Source of the DNA: Actinomycetota bacterium
GTDB taxonomy: Bacteria > Actinomycetota > Aquicultoria > Aquicultorales > JAMCWL01
Direction of reading: 5' to 3'
Assembly (NCBI GenBank): GCA_023481285.1
Contig: JAMCWL010000001.1
Location: 1,539-65,538 of the forward strand
DNA length: 64,000 bases
Part shown: positions 1 to 64,000 of the stretch, one piece after another
Layout of the letters: every line of letters begins with the position of its first letter
How positions within the stretch are numbered: the first letter of the stretch is position 1
Position numbers and translations under genes: made by a program
The notes under the pieces: model-generated
What the model saw: only the letters and a program-made list of their open reading frames with translations
Databases searched by the model: none
Told to the model about the DNA's origin: nothing

Positions 1-1
1 A

Positions 2-574
2 AATTCCTCAAGAAACAAGCAGGCCGTATCCGTTGTAAAAAAGGTCTCCAATAAAGCGGCCGACCGTGACTACACCTACGGCTTTTCTCTTAAGTACCCA
101 GATGGCTGGGGTGAGCTCGACCGGGATGCGCTCAGGCAGAAAGATCCGTTTGCGGTCGCCGGGTTTCGCAAGCTTGAAGACAAGTCAAACCCTTCTGTGA
201 TCGTTAAGATCGAGCGTGCGCAAAAAGCTACTCTCGACGGATTGATACCGGCGCTCCGCGAAAAAATGAAGTCCGAGCTTAAGGACTTTAAGGAGGAAAG
301 CAGCGGCAAGACGAAGCTGGGGAAGGCCGACGCCATCGAGATGACCTATACCTGGATGGCGGCCGCACCTGAAAAAACGGATAAAAAGAACGAAACCAGC
401 GAAGTCGGATATGGGGAGAAGAAGACCGAAAAAGCGCTTCCCCTTAAGCAGCGGATGATTATCGGCCTGAGGAACGGCTGGGCGTACTATCTCATCTCAA
501 GCGCAGAAGCGTCGGGATTTAACGAGGTTAAGGCGGAGTTTAATAAGATTATTACAACCTTTAACATGAACTAA
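2..574 (+). CDS. Partial CDS (5' end off-window); PsbP/DcrB-like (DUF1795-type) protein of unknown function
   Basis: Frame is open from the window edge to TAA 572-574; track ORF 197..574 is only its Met-initiated tail. The YTYGFSLKYPDGW-type motif is recalled from PsbP/DcrB-fold families (memory only). Confidence 0.5.
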   Translation, partial: NSSRNKQAVSVVKKVSNKAADRDYTYGFSLKYPDGWGELDRDALRQKDPFAVAGFRKLEDKSNPSVIVKIERAQKATLDGLIPALREKMKSELKDFKEESSGKTKLGKADAIEMTYTWMAAAPEKTDKKNETSEVGYGEKKTEKALPLKQRMIIGLRNGWAYYLISSAEASGFNEVKAEFNKIITTFNMN

Positions 575-615
575 GCGGTAAAGCGGTACCAAAGCGGTAC
601 CTGGTACCGTGCACG
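574..615. repeat. REP-like motif: three AGCGGTA(CC) units ending in the 15-nt palindrome CGGTACCTGGTACCG (595..609), followed by TGCAC
   Basis: Read directly. Lies immediately 3' of the RayT gene. The same palindrome recurs twice at 1327..1422 in inverted orientation relative to the GTGC/GCAC flank. Confidence 0.8.
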
Positions 616-1236
616 TTATATACCAGGCGTTTTGCTCCTAAAAAAGACAATTTCTCTCATCAACCGCTTTCTGTCCTTTCCGGGAATAACACCCTCTTCA
701 ATGTATTTGCAATATCTCAGCACTTGCACAGACGGTCGCATTCCAAGCAGACCAAGAACATGGCCGCGGTCGACAAGGCCGTGCGGTTGCTTAGGACTCC
801 TATCGAGATATGCGCTCATGCTGCACCATGGGTACTGATCGGGAGATGCGACCAGTCCGACGACTACCGGATTAAGGTGGACGTATCTTGTGGCTTCAAG
901 CAAATGGGCATCCGTTTCGATAATGCTCGCTTTATACCGTCCCTGAAAGAGATGGCCGATTCGTGTGTAAATTCGATTAAAGTACTTGGCATAGCGTAAA
1001 TTTAGAGTGTGCATTATCCGCGAGAGCGGCGCTTCATCGGTCTTTATGATGAGATGGGTGTGGTTTTTCATAAGGCAGTATGCAAGGAGCCTGAACTCGT
1101 AAAGATTCTTGCTCGCTTTGATAGTATCCAAATAAAAGAGGCGATCGTCATCGGTGAGAAAGACATCCTCTCGGTTATCTCCTCTAGTGTATGCATGGTA
1201 TATGGCCCCTTTATACTCGATCCGCGGCTTTCTCAT
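616..1236 (-). mobile_element. REP-associated tyrosine transposase (RayT; IS200/IS605 TnpA-like Y1 HUH enzyme)
   Basis: 206-aa ORF with an HUH-type motif (MKNHTHLII) and a downstream conserved Tyr region (ATRYVHLNP), typical of Y1_Tnp/COG1943. Flanked on both sides by palindromic repeats. Confidence 0.85.
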
Positions 1237-1326
1237 GATGACCCCCTATCTAAAATGCACAATTGTGCAATTACATAAATTCGATAGAGCCTCTCGAATT
1301 CCTTCAAGATACAGAAATTGACCATT

Positions 1327-1422
1327 TTACAGGTAAAATTGCTGGCAGGGGAATTGTGCGGTACCTGGTACCGGTTACAGGTAAAATTGCTGGCAGGGGA
1401 ATTGTGCGGTACCTGGTACCGG
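1327..1422. repeat. Perfect tandem duplication, 48 nt x2, each copy ending in GTGCGGTACCTGGTACCGG
   Basis: Copies 1327..1374 and 1375..1422 are identical by eye. Located between the RayT 5' region and the ppsA stop (1423). Confidence 0.9.
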
Positions 1423-3753
1423 TTATGCTACCTCCGGCGGTTTCCTCAACTGCTTCTCAAGCTTCTCAATGCGTTCGAGGCGCCTGAGAAGGATCTTCTG
1501 CTCGGCGGCGGCGACAATCTTGCGCACGGACTCGATGACGTCCGGATTTACGGAGATGGATGTGATGCCGAACTCGACGAGCATCTCCGCGATCTCGGGA
1601 TATACGGAGGGCGCCTGTCCACAAAGCGAACTAGTTACACCATGCTCCTCCGCCTTCTCGATCACGGTTTTTATCGCCATCACGACGGCCGGATTGCGCT
1701 CGTCAAACTCGGCGGCGAGCAGCTCAGAGTCCCGGTCGATTCCCAGGATGAGTTGAGTAAGGTCGTTTGAGCCGATGGAGACGCCGTCGATACCACTCCG
1801 GCAGAACTCGTCAATCAGAAAGACGTTCGACGGCACCTCGACCATCATCCAGAGCTTGAAGTCGGGCGTCGGACGCAGGGCTTCCAAGTCGAGAATCTGC
1901 CCGATCCGCGAGAGTTCGTCAAGGGTACGGACGAAAGGTATCATGAGGTGCAGGTTTTTCAGCCCCCATTCTTTCCGCACCTTTTTGAGGGCGGCGAGCT
2001 CCAGGCGAAAGAGGTCGGGCTCCTTCACGTAGCGGGAGGCTCCCCGATAGCCGATCATCGGATTACCCTCGACCGGCTCATACTTATCGCCGCCCTTAAG
2101 GTTACGGTACTCGTTCGTCTTGAAGTCCGTCGCCCGGTAGACGACCGGTCTAGGGAAGAAAGCCTGGGCGAAGGTCTTTAAGCCCGCGGCCAACTTGTCC
2201 ACAAACTCATCGCTCCTGCCGTCTTCCATCATCGCCCTGGGGTGTTCGCCAATTCCGGCGATCATGAACTCGGCCCTCAGAAGGCCCACTCCGTCGACAG
2301 GTCGAGCCGCCACCTCCTCCGCCAGCTCCGGCTCGCCAAGGTTAACGTAGATCTTGGTAGCTGTCACCGGGACAACCTCGGCGGGGGCCGGCGGCGCCAT
2401 CTTGCGCTCGATCGCCTCGGCTGCCGGAACTTTAACCTCACCGCTCATGACGAGGCCCTTTGACCCGTCAACCGTGATCAACTGGCCGTCTGACAGGGTT
2501 TTTGTCGCAGATCCCGTCCCGACGGCGCAAGGGATCCCGAGCTCCCGGGAGACGATCGCCGCGTGGGCGGTTCGTCCTCCGGTATCGGTCACGATGGCCG
2601 CGGCACGGCGCATGGCCGGGACGTAATCAGGAGAGGTCATCGTGGTGACCAATACATCGCCCTGCTTGACCTTGTCGATTTCATCGGCGCTTAAGATTAC
2701 CCTCACCGGCCCGGAGGCGACGCCGAAGGAGGCGGCAACGCCTTCGAGGAGCACCTTGCCTTCTGGAGCAGGAGCCGCCGGTTTCTCCTCCCTCACCGCC
2801 TTCTTAAGCGTGGTAACGGGCCTCGTTTGAACGAGATAAATCTTTCCGCCTGCGATCGCCCATTCGATGTCCTGAGGGAAGCGGTAGTGCTCCTCGACTT
2901 GCCGTCCCAGCTCGGCGAGCTCTTTGATCTCCCGCTCGGAGAGCTTCCGGGCCTCGCCCTCCACGGGCGGGACGTCGACGTGGCGGTTCTTTTCGTCGAC
3001 CATCGCTATCTTCCAGGTCTGCTTCGCCACTTTTACATCGATCATATCGAGGGTCTTCTTATCCACCAGGTAGCGGTCTGGGGTGATCGCGCCGGAGACG
3101 ACCGTTTCGCCGAGGCCTAGGCCCGCCTCTATTTCGATCTTCGCCTCGTCGTTCGTCACCGTATCGAGGGTGAACATGACGCCGGACTTTTCCGACTGGA
3201 CCATTATCTGGATTGGAACGGCGATGCCCACTTTAAAGTGGTCGAAACCGTGTGTGGCCCGGTAAAAGATGGCGCGCGCTTCGAAAAGGGAGGACCAGAC
3301 CGCCTGGACGGTATTGACGACGTGCTCAGCGCCGGTGACGTTGAGGAAAGTGACCTGCTGTCCGGCGAAGGAAGCAGCCGGCAGGTCCTCAGCCGTCGCC
3401 GAGGAGCGGACAGCGACGTAGATTTTCTTTCCCCTGGCGAGCCGCTCGTAGGCCGTAACGATGGCGCCCGCAATCTCGGTGGGCATCTTCGCCGTCAGGA
3501 TCGTCTCCTTGATCCGCCAGCTCGCCTCGTTAAGGGCCTTGTTGTCCTCAACGTCGAGATTTTTGAGTATCGATGCTATCTTCTCCCTGATCCCCGTCTT
3601 GCCGAGGAAGCTGAAATAGTCGCTCGATGAGACGACGAAACCCGGCGGCACGGGAAAACCGGCGTTGGCCATCTCGCCGAGATTGGCACCCTTGCCTCCC
3701 GCTTCCCTCACGTTGTCCTTGGTTATCTCGGAAAACCAGAGTATGGTGTTCAT
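1423..3753 (-). CDS. ppsA: Phosphoenolpyruvate synthase (pyruvate, water dikinase)
   Basis: 776 aa with an N-terminal ATP-grasp (GGKGANLGEM), a phosphohistidine swivel region (TGGRTAHAAIVSRELGIPCAVG) and a C-terminal PEP-utilising domain. SD AGGAGG lies 7 nt upstream of the ATG. Confidence 0.93.
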   Translation of the reverse strand: MNTILWFSEITKDNVREAGGKGANLGEMANAGFPVPPGFVVSSSDYFSFLGKTGIREKIASILKNLDVEDNKALNEASWRIKETILTAKMPTEIAGAIVTAYERLARGKKIYVAVRSSATAEDLPAASFAGQQVTFLNVTGAEHVVNTVQAVWSSLFEARAIFYRATHGFDHFKVGIAVPIQIMVQSEKSGVMFTLDTVTNDEAKIEIEAGLGLGETVVSGAITPDRYLVDKKTLDMIDVKVAKQTWKIAMVDEKNRHVDVPPVEGEARKLSEREIKELAELGRQVEEHYRFPQDIEWAIAGGKIYLVQTRPVTTLKKAVREEKPAAPAPEGKVLLEGVAASFGVASGPVRVILSADEIDKVKQGDVLVTTMTSPDYVPAMRRAAAIVTDTGGRTAHAAIVSRELGIPCAVGTGSATKTLSDGQLITVDGSKGLVMSGEVKVPAAEAIERKMAPPAPAEVVPVTATKIYVNLGEPELAEEVAARPVDGVGLLRAEFMIAGIGEHPRAMMEDGRSDEFVDKLAAGLKTFAQAFFPRPVVYRATDFKTNEYRNLKGGDKYEPVEGNPMIGYRGASRYVKEPDLFRLELAALKKVRKEWGLKNLHLMIPFVRTLDELSRIGQILDLEALRPTPDFKLWMMVEVPSNVFLIDEFCRSGIDGVSIGSNDLTQLILGIDRDSELLAAEFDERNPAVVMAIKTVIEKAEEHGVTSSLCGQAPSVYPEIAEMLVEFGITSISVNPDVIESVRKIVAAAEQKILLRRLERIEKLEKQLRKPPEVA

Positions 3754-4044
3754 GACAATACCTCCTAAAGACGTTTTTCCACGTCAAAGGGTAGGCCAAA
3801 CGGAGGGATACTCGGTTGAGGAAGCTGGCAACTTCAAGCGATAAGGTTGCTCAGCGACGGCATTCCGGTCGGGATATCGCTGTTTAAATGGGTTGGATTT
3901 GCCGTCGCTCTCTTTCCATTTATCTTGTGCGGATTGCTTCGGCCTTTGCTATACTGGATACGTGGTGGTTTTGTATAGCAGGATTTCGATAGAAAAAGTG
4001 GCGTTTGTCTGGAAAACCAGGGTAGGCGAGTGGTATCATCATCC

Positions 4045-4082
4045 AGTAGTAGTCGTCTCTATTAGTAGTAGTCGTCTCTATT
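4045..4082. repeat. Perfect tandem duplication, 19 nt x2 (AGTAGTAGTCGTCTCTATT), about 60 nt upstream of the M56 peptidase gene
   Basis: Read directly: 4045..4063 equals 4064..4082. Confidence 0.85.
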
Positions 4083-4144
4083 CAGAGCGCTTGAATTGTG
4101 AAAGCGCATAAGCTGAAGCCGATCGTTCTAACAGTGGTGGATAG

Positions 4145-5176
4145 ATGGTATTAACGGTCATCGATCGCGTCGCTCGTGCTTTCTTGGACTCTTTATACAT
4201 GTTCGCTCTGGTTGCCGTCATTATCAAGCTCTTCAGGGTCAAGAATCCTTCGATCAGAATACTCCTCTACCTCGTGGCCATCTTTCGGCCGGTCGTCCTT
4301 CTCTTTGACGGCTTTTATGTAAAAGGTCTCTCCGGCTTTATTAGGCCGCTAATACGCTTTGTCGATCCGACGGGTCTTATTACCGGGGTGCAAGAGGGAC
4401 CAACGTTTTTTTATACCGCCTTCAACGGTAATTACGCCAGCAAGATACTTGCCTTAATCATTTTGAGCGCTATTCTTCTGATCGTCTTTCATCTAGCTAA
4501 GCTGGCTCTCTTCTATTCTATGTTTAAGCGCCTTACAGCAGTGCAATCTTCAAGGCATAAAGAGCTTGAAAATATCGTTGATGAGTTGGCTCGCTTAGCT
4601 AAAACGACTAAGCCGAAGCTCCGGATCGTGGACACCCGCTATCCGACGCCCTTTACGGTCGGCTGGATCGAACCGACGATCATCGTCTCCAAAGCCTTCG
4701 CCGAAACGATCTCGACGGGGTCGATCAGGTTGGCCCTGGCCCACGAGATCTCACACGTCAAGAATGGAGATAACGCGGTCAGGTGGTTGGCCGTCGTCGG
4801 GCGGGACATCATGTTCTTCAGCCCGTTCGCCTGGCTTGCATACAAGCGAATAGAGCGGGAGATGGAGAAAGCCTGCGACAGCATGTCCGCGGAGTACGCT
4901 GGGAAAAGTTGTAAAGATGTGGCGGGTATGCTCGTTGAGGTAGCCGAGCACTATTTCAATCTCAAGGTGAAGCCCCTACCGCTCCGTTACGAAATCAGCA
5001 GCATGGCTTCTAACAGAGGTTTGTTGTCAGAGAGAATCGACTCACTGGACGGCGGCGGCATTCCGACCAAGACCTCTCTTAGGAAGAAGATCAGCATTGC
5101 CGTGGGTTGCTTGATACTATTCTTGCTCCAGATTGCTCCAGTTTTTGACATAGGCGGACGTGTGGTGGTTTTTTAG
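4145..5176 (+). CDS. Membrane metallopeptidase, M56 (BlaR1/MecR1-like) / M48 family
   Basis: 343 aa with several N-terminal TM helices and an HExxH motif (LAHEISHVKNGD). No adjacent BlaI; a BlaI-family gene lies at 11555..11905. Confidence 0.7.
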   Translation: MVLTVIDRVARAFLDSLYMFALVAVIIKLFRVKNPSIRILLYLVAIFRPVVLLFDGFYVKGLSGFIRPLIRFVDPTGLITGVQEGPTFFYTAFNGNYASKILALIILSAILLIVFHLAKLALFYSMFKRLTAVQSSRHKELENIVDELARLAKTTKPKLRIVDTRYPTPFTVGWIEPTIIVSKAFAETISTGSIRLALAHEISHVKNGDNAVRWLAVVGRDIMFFSPFAWLAYKRIEREMEKACDSMSAEYAGKSCKDVAGMLVEVAEHYFNLKVKPLPLRYEISSMASNRGLLSERIDSLDGGGIPTKTSLRKKISIAVGCLILFLLQIAPVFDIGGRVVVF

Positions 5177-5185
5177 GCCCCTCCA

Positions 5186-6574
5186 TTAGTCGGAATCAAG
5201 GGTCGGTCCTCGGCTGAAATCTAAGGTTCTTACTATCAACTTGTCGCCTATTCTCTCCAGATACGTGTCGATGAGCTTCCGGATTGATCCGCAGTACGGC
5301 TCGTAAAGCGAGTCGTTTACGGCAAGCGCCGAGTAGGCGCAGCCGCCCCCGCAGATGAACGCGAGCTCGCAGGAGCGGCACTTCTCGATGGTGGCGACGT
5401 TTCTCTTTCCCCACTGCGAAGCCTTATCTTCAAAGAGCGCGAAATCCGGACGATAACGGCCGATCGCGTAATCGGCGCTCCCCATGCACTCTGAGCAGGC
5501 GTAGATAAATCCATCCGGCCCGAATTCGAAGGCTTCAAGGTTGTTGGCCTCACAGTAAAAGAGCCAAGGCCTCCCTGACTTACCGCTCTCAACCACGGCT
5601 TTCAGGTGACTCAGCGAGCGAAACATTCCCAGATTAAAGATGCGTGCCGCTGAGGCGTCCGCTTCAAGGAGATCCATGATCGGACCGAGAAGCTCCCACT
5701 CCTCCATCAGGTATGGGTTGCCGCCTGAACGGGTGTGATCTACAACCGGCGACAGGTTGCAGGCAAAGCGCTCGCGATCTGGCCAGCCAAACTTGCCGAC
5801 CAGATGCGCCATATCTCCGAGGTAGGGCAGGTTCTGCGAATCCACGTTTATTCTCAGGTTGACCGGTATGCCCAGATCGAGGAGGAGATTGACCGACCTA
5901 ACGACCGCATTGTAGGTCCCTCCTCCGCCGGCCGTGATTCGGCGCTCGTCGTGTATCTCTTGCGGGCCGTCAAGCGTCACCTGTACCTTGAGCGAAGAAG
6001 CGAACGCCCTAAGTTCTTCCTCGAATGAGGGGCCGTTCACGCCGTTGGTCGCGATAGATACGGGAAATGCGCGCTCGGACGCCAGTTCAAGCACCCTCCT
6101 TACCGCCAGTCTGTTGCAAGGCAGCAGCGGCTCTCCGCCGAACAGGGCGATCATCTTGGGGAGATTGGATTCTCCCGAAGAGATGGAATCGATGGCGGCA
6201 AAGACGAGGTCGACGTCTTTTATGCTCATCACCGGCGACCCTTTGGCCACCCGGTCCTTCTCGAAGCAGTAGGCGCAACGGAGGTTGCAGGAGTAGGTGG
6301 GGGATATCGAAAACCTGAGCATCCGCCGCTTCGGCGCGTGCAGGCTGAGGACTTTCTCGACGATGGCCTTCTCGTCCGCTTCACTTAAGAAGAGGTGGCC
6401 CCGGGCGAGGAGCTTTTGGCGGAGCGCCGGGTCGAGCGGCCCGGCGCCCTTTCTTGATTTCAGCGCTACTCCGGTTCTCCGGTCGACGATATCGACCGCT
6501 CCGGTCAGACCGTTGACCAGGAGTGAGAAGGCCTCGGAAATCTCGTGAATGATCAGGTACCGTGAGGAGATCAT
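5186..6574 (-). CDS. Radical SAM / SPASM-domain peptide-modifying enzyme (start revised to internal Met19 of track ORF 5186..6628)
   Basis: CxxxCxxC (CNLRCAYC) and a C-terminal SPASM cysteines block (CRSCELAFICGGGC plus upstream C..G....C). From Met19 the N-terminus reads MISSRYL..FSLLVNGLTGAVDIVD, the usual start of peptide maturases. The upstream 18 aa are a hydrophobic extension overlapping a better-supported small ORF. Confidence 0.88.
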   Translation of the reverse strand: MISSRYLIIHEISEAFSLLVNGLTGAVDIVDRRTGVALKSRKGAGPLDPALRQKLLARGHLFLSEADEKAIVEKVLSLHAPKRRMLRFSISPTYSCNLRCAYCFEKDRVAKGSPVMSIKDVDLVFAAIDSISSGESNLPKMIALFGGEPLLPCNRLAVRRVLELASERAFPVSIATNGVNGPSFEEELRAFASSLKVQVTLDGPQEIHDERRITAGGGGTYNAVVRSVNLLLDLGIPVNLRINVDSQNLPYLGDMAHLVGKFGWPDRERFACNLSPVVDHTRSGGNPYLMEEWELLGPIMDLLEADASAARIFNLGMFRSLSHLKAVVESGKSGRPWLFYCEANNLEAFEFGPDGFIYACSECMGSADYAIGRYRPDFALFEDKASQWGKRNVATIEKCRSCELAFICGGGCAYSALAVNDSLYEPYCGSIRKLIDTYLERIGDKLIVRTLDFSRGPTLDSD

Positions 6575-6690
6575 CAGCTTGCCAACCAACACAAGAACCA
6601 GCAGCAAAGCGGGCCGGGTGTGTCGCATGCCTTTTCATCCTGCGCGTCCATGATGTGCCAGAGTTCGCCCTCGCCGTTCAGGGATAACAT
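6574..6690 (-). CDS. Candidate RiPP precursor peptide, 38 aa: MLSLNGEGELWHIMDAQDEKACDTPGPLCCWFLCWLAS
   Basis: Hand-translated and below the track size cutoff. SD GGAAAGGAGG lies 5 nt upstream of ATG 6690. Stop TGA 6576..6574 overlaps ATG 6574..6572 of the rSAM (TGATG). Acidic leader-like N-half, 4 Cys and 2 Trp in the last 17 aa, and mostly G/C at third codon positions. Confidence 0.45.
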   Translation of the reverse strand: MLSLNGEGELWHIMDAQDEKACDTPGPLCCWFLCWLAS

Positions 6691-7054
6691 ATCAACCTCC
6701 TTTCCTCGCTTACCATCAGGTCAATATGTTAAGAGTCGATACGGCTTGCAACTTATGGCTGCACCGGCGCTCGGCCTTGATGCATGGACTTTTGAAAGGA
6801 GTACGGACGGATCACTTCCGGTGCCGTCAAACCAACAGAGCGCTTGCTTGCTTAATTGTTTTATCGGCAGACCGTACCCAAACTTGAGAGAAAAAAAGAT
6901 CAGAGGCGGTGCTTGGTAAGTGTCGCTCCAACACATAAGCGCTTTCAATAAAGAAATAGGCACACTTATGTATTTAGAGCACGCTATCACATGCTCTAAA
7001 GGGCATACCGGCGTGCCCCTATGGACCAAGCGCCCTTTTAATGAGAGAGACGTC

Positions 7055-8077
7055 CTACTTGAAGATTTCCGGGGGTACTTCAAGGTGATCGGCGGGGGTC
7101 AATCCCTCGTTTCCGATGTAGTATACCTGCCAGACGCCGTCGACTCGCTTGGCGATAACCCCGGCGCCAAGCCGGTATTTCTTCGCATGTATCCTGGCAA
7201 AGGCCCAATCTCCTTTGATGCCCATGTAGTCGACGAGAAAGCCGTCCGCCTTCATCTCGGAGGCGATAAGATTGCTCTCTTTGAGGGTGGCGGTTATAGC
7301 TATGCGGTCCGGATCGTCGGGCACTGAGGTAACGACGCGCGCCGTTGTCGCCCAGAGATCGTCGGGGCTCTCGGGATAACTCGAGCGGAGCAGGTTCGTA
7401 CCGACCGCGACGAGCTGCCAACCACCCGCCTCGTTCTTCCTCAGGATCGCTGCGGCGCCGTCAAAATGGTCGTCGCCCAGCCCGAAGCGACTCCAATCAA
7501 GCCTCGCCCAGTCGCCGTAGACGAGCACCCGGCTGATGTGCGCGACGACCGCGTTGAGGTGGCGAGCGGGTATCATTCCCGACTTATCCTCTCGAATGGC
7601 GGCGATGATCGGCGCGTATGCCGGGTTCGCCTCGAACCCGCTGGGGCTCGGCGTCGCCTCCGTCGCCGGCTTTGGCGGCACGGGCTTCTCTTCGATCTTG
7701 GGGAGGGCCGGCTTTAGCGAGGCCGCTTTCTTGGTCGTGGTTTCCTTGGGCCGTTCCACCTTTTCGACTCTGGTGGGGGAGATCGAGAGCCTGACGGTAT
7801 TCAGGGCTTTCGAAATCACGCCCATCCCAATCCCGGCCGATGCGAGCAGGACGACGGCGAGCGCGGCGGTGGCCATCAAGCCGGCCCTTGCTCTTAACCT
7901 TCTGCGAAGCGGCGCCCTGAAAGCCATCTCCGACCCTCCCAGAATCTCGTTCCTGTAGAACTCGCCCGTCTCTTCCAGCGCTCTCTCGATCTCAGGTTCG
8001 GCCTCCACCTCATCGCTGGCGGGCATCTCATCCTCCATCAATCTCGTGAAGAGATCGATCTTCTCCTCTTTCGACAT
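7055..8077 (-). CDS. Single-pass membrane protein with acidic cytoplasmic N-terminus (anti-sigma-like topology) and an extracytoplasmic domain of unknown function
   Basis: 340 aa with a TM segment (LMATAALAVVLLASAGIGMGVI). Sits directly downstream of a sigma region-4-like gene. Hairpins at about 6955..7010 look like its terminator. Confidence 0.65.
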   Translation of the reverse strand: MSKEEKIDLFTRLMEDEMPASDEVEAEPEIERALEETGEFYRNEILGGSEMAFRAPLRRRLRARAGLMATAALAVVLLASAGIGMGVISKALNTVRLSISPTRVEKVERPKETTTKKAASLKPALPKIEEKPVPPKPATEATPSPSGFEANPAYAPIIAAIREDKSGMIPARHLNAVVAHISRVLVYGDWARLDWSRFGLGDDHFDGAAAILRKNEAGGWQLVAVGTNLLRSSYPESPDDLWATTARVVTSVPDDPDRIAITATLKESNLIASEMKADGFLVDYMGIKGDWAFARIHAKKYRLGAGVIAKRVDGVWQVYYIGNEGLTPADHLEVPPEIFK

Positions 8078-8129
8078 GTCGCGCTCCCTTAGTCCCTTAG
8101 GGGACGTTCTTTAACTAAGTAAACTAACT

Positions 8130-8477
8130 CTAAAACTCGAACTCAGGAAAGGCTTCCAATATTTTTCTCAACCTGGATAATGCCCGTGATTTATCCTTTC
8201 TGAGCTGTTCTTTTGTTATCCGGCCGCCGCTCCTCTCGACGATTTCGTCGGGTTCGACCGATTCGAAATAGAGGAGGTGAAGCAGGAGCCACGACCGGCG
8301 ATATCTCCGTCTGAGCTCCTCCATCGCCATTAGGAGGGCGCGCACTCTAACGGGGACCTCGTCCGATCGCCGGAGCGCCCTTCTAATAGGCTCCGTCTCG
8401 ATCATCAGCAGCGCATCTATCTCTTCAAGTTTTTGGCGACCGGTCTCCCGGCGGGCTGCGTCTTCTTTCTTGAGCAC
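8130..8477 (-). CDS. Small HTH protein resembling sigma-70 region 4
   Basis: 115 aa. The C-terminal half (ESVEPDEIVERSGGRITKEQLRKDKSRALSRLRKIL) looks like a region-4 HTH. Function inferred only. Confidence 0.5.
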   Translation of the reverse strand: MLKKEDAARRETGRQKLEEIDALLMIETEPIRRALRRSDEVPVRVRALLMAMEELRRRYRRSWLLLHLLYFESVEPDEIVERSGGRITKEQLRKDKSRALSRLRKILEAFPEFEF

Positions 8478-8618
8478 CGCTGAACCTCTCGCATTCTGAA
8501 ACAGCGTCCAGGCGCTTTGTCTCTACTTTAAGTTTAGCACTACGGTCGCAAAAATACGCGTGGTTGTCGGCGGTAAGTGAGTTACATCAGCTTTCGTTTA
8601 CCTCAGATGTAACGCGAT

Positions 8619-9407
8619 TCAAATCTCTTGATGCTCAAGGACATATGCGGCCGCCGCTATCATGACCACCGAGGCGGCGATGGATATGGCGATGGCCGGA
8701 TAGGTCTTCGAGAACGCCTGGCTCCCGGTGGCGATCTTAAGGGCCATGCCCGGAAGAGCGCCCGGCGAGTACTTCTCCAATCCGCGGCCGAGGCTGGCCA
8801 GTATGGAGAGGGCGAAGACCGAGAGGAGGGCCAGACCTCCAGCTCCCATCTGATGCTTGAGCAGCGCGCTGAAGAAGATCGTTATCGATAAGACCAGTAG
8901 GGCGAAGGCGGCGAATGCTAACGTTGAGAGAGCAATTGGTCGGAACGGCGCTTTATCAAAGAGCAGGATGGTGTAGAGATAGCACGCCCCAAGCCCCATG
9001 GCGCCCGAAGCGGCCAGGAGCCCAGTTTGGGAGAGGAACTTGGAGACGACGATTGAAGTGCGGGCGATCGGCTTGGTGACGACCAGCGCAAGCGTGCCGC
9101 GCGTCTTCTCCTCGGAGATCAGGCCCATGGAGGTCAGGATGAGCGCGAGAATACCGAACTGAGAGAGGTTCTTGAACCATTGGCCGTAGGCGTCGACCGC
9201 CGTCGGCTCAGGTATTTTAATCTGTCCGAAAATCTGCTGCTGGGTCTTGTCCGCTTGTATCGCGGCTTTGACCAGCGCCGGCGTGAACTTGGCCGTCACC
9301 GGGCTCAAGACGCCGAAGAAGATGAATATCAGGGGAATCACCCAGATGCGGTAGGTTCTTAAGATAGCCTTGATCTCTTTCTTAAAAAAGACGCAACCGC
9401 TTCTCAT
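8619..9407 (-). CDS. ABC-2 type transporter permease
   Basis: 262 aa, about 6 TM helices. 4-nt overlap with the upstream ATPase gene. Confidence 0.8.
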   Translation of the reverse strand: MRSGCVFFKKEIKAILRTYRIWVIPLIFIFFGVLSPVTAKFTPALVKAAIQADKTQQQIFGQIKIPEPTAVDAYGQWFKNLSQFGILALILTSMGLISEEKTRGTLALVVTKPIARTSIVVSKFLSQTGLLAASGAMGLGACYLYTILLFDKAPFRPIALSTLAFAAFALLVLSITIFFSALLKHQMGAGGLALLSVFALSILASLGRGLEKYSPGALPGMALKIATGSQAFSKTYPAIAISIAASVVMIAAAAYVLEHQEI

Positions 9408-10366
9408 TCGGCTCCCCCCAGCACTTTGGCCTTTTCGGTTTGCTTTCCATTTCGCTCCTCGACGAGGTCGACGAAGATGTCTTCGAGGGCGATCTCCTTA
9501 AGCTCCAACTTTCTCACCGGCAATCCGGCTCCCGCGACGACGCCCGCCAGCTCCATCTGGGCCGATTTGATGTCCGAGACATCGATCGTGAGCAAGCCCC
9601 CGTCACTGGCGACCGACGATACCCAGGGGACCCCTCTAAGCTTCTCCGCCAGGGGCGCTGCATCTGCATCCAGCTCAATCGAGAAGGTCGGCCTCGTATA
9701 ATTCTGCTTGATGCTTTCAAGGTCTCCTTGGATGACCAGGCGGCCCCGGTCTATTATCGCGACCGAATCGCAGACCCGCTCGACGTCGGCGAGGATATGC
9801 GTTGAGAAGAAGACCGTCTTCTTCTCGGAGAGCGAATCGATCATGTCGAGGACCTCCTTGCGCCCGATCGGGTCGAGGGCGGAGGTCGGCTCATCCAGGA
9901 AGAGGACGTCCGGGTTGTTGACGAAGGCCTGTGCGATACCGAGCCGCTGCTTCATGCCGCGGGAGAAGCCACCGATCTTCCTGTCGATTTCCGCCAGTCC
10001 GGCGGCGTCCAAAAGCGCGGCCACCCGGCTCTTAAGGTCGGCGCCCCGGAGCCCGAACATCTCTCCGGCAAAGGCGAGATACTCGCCGGCCTTCATCCAC
10101 TCGTAGAACGCCGGGACGTCCGGCAGATATCCGATTGAGCGCTTAATCGATGCCGGTTCGCCAATACCGTCACGGCCAAGGATCTTTATCCGGCCGCTCG
10201 TTGGGTGGGCGAGCCCCACGAGAATCCTGGTCGTCGTCGTTTTGCCCGCGCCGTTCGGCCCGAGGAAGCCGAAGACCGCACCCTCCGGCACGTCGATATC
10301 CAGCCCATCGAGCGCCTTAAAATCCCCGAAATTCTTGGTAAGGTTCCTGACCTCAATCGCGTTCAT
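9404..10366 (-). CDS. ABC transporter ATP-binding protein (ABC-2/DrrA-like)
   Basis: Walker A GPNGAGKTT, signature FSRGMKQRL, Walker B LFLDEPTSALD. Confidence 0.92.
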   Translation of the reverse strand: MNAIEVRNLTKNFGDFKALDGLDIDVPEGAVFGFLGPNGAGKTTTTRILVGLAHPTSGRIKILGRDGIGEPASIKRSIGYLPDVPAFYEWMKAGEYLAFAGEMFGLRGADLKSRVAALLDAAGLAEIDRKIGGFSRGMKQRLGIAQAFVNNPDVLFLDEPTSALDPIGRKEVLDMIDSLSEKKTVFFSTHILADVERVCDSVAIIDRGRLVIQGDLESIKQNYTRPTFSIELDADAAPLAEKLRGVPWVSSVASDGGLLTIDVSDIKSAQMELAGVVAGAGLPVRKLELKEIALEDIFVDLVEERNGKQTEKAKVLGGAE

Positions 10367-10613
10367 TGGGCTTCCTCCCGATCACAAAGTAGGCGACCGC
10401 TCCAAGCATGCCGGCTGGAAAAGAAGCCAGCGACGCGATGAGAATGATCACCCAGAGCACCCTGCCGCCGCGAACCTGAGCGTCAGGCTGCTTTCTAAGG
10501 CTTGCCAAGGCCGCCACGACCGCTCCCCACTGAATTACAACGAGGGGGATGACGATGGCAAGGACCTGTCCGACCGTTAGCCCGCCGACCAAAGTATCAT
10601 TCAAAAAACCCAT
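10353..10613 (-). CDS. PLDc_N-domain small membrane protein
   Basis: 86 aa, two TM helices, C-terminal AYFVIGRKP-type motif typical of PF13396. Overlaps the ABC ATPase start. Confidence 0.65.
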   Translation of the reverse strand: MGFLNDTLVGGLTVGQVLAIVIPLVVIQWGAVVAALASLRKQPDAQVRGGRVLWVIILIASLASFPAGMLGAVAYFVIGRKPNERD

Positions 10614-10703
10614 CCTATGTCTCCTTAATTGACTCCGTTTTTCTAGTTGATCGCTGCCGTCGCCACTCTTCTCTTAAGCCGAGTTTGGAGAAGGAGAGGA
10701 GCA

Positions 10704-11048
10704 TCAGGATTCCGGGGAGCCTCCTTTCACCAAGTCGTCGAGCTCCCGCGAAATGCTGAACCACGCACACGCCATTTCATTCAGTTCGTTGGCGCCTTTC
10801 GATGTGAGGTCGTAATACTTGCGGGGTGGCCCGACCGGCGATTCACGCCAGACGGAGTCTATCAATCCAGCTTTTTTCAAGCGGCCGAGCAACGGGTAGA
10901 TCGTCCCCGCGCTGATTGCCAGACCAGGACGCTCCTGTAAGCGGCTGACGATCTCAAAGCCATACATCTCGCCTCTGTTGAGAATCCCGAGGATCGCCAG
11001 TTCGAGGACGCCCTTTCTAATCTGCGATGTCCAGCTCTCTTTCTCCAC
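10704..11048 (-). CDS. PadR family transcriptional regulator
   Basis: 114 aa winged-helix (LELAILGIL..MYGFEI...GTIYPLLGRLKKAGLI). GTG start. First gene of a PadR-PLDc_N-ABC operon. Confidence 0.88.
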   Translation of the reverse strand: MEKESWTSQIRKGVLELAILGILNRGEMYGFEIVSRLQERPGLAISAGTIYPLLGRLKKAGLIDSVWRESPVGPPRKYYDLTSKGANELNEMACAWFSISRELDDLVKGGSPES

Positions 11049-11058
11049 GCGAATAGGT

Positions 11059-11096
11059 TAGCATAAGTCTATAATGCTATGCAAGATACCTGTCAA
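11059..11096 (-). promoter_or_regulatory. Candidate sigma-70-type promoter of padR (TTGACA-17-TATAGA) overlapped by the palindrome TAGCAT-N9-ATGCTA
   Basis: On the minus strand: TTGACA (11096..11091), 17-nt spacer, TATAGA (11073..11068). Inverted repeat 11059..11064 / 11074..11079 straddles the -10. GTG start is 10 nt from the palindrome. Confidence 0.5.
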
Positions 11097-11286
11097 AGAA
11101 ATATAGCGATCGGGTACTCGGCCATGTTAAGCCCGGATAGGTTGACGGTGCCTATTTTCCATGTCGAAGGGTTGAAGGCGAGCCGAAGTGGCGATGAAGT
11201 GGCGATGATTGCCAGCCGGACCGCCAGATGCTAGAATTCACTAAAGCACTAAGTGACTTTCGAGTGTCAGGGAGGAAGGCGATATC

Positions 11287-11472
11287 ATGCCATTCTTGGG
11301 TGGGCTAAACCCGGTACATCTACTCATTATTCTCGCGATCGTCCTGCTTATCTTCGGGCCAAGCAAGCTTCCGCAGCTAGGCAAATCAATCGGCGATACG
11401 ATCAAAGAGTTTAAAAAGGCATCTTCAAACGAGCCCGAGAAGATAGAGGGCAAGGAAAAGACTGAAAGCTAA
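11287..11472 (+). CDS. tatA: Twin-arginine translocase subunit TatA/E
   Basis: 61 aa; N-terminal TM then FGPSKLPQLGKSIG amphipathic motif. Confidence 0.88.
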   Translation: MPFLGGLNPVHLLIILAIVLLIFGPSKLPQLGKSIGDTIKEFKKASSNEPEKIEGKEKTES

Positions 11473-11494
11473 GGTTTTAGGCAGCGAGGCAGCC

Positions 11495-11526
11495 AGGCAG
11501 CCTCTAAGGCTGCCTTTTATTTTTTT
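11495..11526 (+). terminator. Rho-independent terminator after tatA
   Basis: Stem AGGCAGCC / GGCTGCCT, loop TCTAA, followed by TTTTATTTTTTT. Confidence 0.75.
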
Positions 11527-11554
11527 GTCGGTGAGCTAAAAAGGATAGGTACCA

Positions 11555-11905
11555 CTAGCGAAAGCGCTTTAGCAGCTCATTAACCTCTTCAGGGCTGCCT
11601 TGAAGGACGGTCTCGATAACGCCGTGTATCATAGCCTCCGCTGCATCCAGGCGGCTGATCTTGGCGCTGTAGTAGTAGGTCTTGCCGCTCTTATCCTGCT
11701 TGAGGATGCCGCGGTTGGCGAGGTTCGTCATGGTCACCATAACGGTGGTGTAGGGTAGGTACTCTTTTTTAACCAGTATCTCGTGTATCTCGCGGACCGA
11801 TATCTTGTTGCTCTTCCAGACCAGGTTCATGATGCTCGCTTCGAGCTCTGAGAACCCGTTGATGGCGATTCTCTTACTTCTTCTTCCCACGTTGTTTACC
11901 TCCAA
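11555..11905 (-). CDS. BlaI/MecI/CopY family transcriptional repressor
   Basis: 116 aa; SELEASIMNLVW...SVREIHE...YTTVMVTMTNLANRGIL pattern of penicillinase-repressor winged helix. Confidence 0.82.
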   Translation of the reverse strand: MEVNNVGRRSKRIAINGFSELEASIMNLVWKSNKISVREIHEILVKKEYLPYTTVMVTMTNLANRGILKQDKSGKTYYYSAKISRLDAAEAMIHGVIETVLQGSPEEVNELLKRFR

Positions 11906-12071
11906 TTGTTGAGTTCGATAAGGACGCGATTGCTCAAATTATACACCATGCGCTTCTACCGGGAAAACCATATCTGTTGTTTCCAGTCGGGACTAGCCCT
12001 TAACCTGGCTGTTCCACTCTCTATTGGCTTGTTATACTGATATGCACCAGGCAGGATGGAGAGGGTAATGT

Positions 12072-13775
12072 ATGGGGAAGAAGAAGCGAAAGCCAAAAGA
12101 GAAGAAGACCGTCGAACCAAAGAGACGTCCGGCTGCTGAGGAGGGCCTTACCTCCATCATCATCCCGGTACATAACCGGGTGGAGCTGACCCGACTCTGC
12201 ATAGAAGCCGTCGAGGAATGCACCCCAGAGGGCTCCTACGAGCTGATTGTCGTCGACAACGGCTCGACCGACGCCACGCCCGAGTACCTGGCCGGAACTG
12301 GCGCGCACGTAATTCGCTTCCCCGAGAACCGGGGGATCGCCGTCGCCTGGAACGCCGGTATCAGGGAGGCGAAGGGGCGGTATCTCGTCTTTTTGCACAA
12401 TGACGTCCTCGTCTCGCCCGGATGGCTCGAAGCTATCCTGAGGCCGTTCGGCGATCGCCGGGTGGCTTGCGCCTGCCCGTCCTACACCGAGTTCAACTTC
12501 GATCAAGGTTTTGCGAAGCTGGCCGCCGGCGTATCGAGGATGGCTTCCAGGCGGTGGGAGAGGAGGATCGCGCCCTTCTGCTTTGCGCTGAGCCGGAACG
12601 CCATCCATCGACTCGGCGACTTCGACGAGGCGCTTGCACATGGGCCATATGCGGACGTCGATTTCGAGTTTCGCCTTGTTGAGGCGGGGCTTCGTTCGGT
12701 GAGCGCCAACAACGCGCTCGTCCATCATTTCGGCGGCCAGACTGCGCTTAAACTTCCGGAGTTCTACGGGGAGAACGATGAGCAAAACTGGCGGTACTTG
12801 AATAAAAAATGGGGCGTTCTGCCTGCACGGCGTCTGGCGAATAACCCGGAGTTCGAGGTCAAACTGGAAGCTATGAGGAACGTAGTTTTACCTGATAAAA
12901 TACCAAATTATCGCGAACAGGGTGGACGAGGGATTATCATTTCAAGGCTGGTGCGACTTATCGCCGTCACTATTTTTTACAACGAGCGGGAAATGCTCCC
13001 CGGCTGCCTTGAAACGCTCGACGATGTTGACGAGATAGTCCTGGTCGATGGGGCTTACGCCGATTTTCCTTACGAGGTTCCCTGGTCGACGGATGGGACG
13101 CTCGAATGGATAAAGGAGCGGCAGAAGATAGATACAAGAATACGGTTGATCGAGTGCAAGACGGCCTGGGCCGACGAGGTTGAGAAGAGGAGCGCCTACT
13201 TCACCGGCGGCGAGGGAGACTGGTATCTCATCATCGACGCCGATGAACGCCTGGTCTGCGTGGACGAGAACACTATGGAAAGCCTTAAGTCTTATGTTCA
13301 GAGCTATCCGCTCGATTACTTCATGCTTGACGTCATGACCCAACCGGCCACGCCGCAAATCGAAAGGTATGGTCGCATCTTCCGGCATCTGCCCGGTCTC
13401 AGGTATGAAACGGCGCACTCCAACATAGTCGCCGATGGGAAGATGCTCTTGGCTGAGTCCCCTTCACATGGGACGGTCTCGCTTTACTCCGGGTGTCACA
13501 TCGTCCATCTTAAGAAAGCTCGCTTGTCGGAGCGCGTGGAAGAGAAGTACGATTATTATCAGAAGTTGGCGGCGAGGGAGATCGGGGCTCTTAAGAAAGA
13601 GGTCGTTGCTTGCTGGAATGACCGTTCAAAGAAGCGTGAGCATGAGGCGTTTGTTAAGATGTACAGGGCGCAACTTGCAATGCTCGGTAAGGCGGAAGCA
13701 GAGCGAATAGCTATCGATCCAGAGTATCTTTCGTTCGAAAATACCGAGGGCCGGCTTGAGCCAACCGTCGATTAG
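12072..13775 (+). CDS. Two-domain glycosyltransferase (N-terminal GT2 plus C-terminal GT2-like), paralog A
   Basis: 567 aa. N-domain SIIIPVHNR..VVDNGSTD..ENRGIAVAWNAG. C-domain IFYNERE..LVDGAYADF..IIDADERL. Confidence 0.85.
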   Translation: MGKKKRKPKEKKTVEPKRRPAAEEGLTSIIIPVHNRVELTRLCIEAVEECTPEGSYELIVVDNGSTDATPEYLAGTGAHVIRFPENRGIAVAWNAGIREAKGRYLVFLHNDVLVSPGWLEAILRPFGDRRVACACPSYTEFNFDQGFAKLAAGVSRMASRRWERRIAPFCFALSRNAIHRLGDFDEALAHGPYADVDFEFRLVEAGLRSVSANNALVHHFGGQTALKLPEFYGENDEQNWRYLNKKWGVLPARRLANNPEFEVKLEAMRNVVLPDKIPNYREQGGRGIIISRLVRLIAVTIFYNEREMLPGCLETLDDVDEIVLVDGAYADFPYEVPWSTDGTLEWIKERQKIDTRIRLIECKTAWADEVEKRSAYFTGGEGDWYLIIDADERLVCVDENTMESLKSYVQSYPLDYFMLDVMTQPATPQIERYGRIFRHLPGLRYETAHSNIVADGKMLLAESPSHGTVSLYSGCHIVHLKKARLSERVEEKYDYYQKLAAREIGALKKEVVACWNDRSKKREHEAFVKMYRAQLAMLGKAEAERIAIDPEYLSFENTEGRLEPTVD

Positions 13776-13840
13776 GTCTTCTCTACTTGGTCCAGCGCAT
13801 TATATTGATACTGACCAGATAGGACGGAGAGGGCATTTAT

Positions 13841-15535
13841 ATGGGAAAGAGCAAGCAAAAGAGAGGAGATAAAAGACCCGTTCCGCCGAGGAAGAGGCCC
13901 GTTATCGAAGCCGGTCTTACCTCCATCATCATCCCCGTGCACAACCGGGTGGAGCTGACCCGACTCTGCATTGAGACCATAAGGGAGTGCACCCCAGAGG
14001 ACTCTTACGAGCTCGTCGTGATCGACAACGGCTCGACCGACGCCACCCCCGAGTACCTGACCGGGACCGGGGCGCATGTCATCCGATTCCCCGAGAACCG
14101 GGGGATCGCCGTCGCCTGGAACGCCGGTATCAGGGAGGCGAAGGGGCGGTATCTCGTCTTTTTGCACAATGACGTCCTCGTCTCGCCCGGATGGCTCGAA
14201 GCTATCCTGAGGCCGTTCGGCGATCGCCGGGTGGCTTGTGCCTGCCCCTCTTTCATGGAGTCCCAGCTCAAGCTGGATTTCCCGAAGCTCGCGGTGGACT
14301 TCTCCCAAATACTACCCGCGTACTGGCCGGGTAGCCTGACGCCGTTTTGCTTCGCGATCAGCCGCCGAGAGATTCACCGCATCGGTCCCTTCGACGAGGC
14401 GCTGACCCAGGGTCCTTATGCGGATTACGACCTCCTGTTCAGGCTCGCCAAGGCGGACGCGCCTCCCGTGGTCGTGAGCAACGTGCTCGTCCACCACTTC
14501 TGGGGGCAGACGGCGGTCGCCATACCGGAGTTTTACGGGGAGAACGACGAGCGAGACTGGCTCTACTTCAGGAAGAAGTGGAACCTTCCTCCCATGGAGC
14601 GCAAGTCCGAGGACCCCGACTTCATCGACCGCGTGCGGGGGATGGACCGAGTCGTCGTCCCGACGGGGCCGCCCGACTACCGCGTGGAGATCGAGAAGAG
14701 GGTCGCCCCGACCAAGCCGACTCGCATCGTCGCCTGCGTCTCCTTTTACAACGATATGAAGCTTCTGCCCGGGTGCATGGAAACCCTGGACGGCGTGGAC
14801 GAAATCGTCCTTATCGACGGGGCGTACGCCGGCTTTCCCCACGAGGTCCCCTGGTCAACCGACGGATCTCTCGAATGGATCAAGGAGCTCCAGAGGGTCG
14901 ACCCCAGGATAAGGTTGATCGAGTGTGAGCGGGCTTGGGAAGACGAGGTTAAGAAGAGGAGCGCCTACTTTGCTGGCGGCGATGGAGATTGGTGTCTGGT
15001 CATCGATTCGGACGAAAGGCTCGTCGGCAACGAGGCGAACCACATGGAGAGGCTCAAGGAGTACCTGGCCGTTTACCCATTCGACTGCGTCTTGCTGGAC
15101 GTCGAGACTAGGCCCTCCACGACTCCGATGGAGAGATACGCGCGCATCTACCGCCACCTACCTGGGCTGAGATACGAGACGACGCACTTCAATGTCGTCG
15201 CCGATGGAAAGAAGGTCACACTCGACGCCATGTGGTCGGGGAGGACCGCCGTCTACCGGGGCTTGTTCATCGTCCACCTGAAGCAGGATCGGGGGTCGGC
15301 GAGGCTGGGCGACTCATGGCGCTACTACCAGGAAATGGCGATGAGGGAGGTCGAGGCCTTGAAAAGGGAGATTGTTGCTTGCTGGAGCGACCCCGACAGG
15401 CGATTCGAGCGTCTGGCGTTGGTCCAGATATATCAGACGCAGGTCAAGCTGCTCGACAAGGAGCGAGCCGAAAGAATAGCTCTCGACCCAAAGTACCTCT
15501 CTTTTCACCTTGACACTTCGGGTGGCTATGTGTAG
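13841..15535 (+). CDS. Two-domain glycosyltransferase, paralog B (tandem duplicate of 12072..13775)
   Basis: 564 aa, collinear with paralog A. Upstream leader and RBS region also duplicated. Confidence 0.85.
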   Translation: MGKSKQKRGDKRPVPPRKRPVIEAGLTSIIIPVHNRVELTRLCIETIRECTPEDSYELVVIDNGSTDATPEYLTGTGAHVIRFPENRGIAVAWNAGIREAKGRYLVFLHNDVLVSPGWLEAILRPFGDRRVACACPSFMESQLKLDFPKLAVDFSQILPAYWPGSLTPFCFAISRREIHRIGPFDEALTQGPYADYDLLFRLAKADAPPVVVSNVLVHHFWGQTAVAIPEFYGENDERDWLYFRKKWNLPPMERKSEDPDFIDRVRGMDRVVVPTGPPDYRVEIEKRVAPTKPTRIVACVSFYNDMKLLPGCMETLDGVDEIVLIDGAYAGFPHEVPWSTDGSLEWIKELQRVDPRIRLIECERAWEDEVKKRSAYFAGGDGDWCLVIDSDERLVGNEANHMERLKEYLAVYPFDCVLLDVETRPSTTPMERYARIYRHLPGLRYETTHFNVVADGKKVTLDAMWSGRTAVYRGLFIVHLKQDRGSARLGDSWRYYQEMAMREVEALKREIVACWSDPDRRFERLALVQIYQTQVKLLDKERAERIALDPKYLSFHLDTSGGYV

Positions 15536-15638
15536 TATTATTTGCAATTTACGGAAGGCAGAGCGAGTCCAAAGTAAGCTACCGCTCAAGTTAACAACGC
15601 GGTAAAACCCAGGAAGCCGAGCTATCAGATGGCCGGAC

Positions 15639-15686
15639 CCGCCTGGGTTTATTGATATAGTACCGCCTGGGTTTATTGATATAGTA
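15639..15686. repeat. Perfect tandem duplication, 24 nt x2 (CCGCCTGGGTTTATTGATATAGTA), upstream of the guaB3-like gene
   Basis: 15639..15662 equals 15663..15686, read directly. Confidence 0.9.
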
Positions 15687-15773
15687 AAAAGTTGAAAACC
15701 GGGTCGACTAGTTCTCTCTAGCCTCACTTCAACTTTTTATAACGTTTATACTATCACTCTTTTGGGAGGCGCT

Positions 15774-16931
15774 ATGGAGATAGATATCGGTCGCGGGAAG
15801 AAAGCCCGGAGAGCTTACGGCTTTGATGACATCGCAATAGTTCCCAGCAGGAGGACGCGCGATCCCGAAGATATAGACATAAGCTGGGAGATCGCCGGTT
15901 ACCCGTTCGAGCTACCTCTCATGGCTTCGGCGATGGATGGAGCGGTCGACCCGCGAATAGCTGTCGAGCTCGGAAAGCTGGGTGGAGTGGGTGTTCTGAA
16001 TCTGGAAGGATTGCAGACCCGCTATGAAGACACCCGACCGATATTCGAGAAGATCGCCTCGTTTCCTAAGGAAGAAGCGACCCGCGGTCTACAGGAGATT
16101 TATAAAAACCCCATCAAAGAAGAGCTGATACATAAGAGGGTTAGAGAGATCAAAGACGCCGGCGTGGCAGCTTGTGCCTCTCTGACGCCTCAGCGCGTTG
16201 AGCGGTACTATAAGATCGCCCTCGACGCCGGCCTTGATATGCTGGTCATTCAGGGGACCGTCGTCTCGGCGGAACACGTCAGCAAGACGGTCGAACCGCT
16301 CGATCTCAATAAGTTCATCGCCCAGGTTGGAGTACCGGTAATCGTTGGAGGGTGCGCTTCTTATGCGACGGCTCTTCACCTGATGCGCACGGGCGCCGCC
16401 GGCATCCTTGTTGGCGTCGGGCCGGGGGCCGCTTGCACGACCAGAAGGGTTCTCGGGATCGGGGTACCGCAGGCGACGGCCATCGCCGACGCGGCGGCGG
16501 CCCGGTTGAGATTTTTGGAAGAGACGGGCGACTACTGCCATGTCGTTGCGGACGGCGGTATGAGGAGCGGCGGCGACATAGCCAAAGCGATCGCTTGCGG
16601 CGCCGACGCGGTGATGATCGGCAGCCCGATCGCCCGCGCTCTGGAGGCGCCCGGACTGGGTTATCACTGGGGAATGGCCACATTCCATCCCGAGCTGCCG
16701 CGGGGTACGCGGGTAAAGACCGCGAGGCAGGTACCGCTTAAGGAGCTCTTGCTCGGTCCGGCCCACGAGAATGACGGGACGCTCAACCTCGTCGGGGCGC
16801 TTAAAACCTCCATGGCGACCTGCGGTTACGAGAATATTAAGAGTTTTCAGAAAGCGGAAGTCATAGTCGCTCCCTCCTTGCAAACTGAGGGCAAACTTCT
16901 TCAGCAAGCGCAGGGAGTTGGGATGGGATAA
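15774..16931 (+). CDS. GuaB3-type IMP dehydrogenase-related protein (no CBS insert)
   Basis: About 385 aa TIM-barrel IMPDH family (FDDIAIVPSRRT...ASAMD...GGCASY..GVGPGAACTTR). ATG 15774 preceded by GGGAGG; the track start 15762 is an upstream TTG. Confidence 0.85.
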   Translation: MEIDIGRGKKARRAYGFDDIAIVPSRRTRDPEDIDISWEIAGYPFELPLMASAMDGAVDPRIAVELGKLGGVGVLNLEGLQTRYEDTRPIFEKIASFPKEEATRGLQEIYKNPIKEELIHKRVREIKDAGVAACASLTPQRVERYYKIALDAGLDMLVIQGTVVSAEHVSKTVEPLDLNKFIAQVGVPVIVGGCASYATALHLMRTGAAGILVGVGPGAACTTRRVLGIGVPQATAIADAAAARLRFLEETGDYCHVVADGGMRSGGDIAKAIACGADAVMIGSPIARALEAPGLGYHWGMATFHPELPRGTRVKTARQVPLKELLLGPAHENDGTLNLVGALKTSMATCGYENIKSFQKAEVIVAPSLQTEGKLLQQAQGVGMG

Positions 16932-17100
16932 CTGGTCTCTTAGTCTCCTGGTCCCTTGGTCTCTTAGATATGTTATGCGCTATTGAGGCGCTATTCGCGA
17001 TGGTGATTGTCGCTTTTTAAGAGGACTTTAGCTCATAGCTCATAGCTCATAGCTCATAGCCGCTTTTATCGGTGGTCTGTAGTCTGTGGTTCTATTGGTT
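16932..17100. repeat. Composite intergenic repeat: 8-mer array (CTGGTCTC TTAGTCTC..), short core with GCGCTAT motifs, 7-mer array (AGCTCAT x4.5), second GTCT-type 8-mer array
   Basis: Read directly. Begins 1 nt after the guaB3-like stop and runs into the spurious N-terminal extension of the guaA ORF. Confidence 0.8.
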
Positions 17101-17125
17101 GAAGGCGGTATGTCGAGGACAAGAA

Positions 17126-18685
17126 ATGCCTGAAGATATCCATGCAGATGCCCAAAAAGTCCTAGTAGTCGATTTTGGCGCCCAGTACGCGCAGTTGATC
17201 GCGCGCCGCGTTCGCGAGTGCCGCGTCTACTCCGAGATTGTTCCCCACTCGATAAGCGCCGAGGAGATAGGCGCGCGCAAGCCCAGCGCACTCATTCTTT
17301 CCGGAGGGCCGATGTCCGTCTATGAAGAGGGAGCGCCTGCGTGCGATCCGAAAATATTCGAGCTCGGCGTGCCCGTTCTCGGCATCTGCTACGGTATGCA
17401 GTTGATGGCCTACGCTCTCGGCGGTGAGGTCGCGAGAACCGGCCGGCGTGAGTTTGGCCGTACCCTCATGAGATTGAATGGGGAAGCCGGCGCCGGGGGA
17501 CTCTTCGCCGAGCTACCTCTCGAGCAGACCGTCTGGATGAGTCACTCAGATGCGGTCGGTAAGGCTCCAGCCGGGTTCATGGTTAGCGCCCGCACAGAGA
17601 GCTCCCCGGTGGCGGCGATGGAGGAGAGAAAGCGCGGGCTTTACGGCGTCCAATTTCATCCGGAAGTCTTTCACACCGACTATGGCATCGAGATACTCAA
17701 GAACTTCCTCTACGAGGCGGCCGGCTGCCAGCCGACCTGGACGATGTTTTCGATAATCGAAGACGCCGTCGAGCGCGTCAGGAAGACGGTCGACGACCGG
17801 AAAGTGATCTGCGGCCTCTCCGGCGGCGTCGACTCTGCCGTCGCGGCGGCGCTCGTCCACCGGGCCATAGGCGCCAACCTGACCTGCATTTTTGTAGACC
17901 ACGGGCTCTTGCGCAAGGACGAGGCTGAGCTGGTGTTCGGCACGTTCCGCAAGCACTTTCACATCAATCTCATTCACGTCGATGCCAGCGAGCGCTTTCT
18001 TGAGAAGCTTAAGGGTGTAGTTGATCCTGAGGCCAAGCGCAAGACGATCGGGAACGAGTTCATACGCGTCTTTGAGGAAGAGGCGCTGAAGCTCGAGGGC
18101 GTGGACTTTCTCGTTCAGGGAACGCTCTATCCAGACGTCATCGAATCGGGAACCAAGGATGCGGCGAAGATAAAAACTCACCACAACGTCGGAGGTCTGC
18201 CGGAAGATATGCAATTCAAGCTGATAGAGCCACTTCGCTCGCTTTTCAAGGACGAGGTCCGGGCGGTCGGGGAAGAGCTTGGTTTACCCGAGGAGATCGT
18301 CTGGCGCCAACCTTTCCCGGGGCCAGGGCTTGCCGTCAGGATCATCGGTGAGGTAACGGCAGAACGCCTGGAAATCCTCAGAGAGGCGGATGCCATCGTC
18401 GAGGAGGAGATAAAGAGGGCGGGTCTCTACAGGGAGATATGGCAGTCGTTCGCCGTGCTCCCCTGCATCAGGAGCGTCGGTGTCATGGGCGACGCCAGGA
18501 CCTACGCCTATCCGATAGCTATTCGCGCCGTCACCAGCGAGGACGCTATGACCGCTGACTGGGCGCGTCTACCATACGAGGTGCTCGAACGCATGTCAGC
18601 AAGGATCATCAACGAAGTTGCGGGCGTGAATCGCGTCGTATACGATATAAGCTCGAAGCCACCGAGCACTATCGAGTGGGAGTAA
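17126..18685 (+). CDS. guaA: GMP synthase (glutamine-hydrolysing)
   Basis: GATase1 (GICYGMQL), ATP-PPase SGGVDS motif and a conserved C-terminal dimerisation domain ending IEWE. ATG 17126 has GAGGA 6 nt upstream. Confidence 0.93.
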
Positions 18686-18707
18686 GCGCCGTCCTAGGCT
18701 GCGCAGA

Positions 18708-18834
18708 GTATTAGAGCATTAGACATTAGAACATTAGAACTTATGAGGGTCTAGAGAGCTAAAAGACTTCCAGTCGGGCACCGGTGGCTCTAATGCGAAT
18801 CTGATGCTCTAATGTTCCAATGATCTAATGTTCC
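18708..18834. repeat. Intergenic element: CATTAGAA-type 8-mer arm (18708..18740), core (..GAGCTAAAAGACTTCCAGTCGGG..), inverted TTCTAATG-type arm (18786..18834)
   Basis: Arms are reverse complements at unit level. The core resembles AGCTAAAACCC..CCAGTTAA cores at 36862.. and 49343... Confidence 0.75.
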
Positions 18835-18859
18835 AGTAGGGTCCGCTCCGAACGGACTT

Positions 18860-18981
18860 CTGGTCTCTTAGTTTCATAGTCCCATAGTTTCTTAGTACCT
18901 TGGAAAAATGTCTTTCGTGCACCTTAAACCTGGGTACACCGATCGATGATTCACCAAGAAACCAAGAAACCAAGAAACCAG
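18860..18981. repeat. Intergenic element with TAGTTTCT-type left arm, about 50-nt core B (AAAAATGTCTTTCGTGCACCTTAAACCTGGGTACACCGATCGATGATTCA) and CAAGAAAC x3 right arm
   Basis: A near-identical element occurs in reverse orientation at 41948..42077. Confidence 0.85.
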
Positions 18982-19010
18982 TCAGATATTTTCGGGCGGG
19001 TTTTTATGTT

Positions 19011-19304
19011 ATGGAGGCCAGAATGGACAAAGAAGAGGCACTTGCCAAAATCGAGGAGCTGCGGGGGCGGGTTGACAAAATAGACAACCGCATCGTCTCC
19101 GACCTGAACGAGCGGGCGAAGATCGTCATAGATATACGCCGGATAAAAGAGGAAGCGGGTCTGTCTCTTTACGATCCGGGCCGCGAAGAGGCCATCTTCG
19201 CAAGCGTCACGCGGGCGAATGAGGGTCCTCTTTACGACGATAGTCTTCGCGACATCTACGAGTGCATCCTTCACTTTATGAGGAGTGGAGATCTCGGTGA
19301 CTGA
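19011..19304 (+). CDS. Chorismate mutase (AroQ class)
   Basis: About 97 aa; [38 protein letters not shown] pattern. The track start 18900 lies inside the repeat element and is rejected. Confidence 0.8.
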
Positions 19305-20070
19305 TCTCTTCGCACCGGAAAAGGTCGTCGTCATAGCGGGTCCCTGCGCCGTTGAAGCGCGCGAGCAGGTTATGGAAGTAGCTCGCGTCGTTTCGGAAGA
19401 GGGCGCCAAAATCTTGCGCGGTGGCGCCTACAAACCCCGTACTTCTCCCTACTCTTTTCAGGGGCTCGAAGAAGAGGGATTGAAGCTACTTGCTGAGGCG
19501 GGAGAGACGTACGGGCTGAAGACGGCGACCGAGGTGACCGACACCGAGCACGCCGAGATAGTCTTGCGCTACGTCGATATCGTTCAGATAGGCACCCGCA
19601 ACATGGCCAATTTCGCCCTTCTAAAGAAGATCGGTCGTTTAACCAGCGCCGATGGTCGGCCGGTTATCTTAAAGAGGGGTTTCTCCTCAACGATAGAGGA
19701 GTGGCTTCTCGCGTCCGAGTACATAACGGGCGCGGGCAATCCCAACGTCATACTCTGCGAGCGAGGCATACGGACCTTTGAGACGGCCACCAGGTTTACC
19801 CTCGATCTCTCGGCGATTCCTGTAGTCAAGAAGCTCTCCAGCCATCCGATAATCGTGGACGCCAGCCACTCGACGGGCAACCGCGATATGGTCATCCCGA
19901 TGAGTCGGGCGGCCATCGCCGCCGGAGCCGACGGGATTATGGTCGAAGTACATCCCAATCCCAAGAAAGCGCTCTGCGACGGGGCGCAATCACTTACTCC
20001 CGGGCAGTTCTCCCAGCTTATGGAGGAAATTCGTCCGATAGTCTCGGCTGTCCGGCGCGACCTCGGCTAG
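19285..20070 (+). CDS. 3-deoxy-7-phosphoheptulonate (DAHP) synthase, type I-beta
   Basis: 261 aa; [35 protein letters not shown] and DASHSTG motifs. Overlaps the chorismate mutase stop. An in-frame GTG at 19297 is an alternative start. Confidence 0.88.
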
Positions 20071-20152
20071 CGAAAGCCCTCCAAGAATGTCCTACTGAGT
20101 TCAATTACTTCTGATCTCGAGAAAAAGGAGTCCGCCTTCTCTTCGAGCAGGT

Positions 20153-20187
20153 TTAAGCGGTGCCTGTTAAGCGGTGCCTGGTACCGC
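20153..20187. repeat. REP-like motif: 14-nt unit TTAAGCGGTGCCTG x2, closing into the imperfect palindrome GCGGTGCCTGGTACCGC
   Basis: Read directly. Related to the RayT-flanking CGGTACCTGGTACCG. Confidence 0.7.
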
Positions 20188-20438
20188 TAACTTTATCTAC
20201 CTGCGGTTTTTGTTAAAAAAAGGGCATTTTCTTGCTCCCTCCGCACCTATTTTAGATTGAGGGCTGACGAGTCTTTTTAAGATTAACGTCCAGCCGTCCG
20301 CGAATCCGCAAAGTGACGCCGGCTACTTTCGATTACTTCAATTCAACGGAACCTACATAGCCAAGAAAGATTCGTCGCATTGGGTAAATTGTCGTGGCCA
20401 CGTTAAAACTATGCGATAAATTGGCGAGGGTTTTTCTT

Positions 20439-21602
20439 ATGTCCAGGAAGATCGTCGTGCTTGGCGGAGGGGTTGGCGGACTCGTCGTTGCAAACAGGCT
20501 TCGAGTACTAAAGGACGTCGAAGTCACCCTTGTCGACAAGAAACAAGAGCATCTCTTCTATCCCTCTTTGCTCTGGCTTATGATAGGCAAGCGGAAGCCG
20601 GACGAGATACGTCGCGACCTCGGCGTGCTTGAAAGAAAAGGCGTCTGCGTGCTCTCCGGCGAGGTGACGGGGATAAATCCGGATGACAAATCCGTCACCG
20701 TTGGAGACGAGAAGCTACCTTACGACTATCTGATCGTCGCCCTCGGAGCCGATCTTGTACCGGAGCGGGTGCCGGGGCTTTCGGAAGACGCCTTCAACCT
20801 TTATGAACTTGAAAGCGTCAAGCGGCTCAGGTATGCCCTGGAGGGTTTTCCGGGCGGGAAGGTGGTTGTGCTCATCTCCAGCACGCCGTTCAAGTGTCCG
20901 GCCGCGCCTTACGAGGCCGCCTTGCTGGTCGAGCACTTCTTCCACACGAGAGGCAAAAGGGGCAAGATCGACCTCGAGGTCATAACGCCGGAGCCGCTGC
21001 CGATGCCTACCGCCGGACCTTCCGCTGGGACGGCAATGACGGTCTTGCTCGCACTGCGCGGCATCGCCTTTATTGGAAGCACCGCGGTCAAAGAGGTCGA
21101 TGTCTCGAACAGCGAGCTTATTTTCAATGACGGCCAGAAGCGACTATTCGATCTTCTGATCACCGTCCCTCCGCACCAGGCTCCACAAGTCGTCGCCGAA
21201 TCGCCGCTTGCGGGTAGCGCCGGATGGATCCCCGTAGATCCAAAGACGCTGGCCACACCATACGACGGTGTTTATGCGCTGGGGGACGTAACGACGGTTC
21301 CTCTGCCCGGACGCTATAAGTCCGATCAGCCGCTGAATCTCCCCAAGGCGGGAGTCTTCGCTCACCACCAAGCGGACGTTGTCGCCCATAACATCGCCAC
21401 TGAAATCAAGGGGCGAGGTGGTTTGCGGGCGTTCGACGGCCATGGGTGGTGCATTATTGAGGCCGGTTACGGCAGGGCCGCTGCGGCGAGCGGAAATTTC
21501 TATGCGACGCCAACTCCAGCCGTTCGCTTCAAGGGGCCGGGCCTTGTCCTCCATTGGGAGAAGGTGCTTTTCGAGAAGTACTGGCTACGGCGCTGGTTTT
21601 AG
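20439..21602 (+). CDS. FAD-dependent pyridine-nucleotide-disulfide oxidoreductase, sulfide:quinone oxidoreductase-like
   Basis: MSRKIVVLGGGVGGL Rossmann start, FKCPAAPYE motif, GDV..VPLP. The exact substrate is inferred. Confidence 0.7.
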   Translation: MSRKIVVLGGGVGGLVVANRLRVLKDVEVTLVDKKQEHLFYPSLLWLMIGKRKPDEIRRDLGVLERKGVCVLSGEVTGINPDDKSVTVGDEKLPYDYLIVALGADLVPERVPGLSEDAFNLYELESVKRLRYALEGFPGGKVVVLISSTPFKCPAAPYEAALLVEHFFHTRGKRGKIDLEVITPEPLPMPTAGPSAGTAMTVLLALRGIAFIGSTAVKEVDVSNSELIFNDGQKRLFDLLITVPPHQAPQVVAESPLAGSAGWIPVDPKTLATPYDGVYALGDVTTVPLPGRYKSDQPLNLPKAGVFAHHQADVVAHNIATEIKGRGGLRAFDGHGWCIIEAGYGRAAAASGNFYATPTPAVRFKGPGLVLHWEKVLFEKYWLRRWF

Positions 21603-21615
21603 GGCTTGGAAGCGG

Positions 21616-22122
21616 TCATGAAACCCTGCGCTCTCTCCGCGCGAAGCGACGCCGGTCGCTCTCTATTACTTTAAGCGCCGCCTCCCGGTCCATCCAACCC
21701 TCGACTGTAACCTCTTTCGCCTCGAGGCTCTTGTATATCTCGAAGAAAGTGGCGATTTCGTTCAGAAGGTGGGGCGGCACCTCGTCGATGTCGTCGACGT
21801 AGTTCCAGAGCGGGTCGCCGACCGGCACACAGAGGATTTTGTAGTCGAGACCCTTTTCATCCTCCATCTTGAAGAGGCCCACCGGCTTCGATTCGATGTA
21901 GCAGCCTGGAAAAGTCGGCTCCGCGACGAGGACGAGCGCATCGAGTGCGTCGCCGTCTTCGGAAAACGTCTCTGGGATAAAGCCGTAATCCGCCGGGTAG
22001 TGGACGGAAGAGAAGAGCATCCGATCATACCTGAACCGGTTCAGCGACGGGTCCCATTCGTACTTGTTCCGGCTGCCCGTTGGAATCTCAATGATGACGG
22101 GGATGCTGAAAAGCTCGCGCAC
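21616..22122 (-). CDS. ppa: Inorganic pyrophosphatase (family I)
   Basis: 168 aa; IEIPTGSRNKYE, YPADYGFIP, DGDALD motifs. Confidence 0.92.
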   Translation of the reverse strand: MRELFSIPVIIEIPTGSRNKYEWDPSLNRFRYDRMLFSSVHYPADYGFIPETFSEDGDALDALVLVAEPTFPGCYIESKPVGLFKMEDEKGLDYKILCVPVGDPLWNYVDDIDEVPPHLLNEIATFFEIYKSLEAKEVTVEGWMDREAALKVIESDRRRFARRERRVS

Positions 22123-22400
22123 ACCAACCCTTTCTCAGCGCTGTTGTACCCATGTGGCTTACTTCTTGTATAGGCAATTTGTAAAAAGTTTCTTAAAATT
22201 GGCCTTCGACAACCTCCGGTCGGTCATCTGACGGTCCGCAATGCGCTCTATCGCTCCAGTTGGAAAGGGTCATTCTGCTTGCTCGGACTCTGTAACAGCA
22301 AGTTTTACATACTACCGGCCTTGACCTATATTTAAACTCGTGCGATCTTCCTAAAGACCGCGGAAGAGCCTGCCGACAAGAGTGGTGGAGACAGGAAAAA

Positions 22401-22610
22401 GTGGCCGTTCAAAAATATAAGTGCCCGACTTGCGGAGCTGAAGACGTTGTATCGCTTGGGGCTTGTAGAATCTGCCTGAAAAGCGTCTGTCTGCGTTGCG
22501 GGACGAAACAGACGACCTTGACGGGCATCATCGTAACCCACTCCTCTTGCTTTAACGAGCACCCCGAATTCGTCAGGTCGCACTTCAAGCTCTTTAAGTT
22601 CAAAACCTGA
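22401..22610 (+). CDS. Small zinc-ribbon protein, unknown function
   Basis: 69 aa; CPTC..(13)..CRIC..CLRC cysteine pairs. Weak RBS. Confidence 0.4.
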   Translation: MAVQKYKCPTCGAEDVVSLGACRICLKSVCLRCGTKQTTLTGIIVTHSSCFNEHPEFVRSHFKLFKFKT

Positions 22611-22751
22611 GTTGTTTGTAGCAGAGTAATGGATCAGTGATCAATAAGATCATGCGCTTACAAGCCCCAATGTTAAGGTGGCTGATTAAGCGCCGATTAA
22701 CCGGTATTTTGTCTTTCCCGTGTCTTTCCCGAGTACGGGACTACCCATATA

Positions 22752-25652
22752 ATGAAATTTATGAATCTACTCGCGAACCTCAATCCCGTTCAGCAAGAAG
22801 CGGTGACGCACGTCGGGGGGCCTCTCCTCATCCTCGCCGGGGCCGGAAGCGGTAAGACCAGAATTTTAACTCACAGGATCGCTTATTTAATTGGCGAGCT
22901 GGGCGTCGACCCATTCGAAATCCTGGCGATCACCTTCACCAACAAGGCGGCCGACGAGATGAAAAACCGGATTGAGGCTCTGGTAGGCCCGGTTTCTAGG
23001 CGGATGTGGGTCTCAACTTTCCACTCGGCATGCGTGCGCATCCTCCGGCGGGAGATAGAGAGGCTCGGTTATACCCGTCGCTTCACAATTTACGATGAGA
23101 GCGACCGGAAACGGCTGATCTCCTCCTGCCTTGGCGATCTCGACGTCGATCCGAAGCGCTTTCCCGCGTCGAAGGTGATGGTGGCGATCTCGAACGCCAA
23201 GAATCATCTTATCGACGCGGAGACCTACTCTGAAAGCGTGCGGACCTATCAGGAGCGAACGTTCGCCGAAGTATACCAGCTCTATCAGGAGAGGCTCTAC
23301 AAGAACAACGCGCTCGATTTTGACGATCTCATCATGGTGAGCGTCAACCTTTTTACGCTTTTCGCAAGCGTTCGCGAGGCTTACCAGGAGATGTTCAAGT
23401 ATATTCTGGTTGACGAGTACCAGGATACCAACGAGGCGCAGTACAGCCTGATCAATTTACTCGCCGCCAAGCATCGCAATCTCTGTGTTGTTGGGGATGA
23501 CGACCAGTGTTTACCAGCTGGGACTTTGGTTTCTACCGATAAAGGTGATGTGCCAATTGAAAAAATTGAGAAAGGCCAGAATGTTTTAACGGCGGTTGGA
23601 AGAGGCGGAGTATCTGTCAGTAAAGTAACTAACGTTTCTAAGACAACCAAAACAGCAAGACATATTACGTTTATAACAAAATCGGGCGCTAGAGTTACGG
23701 CAACCGATAACCACAAGATGTTTGCTCTAGTTCCCCAAAAATCAAATCGTGAGCACCATTACGTTTATTTAATGCACAAGCAAGAATTAGGCTGGAGAAT
23801 TGGAGTTACCAATGACCTTGAGTTTTGTCATCGAGCATATGCTCCTAAGTCGAAGAACTTATTGAAAAACCCTCAGTTATTGCATTTGCTAAGCTTAGAA
23901 ACTAGCGACGAAAATACGTGCCGAGAAATTGAGGCTCTTGGTTTCAAGCTAGAGAAAGCAAAAAAAGGTAAGAGGTTGAGAGTTACAAGCACCGATATAA
24001 AAAAACTTGAAGAAATCGCTTATGAAGTAGCAGAAAAAACGGATGCTTTACCTGAGCTTAATTTCAAGCTAGGAATTTTTAATCGACAAAGCTTGCCGGC
24101 CTTAATTATGCCAGCCGGTAATGTAAAAGAAGGCTTTTGGTTGCCAATATCGAGAAACGATCAAATTTTTTATGACGAAGTGGTTGAGATTGAAGAAGAG
24201 ATCAAAAGCGAACCAGTATATGATTTAGAGGTCGAGCGAACCCATAACTTTATTGCAAATGGAGTAGTGGTTCATAACTCGATCTATAAATTCCGTGGGG
24301 CAGATATCCGCAATATCCTCAATTTCGAGGAGGATTACCCGGACGCGAAGGTGATCAAGCTCGAGCAGAACTACCGCTCGACTAAGACGATCCTGGAAGC
24401 GGCGAACCGGATCGTCGCCAACAACAGGGGCCGCAAGGAGAAAAGCCTGTGGACCGCGAATGACGATGGCGAACCGGCCGTCCGCTTTGAAGGGGAGAAT
24501 GAGCACGAAGAGGCGACGTTCGTGGTGACCGAGATAGAGTCACTTGTGCGAAACGGGCGGACCTACAACGACATGGCCGTCTTTTACCGCACCAACGCCC
24601 AGTCGCGCGTCTTTGAGGAGATTTTGCTCCGGTACGGCGTGCCCTACCGTGTCATCGGGAGCTTGCGCTTCTACGAGCGCCAGGAGATAAAGGATATCCT
24701 CGCCTACTTGAGGGTGGTCGTCAACCCGGCCGATTCCGTCTCGATAAGGCGAATTATCAACGTGCCAAAGCGGGGCCTCGGCAAGGCTGCTGTGGCCTGG
24801 GTCGATAACTTTGCGGTCAAGGAGAAGGTGGATTTCTGGTCGGCGCTACGAAGAGTGGATGAGATTGTCCAGCTCACCCCGGTGGCCCGTAAGGCGGTCG
24901 CTTCCTTTGTCTCGCTCATCGACGGGCTGCGCGCGTTGCTGGAGGGCGACGGGGTAAACATCGAAGAGTTCATGCGCTCGCTTATCGACCGGACCGCCTA
25001 CGTGGCCGCGCTCGAGGAGGAGCGGACGGTTGAGTCGCAGAGCCGGGTGGAGAACGTTCAGGAGCTTGTCTCGGTCGTCCAGGAGTTCGAGCGAGAAGGA
25101 GAGAGGACGCTCGATGAGTTTCTGGCCGAGGTCTCTCTTATCAGCGATATAGACGAGCTTCCGGAGGAAGAGAATGCCGTCACTTTGATGACGCTTCATA
25201 ATGCGAAGGGCCTCGAATTTCCGGTCGTCTTCATCGCCGGCATGGAGGATGGCGTCTTTCCCCATATTCGATCGGTGACCGACATGGACGAGTTGGAGGA
25301 GGAGCGCCGCCTCTGCTACGTCGGCATCACCAGGGCCCAAAAGAGGCTCTATCTGACAAACGCCCTGTCTCGCAACTTATGGGGCGGTACCAGTTGGAAT
25401 ACTCCGTCGCGCTTTCTGAGGGAAATCCCGGAAGAACTCACAACCAGGTGCGAGCGGAAGGTTGATGCTAAGGCTATACCCAAGGTTGATCTCGATTACG
25501 AAGTTGGAGACCGGATCAAGCACCCCCAGTTTGGAGAGGGTTTGGTCACCGCCGTCAGCTCTCCCGGACAGATCACCGTCCTCTTCTCGGAAGGCGAAAA
25601 GACGCTTCACCTCAGCTACGCACCCCTGGAGAAACTAGAGACCAGAAAGTAG
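22752..25652 (+). CDS. pcrA: ATP-dependent DNA helicase PcrA/UvrD, interrupted by an intein
   Basis: Motif I AGAGSGKT, II VDEYQDT, III split as VVGDDDQ | SIYKFRGAD, V/VI (LMTLHNAKGLEF, VGITRA). 966 aa, of which 257 are intein. Confidence 0.93.
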   Translation: MKFMNLLANLNPVQQEAVTHVGGPLLILAGAGSGKTRILTHRIAYLIGELGVDPFEILAITFTNKAADEMKNRIEALVGPVSRRMWVSTFHSACVRILRREIERLGYTRRFTIYDESDRKRLISSCLGDLDVDPKRFPASKVMVAISNAKNHLIDAETYSESVRTYQERTFAEVYQLYQERLYKNNALDFDDLIMVSVNLFTLFASVREAYQEMFKYILVDEYQDTNEAQYSLINLLAAKHRNLCVVGDDDQCLPAGTLVSTDKGDVPIEKIEKGQNVLTAVGRGGVSVSKVTNVSKTTKTARHITFITKSGARVTATDNHKMFALVPQKSNREHHYVYLMHKQELGWRIGVTNDLEFCHRAYAPKSKNLLKNPQLLHLLSLETSDENTCREIEALGFKLEKAKKGKRLRVTSTDIKKLEEIAYEVAEKTDALPELNFKLGIFNRQSLPALIMPAGNVKEGFWLPISRNDQIFYDEVVEIEEEIKSEPVYDLEVERTHNFIANGVVVHNSIYKFRGADIRNILNFEEDYPDAKVIKLEQNYRSTKTILEAANRIVANNRGRKEKSLWTANDDGEPAVRFEGENEHEEATFVVTEIESLVRNGRTYNDMAVFYRTNAQSRVFEEILLRYGVPYRVIGSLRFYERQEIKDILAYLRVVVNPADSVSIRRIINVPKRGLGKAAVAWVDNFAVKEKVDFWSALRRVDEIVQLTPVARKAVASFVSLIDGLRALLEGDGVNIEEFMRSLIDRTAYVAALEEERTVESQSRVENVQELVSVVQEFEREGERTLDEFLAEVSLISDIDELPEEENAVTLMTLHNAKGLEFPVVFIAGMEDGVFPHIRSVTDMDELEEERRLCYVGITRAQKRLYLTNALSRNLWGGTSWNTPSRFLREIPEELTTRCERKVDAKAIPKVDLDYEVGDRIKHPQFGEGLVTAVSSPGQITVLFSEGEKTLHLSYAPLEKLETRK
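23508..24278 (+). other. Intein (257 aa) inserted in helicase motif III of PcrA
   Basis: Starts CLPAGTLV (block A). TATDNHKMF (block B, TxxH). Ends VYDLEVERTHNFIANGVVVHN followed by +1 Ser. No LAGLIDADG/HNH motifs recognised. Segment is visibly AT-rich versus the flanks. Confidence 0.85.
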
Positions 25653-25725
25653 AAACTGGATAAGCAGGTAAGTCTTTTCGAGTCTCTAGAGGGCCGAAGG
25701 CCCGTTCGAGTCTCGAGTTTCTAGT
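25629..25725. repeat. GAAACTAG/GTAGAAAC-type units at the pcrA 3' end with partially complementary units (GTCTCTAG, AGTTTCTA) downstream, flanking hairpin GGGCCGAAGGCCC
   Basis: Read directly. The last 8 codons of pcrA (LEKLETRK) lie in the left arm. Confidence 0.5.
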
Positions 25726-25750
25726 ATGGCCTCTACCTGCCGGTTTATCG

Positions 25751-25771
25751 GGAAATCGATTTCCTTTTTTA
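25751..25771 (+). terminator. Possible weak intrinsic terminator downstream of pcrA
   Basis: Palindrome GGAAATCGATTTCC followed by TTTTTT. The stem is short and AT-rich. Confidence 0.35.
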
Positions 25772-25849
25772 TCTTGTCTTAGACGGCACTCATCGAAAAT
25801 CGAAGCTAGAAATTCGAACTCCGAGGACCTACTTGCGAACCAAGCCCCA

Positions 25850-25877
25850 ACTGATAACCGATAACTGATAACTGACA
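25850..25877. repeat. 7-mer tandem array ACTGATA/ACCGATA x4
   Basis: Read directly. Confidence 0.7.
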
Positions 25878-26128
25878 TCCGAGAACTGAGGGGAAACGAA
25901 GAGGAGCTTTCCAGTTTCGCAAAGCTATAAAGGCCCATGTTAAGAGAGTGCCAAGTTTAGTCCCTGCGGTATTGGGTAGCTGTATCAAGGTTACCGAATG
26001 GGGTTTAAAAGATGTCCTTATTCAGCCGTACGGCCGCATTCTCGATAATGCAGGCTTGAGGTCCTGTGAAATAGTGAGGGATCGTACATAGGCTGCGGTA
26101 ACCCTGCAAACTGAAAGGAGGAATATCG

Positions 26129-27655
26129 ATGATATGCCATATAAAGAGGGGTATTGTAGCTGCCATTTTGGCGCTGGTGCTTGTCTTCAGCGCTGTCGTC
26201 CCTACACTGGCGTCAAGCCACCGTGAGGCACCGCAGATAGCCAACAACCCGGTCGCCGACAATACAGACCTCTACGTCTTTCGGAGCCCAGATCGGCCTG
26301 ACTCTGTGAGCATAATCGCCAACTATTTCCCATTCGAAAATCCGGCGAACGGCCCTTTGTTCTATAAGTTCGCCGACAATGTCCGCTACACGATCACCGT
26401 CTTCAACAACAAAGGCGATACCATAGTCTACGAGTTCAAATTTACCACGAAGATAAGGGACGACGGTACCTTTCGATACAACAAAGATAATGGGCGCATA
26501 GACTCTCTAACCGCGAAGGCGTTCAACATCCGGCAGACCTACACCGTCACCCGGACCAGGAAAGGCTCGAGCACCACATTGGGAACCGATCTCCCGACCC
26601 CTCCGGTCAACATCGGGCCTAAATCCACGCCCAACTATGAGTCGTTGGCAAGCCAGGCGATATCCGGTCTGGACGATAACATCAAGGCCTTTGCGGGCCA
26701 GCGGGACGACCCCTACTTTGCCAACGATGGGGCCTTTTACGATCTGCTCAACACGCCTATTCCGCCCGGGAGCAAGGGGCCGGGCACAGACGCCTATGCC
26801 GGTTTCAATGTCCAAACGATCGCTTTGCAAGTGCCTATTACACAGCTCGTAGAGTCTCCAAACGGCATCATTCCGAGTAACCCATCCGATCCAAACGCTG
26901 TGATAGGTGTTTTTGCAAGCGCTGAGTTGCAAAGCGGCACGATACCCTCCAGTTCCGGTAAGGACTCGGCTAAGAATGGCAAAGTTAGCGGAAGCTGGTT
27001 ATCGAGCCTGTTAAAGCCCATCTTCGGAAGACCGCGCGGTACTACAACTACCACTACTACGACTACGACGACAACCCCGGGCGGTGCGAGTTTTACGCAG
27101 GTCTCTCGCGTGGGCCAACCGCTCGTCAATGCGTTGATCCTTCCGCTCAAGAATAAGGATCGTTGGAACCAGAGCAATCCACGGGACGACAGCCAGTTCA
27201 ACAATTCTTATCGAAACCCATTGCCGGCCGACTATCTCAAAACGTTTATAGGCATTACGCCGCCTTCTATGCCCCGCACCGATCTTACCAAGATCCTACT
27301 TGAAGGCTTCTCGCTAAACCAGGTGGGCGTTAACTTCTCGAACCAGGGTGGCGGTCCTAAGCAGGCCGACCTGATTAGGTTGAATGTTGCGGTTCCTCCA
27401 AAGAAGCCGACGGATCCAGGCTTCAATCGACTGGGCCTCTTCCGCGGCGATCTCGCGGGCTTTCCGAACGGGCGGCGGCTGGAGGATGACGTCATGGACA
27501 TCATGATGCAGATATTCGCAGGAGCAACTCCTTTCTCCTCCGACCTTAACGTGCCGCCCAACAGCACGCTCAGCGACGGCGTCGATGGGAACGACGTGCC
27601 CTTCCTAAGCAGTTTTCCGTATGTTGGAACGCCGCGCCCTGCCTTCGGAGGGTAA
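26129..27655 (+). CDS. Secreted DUF4331-family protein, paralog A (contains a Thr12 run)
   Basis: Signal peptide then SSHREAPQIANNPVADNTDLYVF, the hallmark N-terminus recalled for DUF4331. AGGAGG 8 nt upstream of the ATG. Confidence 0.85.
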   Translation: MICHIKRGIVAAILALVLVFSAVVPTLASSHREAPQIANNPVADNTDLYVFRSPDRPDSVSIIANYFPFENPANGPLFYKFADNVRYTITVFNNKGDTIVYEFKFTTKIRDDGTFRYNKDNGRIDSLTAKAFNIRQTYTVTRTRKGSSTTLGTDLPTPPVNIGPKSTPNYESLASQAISGLDDNIKAFAGQRDDPYFANDGAFYDLLNTPIPPGSKGPGTDAYAGFNVQTIALQVPITQLVESPNGIIPSNPSDPNAVIGVFASAELQSGTIPSSSGKDSAKNGKVSGSWLSSLLKPIFGRPRGTTTTTTTTTTTTPGGASFTQVSRVGQPLVNALILPLKNKDRWNQSNPRDDSQFNNSYRNPLPADYLKTFIGITPPSMPRTDLTKILLEGFSLNQVGVNFSNQGGGPKQADLIRLNVAVPPKKPTDPGFNRLGLFRGDLAGFPNGRRLEDDVMDIMMQIFAGATPFSSDLNVPPNSTLSDGVDGNDVPFLSSFPYVGTPRPAFGG

Positions 27656-27986
27656 TTCCTGAGATTCGGTCCGCCGAGATCCTTGTGGATGTGAGCTAAA
27701 AAGAGCGGTCGCCGGGAAAACCGACCGCTCTCTCACTAAAGAGCGGTAAGGATATTACCAGACCCCGGATAAGACAACCCGTACGAAGACCCCTGAATCC
27801 GGAGAGACGTGTAGCGTGTTTATTTACCGTACCAGTGGGTAGCTGCATGACGTTGCGCGTCGGCATTAAAGGCGTCGGCATTGAAAACAAGTTGGAGCTC
27901 GAAGTGCAAATTTGGCCACTTGTTTATTGATGCAAGCGCCATCCGACTCAAAGACTGTTTTGCAAGTATATTCGCGAGGGAGTGAG

Positions 27987-29414
27987 ATGCACGTGAGGAT
28001 GATGAGGAAAAGTGCAAGGAGGGGGATCGTGGCCGCGCTGATAGCGTCAAGCCTAATTGTCGGCGGCGTCGCTCCCGTTTGGGCGTCAAGCCACCGCGAA
28101 GCGCCACGCGTGGCCGAGGACCCCGCCGCCGACAATACCGACCTTTATGTCTTTCGCAGTCCCGACAACCCGGATATGGTGAGTATTATCGCCAACTTTG
28201 TTCCGTTCGAGAATCCCGCCAACGGTCCTCTCTTCTACAAATTCAGCGATGACGCCCTCTATCAGATCACCGTCTTCAACAACAAAGGCGATACCATAGT
28301 CTACGAGTTCAAATTTACCACGAAGATAAGGGACGACCACACATTTCGCTACAACAAGGACAATGGGCGCATAGACTCTCTAACCGCTAAGGCGTTCAAC
28401 AACCGGCAACTCTACACCGTCACCCGGCTTAAAAACGGCCAGGACAGCGTGTTGGGAACCGATCTCCCGACCCCTCCGGTCAACATCGGGCCTAAATCCA
28501 CGCCCAACTATGAGTCGTTGGCAAGCCAGGCGATATCCGGTCTGGACGATAACATCAAGGCCTTTGCGGGCCAGCGGGACGACCCCTACTTTGCCAACGA
28601 TGGGGCCTTTTACGATCTGCTCAACACGCCTATTCCGCCCGGGAGCAAGGGGCCGGGCACAGACGCCTATGCCGGTTTCAATGTCCAAACGATCGCCATC
28701 CAGGTTCCCATCACACAGTTGGTGCAATCACAAAACGGCGTAATTCCGACGAATCCGTCTGATCCGAACTCGGTCATCGGTGTTTTTGCAAGTGCCAGCC
28801 GGCCGCGGACGCGAGAGCTCAAGCCCGGCAACGGCGCTACGAACTCGGGTGACAATATTCAGATCTCAAGAGTTGGCCAACCGCTCGTCAATGCGTTGAT
28901 CATTCCTCTCAAGGATAAAGATCGTTGGAACCAGAGCAACGCGCTGGATGACGGCCAGTTCAACATCTTCTACCGCAACCCGCTGCCGGCCGATTATGTC
29001 AAAACGTTTCTTGGTGTGGATACGCCTTCCATGCCCCGGAACGACCTGACCAAAATCTTGCTCGAAGGTTTCTCGCTTAACCAGGTCGGGATTAACTTCT
29101 CAAACCGAGGGCCCGGTCCTAAGCAGGCCGACCTGATTAGGTTGAATGTTGCGGTTCCTCCAAAGAAGCCGACGGATCCAGGCTTCAATCGACTGGGCCT
29201 CTTCCGCGGCGATCTCGCGGGCTTTCCGAACGGGCGGCGGCCTCAGGACGACGTCATGGACATCATGATGCAGATATTCGCAGGAGCAACTCCTTTCTCC
29301 TCCGACCTTAACGTGCCGCCCAACAGCATGCTCAGCGACGGCGTCGATGGGAATGATCTGCCTTTCCTGGACACCTTCCCGTTTCTCGGAACGCCGCACC
29401 CGGGAGCCTCATAA
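27987..29414 (+). CDS. Secreted DUF4331-family protein, paralog B
   Basis: Start moved to ATG 27987 (MHVRMMRKSARRG.. signal peptide, GAGGGAG upstream). Collinear with paralog A. Confidence 0.85.
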   Translation: MHVRMMRKSARRGIVAALIASSLIVGGVAPVWASSHREAPRVAEDPAADNTDLYVFRSPDNPDMVSIIANFVPFENPANGPLFYKFSDDALYQITVFNNKGDTIVYEFKFTTKIRDDHTFRYNKDNGRIDSLTAKAFNNRQLYTVTRLKNGQDSVLGTDLPTPPVNIGPKSTPNYESLASQAISGLDDNIKAFAGQRDDPYFANDGAFYDLLNTPIPPGSKGPGTDAYAGFNVQTIAIQVPITQLVQSQNGVIPTNPSDPNSVIGVFASASRPRTRELKPGNGATNSGDNIQISRVGQPLVNALIIPLKDKDRWNQSNALDDGQFNIFYRNPLPADYVKTFLGVDTPSMPRNDLTKILLEGFSLNQVGINFSNRGPGPKQADLIRLNVAVPPKKPTDPGFNRLGLFRGDLAGFPNGRRPQDDVMDIMMQIFAGATPFSSDLNVPPNSMLSDGVDGNDLPFLDTFPFLGTPHPGAS

Positions 29415-29437
29415 CGGAACCAAAACGGAACCAAAAC
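29413..29437. repeat. Perfect tandem duplication, 11 nt x2 (+3): AACGGAACCAA, beginning inside the paralog B stop codon
   Basis: 29413..29423 equals 29424..29434. Confidence 0.8.
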
Positions 29438-29476
29438 CTCGCTCATCTTGGGCTTTCAGGTTAAAATCGACTAATT

Positions 29477-30292
29477 ATGAGAGTATTCATATTTACGAGC
29501 GGCGCGCCCGGCGAGGATTCGGCAAAGACCGGACCCTTTTGGAAGGAGTTCGACGATCGCTACGCCGATAAGTTCATCCGACACCTTACCGACAATCCGG
29601 ATGTCTGCACGGGCTGCGGTAAGGCATGCAACCACTGCCGGGCCGGTTATAAACTCGACTACGCCGACCGGATAGCGGGAACGCACGTTCATCCGGACAA
29701 GCTTCTTGCTTTTGTGGACGATCCTTATAAATATCTGCCGAAGGTTGTTCGTTCGCACGATGTAACGCTGGCCATCAATATCCACCAGGACTTACTTCTG
29801 GAGATCCCCGAGCTGGCTGCCCGCGCCGGCTCAAAGGCCTTGATCGTGCCGGTCGAGGATCCCGATTGGCTTGATCGCTGGCTCAGAGAGGAGCTGGCCG
29901 ATATCTGCAAAGAAAAGGGTCTGGAATTCGCCGCACCGAAGCCATTCTGCTCGCTCGACGAAGGAGAAGGCAAGATTATCGACGAGTTCATAGAGGAGTT
30001 CAGGATGGGTAAGCCTAAGCTTGAGCTTAAGATAAAGGATGGTATCGTGAGGTCGGCCAGGGTGTTGAGGAGCGCTCCTTGCGGGGATACTTACTTCGTC
30101 GCTCACAACATCGTCGGTGTTCCGGTGGGCGAGGAGCTTATGCATAGAGCGGCGAAGTACTGGCACAGTTATCCCTGTATAGCGTCGATGAAAATGGACC
30201 CGGAATTCCAGGACACCATTCTCCACCGGGCCGGCCACATACTTTATGAGGTCGTTGACCGGGCGGTGCGTGCCGCTGGCAAAGGTTCTTAG
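29477..30292 (+). CDS. Cys-rich protein, possibly DUF166/PF02593-like; function unknown
   Basis: 271 aa; CTGCGKACNHC cluster, APCGDTYF, HSYPCIAS. Family assignment is from memory and weak. Confidence 0.7.
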   Translation: MRVFIFTSGAPGEDSAKTGPFWKEFDDRYADKFIRHLTDNPDVCTGCGKACNHCRAGYKLDYADRIAGTHVHPDKLLAFVDDPYKYLPKVVRSHDVTLAINIHQDLLLEIPELAARAGSKALIVPVEDPDWLDRWLREELADICKEKGLEFAAPKPFCSLDEGEGKIIDEFIEEFRMGKPKLELKIKDGIVRSARVLRSAPCGDTYFVAHNIVGVPVGEELMHRAAKYWHSYPCIASMKMDPEFQDTILHRAGHILYEVVDRAVRAAGKGS

Positions 30293-30393
30293 CCCCTCGA
30301 TTGAGGAGTCTGAAAGAATCTTTGCCAGCCGCACGCTAGCATTAGAGCGTCGGAGCGTTCGAACATTCTGATCCGATGAAATCGTACGTTGAA

Positions 30394-30633
30394 TTAACGG
30401 CCGTCAGCGCGTTCCTTTCGGATCAAAACGATGGCGAGGGCTGCCAACGCGGCGATCATAGCGAGCAGTAGAAATTTGAACAGGGCGGCCATCCCGGCCA
30501 GCAGAACCACGGCCAGCGCCACCGGAACGGTCCCCAGAATAAGCCTTTTGTCTCGCACTACCCGCATGGCCAGGGTGGCGCCGAAGAGAAGCGCGATGAC
30601 GATGACCGGTAGCAGAAGAGCCTTTACTATCAT
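30394..30633 (-). CDS. Small membrane protein (79 aa, 3 TM), unknown function
   Basis: Internal ATG 30633 preceded by GAGGAG. The longer track ORF (to 31011) overlaps the opposite-strand gene and is rejected. Confidence 0.5.
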   Translation of the reverse strand: MIVKALLLPVIVIALLFGATLAMRVVRDKRLILGTVPVALAVVLLAGMAALFKFLLLAMIAALAALAIVLIRKERADGR

Positions 30634-30789
30634 CCCATCTCCTCTTTTCTGATGAGAGAATAGCACAGATTCTGGGAAAAGACCCACTATCATCGATATG
30701 ATATGCTTGGGGGGCAATCGTACGACTCTTAAGGCAATTTGTGCTCGGGTGACGGTTGAATCGAAGAGGTCATAGACCGACCGGACCTC

Positions 30790-30827
30790 CCGACAGGGGT
30801 AATATAGACCGACAGGGGTAATATAGA
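30790..30827. repeat. Perfect tandem duplication, 19 nt x2 (CCGACAGGGGTAATATAGA), 29 nt upstream of the MetE-like gene
   Basis: 30790..30808 equals 30809..30827. Confidence 0.9.
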
Positions 30828-30855
30828 GGTTGATCGACTGGCATATGGAGGATGG

Positions 30856-31923
30856 ATGGCTTTTGAAGCAAAATGTTTGCCGACCGCTATAGGCAGTCTC
30901 CCTCACACGGGCGTCGACCACGCGACAAGGGTAATCTTTAAGAACTTTCTGGAGCTGCCGTTCTGGCCACAGATGCCGAACGCTTCGTTCCGGGAGAACA
31001 TGTACGTCCAATTCATCGAGGGACTGCCCGGCGTGGTCGTTGATGAAGAAAATGAGAAAGTCTACTTCGACACCTCTCAGGATATCGCATCCGCGCTTGA
31101 AAAGCTGTACGAGGCGTATCTTGTCGGTGATCTGGAGCGATTTGCCTTGAACAAGGGGAGCGCCAGAGGATTATATGCCTTCCTTGATGTGCTTGAGACC
31201 GGATCGACTCCTGAGATTCAAGCGGTGAAGGGCCAAATCACCGGACCGATAAGCCTGGGGCTCGCCGTCACGGATGAGAACCGCCGGCCGAGCCTCTACA
31301 ACGACGTCATAAGGGACGCTACCATCAAGTTCCTCTCGATGAACATCAAGTGGCAGGAGAGCGTTCTGAGGGCCGCCAGGCCTGAGGCGCAGACGCTGAT
31401 ATTCATCGACGAGCCGTACTTGGTCTCTTACGGCTCGGCGTATATCAGTCTTTCCCGGGACGACGCGATAGGATACCTCGATGAGTTGATCTCCTCAGCC
31501 GAAAGTCCGGTTGGGATCCATTGCTGCGGAAATACCGACTGGAGCATTCTGACGGATACAAAAGTGGATATCATAAGCTTCGACTCTTACGATTATGCTC
31601 AAAGCCTCGCTCTCTACGCGGACCAGATCGAAGAATTCCTTGATCGCGGCGGGATCCTGGCCTGGGGTGCGGTGCCGTCGGGACTGCCAACGCCCGATCA
31701 GGTTGAGAACGAAACCGTGGACGGCCTCGTTCGGAAGCTCGAAGATTCGATGGAGCTTCTGGTTGAGAAAAGGATCGATAAGGAAATCCTCGTTCACCAG
31801 GCCCTCATTACGCCAAGTTGCGGAACGGCGGCGATGACTCAGGAGAACGCCGAGCTAGCATTTGCTTACACAAGAGCCGTTTCAGATAGCATGCGGGAAA
31901 GGTATTTCAAAATTAGCGATTAG
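30856..31923 (+). CDS. Cobalamin-independent methionine synthase (MetE) catalytic-domain family protein
   Basis: 355 aa; TAIGSLPH, KGQITGPIS, IDEPYL, Zn-ligand-like IHCCGN and ITPSCG. Confidence 0.65.
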   Translation: MAFEAKCLPTAIGSLPHTGVDHATRVIFKNFLELPFWPQMPNASFRENMYVQFIEGLPGVVVDEENEKVYFDTSQDIASALEKLYEAYLVGDLERFALNKGSARGLYAFLDVLETGSTPEIQAVKGQITGPISLGLAVTDENRRPSLYNDVIRDATIKFLSMNIKWQESVLRAARPEAQTLIFIDEPYLVSYGSAYISLSRDDAIGYLDELISSAESPVGIHCCGNTDWSILTDTKVDIISFDSYDYAQSLALYADQIEEFLDRGGILAWGAVPSGLPTPDQVENETVDGLVRKLEDSMELLVEKRIDKEILVHQALITPSCGTAAMTQENAELAFAYTRAVSDSMRERYFKISD

Positions 31924-31988
31924 CCGTTGGCAATGAGCAATGAGCGCAGGGCCTTCATTTAGGGAGGCCTTTTTTCGGACCTGATAAA

Positions 31989-32177
31989 TCAAGGCCCCAT
32001 AAGCTTGCCGATTACTGACGCAAGGGCGCTAACAATCAGGATAAGCCCGAAGATGGCCGCTAAGCAGATCGTCGTTATCCCGAGCACCAGGTAGAGCCTT
32101 TCTTTATCTTCGAAGCCCCTGCCCGTCCCAAAAAAATTAACAATTAGATTAAGGGGATTTTGCTTTACTTTCCCCAC
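31989..32177 (-). CDS. Small membrane protein, unknown function
   Basis: 62 aa with one C-terminal TM helix. No homology recognised. Confidence 0.35.
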   Translation of the reverse strand: MGKVKQNPLNLIVNFFGTGRGFEDKERLYLVLGITTICLAAIFGLILIVSALASVIGKLMGP

Positions 32178-32398
32178 GATGGCGCTCCTTCCAGAGTCCA
32201 GCGTCTGCTTTTTTAAGCGTATTGGTTGGGCGGCGGGCAGTCAAGCCGAGTGCGGGCGACAGCCGAGTGCGGGCGAAGGCTCAGGTTCGCCGGTCCACGT
32301 TTGTCGATTTCGGCATCGTCGATGAGATCAGCCGGGAGAACGTGGCCGTTTTTCTAAAGTGGCCCGGATTGGGAAATAGAAGACGAGCGGGAGAGCGT

Positions 32399-32698
32399 AT
32401 GAAAAGAGGCGGCGGCAAGGAAGTTGAGATAAGCGTCGATTTAAGCGCCATCGAGGCGGTCTACTCCAATGCCGTCCACATCGTGCACAGCCCCTTTGAT
32501 TTTGTCTTCAATTTTGTGCAGGTGAGCCCACCAAAGGGCAAACTTGTCGCCAAAGTCATCCTCAGTCCTCAGCACGCCAAGTCGTTCGTGGAAGCCCTCA
32601 AGGAGAACATCGCCAAATACGAAGCCCAGTACGGCCTGATCAACATCTCCAAGGAGATGAAGGAGGAGCGTCCCTTCGGCTTCGTCAAAGAGGGCTAA
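32399..32698 (+). CDS. DUF3467-family protein
   Basis: 99 aa from ATG 32399 (GGGAGAG upstream). YSNAVHIVHSPFDFVFNF motif. The longer track ORF start is rejected. Confidence 0.6.
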   Translation: MKRGGGKEVEISVDLSAIEAVYSNAVHIVHSPFDFVFNFVQVSPPKGKLVAKVILSPQHAKSFVEALKENIAKYEAQYGLINISKEMKEERPFGFVKEG

Positions 32699-32833
32699 AG
32701 AAGGACCGGGTCGTGTATAAACCGGTGCTTTAATAGACCGCCGACCGCGGACACCGCCATTAATCGACTGACGACCGCCGACCGCCGATACATATTGTGG
32801 TTAACCGCATATACCTGCCTCGTCGCTACCGCT

Positions 32834-33030
32834 CTTGTTTCTTAGTTTCTTAGTTTCTTGGAACCTCCGGGTGACTATTGGAGGCGCTATAAACGACCGC
32901 CGTCGGCCGTCCGCCGTCCGCCGCTATAAAGCTTGGATATATGAGGCGCTATTCGCGTTGGATGAGGTTGCCAAGAAACCATGAAACCAAGAAACCAGGA
33001 AACCAAGAAACCAGGAAACCCGGACGGCGA
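32834..33030. repeat. Core-A composite element: GTTTCTTA/G 8-mer left arm, about 110-nt core with three GCGCTAT/CCGCTAT motifs and a CCGNCCG run, AAGAAACC-type right arm, GC-rich outer motif
   Basis: Core almost identical to 52171..52272 and similar to 47986..48075. Additional CCGACCG heptamers at 32738..32790 and their complements at 33160..33195. Confidence 0.85.
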
Positions 33031-33153
33031 ACGTTATAACGACGGCCTCTCCTTAAAACCTAGCGCTTGCTCGAACGCATACGCCGCATTCAAAATAATC
33101 CCCTCGCCGAATGTCGGGCCGATGATCTGCAAGCCCACCGGCTGCCCGTACAT
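33031..33153 (-). pseudogene. Duplicated fragment of the gatA 3' end (last about 38 codons plus stop)
   Basis: 33032..33142 is the exact reverse complement of 41829..41939 (111/111 by eye), with similarity continuing to about 33149. Sits between the ligase stop and the core-A element. Confidence 0.85.
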
Positions 33154-33204
33154 AGCGGCGGTCTGTGATCGTCGGTCGGTGGTCGGGCGGTTCACGAACC
33201 GCCC

Positions 33205-34959
33205 CTACGCCGCAACTTTTCTGAGCCTTGACTCGTACATTTCAATTATTTCTTCTTCCGTCGTCGCGTCTTCGGGGGCTTTGTCCTCGCGGTACCTGCC
33301 GGTGAACCTGGGAAAGCGGATGGCGAGGCCGCTCCCTTCACGGAAACGGTTGTATCCGCAGGTGTGGATGGGGCTAAGAGTGATCTCGGCGCCGATTATC
33401 TCGAGGACGAGAGAGGGTTCGAACCAAACGTCAGGACGTTCCTTGGCGTCCACCCTCGGACTTACATGTTCGAGAACGTAAGGGCTCAACCGGCCCGGCA
33501 ATTCGGCCAGGTCTTTATCGGTAAGCCCGGCCCCCAGCTTGGTCACCGACTTAAAGGTGTCTGTTTTATCATCGTAGCAAGCCATCAGGAGCGAGCCGTA
33601 AACCCCCGCCCGCCTCCCCCGGCCATAGTAGCCGCCGACCACGACCAGGTCCGCTGTATCGGTCATCTCGCTCCTGTACTCGCGCTTGTACTTGATCCAG
33701 AGCCACCCTCTGGCGCCCGCCCGGTAGATGGATTCACTCCCCGTTGATTTGGCGACGACTCCCTCGCAGCCTTCCTCAACGGCCTTCTCAAAGAAGCTTT
33801 CGAGCTCGTCGGTGCCCCTTACGATCTTGTTCTGCGCCAAGTTGACGGCGTCTCCGATGCGGAGCGAGCGCGCCAACGCTTCCCTTCGCTCGGGATAGGG
33901 CTCGCCGGTGTAATCGCGACCCTCGGCGTAGAGGCAGTCAAAAAAGAAGACGGAGGCCGGCAGCTCCTTGGCCGCCTCCGCTACGCCGTACTTCCGCCGC
34001 CTGCGCATCAGCTCCTGAAACGGGCGCATGTCTCCCGTTGCGGGGTTCATCGCAACTATTTCGGCTTCAAGAATTGCGGCCGTCGCCGCTATCGAATTCC
34101 TCGCGAGCGCCACCACGTCTGGAAACTGGCCTGTGATGTTCTCCAGGCGGCGAGAGAAGAGCATTATTCGCTTGCCGTTCTTATGCACCTGAACCCGTTC
34201 GCCGTCGTACTTGTACTCGGCTACAAACTCCGCGCCCAGCTTCTCCGCCGCTTCTTCCGGCGCGTGGACCCGCTCGGCCAACATGGGCCTGATGGGCTTT
34301 CCCAGCTCTATGTGAAAATCTCTAATCTTTGAAACCCCTTTGGTTGCCAGGGCGGAGGCAACCTCTCCCAGGTCCGAGGTTATGTTATACGCCCTCTCGA
34401 TAAGCGGGCGCGCTTCGGGACCCTCACCGTACGTAAGCGCCAAGGCGTCGAGCATCGTCATGTCGGCGACGCCCAAACGTAGCTTGCCGGTCACTATGCG
34501 CACTATATATTTGGCCTCGGTAGGCGTGGCGTTTGAGAGCAATGAGGCCAGAAGCTTAACCTTCTTTTCGGCGCTGCCCGGTCCGGCGGTGTGCGCCACC
34601 TCGTCGAGAACCTTGTAGACGCGGTCGACGGTCAATGGCTTTTTCCTCTCCGGTGCCGCTCGCTCAAGCTCAAGACTGGCGGTCAGGCCGAGGTCCCCCG
34701 TCTTGCGAAGGTCTCTGTTGATCTCTTCGTCGGTGAGCCCGGTCGCGATCGAGACCGATTTAACGGCCATCTTCTCCGCCATGCCGATTTCTATGCCGGC
34801 GAAGTCCGGGTAGAGCTTGCCCTGGGTAAGGTAGACAATCTTTGGCAGGTCCCTGGCGGGCGTGGACTTGACAAGATCAACGAGGTACTTGGTCATCTCA
34901 ATTCGCTTGCTGGTCTTTTCGATCCTCTGGTAAGCGTCGGCCAGGATGCTGAAGTCCAC
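33205..34959 (-). CDS. ATP-dependent DNA ligase (three-domain Lig1/archaeal-type)
   Basis: 584 aa; adenylation motif I EYKYDGERVQ, DBD plus NTase plus OB order. GGAGGA upstream of a GTG start. Confidence 0.9.
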   Translation of the reverse strand: MDFSILADAYQRIEKTSKRIEMTKYLVDLVKSTPARDLPKIVYLTQGKLYPDFAGIEIGMAEKMAVKSVSIATGLTDEEINRDLRKTGDLGLTASLELERAAPERKKPLTVDRVYKVLDEVAHTAGPGSAEKKVKLLASLLSNATPTEAKYIVRIVTGKLRLGVADMTMLDALALTYGEGPEARPLIERAYNITSDLGEVASALATKGVSKIRDFHIELGKPIRPMLAERVHAPEEAAEKLGAEFVAEYKYDGERVQVHKNGKRIMLFSRRLENITGQFPDVVALARNSIAATAAILEAEIVAMNPATGDMRPFQELMRRRRKYGVAEAAKELPASVFFFDCLYAEGRDYTGEPYPERREALARSLRIGDAVNLAQNKIVRGTDELESFFEKAVEEGCEGVVAKSTGSESIYRAGARGWLWIKYKREYRSEMTDTADLVVVGGYYGRGRRAGVYGSLLMACYDDKTDTFKSVTKLGAGLTDKDLAELPGRLSPYVLEHVSPRVDAKERPDVWFEPSLVLEIIGAEITLSPIHTCGYNRFREGSGLAIRFPRFTGRYREDKAPEDATTEEEIIEMYESRLRKVAA

Positions 34960-35151
34960 GCATTCCTCCTTGCTGCTACGCTCTTATACCCATTCAGGCG
35001 GTATTAGCAGGTGGCAAGGGTAAGATCTGGATTCGGTGACCTTGACGAAGAGCGGTATACGGCTTCAAGGTGACAACCGACGCTTTTAGTCTTGACGCTC
35101 GGTCTCTTTTGTTATTCATTAAAACTAGAGATTTCCTAACTGAGAGAGAAA

Positions 35152-36138
35152 ATGCATACCTCAAAGAGGCTGGCGATAATCGCATTGGCCTGGCTTTCCG
35201 CCTTTGCCGTCACCGATTTCCGTGCCGCTTCGAAGGAAGGACCCTACATGCCTAATCGCAGGGAAGAAAGACCTTTCCTTCGCCACCGGCTCGGAGAGTC
35301 GGTAACCGTGGAAACAAAGGCCGGCGCTGCAAAATTGGTACCAATAAATAGTATAGGGGCGGCGGGGGGAGCGGCACCCGGCCAGGCATGGCTACCACCA
35401 ACCACAGGAATTGAGGCGTACCGCGAACGTTTTGAGACGCCCGAGCGTCGCGTCGCCTCGCGGGTGGTTAAGCCGCCTCCTCCTCCACCACCTCCGCCTC
35501 CACCGCCGCCGCAGCCGTTACCCTTTGCACCGGTGCCGGTCGAGAAGATTACGAGCGGCGCTCCTGGAAAGAAGCGCGCGGCACTCACTTTTGACGTCGA
35601 GAAAGACGCCGGCGCCGTCTCGCAAATCCTTGCTGCACTGAAGGGAGCGAATGTTAAGGCCACATTCTTTGTCACCGGCTCGTGGGGTGCGGCATATCCA
35701 GAGCTTTTAAAGCAAATAGCCGCCGAAGGACACGAAATAGCGAACCACAGCTATAACCACCCAATGTTCACGCGCCTTCCAGACGAGGGGGTCTTCTTCG
35801 AGCTAACGGCGACCGAGTCACAGATATATGCGGTAACTCAGCGCCCGCCGGCAAGGTTTTTCAGGCCACCGTATGGAAATCACGACGACAGGATTCTCAA
35901 CCTCGCCGCCTCTAAAGGGTTCAAGACGGTTGTTTGGAACAACGATCCCTCAGATTGGAAGCCCTGGCAGACTTCGGAGAACGTCTTCGCGCTCGTTACA
36001 ATGTACGTGGCCGACGGTGACATCATCTTGCTCCATTCAAGCAGCCAGGCGACGGGGGGAGCGCTTCCGGGCATTCTCGAAAGCCTTAAGTCCATGGGCA
36101 TCCGCCAGGTTACCGTCTCCGAGCTTCTGGTCCCTTAA
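35152..36138 (+). CDS. Secreted polysaccharide deacetylase (NodB homology) with a Pro14 linker
   Basis: Signal peptide, PPPPPPPPPPPPPP, then LTFDVEKD..FFVTG..GHEIANHSYNHP..RPPYG. Confidence 0.85.
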   Translation: MHTSKRLAIIALAWLSAFAVTDFRAASKEGPYMPNRREERPFLRHRLGESVTVETKAGAAKLVPINSIGAAGGAAPGQAWLPPTTGIEAYRERFETPERRVASRVVKPPPPPPPPPPPPPQPLPFAPVPVEKITSGAPGKKRAALTFDVEKDAGAVSQILAALKGANVKATFFVTGSWGAAYPELLKQIAAEGHEIANHSYNHPMFTRLPDEGVFFELTATESQIYAVTQRPPARFFRPPYGNHDDRILNLAASKGFKTVVWNNDPSDWKPWQTSENVFALVTMYVADGDIILLHSSSQATGGALPGILESLKSMGIRQVTVSELLVP

Positions 36139-36152
36139 TCCCTTGCCAATTG

Positions 36153-36815
36153 CTAGAATGTGAATGCGCTCGGGCAGACGGCATTCACCATGCAGATAGA
36201 GCACTTTGGTTTGCGAGCCACGCAGATTTCTCGGCCGAACTCGATTAGCGCAAGGTGAGCGGCCAGCCTCATCTCCGGCGGCACGGCCGACTCGAGTGCG
36301 GCCCTGACCTCCTCATAACGAGCTTCTTTTCCAACCGCGTGCCAGCGTTCGGCTATTCGAAAGATATGGACGTCCACCGGCAGAACGGCTTTTCTGGCGA
36401 CGAAGGATAGGACGACATCGGCCGTTTTTGGACCGACCCCGGGGAGAGCCATCAACCGGACGCGCGCCTCTTGCTCGGGCAGTTCAAGGACGGCCGTCAG
36501 ATCGCCCCCATAAAGCTCGAGGACCGAGAGGGCTATCGCTTTGATCTTCGGCGCCTTCGAGCGGTAAAGGCCAGCGGGTTTGATGAGCTCGGCTATCGCA
36601 TCCTCATCAGCTCTGGCGAGCGCCGTCGGGTTGATCCCCAACCCTTTTTTAAGATGAAGAAAGGCCCTCCTGGTTCCCCGGCGCTCCGTCTTCTGGGAGA
36701 GAACCGTCGAGATGAGAACCTCGAAGGGCGTCATCCCTTCCGACCAGAGATGGGGCTCGAACTCGCTTACGACGACCTCAACCATATCGCGAACTTCACC
36801 GGGCGCTTTTATCAT
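36153..36815 (-). CDS. nth: Endonuclease III (HhH-GPD DNA glycosylase with 4Fe-4S)
   Basis: LPGVGPKTAD HhH motif and C-terminal C-x6-C-x2-C-x5-C (CVARKPKCSICMVNAVC). Confidence 0.88.
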   Translation of the reverse strand: MIKAPGEVRDMVEVVVSEFEPHLWSEGMTPFEVLISTVLSQKTERRGTRRAFLHLKKGLGINPTALARADEDAIAELIKPAGLYRSKAPKIKAIALSVLELYGGDLTAVLELPEQEARVRLMALPGVGPKTADVVLSFVARKAVLPVDVHIFRIAERWHAVGKEARYEEVRAALESAVPPEMRLAAHLALIEFGREICVARKPKCSICMVNAVCPSAFTF

Positions 36816-36840
36816 GGGAAGAATTATATACGACTACTTT

Positions 36841-38996
<2,156 letters not shown>

Positions 38997-39060
38997 TTGA
39001 GGAACAGATAGCGGACGACCGGGATGGCGACCTCCACGTTCCGAATCCGTGCCGGCCGGC

Positions 39061-39094
39061 CCATGATTCAGCGAGCACGCTCGCTGAATCATGG
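39061..39094. repeat. 34-nt perfect palindrome CCATGATTCAGCGAGC-AC-GCTCGCTGAATCATGG
   Basis: Read directly. Lies between ligA and a diverged copy of the ligA 3' end. Confidence 0.85.
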
Positions 39095-39169
39095 AGTTGG
39101 GCATAAAGGTACTGACCGAGCGAGTTCTTCCGCCTGGCTCGTATAAGCTAAGTCCCTTGGAGCTTGCAG

Positions 39170-39985
39170 ATGGAACATAATTCTAGTCCTGACCCGGAGC
39201 CCCCCAGGGAGCCGGCGCCGCCCGGTGAATCGGCCTGGGAGAAGGCAGAGCGCGCGGAAGAGGAGGAGAAATACGGCCCTGGTGGTGTGCGCCGGGTTCC
39301 CTGGGGAATAGGCGACGCGATAATTGCACTCGTCATAGCCTTCATCGTTCTCATAATAGTCTCCATCCTCTTCGGCGTCAGCTCGCAGGCTCGCGTAGTG
39401 ACGCGCTTCGCGCCGGTCATAGGCTCAGTAGTCGGCTACGCCATCTTTGTCGTGGTCGTCTGGATGATTGCCATCCGAATTCGCGGCGGAACGCCGAGCA
39501 ACCTCGGCTTCAACAAGTTCTCAGTGCCCTCCGCCATCTTCCAGGCGGTAATCTGGTGGATAATCACGAGGGTCTTGACCGCCCTTTACTTTGTAACCGC
39601 GTCGCGTCTTGGGGTGAGGCTGCCGGTACAACAGGCCGAGCGGATCGTCCGCCTCTTCGGAAGGGGATTCCTCGGACTCATTCTGGCCTTGATCGTCGCC
39701 GTCATTATTGCGCCCTTAGTCGAAGAGCTTCTTTTCAGGGGCTTCGTCTATTCAGCGTTTCGCCAGTCGGTCGGGGTGGGATGGGCGATACTCATAAACG
39801 GCCTCCTCTTCGCTCTCGTCCACGCGGATCCCTTTCTATTCGTTCCCCTGGCCATCATCGGCTTCGCTCTCGCCTGGCTCTACGAGAGGAGCAACTCGCT
39901 CGGCCCGCCGATCTTTCTGCACGCCCTCAATAACCTCATTTCGATTGTCGCCCTGTACGTTGCTGCCGGAGGAATCAGCGGGTGA
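39170..39985 (+). CDS. CPBP family intramembrane glutamic endopeptidase (CAAX protease-like)
   Basis: EELLFRG, FALVH and HALNN motifs in a polytopic membrane protein. Confidence 0.8.
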   Translation: MEHNSSPDPEPPREPAPPGESAWEKAERAEEEEKYGPGGVRRVPWGIGDAIIALVIAFIVLIIVSILFGVSSQARVVTRFAPVIGSVVGYAIFVVVVWMIAIRIRGGTPSNLGFNKFSVPSAIFQAVIWWIITRVLTALYFVTASRLGVRLPVQQAERIVRLFGRGFLGLILALIVAVIIAPLVEELLFRGFVYSAFRQSVGVGWAILINGLLFALVHADPFLFVPLAIIGFALAWLYERSNSLGPPIFLHALNNLISIVALYVAAGGISG

Positions 39986-40179
39986 AGGCGCATCCCGCGC
40001 CACTGCCATGTCCTTTTCCGGCGCTCTACCCGCTCTTTTGTGAGTCGGTCCTTTTCTGTATACTCATTGGTGTTGTATTGGCGGTTGCCGGGAAACTCCC
40101 CGGCGTCTTTGTTTAAACCACCTGGGGCCGCTGTGGGTAATGTAAGTTCAATATTCAGTTCGCAAGATGAGGTTTTTCT

Positions 40180-40482
40180 ATGGCCATCAGCATAAAAGAC
40201 GTCGAGCACATCGCCTGGCTGGCGCGCCTCGCACTCACTCACGAGGAGAAGGAGAAGTTCGCGGGCCAGCTCTCGAACATACTGGAGCACGCCGGGAAGA
40301 TATCCGAGCTGAACCTGAAAAATGTTGCTCCTACTTCGCACGCCGTGCCGGTCAGCAACGTCTTTCGGGATGACGTTTCCGGGCCGTGTCTCGAGCAAGA
40401 TGAAGCTCTGGCCAACGCGCCGAAGCGCGAAGACGGCGGGTTCGTCGTGCCGAAGATCGTGGGAGAGCCGGCGGCGATGTAA
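40180..40482 (+). CDS. gatC: Asp/Glu-tRNA amidotransferase subunit C
   Basis: 100 aa; VEHIAWLARLALTHEEKEKF..L..IL pattern. Followed by gatA 3 nt later. Confidence 0.9.
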   Translation: MAISIKDVEHIAWLARLALTHEEKEKFAGQLSNILEHAGKISELNLKNVAPTSHAVPVSNVFRDDVSGPCLEQDEALANAPKREDGGFVVPKIVGEPAAM

Positions 40483-40485
40483 TTT

Positions 40486-41937
40486 ATGACTCTATACAAT
40501 CAAACCATTGCCGAACTTCATAAGAAGCTGGTCGCTCGCGAGGTCTCCTCGGAAGAGATAACGCGCGACGTTCTCGAACGCGTAAAAGATGTCGAGCAAG
40601 AGCTAAAAGCCTACCTTACGCTAACTGAGGAAGCGGCTTTGGCGGCAGCGCGCACAGTTGACGCAAAGATTGCAGCGGGAGAGAAGATAGGGCCGCTGGC
40701 CGGTATTCCCGTCGCCGTCAAAGATGTCATGTCGACGAAGGGCGTCAGGACGACCTGCGCTTCGAAGATACTCGAAAACTACGTCCCGGTCTATACCGCG
40801 ACGGCGGTGAAAAAGCTCCTCGGTGACGGCGCCGTCATGATCGGTAAGACCAACATGGATGAGTTTGCCATGGGCTCGTCAACCGAGAATTCCGGCTTCA
40901 ATCCGACGATGAACCCCTGGGATATTGAAAGGGTGCCCGGCGGCTCTTCGGGAGGCTCTGCCGCTGCTGTGGCCGCGGGGGAGGCGATCTACGCACTTGG
41001 ATCGGATACCGGAGGGTCGATCCGCCAGCCCGCGGCGCTTTGCGGCGTCGTCGGGATGAAGCCCACCTATGGCCTGGTAAGCCGGTACGGTCTTGTTGCC
41101 TTCGCTTCCTCTTTGGACCAGATCGGGCCGTTTACAAAGGATGTGACGGACTGCGCGATCGTTTTGAAGGCGCTCGTCGGCCATGACCCCGCCGACTCTA
41201 CATCCCTCGAGTATGAGGCCGAGGAGTATGTCGAGGCCCTGCAGAGAGATGTTAAAGGCATGAGGTTCGGCGTTCCGAAAGAGTTTATGGAGGAAGGCGT
41301 CGAGCCAGGTGTCAAGCAGCGTTTCGAAGAGGCCATCGAACTCTTCGCCAAGCTCGGGGTCGAAGTCGACGAGACGACGCTGCCCCACGTCGATTACGCC
41401 CTGAGCGCTTACTATATCATCGCGCCAGCGGAGGCCTCGTCGAACCTCGCCCGCTTTGACGGCGTTCGCTACGGCCTCAGGGTCGAAGGCGAGGATATGA
41501 TCGACACCTATATGAAGACGCGGGCCGCCGGCTTCGGCGATGAGGTGAAGCGGCGCATTATGCTCGGAACGTATGCGCTCTCCGCGGGCTACTACGAGGC
41601 CTACTATGGCCAGGCTCAAAAGGTCAGAACCCTGGTCGCTCAGGACTTCGAGGAGGCCTTCAAAAAGTTCGACGGGATAATCTCGCCGACCTCGCCGACG
41701 GTCGCCTTCAAGATCGGAGAGAAGGTGGCCGACCCGCTGGCGATGTACCTGTCGGACATCTTCACGATCCCCGTGAACCTGGGAGGATTTCCGGGCATTT
41801 CGGTACCGTGCGGGCTGTCGGACGGGCTGCCGGTGGGCTTGCAGATCATCGGCCCGACATTCGGCGAGGGGATTATTTTGAATGCGGCGTATGCGTTCGA
41901 GCAAGCGCTAGGTTTTAAGGAGAGGCCGTCGTTATAA
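40486..41937 (+). CDS. gatA: Asp/Glu-tRNA amidotransferase subunit A
   Basis: Amidase signature [12 protein letters not shown], 483 aa. Confidence 0.93.
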
Positions 41938-42132
41938 CGACCGCTGGCTTGGTTTCCTGGTTTCTTGGTGGATCATCGAGCGGTGTACCAGGTTTAAGGT
42001 GCACGTAAGACATTCTGCCAAGGTTCTAAGAAACTAAGAAACTAAGAAACTAAGAAACTATGAAACTAGGAAACAAGAGCGTAAGCGACAAGGCAGGTAT
42101 ATGTGATCTATACCGTCGGCGGTCGGCGGTCG
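41938..42132. repeat. Core-B composite element (reverse orientation) inside the gatA-gatB intergenic region, with GGTTTCYT left arm, AAGAAACT x6 right arm and GGCGGTC outer heptamers
   Basis: The reverse complement of 41948..42077 aligns with 18860..18981. Confidence 0.85.
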
Positions 42133-42148
42133 GAAATTTGAGGTAACC

Positions 42149-43600
42149 ATGGAATACGAAGCAGTCATAGGTCTTGAAATACATGTAGAACTCTTGACCG
42201 AAAGCAAGATGTTCTGCGACTCGACGACACGGTTTGGAGAGGAGCCGAACACCCAGGTTTGCCCGGTCTGCCTGGGTATGCCCGGAACCCTTCCCGTCAT
42301 CAATAAGAAGGCGATCGAGCAGACGGTAAAGACGGGGCTGGCTCTCAACTGCGACATCGCTCTCTTCAGCCAGTTTCACCGGAAGAACTACTTCTATCCA
42401 GACATGCCCAAAAACTACCAGATCTCACAGTACGACCTGCCACTGGCAAGCGGGGGCTACGTCGAAGTCGAGATGGAGGAGGAAGGCTACACCACCACCG
42501 TCGGCATCACTCGCGTTCACCTGGAGGAGGACACCGGCAAGCTCGTCCACGTCGGGGGCGCCGGCCGGATCGCCGGGGCCGAGTATTCGCTCGTCGACTT
42601 TAACCGGGCGGGCGTCCCGCTGATGGAGATCGTCACCGAGCCGGACATGCGCATTCCGGTCGAGGCGAAGGCCTTCGCTCAGAAGCTCCGGGCGATCATC
42701 CAATCCCTCGGCGTCTCGGACGTCTCGATGGAGAAGGGCTCGATGAGACTGGATGTCAACTGCTCGGTCAGGCCGAAGGGCGTGGAAGAGTTCGGCGTAA
42801 AGACGGAAATAAAAAACCTGAACTCCTTCCGCTCGCTCGAACGGGGCCTGGCCTACGAAATAAAGCGCCAGATCGAGGCGGTGGAAGCCGGCGAAGAAAT
42901 CGTCCAGGAGACGAGGCACTGGGATGAGACGACCGGGCGGACGTCAACCCTGAGAACCAAAGAGTACGCACACGACTACCGGTACTTCCCGGACCCGGAC
43001 CTCGTGCCGATGGAGCTCGATCCCGCCTGGATCGAGGAGATTACGTCCACCTTGCCGGAGCTCCCCGATGAGAGGAGGAGACGATTCATGGAGGAGTACG
43101 GGCTTCCCAGCCATGACGCCACGCTTCTCACCGCAACCAAGGCGAGCGCGGACTTCTATGAGGAGGCGGTCTCTCTGGGGGCGAACGCGAAGAATGTCTC
43201 CAACTGGATGATCGTCGAGCTTGCCAGCTATTTGAACGCCGAAAATCTCGAGATAGACGAGTGCGCCGTCACCCCGAGGCACATCGCGGAGCTCGTTAAG
43301 ATGATCGACGCGGGAACGATTTCGGGAAAGATCGCCAAGGATATCTTCGGGGAGATGTTCGAGACGGGCAAGCTCCCGAGCATCATCGTCGAGGAGAGGG
43401 GTCTTATCCAGATAAGCGACGAGTCGGAGATCGCCGCAATCGTCGAAGCTGTGATCGAAGAGAATCCAAAGTCGGTAGAGGATTATCGTGGGGGGAAACA
43501 GCAAGCGCTCGGATTCCTGGTTGGGCAGGTGATGCGCCTCACGAAGGGCCGTGCCAACCCGGCGCTCGTGAATAAGCTTCTCAAAGAGAAGCTGTCCTAG
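42149..43600 (+). CDS. gatB: Asp/Glu-tRNA amidotransferase subunit B
   Basis: [15 protein letters not shown] start, CPVCLGMPG, 483 aa. Confidence 0.93.
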
Positions 43601-43816
43601 CTCACACTTGGATGGTTTATGCACCTTAGAGCAGTATTGTTTGTCCGCCGATGACCATATAGGGGATTTTCCGGTTGGCAAGAGCCCTCGCGATTTTGGA
43701 GAGTAGTTGCTCAAACACTGTTCAATGCTTTCGCAATCTTGATGTCCAGAAGAGGAATTACGCGATCGGCGGCTGGGCTTTTAATCTTGGATAATCATCT
43801 TCGGGAAGAAAAAATT

Positions 43817-44281
43817 ATGACCCCGACGTTCGTTTCTGAATCGGTCGAAATCCACGCCAGACCTCAGGTTGTCTGGCTGGTCTTTTCGGAGATCGATAAG
43901 TGGCCGGCGTGGAATCCCATCTGCGTCGAGGCCATCTCGCTTGACGAGGAGCCCTGGCGCGCCGAGGGACGCTTCGATTTTACTCTCGCGACCGAGGAGC
44001 GCACCTACGCGTTGACGGCCAAAGTCGTCCAGGCGATACCGGGAAGGATGGTTCGCTGGCTTTGCGGTTGGCGTGGAATGGCCGGCGACTTCGAGTTCTC
44101 CTTCGAGCCTTTCGACGGCAGAACGAGGGTGAGCGCGAGCGAACAGCGTTCCGGATTCGTATCATCCTTTCTTAGGCTCGGCATCCCGCCGTACCAGGCC
44201 GAGAAGCTCCTGAGGGTGTGGCTGGAGTCGCTGGGCAGAGAAGCCGAGCGCAGGGCGAGGGAGCTAAGAGAGGTCGTCTAG
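43817..44281 (+). CDS. SRPBCC (START/Bet v1-like) family protein
   Basis: About 154 aa from ATG 43817; VEIHARPQVVWLVFSEIDKWPAWNP pattern. Confidence 0.65.
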   Translation: MTPTFVSESVEIHARPQVVWLVFSEIDKWPAWNPICVEAISLDEEPWRAEGRFDFTLATEERTYALTAKVVQAIPGRMVRWLCGWRGMAGDFEFSFEPFDGRTRVSASEQRSGFVSSFLRLGIPPYQAEKLLRVWLESLGREAERRARELREVV

Positions 44282-44413
44282 AGACTCCAATTCTTTCCCG
44301 AGCGGCCACGCGACCGTCTCCATCTTTTTCTACGGCTACCTGGCTTGGCTGGCGGCGACCCGTCTCAAACTTCAATAAACGCTAAAGTTATACATCCTAC
44401 AGGCCGATAGGTC

Positions 44414-44442
44414 AGATTATCGGATGGTTAGATTATCGGATG
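44414..44442. repeat. Direct repeat AGATTATCGGATG x2 (period 16)
   Basis: Read directly in the long leader region upstream of 44795. Confidence 0.7.
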
Positions 44443-44668
44443 CCTGGAATCCATAGTCAAAGAACTCCGCACTCGCGTCGAAAGGCTCTCTTCGGATCGG
44501 CGCATTGCGGTCTCTAACAAGCACACCAAAGTGCTGGAATTATCGGGATAGGGCTTGTTTGCACAATCTAGAAGAGATCATTCCCAATCCTGGCAGGTTG
44601 CCTCTTGATGCCTCACCGATCCAACACGCTCAGCAACTAAGCAAGCATACATACTGTAGGATAGGTGT

Positions 44669-44707
44669 CGCCGGTTCAGCTTGGCGCCGTTCAGCTTGGC
44701 GCCGTTC
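44669..44707. repeat. Tandem repeat CGCCGTTCAGCTTGG x2.5
   Basis: Read directly, about 90 nt upstream of the homocitrate-synthase-like gene. Confidence 0.8.
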
Positions 44708-44794
44708 TTTACTAAAGGCGGCCATTTCCCATACAATATACGCTACGGTTCGGCATGGCTTCCGAACTGGAAAACCGCTTGAGGAGGTATCGAA

Positions 44795-46009
44795 GTGCCC
44801 AACACCGGCGAGCTTAAAAGCTTTTTACTCAAAGGTGGGCTAAAGCCCGCCCAGGTCAGAATAGACGATACGACGCTCCGGGATGGAGAGCAGACGGCGG
44901 GCGTCGTCTTTTCAAACCATGAGAAGATGAGGATAGCCCAGCTTCTTGAGGCGGTCGGCGTTCACCAGATAGAGGTGGGCATCCCGGCGATGGGAGGCGA
45001 CGAGAAGGCGACTATCAAAAGGATCGTCGATCTTGACCTCAACACGAGCATCTTGGCCTGGAACCGGGCGGTGACCGATGATATCCAGCACTCGATCGAT
45101 ACGGGCGTCGACACGGTCGCCATATCGATCGCCGTCTCGGACATCCACATCGAGCACAAGCTTAAGAAGAGCCGCCAGTGGGTCATCGACCAGATCAAGA
45201 AGTGCGTCGATTTCGCGAAGGCGAATAATCTCTACGTCTCCGTAAACGGCGAGGATGCTTCGCGGGCGGACATCGAGTACCTCGTGCGCTTCGTGCTTGC
45301 GGCTAAAGAGTCGGGCGCGGACCGCTTCCGCTTCTGCGACACCATCGGCATCCTCGATCCCTTCCAGACCTACAACGCCATCAAGACGCTCATCGAGCAG
45401 ACCGGGCTTGAGGTGGAGATGCACACGCACGACGACTTTGGTATGGCGACCGCCAACGCCATCGCCGGCGTCAAAGCCGGGGCGTCTTGGGTCAACACGA
45501 CCGTCAACGGCCTGGGGGAGCGGGCGGGGAACGCGGCACTCGAGGAGGTCGTCATGGCCATGAAGTACATCGGCGGTCTCGATGTCGGCATAAAAACCGA
45601 GATGTTCAGGGAACTTTCCGAGTACGTCGCCGGTGCTTCCGCCCGGACGATTCCGATCTGGAAATCGATCGTCGGCACCAATGTCTTCGCTCACGAAAGC
45701 GGCATTCACGCGGATGGCATTCTCAAGAATCCCCTAACTTATGAGGTCTTCACCCCGGAAGAGGTCGGTCTTGAGCGCCAACTGGTGATCGGCAAACACT
45801 CCGGCACCCACTCCATCGTCTGCAAGTTCAAGGAGTACGGCATTGAGCTTGGTGAGGACGAGGCGCGGGACATCTTGTCTCAGGTGAGGAAGCTTTCGGT
45901 CGAGCTTAAAAGGGCTCTTTTTGATAAAGAGCTCATGTTCATATATAAAGACTATTGCAAAGGGAGAGATCAACTCGGTGGGCAAGACGCTGGCGGAGAA
46001 GATTCTTAG
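44795..46009 (+). CDS. Homocitrate synthase / 2-isopropylmalate synthase family (short, NifV/AksA/Re-citrate-synthase-like)
   Basis: DTTLRDGEQ, HTHDDFGMATAN. No LeuA regulatory domain. GTG start with GAGGAGG. Confidence 0.85.
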   Translation: MPNTGELKSFLLKGGLKPAQVRIDDTTLRDGEQTAGVVFSNHEKMRIAQLLEAVGVHQIEVGIPAMGGDEKATIKRIVDLDLNTSILAWNRAVTDDIQHSIDTGVDTVAISIAVSDIHIEHKLKKSRQWVIDQIKKCVDFAKANNLYVSVNGEDASRADIEYLVRFVLAAKESGADRFRFCDTIGILDPFQTYNAIKTLIEQTGLEVEMHTHDDFGMATANAIAGVKAGASWVNTTVNGLGERAGNAALEEVVMAMKYIGGLDVGIKTEMFRELSEYVAGASARTIPIWKSIVGTNVFAHESGIHADGILKNPLTYEVFTPEEVGLERQLVIGKHSGTHSIVCKFKEYGIELGEDEARDILSQVRKLSVELKRALFDKELMFIYKDYCKGRDQLGGQDAGGEDS

Positions 46010-47231
46010 CGACCGAAGCGGCGCCGATGCCCGTGCCGGAGATATAGTCGTCGCCGAGGTCGACGCGGCCCTTGTCCAGGATGGAACGGGACCGCTCGCC
46101 GTCGAAGAGCTCCGAAGAATCGGGATGGAGCGGGCGGCGAAGCCCGAGCGCACCATCCTTTTTATCGACCACGCGGCGCCCAGCCCCCGGAAGGAGCTAT
46201 CGAACGCTCACAAGACCTTGCGCGAGTTCGCCGCCAAGACCGGGGCCATACTTTCCGAAGTCAACGAGGGCGTCTGCCACCAGCGGATGGTCGAATCATA
46301 CGCCCGCCCCGGTGACGTTATAATCGGAGCCGATTCTCATACCTGCACTTCTGGGGCGGTCGGGGCGTTCGCCACCGGCATGGGCTCGACCGACGTGGCG
46401 CTTGGCATCGCTTCCGGTAAGACCTGGCTCAAGGTCCCGGAGACCTTTCTCATCAAGGCGACGGGTAAGTTTCAAAAAGGGGTCTACTCGAAGGATCTGA
46501 TACTTCACCTCATCGGCCTTATCGGAGCCGATGGCGCCACCTACAAGGCCTTGGAGTTCGCGGGGGACGCGGTTGAGGCCATGTCCATGTCGGAGAGATT
46601 TACGCTCTCCAACATGGCGGTCGAGGCGGGCGCCAAGACGGGGATTTGCGCGTCCGACGCCACCACCAGGGCGTATTTGGAATCGGTCGGCCGTGGATCG
46701 GATTGGAAACCTCTGGAGGCGGACGCGGATGCGGTCTACGAGAGAGTCGTCGAGGCCGATCTTTCGAAATTGGAGCCGACGGTCTCGAAGCCACATACGG
46801 TCGACAACACGGCCACCATTTCCGAAGTCGTGGGGACCAAAGTCGACCAGGTCTTCATCGGCACCTGCACCAACGGTCGCCTGGATGATCTGCGCGTTGC
46901 AGCATCGATCCTTAAGGGGAAGAAGCGCGCTTCCGGCACCAGGCTTCTCGTCTGCCCGGCCTCCAAGGGCGTCTATCTCGACGCACTCGCCGAAGGAATC
47001 ATCGCCACCCTGGTTGAGGCAGGAGCGGCCGTCGTCAACCCGGGCTGCGGGGCGTGCGTCGGCGTTCACGCCGGCATCCTCGGCGACGGGGAGGTCTGCC
47101 TGGCGACCCAGAACCGGAACTTCAAGGGCCGGATGGGAAACCCGGAAGGGTTCATATATCTCTCGTCGCCTGCCATAGCGGCGGCTTCAGCTATAGAAGG
47201 TGTTATCGCTGATCCACGGGACTATCTGTAA
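45978..47231 (+). CDS. Aconitase-family dehydratase, large subunit (homoaconitase/3-isopropylmalate dehydratase type)
   Basis: KTLAEKIL start typical of LeuC/HacA; GADSHT and CTNGR motifs. Start placed at GTG 45978 (GGGAGAG upstream). Confidence 0.85.
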   Translation: MGKTLAEKILSDRSGADARAGDIVVAEVDAALVQDGTGPLAVEELRRIGMERAAKPERTILFIDHAAPSPRKELSNAHKTLREFAAKTGAILSEVNEGVCHQRMVESYARPGDVIIGADSHTCTSGAVGAFATGMGSTDVALGIASGKTWLKVPETFLIKATGKFQKGVYSKDLILHLIGLIGADGATYKALEFAGDAVEAMSMSERFTLSNMAVEAGAKTGICASDATTRAYLESVGRGSDWKPLEADADAVYERVVEADLSKLEPTVSKPHTVDNTATISEVVGTKVDQVFIGTCTNGRLDDLRVAASILKGKKRASGTRLLVCPASKGVYLDALAEGIIATLVEAGAAVVNPGCGACVGVHAGILGDGEVCLATQNRNFKGRMGNPEGFIYLSSPAIAAASAIEGVIADPRDYL

Positions 47232-47395
47232 CGTCCGCCGCCTAGTTTCCTAGTTTCCTGGTTTCTTGGTTTCTTGGCAACCACATCCAACGCGAATAGC
47301 GTCTCCAACAAGCACCCGGAGATTCCAAGAAACTAAGAAACTAGTAAACTAAGAAACTAAGAAACTAAGAAACTAAGAAACCAGAACGGCGGTCG
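47232..47395. repeat. Short core-A element (reverse orientation) between large- and small-subunit genes: CGTCCGCC, TAGTTTCC/TGGTTTCT arm, 49-nt core, AAGAAACT x7 arm, GGCGGTCG
   Basis: The reverse complement of the core (..TTGGAGACGCTATTCGCGTTGGATGTGGTTGCC) equals the long core A with the segment between its two GAGGCGCTAT motifs missing. Confidence 0.85.
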
Positions 47396-47416
47396 AAAAT
47401 ATAATTAGGAGCAGTA

Positions 47417-47914
47417 ATGTTATTTAAAGGTAAAGCCTGGAAATTTGGTGATGACATCTCGACCGATCATATCGCGCCCGGTAGGTTGTTTCACCTGCGT
47501 ACGAACCTGCCGGAGCTTGCCAAGCATGTTCTGGAGGATGCCGACCCCGAGTTTGCTTCCAAGGTTCAACCGGGTGATTTCGTCGTCGGGGGGCGCAACT
47601 TCGGTCTTGGCTCGAGCCGGGAGCACGCGCCTCGCATCATCAAGCTCGCAGGCGTTGGCGCCGTCCTGGCCAAGAGCTTCGCGCGTATCTTCTACCGGAA
47701 CGCGATCAACATCGGTCTGCCGGTGCTCACCTGCGACACGGATCAGATCGACGCCGGCGACGAGCTTGAGGTCGATATCTCAAGGGGCGAGGTCAAAAAT
47801 CTCACCAAGGGGATATCCATCAAGACGACCGCTCTGCCGGACGTGATGATCAAGATATTGAACGACGGCGGCATCGTCGAGCACTTTAAGAAGCATAAGG
47901 GTTTTGCCCTGTAG
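47417..47914 (+). CDS. Aconitase-family dehydratase, small subunit (LeuD/HacB-like)
   Basis: 165 aa; [30 protein letters not shown]. Confidence 0.88.
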
Positions 47915-47920
47915 GATTGA

Positions 47921-48192
47921 CCGCGGATCGCCGACCGCCGTCCGCCGCTAAGGGCGGCTATGAGCTAAAGGCACACGCGTGGATGTTGGAGGCGCTATAA
48001 ACGACCGACGACCGATGACTGCCGCTATAAAGCTTGGATGTGTGAGGCGCTATTGGGGCGATGGATGGGGTTGCCAGGAAACCAAGAAACCACGAAACCA
48101 AGAAACCAAGAAACCAAGAAACCACGAAACCAGGAAACCAAGAAACCAGGAAACCAAGAAACCAAGAAACCAAGAAACCAGGACGGCGGACG
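47921..48192. repeat. Core-A element with an expanded one-sided arm: CCGNCCG heptamers, core A, then about 13 units of GAAACCAA/GAAACCAG/GAAACCAC (48076..48181), GGACGGCGGACG
   Basis: Read directly. No matching GGTTTCTT arm on the left side of this copy. Confidence 0.85.
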
Positions 48193-48197
48193 TTTAG

Positions 48198-49271
48198 ATG
48201 GAGGTCAAATTGGCTTATAACATCACCCTAATCCCAGGTGACGGCACAGGGCCTGAACTATCGGATGCTATGCGCCGGGTGGTCGAGGCGACCGGCGTTG
48301 CCATCGAGTGGGAGGTCGTCGAGGCGGGCGCCGACGTCATGGACAAGCACGGTACCCCTCTCCCGGACACCGTTTTGGAATCGATCAAGAGAAACAAGGT
48401 GGCGATCAAGGGTCCGATCACGACGCCTGTGGGGAGTGGCTTTCGTAGCGTCAATGTGGCGCTCCGCAAAGAGCTCGACCTCTACGCCTGCCTGCGTCCG
48501 GCGTTTACCCTGAAGGGGGTTAAAAGCCGTTACGAGGACATCGATCTGGTCATCGTCAGGGAGAACACCGAGGACCTCTATGCCGGCATTGAGTTTGAGA
48601 AGGGAAGCGGCGCCGCCGAGCGCCTGATCGGCTTTCTCTACGAGGAGGGCGCCATCGTCAGGTCCGACTCGGGCATAAGCATCAAGCCCATATCGGTCAC
48701 CGCAACCGAGCGCATCGTTCGCTGGGCGTTCGAGTATGCTAGGCGCGAGGAGCGCAGGAAGGTCACCGCCGTTCACAAGGCGAACATCATGAAATTCTCC
48801 GACGGGCTCTTCCTCGAGACCGCCCGCCGGGTGGCCGAAGATTATCCGGATATAGAATTTGAGGACCGCATCGTCGACAACATGTGCATGCAGCTCGTTC
48901 AGAAGCCGGAGCTCTACGACATTCTCGTCTGTCCCAATCTCTACGGGGACATCCTCTCCGACCTCTGCGCGGGCCTGGTAGGGGGCCTTGGTGTGGCGCC
49001 GGGCGCCAACATCGGCGACGAGGCGGCCGTCTTCGAGCCGGTCCACGGGAGCGCCCCCAAGTACGCGGGCTTAAACAGAGTGAACCCGACGGCCCTCGTC
49101 CTATCGAGCGTCCTCATGCTAAAGCACATCGGCGAGCGCGAAGCCGCCGACAGGATCTTCAACGCCACCGCGGCGGTTATCGCGGAGGGCAAGGACGTCA
49201 CCTATGACCTGGGCGGGACGGCCGGCACCAGAGAGATGGCGGAAGCGATAATAAAGAAGATCGGTGATTAA
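48198..49271 (+). CDS. Isocitrate/homoisocitrate/isopropylmalate dehydrogenase family (beta-decarboxylating)
   Basis: 357 aa; [29 protein letters not shown]. Substrate not assignable by eye. Confidence 0.88.
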
Positions 49272-49301
49272 CCGCCTTACATCCCTGCTCGATCAACACA
49301 G

Positions 49302-49457
49302 GTGCCTTTAGCTTTGAGCCATGAGCCATGAGCCATGAGCTTTGAGCTAAAACCCAACGCTTGGATGCGCCCAGTTAATGCATGACCGATGACCGAAGGG
49401 ATTGTACGTTAGGTTCTAGCTCACGGCTCACGGCTCATAGCTCAAAGCTGAAAGCAC
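49302..49457. repeat. Long hairpin element: 40-nt arms of AGCCATG/AGCTTTG 7-mers (49302..49341 vs 49418..49457) around core C
   Basis: The reverse complement of the right arm matches the left arm at 35/40 positions. All 5 differences are transitions. Confidence 0.85.
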
Positions 49458-49642
49458 TCGCTTTCACGCGTAGGTGGATGCAAAGCGGTTAAGCACGCGG
49501 CCGATTTGATGTATAATCCCAACGAGGCGCCCGGATGGTTCCTGGACGGTATGGCGTGGCAACCTCCATACGTTGCATCCATAAGTCGCCAGGCTGTCCG
49601 CAAGACGGGCATCTGTTTAATCCAAAATCAGGGGGGATTTCT

Positions 49643-50608
49643 ATGTCTAGGCGAACCGTGGCCGTTCTCATCGTCCTGGCGATGGTTGGGACGGTCGCAT
49701 TCGCGCTTGCCGGCTGCGCGAGGAAGCCGGCCGGACCCACGAAGGTGCGAATCGGGACGGTGCCGACGGAGGACGCCCTGCCGCTCTTCGTCGCCGTCGA
49801 AAAGGGTTATTTCAAGAAGAAGGGCTTGGACGTCACGATCGAAACTTTCCCGAGCGCTCAGGAGAGGGACGCCGCACTCCAGGCGGGCAAGATAGACGGC
49901 TTTATGGGAGATTTGCTCGCGGCCGCCATGCTTGAAAACGGCGGCGTCGACGTCTCGGTCGTCTCAATTATGATGGGCGCGACGCCCCAGGAAGGGCGCT
50001 TTGCCATCCTGGTCCCCGGCAACTCGCCGATCAAAGGAATCGCCCAGCTCAGGAACGTCCCGGTCGCCATTTCGAAAGATACCGTCATCGAGTACGTGAC
50101 GGACGAGCTCCTCAAGGAGTACGGCCTGAAGGGTAGCGAGATCAAGAAGGTCGAGGTCAAGAAGATTCCGATCCGCCAGGAGATGCTCGTCGCGGGTCAG
50201 CTCCAGGCGGCGACGCTCCCCGATCCGTTCGCCGCCGTCGCCGAAAAGCGCGGCGCGCGGGTCATCGTCGATGATACGAGAGGGGCCAATCTCTCGCAGA
50301 CGGTCCTTCTCTTCAGGAAGGACTTCGTCGACAAGGACGGGGAGGTTGTGACCGCCTTCCTCGAGGCGCAGAACGAGGGCGTCAAAGCGATCAAGGACAA
50401 TCCGGCTGCTTTCCAACCCCTTCTCATCCAGAAGGCGCGGATCCCGACCATCATCGCCAGGACTTACCTGGTCGGCAAGTATCCGGCCGTCCAGGTTCCC
50501 AAGAAGGCCGACGTCGATCGGGTTCTCAAGTGGATGAGTGCGAAGAAGCTCATCAAGGGCGACGTCACCTACGAAAGAGTGGTCGATCAGGAGGTTCAGC
50601 CCAAGTAG
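49643..50608 (+). CDS. ABC transporter substrate-binding lipoprotein, NMT1/SsuA/TauA-like (NitT/TauT family)
   Basis: Lipobox LAGC after the signal peptide from ATG 49643. Periplasmic binding fold pattern. Confidence 0.8.
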   Translation: MSRRTVAVLIVLAMVGTVAFALAGCARKPAGPTKVRIGTVPTEDALPLFVAVEKGYFKKKGLDVTIETFPSAQERDAALQAGKIDGFMGDLLAAAMLENGGVDVSVVSIMMGATPQEGRFAILVPGNSPIKGIAQLRNVPVAISKDTVIEYVTDELLKEYGLKGSEIKKVEVKKIPIRQEMLVAGQLQAATLPDPFAAVAEKRGARVIVDDTRGANLSQTVLLFRKDFVDKDGEVVTAFLEAQNEGVKAIKDNPAAFQPLLIQKARIPTIIARTYLVGKYPAVQVPKKADVDRVLKWMSAKKLIKGDVTYERVVDQEVQPK

Positions 50609-51369
50609 TGCCTTTCGTCAGGCTGGACGAAGTATCAGTCACCTATAAAGGTCATGGCGGCGAGGTGGAGGCGCTCTCCAGCGTCTCCCTGGCCGCCGAA
50701 AAAGGCGAAGCGTGGGCGGTCATCGGTCCGTCCGGGTGCGGTAAGAGTACGCTTCTCTACGCCCTCGCCGGTCTTGTCCCGCCGACCACCGGTTCCATTT
50801 TTATCGGCGGAGAGCGGCTCCTGGGGGAGCGGCGGGAGACCTCCATAATCTTGCAGGATTACGGCCTCTTTCCCTGGAAGACGGTGTATGAGAACGCCGC
50901 TCTCGGACTCAAGATCAGACACTATTCAAGAGAAGAGGTCGCGAGAAAAACCAGGGATATCCTGATCGACCTGCGCTTGCTTGATTTTAAGAACCGCTTT
51001 CCTTCGCAACTATCCGGTGGTATGCGCCAGCGGGTGGCCCTGGCGCGTTCGCTCACGCTCGATCCCGATCTCCTCTTGATGGACGAGCCGTTTTCGTCAC
51101 TCGATGCGCTGACCAGGGAGGAGCTCCAGAACAACTTGCTGGAAGTCCGGCAGGCGGATGGTTTGACCACCTTCCTGGTTACCCACAGCATCGAAGAGGC
51201 GGTCTTCCTCGGGCGGAAGATTCTCGTTTTGACGAGCCGTCCGGGCAAGATCGCCGAAATCGTCGACAATCCCGGCATGGGCGCTCTCGACTACCGCAAC
51301 CGGCCGGAGTTTCACGAGGTCTGCTCCCACCTGCGCCATCTTCTCAGGAAGGGCAATGGCGATGGATAA
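50608..51369 (+). CDS. ABC transporter ATP-binding protein (SsuB/TauB-like)
   Basis: Walker A GPSGCGKST, LSGGMRQRV, LLMDEPFSSLD. GTG start overlaps the preceding stop (TAGTG). Confidence 0.9.
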   Translation: MPFVRLDEVSVTYKGHGGEVEALSSVSLAAEKGEAWAVIGPSGCGKSTLLYALAGLVPPTTGSIFIGGERLLGERRETSIILQDYGLFPWKTVYENAALGLKIRHYSREEVARKTRDILIDLRLLDFKNRFPSQLSGGMRQRVALARSLTLDPDLLLMDEPFSSLDALTREELQNNLLEVRQADGLTTFLVTHSIEEAVFLGRKILVLTSRPGKIAEIVDNPGMGALDYRNRPEFHEVCSHLRHLLRKGNGDG

Positions 51370-52105
51370 GCGGCGCATCTTGAGTTACTTATCGACCATC
51401 GCCGCGATGCTCCTTGCCTGGCAAGGGGCGTCGATGGTCGTCCGCTCTGCCGCACTCCCGGCCCCCTTATCGGTCATGTCAAGCTTCGCCGAGCTGATGA
51501 GGGGAGAGCTTCTCAAGCACTTCTTGATCAGCTTTTATCGGGTTGCGGTGAGCATCATCCTGAGCGTCTCCCTGGCGGTCCCGCTGGGGCTCGTCCTCGG
51601 CAGGGAAGAGAAGCTCGATCGCTTCTTCGCGCCCTTCATCTTTCTGACCTACCCCATCCCGAAGATAGTCTTTCTCCCGGTGATCCTGCTTCTTCTGGGG
51701 ATTGGAAACTTGTCAAAGATAACCCTCATCGTCTTGATCATCTTCTTCCAGATTCTGGTCACGACGCGGGACGCCGCCCGTGCAATCCCGGCGCAGTCCA
51801 TTCTTTCGGTCCGCTCGCTCGGGGCTGGATGGCGGCAGGTCTACCGCCATGTCGTCTTTCCTGCCTGCCTCCCGGATATCTTCACGGCTCTCAGGATCAG
51901 CGTCGGGACGGCGATCGCCGTTCTCTTCCTCGCCGAATCCTACGCGACCGAGGAGGGGCTCGGCTATTTTATCATGGACGCCTGGACCCGTATCAACTAC
52001 CCCGAGATGTTCGGCGGCATTACGGCGATGGCGCTGATGGGAGCAGTGGTCTATGAAGCCCTAGAGGCGTTGGAACGCCGCTTCTGCGCCTGGACGAGGA
52101 ACTAG
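51356..52105 (+). CDS. ABC transporter permease (BPD_transp_1, SsuC/TauC-like)
   Basis: 249 aa polytopic. Overlaps the ATPase gene by 14 nt. Confidence 0.85.
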   Translation: MAMDKRRILSYLSTIAAMLLAWQGASMVVRSAALPAPLSVMSSFAELMRGELLKHFLISFYRVAVSIILSVSLAVPLGLVLGREEKLDRFFAPFIFLTYPIPKIVFLPVILLLLGIGNLSKITLIVLIIFFQILVTTRDAARAIPAQSILSVRSLGAGWRQVYRHVVFPACLPDIFTALRISVGTAIAVLFLAESYATEEGLGYFIMDAWTRINYPEMFGGITAMALMGAVVYEALEALERRFCAWTRN

Positions 52106-52328
52106 TCTCTTGGTCTCCTAGTACCTTGGTACCTTGGTATCTTGGTTTCTTGGAATCTTGGAATCTCTGGGTGCTTATTGGAGGCGCTATAAACGACCGC
52201 CGTCGGCCGTCCGCCGTCCGCCGCTATAAAGCTTGGATATATGAGGCGCTATTCGCGGCGGATGGGGTTGCCAAGAAACCAAGAAACCAGGAAACCAGGA
52301 AACCAGGAGGGCGGCGGTCGTCGGTCGC
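52103..52328. repeat. Core-A composite element with a long mixed left arm (TAGTCTCT..TTGGTACC..TTGGTTTC..TTGGAATC), core A, AAGAAACC/AGGAAACC right arm and GGCGGTCG outer motif
   Basis: Fills the entire gap between the convergent permease and S8 genes. Confidence 0.85.
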
Positions 52329-55300
52329 TAATACGGCATCACCCACCTCGTGGCTGCATTGTTCCAGTAGGGGGTGAAGTAGACCATGACCGGATTGCCG
52401 AGCTTGACGCCGTTTGACTGGAATATCCAGATGCCGGTAAACCCCCAGCCGTAGTCGTAGACGGCGGCGGCATCTTCCTTGCGGTCGCCGTTGAAGTCAC
52501 CGGGGATGAAGGTGGATCTTGCGTAATTCCAGTAAGGAGAGGCGTAAATGAACTGTGGATAGGCAAAGGCGTTTTTCCCCGGTAGACCGGTTGCTCTGAA
52601 GGTGAATACCCCGGTTGAGGTGCCGCCATAATTATAGAAGGCGATGATGTCCGTCAGTCCGTCTCCATCCACATCTCCGGTCAAGAAGGAGGTCGAGGGA
52701 TAGTACCAGTGGTTGGAGATGAAGGAGAGCTCCGGGTACTTCAGTGAGCCGTCCGAGTTTAATTCAAAGACCCAGAGGCCGGTCGTCGACCCCCCGTAGT
52801 CGTATGCCGCAACGACTTTGGATTGCGTCCCGCTTTTTGTGGATAGGAGCCTCGTTCTACCCCAATCCCAGTAGGGAGAGAAGAAGACCAGCCTTGGGTA
52901 TCTGAAGGTGCCATCGGGGTTCTGCTCGAAAACGAATACCCCGGTTGAGGTGCCTCCGTAGGTATAAAAAGCGAATAATTCGTCTTTGCCGTCCCCGTTA
53001 AAATCACCGGCGGTAAGCTTGGTGTTATCCCAGGACCAGTGCGGGGAGTAGAAGACCTGAACCGGCCCGCTGAAGCTGCTCCCGGTTGATCTCCATAACC
53101 AGAGGGCTGAAGTGGGCCCCCCGTAGTTATAGAGGGCGAGCACGTCGGCTTTTCCATCCCCGTTGAAATCGCCGGATACCGGCTTCGCCCGGGAAGCGTC
53201 GAAGTAGCCCCGACCGCTTGTCCACCACATACCGGGGGCGAAGGTCAGTCCCAGCGGGGTGTAAAAGCTGCCGACCGTCTTGAATGCCCATGCACCGGCC
53301 GTCGCCCCGCCATAGCTGTAGAAGGCTATGGCATCCGATCGGGCGTCACCGGTCACGTCGTTTACCACTACACCGGTGGCCGAAGCAGTATTCGAGTAAT
53401 CGGAGTTGTTCCCGGCGGCGTCATAAGCCCTCACCCGGTAGTAGACGACGCTCGTGCCCGGGGCATCGGTGAAGCTTGTAGCGACCGTCATACTGATTTG
53501 GCCCCAGTTGACCAGGTCGAAACTCCTTTCCACCTTGTAGCCGGCGACGCCGATATTGTCCGTCGAGGCGCCCCATGAGAGATTAAAGTAGGCCCCGGAG
53601 CGGGTGACGGTAAGGCTTGGAGGGGCGCTCGGAGGGGTGACGTCCGGCACGAACCCGGAAGCGACATTTGAGTAGCCGGAATAGTTGCCGGCCGAGTCGT
53701 AAGCTCTCACCCTGTAGTACCAGGTTCTGTTCTGGTCGGCCGGGGCTATCTGGTCCGAGTAGCCGGCCGCCGGGGGATTGCCCGTCACGATCCCCCTAAT
53801 TACCCAGCCGGTCGAGCCGTCCGCACTCCTGTCAATCTCGTAACCGGAGACACCGACCGGTCCGGTCGAAGCGGTCCACGAGAGATTGAGATTGCCACCC
53901 GAAAGGCTGACGGCGAGGTTCGCCGGGCTGGTGGGCGGTGTTGTAGATGTGAAGTCGAAAGCGTCGACGGAGACGCTGTAGCCGCTTGAAGATGGGTTTT
54001 TACTGCCCGTTACAGTTATCTGTAACGTATGAGATACCTGTAACGTATGAGATACGGCAGGCAGGCCTGAGGCTTGAAAAGCCAGCGACTGCCATCTGTT
54101 TTGCGAAGAGTAAAGATCAACGTTTCCCTGAGAAATCCCGTCGAGAGTGACGCTTACTATGCCCTGAGAGGGCGACTTGAGGGCTACCCAATTCACCGTC
54201 GATCCCGAGAAAGCGAGAGTCGCCGTCGCGCCGGTCGAGGCCGATGTATTATATGTGCCTCCACTTGCTCCGCCGTTTGATATAGCGCTCCAGTTGCCGC
54301 TGTACGTTATCCCGGACCAGCTCTCCTCAACCGATCCCATAGGTGTCGAGACGGCTCCGTCGGCGTTGACCCTTCCATAGCCGTAGTAAACGTCCCAGCC
54401 GGTGGTTCCCATATCGACGGCGGTCTCCATGACCAGGCGAGCGATCTGGTCGCCCGTCTTCGAGGGATATTTCGAGGCGGCGAGAGCCGCCACGCCCGAT
54501 GCGAAGGGCGTCGACATCGACGTTCCGTCGGCCCACGCATAGTTATTCTGCGGGTAGGTGCTCAGGATATTTACGCCGGGGGCGGCCAGATCGATCGACT
54601 GGCCGTAGTTCGAGAAAGAAGCCCTGCTTTCGGTGCCACCGCTCAGTTGAGTGGCGGCGACGCCGACGGCGCCGGGGCTTCCCGCTGGATAAAGAGTTAT
54701 ATCCGCCCCGTCATTGCCGGCCGCCGCAATAACGGCCGCCCCTTTTCCCCTCGCGTAAATGACCGCGTTGTCGATGGTCGTGGATTGGCCGGGCCCGCCG
54801 AGGCTCAAGTTGATGACTTTGGCCCCGTTGTCCGCGGCATACTGGATGGCGCTGGCTATGTCGCTGTCGTAACCGCTCCCGCTGGCGTCGAGTGCCTTGA
54901 TCGCCAGGATTCTCGAGTTCCAGGCGACGCCCGCCACGCCTATCCCATTGTTGGTGGCCGCGGCGGCGATGCCCGAGACGTGGGTTCCGTGGCCATGGTC
55001 GTCCATGGGTTCGTAATTGCCGGCTATGTAGTTATAGCCCTTTATAACCTTCATACCCAGCGGGAGGTCGGGGTGGTTGTAGTCGACGCCCGTGTCGATG
55101 ACGGCTATCGTGACTCCGTCCCCGAGCGCCGAGTTCCAGGCCGCCTCGCAACCGATGCGCGGAGGACCCCACTGGTATCCGTAGTAGGGGTCGTTCGGGA
55201 CCGCAATCGCAGACCGTATGTAGTTAAGCTCAGCGTACTCGACTTTTGGATTGGACTTGAGAAGCTCGACCGCCGCTTCGGGAGTCGTACTCCCGGGGAT

Positions 55301-55579
55301 TTTCACCACCCGGACGTCCGACACCGGTATCTGCTTGACCTGGGAGGCGCCCACCTGCGCTATCTCCGTGCGCGCTTCGGCGTCACCGACGTTCGCCTTG
55401 AACTTAACGAGTATTTGATCGGGGGCTCGCTTAGGCCCGTTAACTCCGAGCCTTTTGACGCTCAAATGGCGTTTGCTCGGAGGGCTTTCAGCCGATACCA
55501 CCTTGAAGGAAGCGAATGAGAAGAGCAAGAGGAGCGTGAGGAGCAGGGCGAGCAGTAGACTTACGGGCCTACTTCTCAT
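52328..55579 (-). CDS. Secreted subtilisin-like serine protease (S8) with I9 propeptide, beta-sandwich domain, two Fn3-like domains and a six-blade FG-GAP-like C-terminal module
   Basis: Signal peptide. Triad motifs VIDTGVD, HGTHVSG, GTSMSTP. Six repeats built on GDFNGDGxxD..YxYGG..W.F..SPYW. Confidence 0.9.
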   Translation of the reverse strand: MRSRPVSLLLALLLTLLLLFSFASFKVVSAESPPSKRHLSVKRLGVNGPKRAPDQILVKFKANVGDAEARTEIAQVGASQVKQIPVSDVRVVKIPGSTTPEAAVELLKSNPKVEYAELNYIRSAIAVPNDPYYGYQWGPPRIGCEAAWNSALGDGVTIAVIDTGVDYNHPDLPLGMKVIKGYNYIAGNYEPMDDHGHGTHVSGIAAAATNNGIGVAGVAWNSRILAIKALDASGSGYDSDIASAIQYAADNGAKVINLSLGGPGQSTTIDNAVIYARGKGAAVIAAAGNDGADITLYPAGSPGAVGVAATQLSGGTESRASFSNYGQSIDLAAPGVNILSTYPQNNYAWADGTSMSTPFASGVAALAASKYPSKTGDQIARLVMETAVDMGTTGWDVYYGYGRVNADGAVSTPMGSVEESWSGITYSGNWSAISNGGASGGTYNTSASTGATATLAFSGSTVNWVALKSPSQGIVSVTLDGISQGNVDLYSSQNRWQSLAFQASGLPAVSHTLQVSHTLQITVTGSKNPSSSGYSVSVDAFDFTSTTPPTSPANLAVSLSGGNLNLSWTASTGPVGVSGYEIDRSADGSTGWVIRGIVTGNPPAAGYSDQIAPADQNRTWYYRVRAYDSAGNYSGYSNVASGFVPDVTPPSAPPSLTVTRSGAYFNLSWGASTDNIGVAGYKVERSFDLVNWGQISMTVATSFTDAPGTSVVYYRVRAYDAAGNNSDYSNTASATGVVVNDVTGDARSDAIAFYSYGGATAGAWAFKTVGSFYTPLGLTFAPGMWWTSGRGYFDASRAKPVSGDFNGDGKADVLALYNYGGPTSALWLWRSTGSSFSGPVQVFYSPHWSWDNTKLTAGDFNGDGKDELFAFYTYGGTSTGVFVFEQNPDGTFRYPRLVFFSPYWDWGRTRLLSTKSGTQSKVVAAYDYGGSTTGLWVFELNSDGSLKYPELSFISNHWYYPSTSFLTGDVDGDGLTDIIAFYNYGGTSTGVFTFRATGLPGKNAFAYPQFIYASPYWNYARSTFIPGDFNGDRKEDAAAVYDYGWGFTGIWIFQSNGVKLGNPVMVYFTPYWNNAATRWVMPY
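54020..54055. repeat. Perfect in-frame 18-nt tandem duplication inside the S8 gene (encodes VSHTLQ VSHTLQ)
   Basis: CTGTAACGTATGAGATAC x2 on the plus strand. Confidence 0.9.
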
Positions 55580-56058
55580 TTAGGAATACACCTCTCGCAG
55601 GGGGCCGTTCCAAAGACAAATAAGCCGGAAGTTGGTCCGTAGAAGCACGCCGGCGGCCCGCCCTTATTTTGCGTCCAATGCTCGAAAGTTTTGTGAAGCG
55701 GCCGGTGTAGCGGTCGGACATAGCGGGCTCCTAGAGTCAGACCAAACCCTGGAGAGTTATTCCCAATCTTTGTGTATGACTAAACAGTCTTGTAATTTCT
55801 AATCACTTTCTATAGAGTCATTCTCTTATCAAGCCCTTAAGTTATGGAATGCACCGAAATGGCTGTAGAGGTTGGTTGTCCATCGCATTTATGATTGCCG
55901 GCGTCATTTGTACGAGGCGTTTGGGCATCAACCACCTGTAGTTTCCTATAGTTTGTGGATTTGCTATAAAAGAGTTATTGCGGTATTGGGTTTCGCTGAT
56001 TCTGCTTTGTTGGTGGGCCTTCTGGCTCCGAGCGACCGGTTGACGGCTCAAAAGGAGG

Positions 56059-57654
56059 ATGTTCATGAAGTTGTTGAGATTATCTTTAGCATCCGCTCTT
56101 CTACTCACCAGCGCTCTTCTTCAGGCGGGTGACGCAGGAGCTACGCTCTATACGGTGGACAGCCAGCTAAAGCCGAAAGCCGCCGTTTCGGCGGCCAAAA
56201 TCGACGGTTTCATCAGGTACAAGAAGGCCGATAGCCCTCTCATCGGGCTCGGGCAAGCCTGGGTGGACGCGGGCAACAAGTATGATGTAAACGCGGTCTA
56301 CCTTTTTTCGCACGCCATTCTTGAGTCGGGCTGGGGAACGAGCCAGATAGCGACGGACAAGAAGAACATCTACGGCTATGGTGCCTACGACCGAGATCCT
56401 TACGGGTACGCGATGGCTTTTAACAGCTTCCAGGAGTGCATCGACTACGTCACCGGAAAGATCAACGCGAATTATCTTACTCCGGGAGGCGCTTACTATA
56501 ACGGGGCGACCTTGCGGGGAATGAACGTCAGATATGCGACCGATCCCAACTGGGGAAGCAAGATCGCCGGGATCATGAATCTCTTTGCCGATCCAATCGG
56601 CGCCTATCCGGCCGCGGTGCCGCCGAGCGGTTTCCCGGGCATCGCCTCTTCGGATGCGGTCGCGGTCTACAACTACGGCAGCGGCACTTCTGCCATCTGG
56701 AATTTCAGAACGGTCAGCGGACGGCAAGGGCTTACCCTGGCGCCTTATGTGGCCTGGCTTAGCGGTCCCCAGGGGCTGGATCCGGTATTCGTCAAATTCG
56801 TTACCGGCGATTTTAATGGCGACGGGGTAACGGACCTTATCGGCCTCTATGATTACGGCGGGCAGGTGGCGGCTTTCTGGCTTTGGAAGGGCAAATCAAA
56901 TGGAGCGCTCGAAAATCCGGTCAAGGTATTTTACATGCCGAGCTGGGAGGTCTCGCAGACCAAGCTGGTCTCCGGCGACTTTGACGGCGACGGCAAGAAC
57001 GAAGTCATGGCGTTTTATAGCTACGGGGGAACCAAGGTTGGCGTCTATCTCTTTAAAATGAACGCGAGCGGCGTCTTCGACAACCCCCGTCAAATCTTCT
57101 ACTCCCCTTACTGGGATTGGGGGCGGACGACGCTGCTTTCAATGAAAGCCGGCTCCCGCGCCGACGTGGTCGCCGCCTACAACTACGGCGGGACGGAGAT
57201 GGGGCTCTGGCAGTTCGGCCTTGACGCCAATGGCAATCTCATCTATCCGCAGCGGGTTTTCTACTCGCCTTACTGGGACTACAGCCGGTCGACCTTCCTT
57301 GCCGGTGATGTAAACGGAGACGGCTATGGGGATATCGTCGCCGTTTACAACTACGGCGGGACGAGCACCGGCGTCTTCACCTTTTACCGGACCGACGCCA
57401 CCGGTGCGAGCTACAGCTACCCCCGCATGGCCTTCCACTCACCATACTGGGCTTATGCGAGATCGAGCTTCCTCGCCGGGGACTTCAACCGTGATGGAGC
57501 CTCCGACCTCCTCGCTTTCTATGACTATGGTGGGGGGAGGACGGCCGCCTGGCTCTTCGGCGCCGACGGGTCGAGCCTTCGCTATCCGTCAATGATCTAC
57601 GAGACCCCCTTCTGGGACAATGCCAGAACGACCTGGTTAAAAAGTAGCAATTAG
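56059..57654 (+). CDS. Secreted peptidoglycan hydrolase (glucosaminidase/GH73-type domain) fused to the same six-blade FG-GAP-like module
   Basis: Signal peptide. HAILESGWG..YGYGAYD..YATDPNWG. C-terminal about 335 aa collinear with the S8 C-terminus. AGGAGG 7 nt upstream. Confidence 0.88.
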   Translation: MFMKLLRLSLASALLLTSALLQAGDAGATLYTVDSQLKPKAAVSAAKIDGFIRYKKADSPLIGLGQAWVDAGNKYDVNAVYLFSHAILESGWGTSQIATDKKNIYGYGAYDRDPYGYAMAFNSFQECIDYVTGKINANYLTPGGAYYNGATLRGMNVRYATDPNWGSKIAGIMNLFADPIGAYPAAVPPSGFPGIASSDAVAVYNYGSGTSAIWNFRTVSGRQGLTLAPYVAWLSGPQGLDPVFVKFVTGDFNGDGVTDLIGLYDYGGQVAAFWLWKGKSNGALENPVKVFYMPSWEVSQTKLVSGDFDGDGKNEVMAFYSYGGTKVGVYLFKMNASGVFDNPRQIFYSPYWDWGRTTLLSMKAGSRADVVAAYNYGGTEMGLWQFGLDANGNLIYPQRVFYSPYWDYSRSTFLAGDVNGDGYGDIVAVYNYGGTSTGVFTFYRTDATGASYSYPRMAFHSPYWAYARSSFLAGDFNRDGASDLLAFYDYGGGRTAAWLFGADGSSLRYPSMIYETPFWDNARTTWLKSSN

Positions 57655-57685
57655 CAGTTATTAGCAATTAGCAATTAGCTGATTG
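57646..57685. repeat. AGCAATT-type 7-mer array containing the stop codon of the preceding gene
   Basis: AGCAATT AGCAGTT ATT AGCAATT AGCAATT AGCTGATT. The TAG stop is at 57652..57654. Confidence 0.75.
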
Positions 57686-57758
57686 GCAAAGGCTGTATAT
57701 CGCTGTTTGGGGTATCAAGAAAGAGATCTTTTATTGCTGCCAGAGACCATCTGGGGTC

Positions 57759-58109
57759 GTGATGGAGCTAACGAACACCATAGTACGCTATGCCGACTTG
57801 TTATCAGTCGCTCTTGCGCTGTTCGGTGTTTTTGTAGTTACGGTCGCAGGTCTGCAAGCGCTCTTCCGCTATATCCAGCAGCTAGTTTCCAGCATTACAG
57901 GAGCTCGCGAAGTTGGTTACGAGTACATCAGGCAGTACTTCGGCTTAAAAATACTGCTTGGCTTGGAGTTTTTCGTAGCGGCCGACATTGTGCGCACGAT
58001 AGTAACCCCCAGCTTCTCCGAGCTCGGCAAGCTCGCCGCCATAGTGTCCATAAGGATCGCGCTAAGCTACTTCCTCGGACGTGAGATCAAGGGCTTAGGT
58101 AAAGGGTAA
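57759..58109 (+). CDS. DUF1622-family membrane protein
   Basis: 116 aa; GLEFFVAADIVRTI motif. Confidence 0.7.
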   Translation: MMELTNTIVRYADLLSVALALFGVFVVTVAGLQALFRYIQQLVSSITGAREVGYEYIRQYFGLKILLGLEFFVAADIVRTIVTPSFSELGKLAAIVSIRIALSYFLGREIKGLGKG

Positions 58110-58255
58110 GTTACCATGAGCTTTTTTGCAGGTCATGGCGGCATCCTGGCAATGGGATGAAGAATAATTAAGAAGCTGTTGACACGGAGTATGGCTTGGT
58201 GTTAAAGTCGACAAATCCTATAGAAATTACCGTATTATGAGCCAGGAATTCTAAA

Positions 58256-58699
58256 ATGAGGCTATCCACAAAAGGCGAATACGCAACAAGAGCGGTCCTT
58301 TATCTATCGCGGCGACATGGGACGGGAACCGTTCAGATTAATGAGATCGCCCATAACGAGGGCATTCCCACGAAGTATCTCGAGCAGATATTGCTTACCC
58401 TTAAGAACGCGGGGCTTCTAATAAGCAAGAAGGGCGTCAAGGGAGGATACTACCTGGCTCGTCCACCTGAAGAGATAACCGTCGGCGAGGTCGTCCGAGT
58501 TATGGACGGCCCCTTGGCCCCGATTCGATGTGCGAGCGAAAAATTCTATGAGCGATGTTCCCTTGAGCCTAGTTGTGGGCTGAGAGGCCTCTGGCTCGAG
58601 GTACGGGGTGCGATATCCGGCATCCTCGACAACCGTACCTTCGGGGACCTTTGCAAGAGCATTGACCAGCATCAGAGGGAACCCATGTATTACATATGA
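58256..58699 (+). CDS. Rrf2 family transcriptional regulator (IscR/CymR-like)
   Basis: MRLSTKGEYATRA start, wHTH, three spaced Cys (C..C.....C) in the C-terminal half. Confidence 0.88.
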   Translation: MRLSTKGEYATRAVLYLSRRHGTGTVQINEIAHNEGIPTKYLEQILLTLKNAGLLISKKGVKGGYYLARPPEEITVGEVVRVMDGPLAPIRCASEKFYERCSLEPSCGLRGLWLEVRGAISGILDNRTFGDLCKSIDQHQREPMYYI

Positions 58700-58729
58700 T
58701 GTCCTGCAGGATAGTTAAAGGATTGGACG

Positions 58730-58894
58730 ATGGGCAAGAGCAATAAAATCGGAGCCGAGAACGTGAAAGCGCTAATGGAAATCGCCTCGGCGATCAAGAG
58801 TATGAATCACGGGTCAATCGAGATCATAGTTCAGGATTTCAAGATCATACAGATCAATAAGACGGACAAGATTAGGTTGGACAAGAAAAGCTGA
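58730..58894 (+). CDS. YezD (DUF2292) family small protein, 54 aa
   Basis: Hand-translated and below the track cutoff: MGKSNKIGAENVKALMEIASAIKSMNHGSIEIIVQDFKIIQINKTDKIRLDKKS. HGS-I-V-QD-K..QI..T.KIRL pattern. AAGGA upstream. Confidence 0.65.
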   Translation: MGKSNKIGAENVKALMEIASAIKSMNHGSIEIIVQDFKIIQINKTDKIRLDKKS

Positions 58895-58954
58895 CTGGTA
58901 AGACCAGAGGCCCTGAAGTGCCGGGGCCTCACTTATTATACGCGAGGAGAGAAA

Positions 58955-59296
58955 GTGGAGCAGGTAAGGAAAGCAAGACTCTTAGTCTTGGGGGGCGTGG
59001 AGGCGGTCGCCTACAAGGAGATCGCTCGCGATATCTCGATATCTCATTTCGTGCATAACAGGCGATTCAGGAAGGCGCATGTAGGCTCTTATGACGCCGT
59101 GGTCTGCCTGACAAGCGAAGTTTCTCATCCGATGGTGAACGGCATTAAACGGGTGTGTAAACGCTACGGGATTCCAATCTATTACATCAGGACCTCCAGC
59201 GGAACGCACTTCAAGTGCGCGCTCGAGAAGATCTGCGGCGACCTCTGCCCCAACCGTAAAACCGCCGGCCGGACCGGACGTAGCCGGGAGCACTAG
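58955..59296 (+). CDS. DUF2325-like protein
   Basis: 113 aa; YDAVVCLTSEVSHPMVNGIKRVCKRYGIPIYYIRTSS pattern. Family assignment from memory. Confidence 0.55.
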   Translation: MEQVRKARLLVLGGVEAVAYKEIARDISISHFVHNRRFRKAHVGSYDAVVCLTSEVSHPMVNGIKRVCKRYGIPIYYIRTSSGTHFKCALEKICGDLCPNRKTAGRTGRSREH

Positions 59297-59416
59297 CCGG
59301 GCGTATCTGGACGTGGCGACTCGTTATCAGCTTAAGGTCGCCCGGACCCACGCCTATAATCTGCAACAAAACCTGCGGGCCAAGTAGAGCGTGCTTTGTT
59401 ATGCTAATATTCAGTT

Positions 59417-59800
59417 ATGCGAGAAGAAGCGACATGGTGGCTTAGGGCCAGCGACAGGGATAAGCAAGCGGCGGAGAAACTTCTAAACTGGGACCTCTTC
59501 GAGAGTTCGGCTTTTCACGCCCAGCAATCCGCCGAGAAGGCGTTAAAAGCTTTACTAATCAGATACGGTCGAGAGGCGCGCACTCATTCATGCGTTAGCA
59601 TACTGAAGCTGCTGAAGATGGAGGGGCTGGATGTCTCATCGGTGGAGCTTTCTGCTAAAAGGCTCGACAGCCACTATATACAATCGAGATATCCCAATGG
59701 AGCCGGTGGTCCGCCGGAAGACCTATATTCAAAAGAAATCGCCGAGGAAGCAATGGAATGTCTAGGCCGGATTCTGAGTTTAGTGCATCAAAATATTTAG
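59417..59800 (+). CDS. HEPN domain protein (toxin-like partner of MNT)
   Basis: 127 aa; FHAQQSAEKALKALL and LDSHYIQSRYPNG motifs of PF05168-type HEPN. Confidence 0.75.
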   Translation: MREEATWWLRASDRDKQAAEKLLNWDLFESSAFHAQQSAEKALKALLIRYGREARTHSCVSILKLLKMEGLDVSSVELSAKRLDSHYIQSRYPNGAGGPPEDLYSKEIAEEAMECLGRILSLVHQNI

Positions 59801-60186
59801 ATCAAGCGCTTATTAATTCATTTCTTGATAATCTTGAGCAGCGCATTAAGGTAAAGGCCTTGATCGTTTTCGGCTCTAGAGCAAAAGGCGACGCCCTTTT
59901 AACAAGCGATTACGATATCGCAGTAGTCTCGGACGATTTCAAGGGTATGAAAAGGTTCGAGCGAACCTATTTATTGCTCGATGTCTGGGCCGCCGATCTT
60001 GCTTTGGAAGCCGTCGCCTATACAGAAGAGGAATTTATGAAAGCGACGGGCATGTTGGTGTGGGACATCTTGGAAGACGGAGTAGCTTTCAAAGACAAAG
60101 GGGTCTTCCGAGAGCGGAAAAAGCTCCATGACGATCTTAAGGCGGCCGGCAAACTTAAGAAAGTCGAAGGCGGCTGGGCGTTTTAA
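59758..60186 (+). CDS. Minimal nucleotidyltransferase (MNT) domain protein
   Basis: 142 aa; FGSRAKGD..SDYDIAV (GS-x10-DxD pattern). 43-nt overlap with the HEPN gene. Confidence 0.75.
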   Translation: MSRPDSEFSASKYLDQALINSFLDNLEQRIKVKALIVFGSRAKGDALLTSDYDIAVVSDDFKGMKRFERTYLLLDVWAADLALEAVAYTEEEFMKATGMLVWDILEDGVAFKDKGVFRERKKLHDDLKAAGKLKKVEGGWAF

Positions 60187-61600
60187 CCCGTGGTACCCCC
60201 GTTGAGGCCTCTTCAAACCACGACAGCTTCTCTCTCAAGCGCACCACCTCTCCGATGACGATCACCGCCGGCGGTTCTATGGCGCTCTCTTTGGCTTGCT
60301 CGGCGATGTCTCCTACCATGCTGACCAGGGTCTTTTGCTCCGGCGTCGAGCCCTTTTCGATCACGGCGGCCGGGGTCCCTTCGGGGAGGCCGCTCTCTAT
60401 AAGCTTTCGGGTTATTGCTTCGAGGTTTCGGATGCCCATCAGGATGACGATGGTCCCGTTCAAGTCGGCGAGCGCCTTCCAGTCGACGTCGCTTTTCGCC
60501 GGGTCCTCGTGGCCGGTCACGAAGGTGACGGTCGAGGTCACGCCTCGCTTCGTCACCGGTATTCCCGCGTAGGCCGGGACGGCGTGGGCGGAGGAGACGC
60601 CGGGGACGAGTTCGAAGGGAATTTCATTCTCGGCTATGGCGAGCGCCTCGTCGCCGCCACGTCCGAAGATGCAGGGGTCTCCGCCTTTAAGGCGGGCCAC
60701 CACTTTGCCCTCGCGCGCTTTTGAGACGAGGAGCTCGTTGATCTCTTCCTGACTGATGGAATGGCGGCCGCTAGACTTACCGACGTAGATCAGCTCGGCC
60801 TCCGGCTTGGCGTATGAAAGAAGCTCTTCGCTTACCAGGCGGTCGTAGATAACGACGTCCGCCTCGCGAATGCATTCCATTCCTTTGAGCGTTATTAGCT
60901 TTGGGTCGCCTGGACCCGCGCCTATCAAGTAAACTTTTCCCTCTAGGGGACGTAGTTTCCTGTATTGACTCACTTTTGCTTCATATTCACATAGGAAACT
61001 TAGGAAACTACGTCCCCCAAGTTCTCTAATGAGAGTAGGGGTGTCCAGTTCGAGGAGCTTGGCCAAAACCTCCCGTCTTGCAACGCCATCCTTGTATTCT
61101 CGAATGACCTTCTCCCTGATCTTTTTAAGTAAGGACAGGTACTCTGCGTATTCGGTTCCGTATCCGTCTTCCAGCTCGCCCCTTATCTTCCGGGCCAACA
61201 GCGGATAGCTTCCGCTCGTAGAAACGCCGATGACGAGATCTCCTCTCTTTACCACCGAAGGTACGACGAAAGTGCATAGCTCCGGCCGGTCGGCAACGTT
61301 GATCAAAACGCCTCTGTCGGTCGCTTCTTCGTAGACCTGATGGTTGACCTCGGGATCGTCCGACGCGGCAAAAGCCAGGAAAGTCCCGCTCAGATCCGCA
61401 TAAGCGTACTCCCGTTCCAGGTGCTCGACTTTTCTAGAGATAGCTAGATCTCTGAGGCGGGCGGTAATTTTAGGGCTCACCACTTTGATCTTCGCCCCGA
61501 ATTCCAGAAGCGTCAGGACTTTACGCTCGGCAACGCCGCCCCCGCCGATCACGACGCAGGGCTTTCCTTCCAGCCGAAGATTGACAGGATAAAAAGCCAT
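60155..61600 (-). CDS. cysG: Siroheme synthase-like fusion: precorrin-2 dehydrogenase/ferrochelatase N-domain plus uroporphyrinogen-III C-methyltransferase C-domain
   Basis: N-term VVIGGGGVAERK Rossmann. C-term VYLIGAGPGDP..GKS..RLKGGDP. Start set to Met19 (MAFYPVNL). 3' end overlaps the convergent MNT gene by about 32 nt. Confidence 0.85.
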   Translation of the reverse strand: MAFYPVNLRLEGKPCVVIGGGGVAERKVLTLLEFGAKIKVVSPKITARLRDLAISRKVEHLEREYAYADLSGTFLAFAASDDPEVNHQVYEEATDRGVLINVADRPELCTFVVPSVVKRGDLVIGVSTSGSYPLLARKIRGELEDGYGTEYAEYLSLLKKIREKVIREYKDGVARREVLAKLLELDTPTLIRELGGRSFLSFLCEYEAKVSQYRKLRPLEGKVYLIGAGPGDPKLITLKGMECIREADVVIYDRLVSEELLSYAKPEAELIYVGKSSGRHSISQEEINELLVSKAREGKVVARLKGGDPCIFGRGGDEALAIAENEIPFELVPGVSSAHAVPAYAGIPVTKRGVTSTVTFVTGHEDPAKSDVDWKALADLNGTIVILMGIRNLEAITRKLIESGLPEGTPAAVIEKGSTPEQKTLVSMVGDIAEQAKESAIEPPAVIVIGEVVRLREKLSWFEEASTGVPRVKTPSRLRLS

Positions 61601-61688
61601 TTCACGCCCTTCTGCTAAACTTTCCAACTTCCGCTTGACATAGGGAGCTTGCAACTACATTATAATAACTATATTTCCGATTGGGTAT

Positions 61689-62576
61689 ATGCGTTTTCAT
61701 CGAGAGGAAAATGTGAACGCCATCGACTACGCGGCCCTCAAGCAGGGGGGGATAATCAAGCAGAAGCAGCCTGACCTCTTCTCGGTGAGGATCCGCATCC
61801 TCGTCGGGAACATCGCTGCCGATGATCTGGCGGCCCTCGCAGAGCTCGCGAAGAAGTACGGGCGTGGGACGCTCCATCTCACCATGCGCCAGTGCATCGA
61901 AATTCCGTACGTTCACTTTGACGACCTCCATGCGATTCAGCGGGAGCTCAATGAGCTTGGCTTCAAGCTGGGCGCCTGCGGGCCTCGCGTGCGGGTCATT
62001 ACCGCCTGCCAAGGGAGAACGCTCTGCCCGCACGCGCTCGGCGACACCGCGAAGCTCGCGACCGCTCTCGACGAACAATATTACGCCCGCGGTCCCCTGC
62101 CTCACAAGTTTAAGATGGCGGTAACCGGTTGCCCCAATGCCTGCATAAAGCCGCAAGAAAATGATGTCGGCTTTGTAGCCGCAGTCGAGCCGGGGCTGAA
62201 CGAGGGGGAGTGCATTAGCTGTGGACTATGCGCTGAGATCTGCCCGGCGGGTGCGATCACCATGGAGGGCGATTTACCGGTCATAGATCGCGCGAAGTGC
62301 AGTCGCGATGGGAAGTGCATCCAGTCCTGCCCAACCGGCGCGCTTTACGTAGACAGGCAGGGCTGGCAGGTCTATGCGGGCGGCAAGTTTGGCCGGTATC
62401 CACAGCTCGGCATGCTTCTCACGGAGTTCGTGAGCGATGAGGACGCTGTTTTGCTCATCGGTCGAGTGCTTAACGTCTATGAAGAGCTGGCGAACCAGCG
62501 GGAGAGGCTGGGCGATCTCATCAACCGGATGGGGCTCGAATCCTTCAAGGAGGCGATAGACGGTGTCCGGGCATGA
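61689..62576 (+). CDS. Small sulfite/nitrite-reductase-family hemoprotein with inserted 2x[4Fe-4S] ferredoxin domain (AsrC/Dsr-like)
   Basis: NIR_SIR ferredoxin-like half-domain. Siroheme-cluster cysteines (ACQGRTLCP ... VTGCPNAC). CISCGLCAEICP and CSRDGKCIQSCP. An in-frame GTG at 61713 with GAGGA upstream is an alternative start. Confidence 0.8.
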   Translation: MRFHREENVNAIDYAALKQGGIIKQKQPDLFSVRIRILVGNIAADDLAALAELAKKYGRGTLHLTMRQCIEIPYVHFDDLHAIQRELNELGFKLGACGPRVRVITACQGRTLCPHALGDTAKLATALDEQYYARGPLPHKFKMAVTGCPNACIKPQENDVGFVAAVEPGLNEGECISCGLCAEICPAGAITMEGDLPVIDRAKCSRDGKCIQSCPTGALYVDRQGWQVYAGGKFGRYPQLGMLLTEFVSDEDAVLLIGRVLNVYEELANQRERLGDLINRMGLESFKEAIDGVRA

Positions 62577-62787
62577 GCTGGACCTGAGGGGAATCGTCTG
62601 CCCGATAAACTTCGTCAAGACGAAGCTCAAGCTCGAAGAGCTCGCCAGCGGAGAGGAGCTGGTCGTCCTGCTCGATCCGGGGGAGCCGATCGAGAACGTC
62701 CCTCGCAGCGCCAGGGATGAGGGGCACAAGGTGCTTTCGCTCGAGCGCGAAGGCGATTACTACCGCGTGGTCGTCAAGAAAGGTTAG
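62563..62787 (+). CDS. TusA/SirA-like sulfur carrier protein
   Basis: 74 aa; LDLRGIVCPINFVKTK with the conserved Cys-Pro. Confidence 0.8.
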   Translation: MSGHELDLRGIVCPINFVKTKLKLEELASGEELVVLLDPGEPIENVPRSARDEGHKVLSLEREGDYYRVVVKKG

Positions 62788-62794
62788 TTGGCCA

Positions 62795-64000
62795 ATGGCT
62801 TTTGATCCGAAGGATATCGAGACGCAAATCGTCGAAGCCGACGTCTTGATCATCGGGGGCGGCACCGCCGGTTGCCTGGCCGCCGTCGAAGCGCGGGAAA
62901 AGGACCCTCGCCTTAAGGTGGTCATCGTCGAGAAGGCGCATATCGACCGCTCCGGTTGTCTCGCGGCAGGCATGAACGCGATAAACGCCTACCTTCACCC
63001 TGGTGAGACGCCGGAGAGCTTTACGGCGCACGTCCGCGCGGACGCGCTCGGACTTATCCGGGAGGATGTCGTGCTGGCCTCAGCGCGGGAGATCAACACG
63101 GCGGTCGCCCGGGTAGAGTCCTGGGGTCTCCCGATCCTTAAAGATGGAAACGGCAATTACGCGGCGCGCGGCCGCTGGAACATCAAGATCAACGGCGAGC
63201 GCCTGAAGCCCATCATCGCCGATGCGGCCCGCCGGGCGGGCGCCGATATCTATAACCGCGTGAACGTAACGGATCTCTTGATATACGAAGGTCGGGTGAT
63301 CGGAGCGGTGGGCTTTGGGGTTCGCGACGGGGCTTTCTACGTCTTCCTGGCCAAATCGACGATCGTCGCGACGGGGGGCACCGCCGGCTTATATCGACCT
63401 AATAATCCAGGGAGCGCCCACCACAAGATGTGGTACCCGCCTTTCAACGCCGGGGCCGGCTACGCCATCGGCATCCGCGCCGGCGTCGAGATGACCTCAT
63501 TCGAGATGCGCTTCATCGCACTTCGCACCAAGGATGCGATAGCACCGACTGGCACGCTCGCTCTCGGTTTCGGGGCGCCGCAGGTCAATGCGAAGGGCGA
63601 GCGCTTTATGCAGACGCGCTTCGGTCACGCCGGCGGCGACGGGGCGGCGACTCCGCTGCGGGTCTACGGACCGACGCTCGAGCTCAAGGAGGGGCGAGGC
63701 CCCTGCTATCTCGATACCCGAGGCCTGAGCGCCGAGGACGTCCACCGACTCAAAGCTTCTTATCTCGACATGTACCCGGGGATCGTTCTCTACTGGGCGG
63801 CGAACGGCATCGATCCGTCAAAGGAGCCGGTCGAAATCTGCGGGACGGAGCCGTACGTCATGGGCGGTCACTGCCAGGCCGGTTACTGGATAGACCCGGA
63901 TCGCTCTACGACGCTTCCGGGACTTTTTGCGGCGGGAGACGTCGCCGGAGGGAATCCCTACAAGTTCGTCTCCGGCGCCTGGGCGGAGGGGATCATCGCC
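62795..64000 (+). CDS. aprA: Partial CDS (3' end off-window): adenylylsulfate reductase alpha-subunit-like FAD flavoprotein
   Basis: Hand-translated; not in the track because it is open-ended. DVLIIGGGTAGC, RSGCLAAGMNAINAY, FEMRFIALRTKD, EPYVMGGH, AAGDVAGG. Resembles AprA within the fumarate-reductase flavoprotein superfamily. No aprB seen upstream. Confidence 0.65.
   Translation, partial: MAFDPKDIETQIVEADVLIIGGGTAGCLAAVEAREKDPRLKVVIVEKAHIDRSGCLAAGMNAINAYLHPGETPESFTAHVRADALGLIREDVVLASAREINTAVARVESWGLPILKDGNGNYAARGRWNIKINGERLKPIIADAARRAGADIYNRVNVTDLLIYEGRVIGAVGFGVRDGAFYVFLAKSTIVATGGTAGLYRPNNPGSAHHKMWYPPFNAGAGYAIGIRAGVEMTSFEMRFIALRTKDAIAPTGTLALGFGAPQVNAKGERFMQTRFGHAGGDGAATPLRVYGPTLELKEGRGPCYLDTRGLSAEDVHRLKASYLDMYPGIVLYWAANGIDPSKEPVEICGTEPYVMGGHCQAGYWIDPDRSTTLPGLFAAGDVAGGNPYKFVSGAWAEGIIA

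Follow-up and report, generated by a model that had tools for sequence, protein, structure and literature searches.

The stretch of DNA analysed here (64,000 nucleotides, referred to below as the window) carries two divergently transcribed genes for secreted hydrolases of different kinds, a protease and a cell wall glucosaminidase, and the question raised by this locus is why both proteins should end in the same domain. The original prediction placed a 1083-aa S8 protease on the minus strand (52328–55579) and a 531-aa glucosaminidase open reading frame on the plus strand (56059–57654), and proposed that they share a targeting or anchoring module. Both genes were found at these positions, and Pfam confirmed the family of each.

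The protease is a member of the subtilisin family, and all of its features are encoded on the minus strand. It has a Sec-type signal peptide at aa 1–30 (55490–55579; MRSRPVSLLLALLLTLLLLFSFASFKVVSA followed by E, as read from the sequence), which is the sole hydrophobic window in the protein, and a fervidolysin-like N-terminal prodomain at aa 52–119 (55223–55426; PF22148, E = 2.9e-14, above the cut-off). The catalytic domain (aa 153–402, 54374–55123) covers the full-length Peptidase_S8 profile (PF00082, E = 3.3e-58, 197.7 bits), and the catalytic triad and oxyanion asparagine are all present (D162 in DTG, H197 in HGTH, S354 in GTSMS and N257 in NLS). It is followed by a beta-sandwich domain of jelly-roll or CBM-like type (aa ~410–546, 53941–54352; AF2 model m4a9a31982f48, pLDDT 88.7) that matched no Pfam family at E ≤ 1, and within its coding sequence an 18-nt stretch is exactly duplicated (54020–54055), encoding VSHTLQVSHTLQ. 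Two fibronectin type III domains then provide a spacer stalk (aa ~553–644 and ~657–735, 53375–53923). These were recognised by Pfam, AF2 and Foldseek, with a match to the fn3 domain of chitinase A1 at E = 1.5e-6 and Foldseek matches that are themselves fn3 tandems. The remainder of the protein, aa 741–1083 (52331–53359), is the module.

The glucosaminidase (56059–57654, plus strand) is 100% identical to P0001 (MCL5290951.1). Because that entry has 529 aa and a ribosome-binding site, AAAGGAGGA, ends at 56058, the ATG at 56065 is probably the true start rather than position 56059, which would make the protein 529 aa long. The GH73 catalytic domain occupies aa 66–174 of the 531-aa frame (56254–56580; PF01832, 66.7 bits against a cut-off of 30.2, E = 4e-18), and its predicted active-site motifs, ILESGWG with the catalytic glutamate and RYATDPNW with the YATD motif, are intact in the translated sequence. 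The label 'muramidase' that the enzyme had been given is loose, as GH73 enzymes are N-acetylglucosaminidases. Its module lies at aa 191–531 (56629–57651, plus strand). The intergenic spacer (55580–56064) is 479 nt long, or 485 nt with the revised start, so that the predicted divergent arrangement and length hold; however, its GC content of 43–49%, compared with about 57–60% in the flanks, makes it only moderately AT-rich. A search of the spacer for a sigma-70 consensus, for Rfam families and for repeats gave no matches.

As originally proposed, both proteins end in about 340 aa made up of six repeats that carry the same motifs (DxNGDGxxD, YxYGG, W.F and SPYWDW) and match blade by blade. The two modules are collinear over 338 aa with 52% identity (E = 2e-111), a similarity far beyond chance. 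Blades 1 to 6 are 43, 49, 63, 48, 60 and 46% identical to the blade of the same number, which in every row is above the off-diagonal values (24–50%). The DxNGDGxxD calcium-type loop is found in blades 2, 3, 5 and 6 of both modules. Its predicted absence from blade 4 of both was confirmed, and the loop is also degenerate in blade 1 (GFPGIASSD and DVTGDARSD); loss from blade 4 is common to all of the close relatives P0002–P0010. In the loops that form the pockets, identity between the modules is 63%, compared with 45% elsewhere. The protease module is 67% identical to P0002 and 61% to P0003, and no third copy is present within the window.

A beta-propeller had been considered probable, and structure prediction bore this out: the AF2 model of the glucosaminidase module (pLDDT 92.3, pTM 0.90) has 24 strands that form six four-stranded blades. 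The view that the repeat belongs to no named family did not survive HMM searches, since both proteins pass the curated thresholds for FG-GAP (PF01839; protease 54.3 bits, glucosaminidase 51.7, cut-off 22.1) and FG-GAP_3 (PF13517; 62.8 and 51.1, cut-off 26.9). Blades 2, 3, 5 and 6 begin with the same Ca2+-type Dx[DN]x[DN]GxxD loop as FG-GAP and the 'VCBS-like' FG-GAP_3 repeats, and the module is probably stabilised by Ca2+. The FG-GAP propeller of integrin alpha chains binds proteins and has seven blades, whereas the modules here have six and are found in bacterial wall enzymes; a seven-bladed propeller of the integrin-alpha type was ruled out by the six repeats, the 24 strands and integrin matches at TM 0.41–0.49. 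The precedent of the integrins nevertheless raises the idea of a binder of something other than glycan, that is, a Ca2+-dependent interaction or scaffold domain for proteins (for example, an S-layer or partner protein), or else a stabilising or export domain, in which case its presence on adjacent genes would carry no common-targeting meaning. Fusion of some relatives to the non-wall domains EB_dh, Sortilin and dockerin would suit this, as would the fact that the pairing is not conserved and that no regulatory element was found to link the two genes. However, Foldseek matches to integrin, CRTAC1 and YesW are poor (TM 0.37–0.49) compared with 0.92 for the lectin described next, and the fusion partners discussed below are strongly biased towards wall enzymes, with wall-binding domains filling the equivalent slot in sister proteins. 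We therefore regard a non-glycan role as very improbable.

The only close PDB match to the glucosaminidase module is 9oee_A, the propeller of UmbA4 (TM 0.92, rmsd 2.4 Å, E = 5.8e-22 with Foldseek), which is also significant by sequence alone (phmmer, E = 1.9e-28). This is the C-terminal six-bladed propeller lectin, family '6BP-4', from an umbrella toxin spoke of Streptomyces coelicolor, and its structure was solved with S. griseus teichuronic acid bound, a ligand in which N-acetylated sugars are abundant (PMC13274773). It acts as a receptor-binding lectin, activity is lost in the Y551A, N633A and W668A mutants, and the lectin recognises one particular teichuronic acid, its specificity extending to the level of species (PMC13274773). 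We conclude that the module is less novel than the original prediction supposed, as a characterised homologue with a known ligand exists, an outcome that the prediction itself had named as one that would refute it.

The window modules resemble the UmbA4 propeller in having six blades of ~55–60 aa, DxNGDGxxD loops and, as judged by motif register, an aromatic at the strand-3 position that contacts the ligand in UmbA4, and in all cases the parent protein is secreted and from Actinomycetota; the UmbA4 ligand is a Gram-positive wall glycopolymer. When the UmbA4 numbering was offset by −31, a value deduced from a triple match in sequence alignments, Y551 and W668 mapped by motif register to the first aromatic of the 'W.F' strand. 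In blades 4 and 6 these positions are tryptophan in both window proteins (W384 and W498 in the glucosaminidase, W936 and W1051 in the protease), and the equivalent of N633, placed by motif register alone, is asparagine in the protease and alanine in the glucosaminidase. These conserved aromatics could be structural instead of ligand-contacting. The differences are that identity to UmbA4 is just 26%, that UmbA4 has YxYxDG and variable loops where the window modules have YxYGG and SPYWDW and lack the calcium-type loop in blades 1 and 4, and that UmbA4 carries an inactive trypsin-like domain in place of an active-looking S8 or GH73 domain. A role as a component of an umbrella toxin particle (UmbA) is contradicted by the S8 and GH73 N-terminal domains, and among the window ORFs scanned there were no UmbB or UmbC partners and no trypsin, ALF or toxin genes.

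Both enzymes have a signal peptide and intact catalytic motifs. No SLH, LysM, CWB1/2, SH3b, GW or PG_binding domain was found in either protein (Pfam, E ≤ 1), nor an LPXTG motif, nor a transmembrane segment beyond the signal peptide. With no established wall anchor in either enzyme, the propeller is the only candidate retention domain, and since its nearest studied relative grips sugar polymers of bacterial cell walls, a wall-anchoring tag is its most likely function. Our preferred reading, to which we give a probability of roughly 55%, is that the module is this lineage's lectin-type cell-wall-binding domain and holds secreted enzymes on the producer's own wall glycan. Both enzymes would leave the cell by the Sec route, and the propeller would then grip a repeating envelope glycan through pockets formed by the YxYGG-x-TG-[W/F/Y] and SPYWDW loops. 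A secondary wall glycopolymer, either teichuronic-acid-type or SCWP-type, would be the likeliest ligand, ahead of peptidoglycan strands. Held on the producer's own wall in this way, the GH73 enzyme may cut glycan strands during growth and separation, and the protease, extended on its beta-sandwich and two-fn3 stalk, may work at the cell surface, where its substrates would be extracellular protein or the proteins of the wall and surface.

Sharing of one wall-binding module by many surface enzymes is familiar from SLH domains in Bacillus and Clostridia, the CWB2 'Cwp' proteins of C. difficile, the choline-binding proteins of pneumococcus and autolysins with LysM, GW or SH3b domains. There, too, one non-catalytic repeat module is found on a genome's glycosidases, amidases, endopeptidases and proteases, and linkage to glycopolymer genes is a further point of resemblance; the window module differs in its beta-propeller lectin fold and in that its wall ligand is putative. 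GH73 autolysins and fervidolysin-type S8 subtilases likewise combine intact-motif catalytic domains of the same types with a C-terminal targeting domain. No publication that describes the module as a wall anchor came to light, and the proposed tag is a useful lead rather than a new kind of system.

A census of fusion partners argues for such a role. In its relatives, the module is joined for the most part to domains that act on peptidoglycan (NlpC/P60, CHAP, Amidase_2/3, M23, SpoIID, Rpf-like, Rv2525c-like, 3D, YkuD and M14), and proteases are also among the partners. Sister S8 proteases carry a C-terminal SLH, dockerin, CAP or malectin domain in the module slot, which in sister GH73 enzymes is filled by LysM or PG_binding_1/3. 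Together with the homology, these results back the proposal that one targeting or anchoring device serves two unlike hydrolases. They would also be compatible with a generic peptidoglycan-binding domain similar to LysM, which would recognise the acetamido sugars GlcNAc and MurNAc, as would the abundance of N-acetylated sugars in the UmbA4 ligand. Surface-glycopolymer genes were not found beside the window pair, which is flanked by genes for an ABC transporter, DUF1622 and Rrf2 and lies 37 kb from the nearest GT2 genes, a point for peptidoglycan and against the preferred reading. Set against this are the specificity of the characterised homologue for one teichuronic acid, the use of SLH, an SCWP binder, by sister S8 enzymes, and repeated synteny with glycopolymer clusters, and we consider peptidoglycan itself an unlikely ligand. 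By a plain count, four of nine independent module loci have genes for making or exporting glycopolymers within 8 kb (Wzy_C, GT2/GT4, PMT_2, Epimerase_2, DegT, PglD, WbqC and Wzt_C), a conserved NlpC/P60-module/DUF4330/Wzy_C/GT4 arrangement occurring three times, and the other five showed no such association.

A wall glycopolymer need not belong to the producer. The pair might instead be bacteriolytic or scavenge necromass, docking on the wall glycopolymers of other organisms to kill competitors or harvest debris. The nearest characterised relative, at just 26% identity, is the receptor-binding domain of a weapon that targets competitors' teichuronic acid and no self-anchor, and both points count against the preferred reading. 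A peptide cutter and a glycan cutter with a common targeting domain resemble a lytic cocktail, and the family includes UmbA-like trypsin-module fusions, alpha-lytic-protease-type trypsins and prodomains, M23, CHAP, beta-helix, Sortilin/BNR and AbfB, partners that would suit enzymes for foreign substrates. Furthermore, the two modules are old paralogues (52% identity), that of the protease being nearer to P0002, so their specificities could have diverged; against this, the pocket loops are more conserved between them than the remaining sequence. Nor does the window contain a trypsin-like UmbA core, UmbB, UmbC/ALF or immunity-like genes. YkuD, a wall-building enzyme, has to work on its producer's own wall, to which the module's fusions to YkuD, M14 and SpoIID beside Germane and ftsQAZ genes point. 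The recurrent linkage to the producers' own glycopolymer clusters and the multi-paralogue sets per genome, which recall the SLH, CWB2 and choline-binding families, argue in the same direction. A foreign target is possible but less likely, and we infer a wall glycan as the ligand, probably one of the producer's own.

Any functional coupling between the two genes is putative. The S8-propeller combination recurs in Aquicultorales and Chloroflexi MAGs, and a GH73 partner was absent from all of the module-bearing S8 relatives examined; in the protein and metagenome collections the GH73-propeller fusion was found in the window organism only, with no second such protein. The divergent pairing is lineage-specific and may be incidental. 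That it was seen in no other organism weakens the original prediction in part, but comparable groups of wall enzymes bearing the module are found repeatedly at other loci. One Aquicultorales MAG has at least five module proteins, and at one locus four are encoded in a row. Judging from consecutive MCL529xxxx accessions, the MAG that contains the window also seems to have five or more, among them GH73, S8, NlpC/P60, SpoIID and stand-alone module proteins.

Two divergently transcribed genes were delimited by ORF and Pfam analysis, an S8 protease of 1083 aa (52328-55579, minus strand) and a GH73 glucosaminidase of 531 aa (56059-57654, plus strand). In the protease, a full Peptidase_S8 domain (E=3e-58) follows a Fervidolysin-type prodomain and is itself followed by fn3, and the second ORF carries a GH73 Glucosaminidase domain (E=4e-18). 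The true start of the glucosaminidase is probably the ATG at 56065, given the 529-aa length of the public entry and a strong ribosome-binding site with its 3' end at 56058. The original prediction described the intervening spacer as AT-rich; its GC content (43-49% over 479-485 nt) is indeed lower than that of the flanks (about 57-60%), although the AT-richness is only moderate. The spacer contained no sigma-70 consensus or promoter and no repeats or palindromes. Genes for cell-wall hydrolases of Actinobacteria often come with a riboswitch or other RNA element, and such an element was rejected here as the spacer gave no match to Rfam.

Both enzymes have Sec-type signal peptides, and their catalytic motifs are intact (D162/H197/N257/S354 for the S8 domain; ILESGWG and YATD for GH73). 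Neither sequence nor Pfam analysis identified a transmembrane segment, an LPXTG signal or a known wall-binding domain in either protein. Between the S8 domain and the C-terminal propeller the protease has a beta-sandwich (aa ~410-546), for which no family match was obtained, and two fn3 domains; together these look like a stalk in the AF2 model (pLDDT 88.7). Within the beta-sandwich, an exact 18-nt x2 tandem duplication coding for VSHTLQVSHTLQ (54020-54055, minus strand) resembles the product of recent in-frame slippage. A role in anti-phage defence was dismissed, since PADLOC returned generic subtilase similarity only.

The C-termini of the two proteins, each a six-repeat module, align collinearly over 338 aa with 52% identity (E=2e-111), and no third copy is found elsewhere in the window. 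When each module was cut into six blades and all 36 pairs were compared, blades of the same number in glucosaminidase and protease were 43, 49, 63, 48, 60 and 46% identical, every one of them above the off-diagonal values of its row (24-50%). These identities bear out the claim that the repeats match blade by blade and, since same-number blades are the most alike, the six-blade unit is older than the split of the two modules. The predicted absence of the DxNGDG loop from blade 4 of both proteins was likewise confirmed, and the two proteins have a degenerate blade 1 as well. As loss of the blade-4 loop is common to every close relative, it is, judging from these alignments, a subfamily trait and nothing peculiar to the window pair. 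Between the two modules the putative pocket loops (YxYGG..TG[W/F/Y]xF and SPYWDW) share 63% identity vs 45% elsewhere, with no difference at all in blades 3 and 5; this fits with a similar ligand, although the same motifs also hold structural residues.

The repeat variant had not been recognised as a named family. It does belong to one, as each of the two proteins scores above the curated cut-offs for FG-GAP (PF01839) and FG-GAP_3 (PF13517). A beta-propeller fold had also been proposed, and the AlphaFold2 model built from a 43-sequence alignment supports it, with 24 strands forming six four-stranded blades (pLDDT 92.3, pTM 0.90). When this model was searched against the PDB with Foldseek, a single chain stood out: 9oee_A, from the entry 'S. 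griseus TUA bound UmbA4 complexes' (TM 0.92, E=5.8e-22, 26% identity, rmsd 2.4 A), which was also recovered from sequence alone (E=1.9e-28). All remaining matches, among them integrin alpha, CRTAC1, YesW/YesX and the fucose lectins of fungi and Photorhabdus, reached TM 0.37-0.54 only. Integrin FG-GAP propellers bind proteins, and the module might by analogy be a non-glycan interaction domain; its structural match to integrins is poor, however (TM 0.41-0.49), and we regard such a role as very improbable.

UmbA4 of S. coelicolor has a C-terminal six-bladed beta-propeller lectin of family '6BP-4' that binds the cell-wall teichuronic acid of the target, with two canonical pockets, one on blade 4 and one between blades 5 and 6, and its Y551A, N633A and W668A substitutions reduce toxicity (PMC13274773). 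Numbering in PDB 9OEE is that of the paper minus 31, as derived from alignment matches of Y520, N602 and W637. UmbA4 Y551 and W668 correspond to the first aromatic residue of the strand-3 'W.F' motif, a correspondence of motif register and not of residue-level superposition. By the same register, both window proteins have Trp at these positions of blades 4 and 6, namely W384/W498 (glucosaminidase) and W936/W1051 (protease). We place the module in the FG-GAP repeat family, as a homologue of the six-bladed lectin of UmbA4, and think it likely to be some kind of domain that binds glycans and targets the envelope. The window does not hold an umbrella-toxin locus, as neither a trypsin-like core nor UmbB or UmbC/ALF genes are present in it.

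A profile search with the module alone returned 25,646 cluster representatives at E<=1e-3, 5,836 at 1e-10 and 717 at 1e-30. We counted the fusion partners in each of three sets. A word-indexed search gave NlpC/P60 (~20), CHAP, M23, Amidase_2/3, Rpf-type transglycosylase, YkuD, 3D, Rv2525c-like, trypsin, M10/M57 and S8; the 30 proteins with the whole six-blade profile in one stretch gave fn3, S8, trypsin, SpoIID, Amidase_3, CHAP, Sortilin/BNR, beta-helix and AbfB; and 75 looser relatives gave CHAP (11), trypsin (7), Amidase_2 (3), M23 (3) and M14 (2), along with YkuD, NlpC/P60 and Rv2525c-like domains. Peptidoglycan-acting domains are thus the largest identifiable partner class, followed by proteases, and the trypsin fusion is the architecture of UmbA itself. 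Three of the 30 full-length-module proteins have trypsin domains in this UmbA-like arrangement, and one of the 30 has, in addition, a match to PF03752 (ALF repeats), repeats of the type found in the umbrella-toxin protein UmbC. The module (41% identity) also forms the end of a protein of 2350 aa or more, encoded at L097:36-7088, that has seven Beta_helix/NosD stretches, PPC and fn3, so the tag is also found on very large non-peptidoglycan enzymes or adhesins.

Among S8 enzymes of the window protease's catalytic subfamily the C-terminus varies among propeller, SLH, dockerin/cohesin, CAP and malectin, while the GH73 subfamily of the glucosaminidase is mostly stand-alone or else carries LysM or PG_binding_1/3. 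In both enzymes the propeller thus fills the slot that in relatives holds established wall or surface binders. That sister GH73 enzymes have LysM/PG_binding in this very position could also be taken to mean that the propeller binds peptidoglycan directly, which we think improbable, as the characterised homologue, UmbA4, reads a specific teichuronic acid.

Four module proteins, MCL5290951 (GH73), MCL5291936 (NlpC/P60), MCL5291976 (stand-alone) and MCL5292610 (SpoIID), have a common accession block and organism label and very probably come from the window's own MAG; on that very probable assignment, and with the protease added, one genome encodes at least five module paralogues. SLH, CWB2 and choline-binding families have many paralogues per genome, and the pattern seen here is like theirs.

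Identity of the protease module to modules from other MAGs is 67% (P0002), 61% (P0003) and 57% (P0004), vs 52% to that of its neighbour. Being closer to the modules of other organisms (67%, 61%), it cannot have arisen by recent local (inverted) duplication, and the two window modules are, by this sequence comparison, old paralogues. A scan of reference genomes with an 11-sequence alignment found distant relatives only, with at most 33-38% identity, too remote to bear on the pairing. No adjacent GH73 gene was found at the S8+propeller relatives P0121, P0122, P0123, P0144 and P0161 (Aquicultorales and Chloroflexi MAGs), and neither the protein database nor a metagenome scan with the whole glucosaminidase revealed a GH73+propeller protein outside the window organism. 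The specific protease/GH73 pairing, expected to recur in related genomes, is therefore not conserved; what recurs is clusters of module-tagged enzymes, and the divergent pair is probably one local arrangement of two members of the module family.

Surface-glycopolymer genes lie within 8 kb of the module gene at four of nine independent loci. A synteny of NlpC/P60-module, DUF4330, Wzy_C, GT4 and GT2 was seen three times, and one of NTP-transferase, epimerases, Epimerase_2, PMT_2 and GT2, then S8-module, then Wzt exporter, GT1, DegT and PglD, was seen twice; one linked locus has the order ftsQAZ, S8-module, DegT/WbqC/PglD/GT2, and another has Rml-type genes and a Wzt exporter after a four-gene module cassette. 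Linkage was absent at the other five loci, the window included, two of which have an SLT or LysM neighbour. The association, a raw count of 4/9, is suggestive only.

The first synteny, which may hint at the polymer ligand of the module, occupies L086:8001-16143, L092:1797-11278 and L099:5422-10515 in three assemblies, with Wzy_C (O-antigen ligase/polymerase-like) followed by GT4 and further GT4/GT2 genes. The cassette (L093:3955-14428, GCA_025355855.1) consists of Amidase_3+two modules+SpoIID (1322 aa), S8+module, module+M14 and module+YkuD, preceded by S8, M23 and Germane genes and followed by Rml-type nucleotide-sugar genes and the Wzt-type exporter. At L088:11689-14439, directly downstream of the S8+module gene of P0121 and within a glycopolymer cluster, lies a gene for a 916-aa PHP (phosphoesterase)+fn3+six-blade module protein, which could be a wall-tethered phosphoesterase acting on phosphodiester-linked wall polymers.

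With a probability of about 0.55, our main reading takes the propeller for a multivalent lectin that tethers Sec-exported enzymes to a repeating wall glycan of the producer. Held there, the glucosaminidase would act as an autolysin and the protease as a wall-displayed surface protease, a function resembling that of modular autolysins and surface proteases having one wall-binding module in common. The UmbA precedent and the lytic-type fusion partners would suit a propeller aimed at the walls of other bacteria, for killing or for scavenging of necromass; fusions of the module to YkuD, M14 and SpoIID and its linkage to the producer's own glycopolymer clusters argue against this, and we hold it to be unlikely. 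As a tentative extension of tethering to the producer's own wall, the propeller could be the address tag of a hitherto unrecognised, lineage-wide wall-sorting system in Aquicultoria (a deep branch of Actinomycetota), Chloroflexi and some Clostridia, with a dedicated glycopolymer ligand. The recurrently linked Wzy_C/DUF4330/GT4 or PMT_2/Epimerase_2/Wzt clusters would then make this ligand, a secondary wall polymer on which every tagged enzyme (glucosaminidase, SpoIID, NlpC/P60, amidase, YkuD, M14 and S8 protease) would be displayed, the receptor-binding lectins of Streptomyces umbrella toxins being evolutionary recruits from this housekeeping anchor.

The module+hydrolase architecture is already abundant and annotated in databases. 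The module itself has been annotated only as 'FG-GAP/VCBS repeat', and a role as an anchor of autolysins and surface proteases seems to be undescribed; in the literature, searches that paired FG-GAP with peptidoglycan hydrolase, NlpC, amidase or cell-wall-binding domain brought up no paper in which this propeller anchors hydrolases to the wall. If the anchor reading is right, the module would be a widespread cell-wall-binding domain (the 5,836 representatives at E<=1e-10) that offers a handle on wall-enzyme organisation in poorly known monoderm lineages, points to the glycopolymer clusters making the receptor, ties housekeeping wall anchors to umbrella-toxin receptor-binding lectins and could supply species-specific wall-targeting domains for engineered lysins.

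Glycan-synthesis genes of the window are limited to two tandem paralogous GT2 glycosyltransferases of ~565 aa each (12072-13775 and 13841-15535, plus strand) and a polysaccharide deacetylase (35152-36138). The latter lies between an ATP-dependent DNA ligase (33205-34959, minus strand) and an NAD-dependent LigA (36897-38996, plus strand), which are <4 kb apart. Also on the plus strand are a UvrD/PcrA-type helicase of 966 aa (22752-25652) split by an intein (PF14890 Intein_splicing, aa 267-509), and tandem DUF4331 paralogues of ~500 aa each (26129-27655 and 27912-29414) followed by a DUF166 protein (29477-30292). An IS200-type Y1 transposase (616-1236, minus strand) lies at the left edge of the window, and downstream of the glucosaminidase is a pair (59417-60186, plus strand) made up of a HEPN-like ORF and a nucleotidyltransferase (NTP_transf_2/Polbeta).
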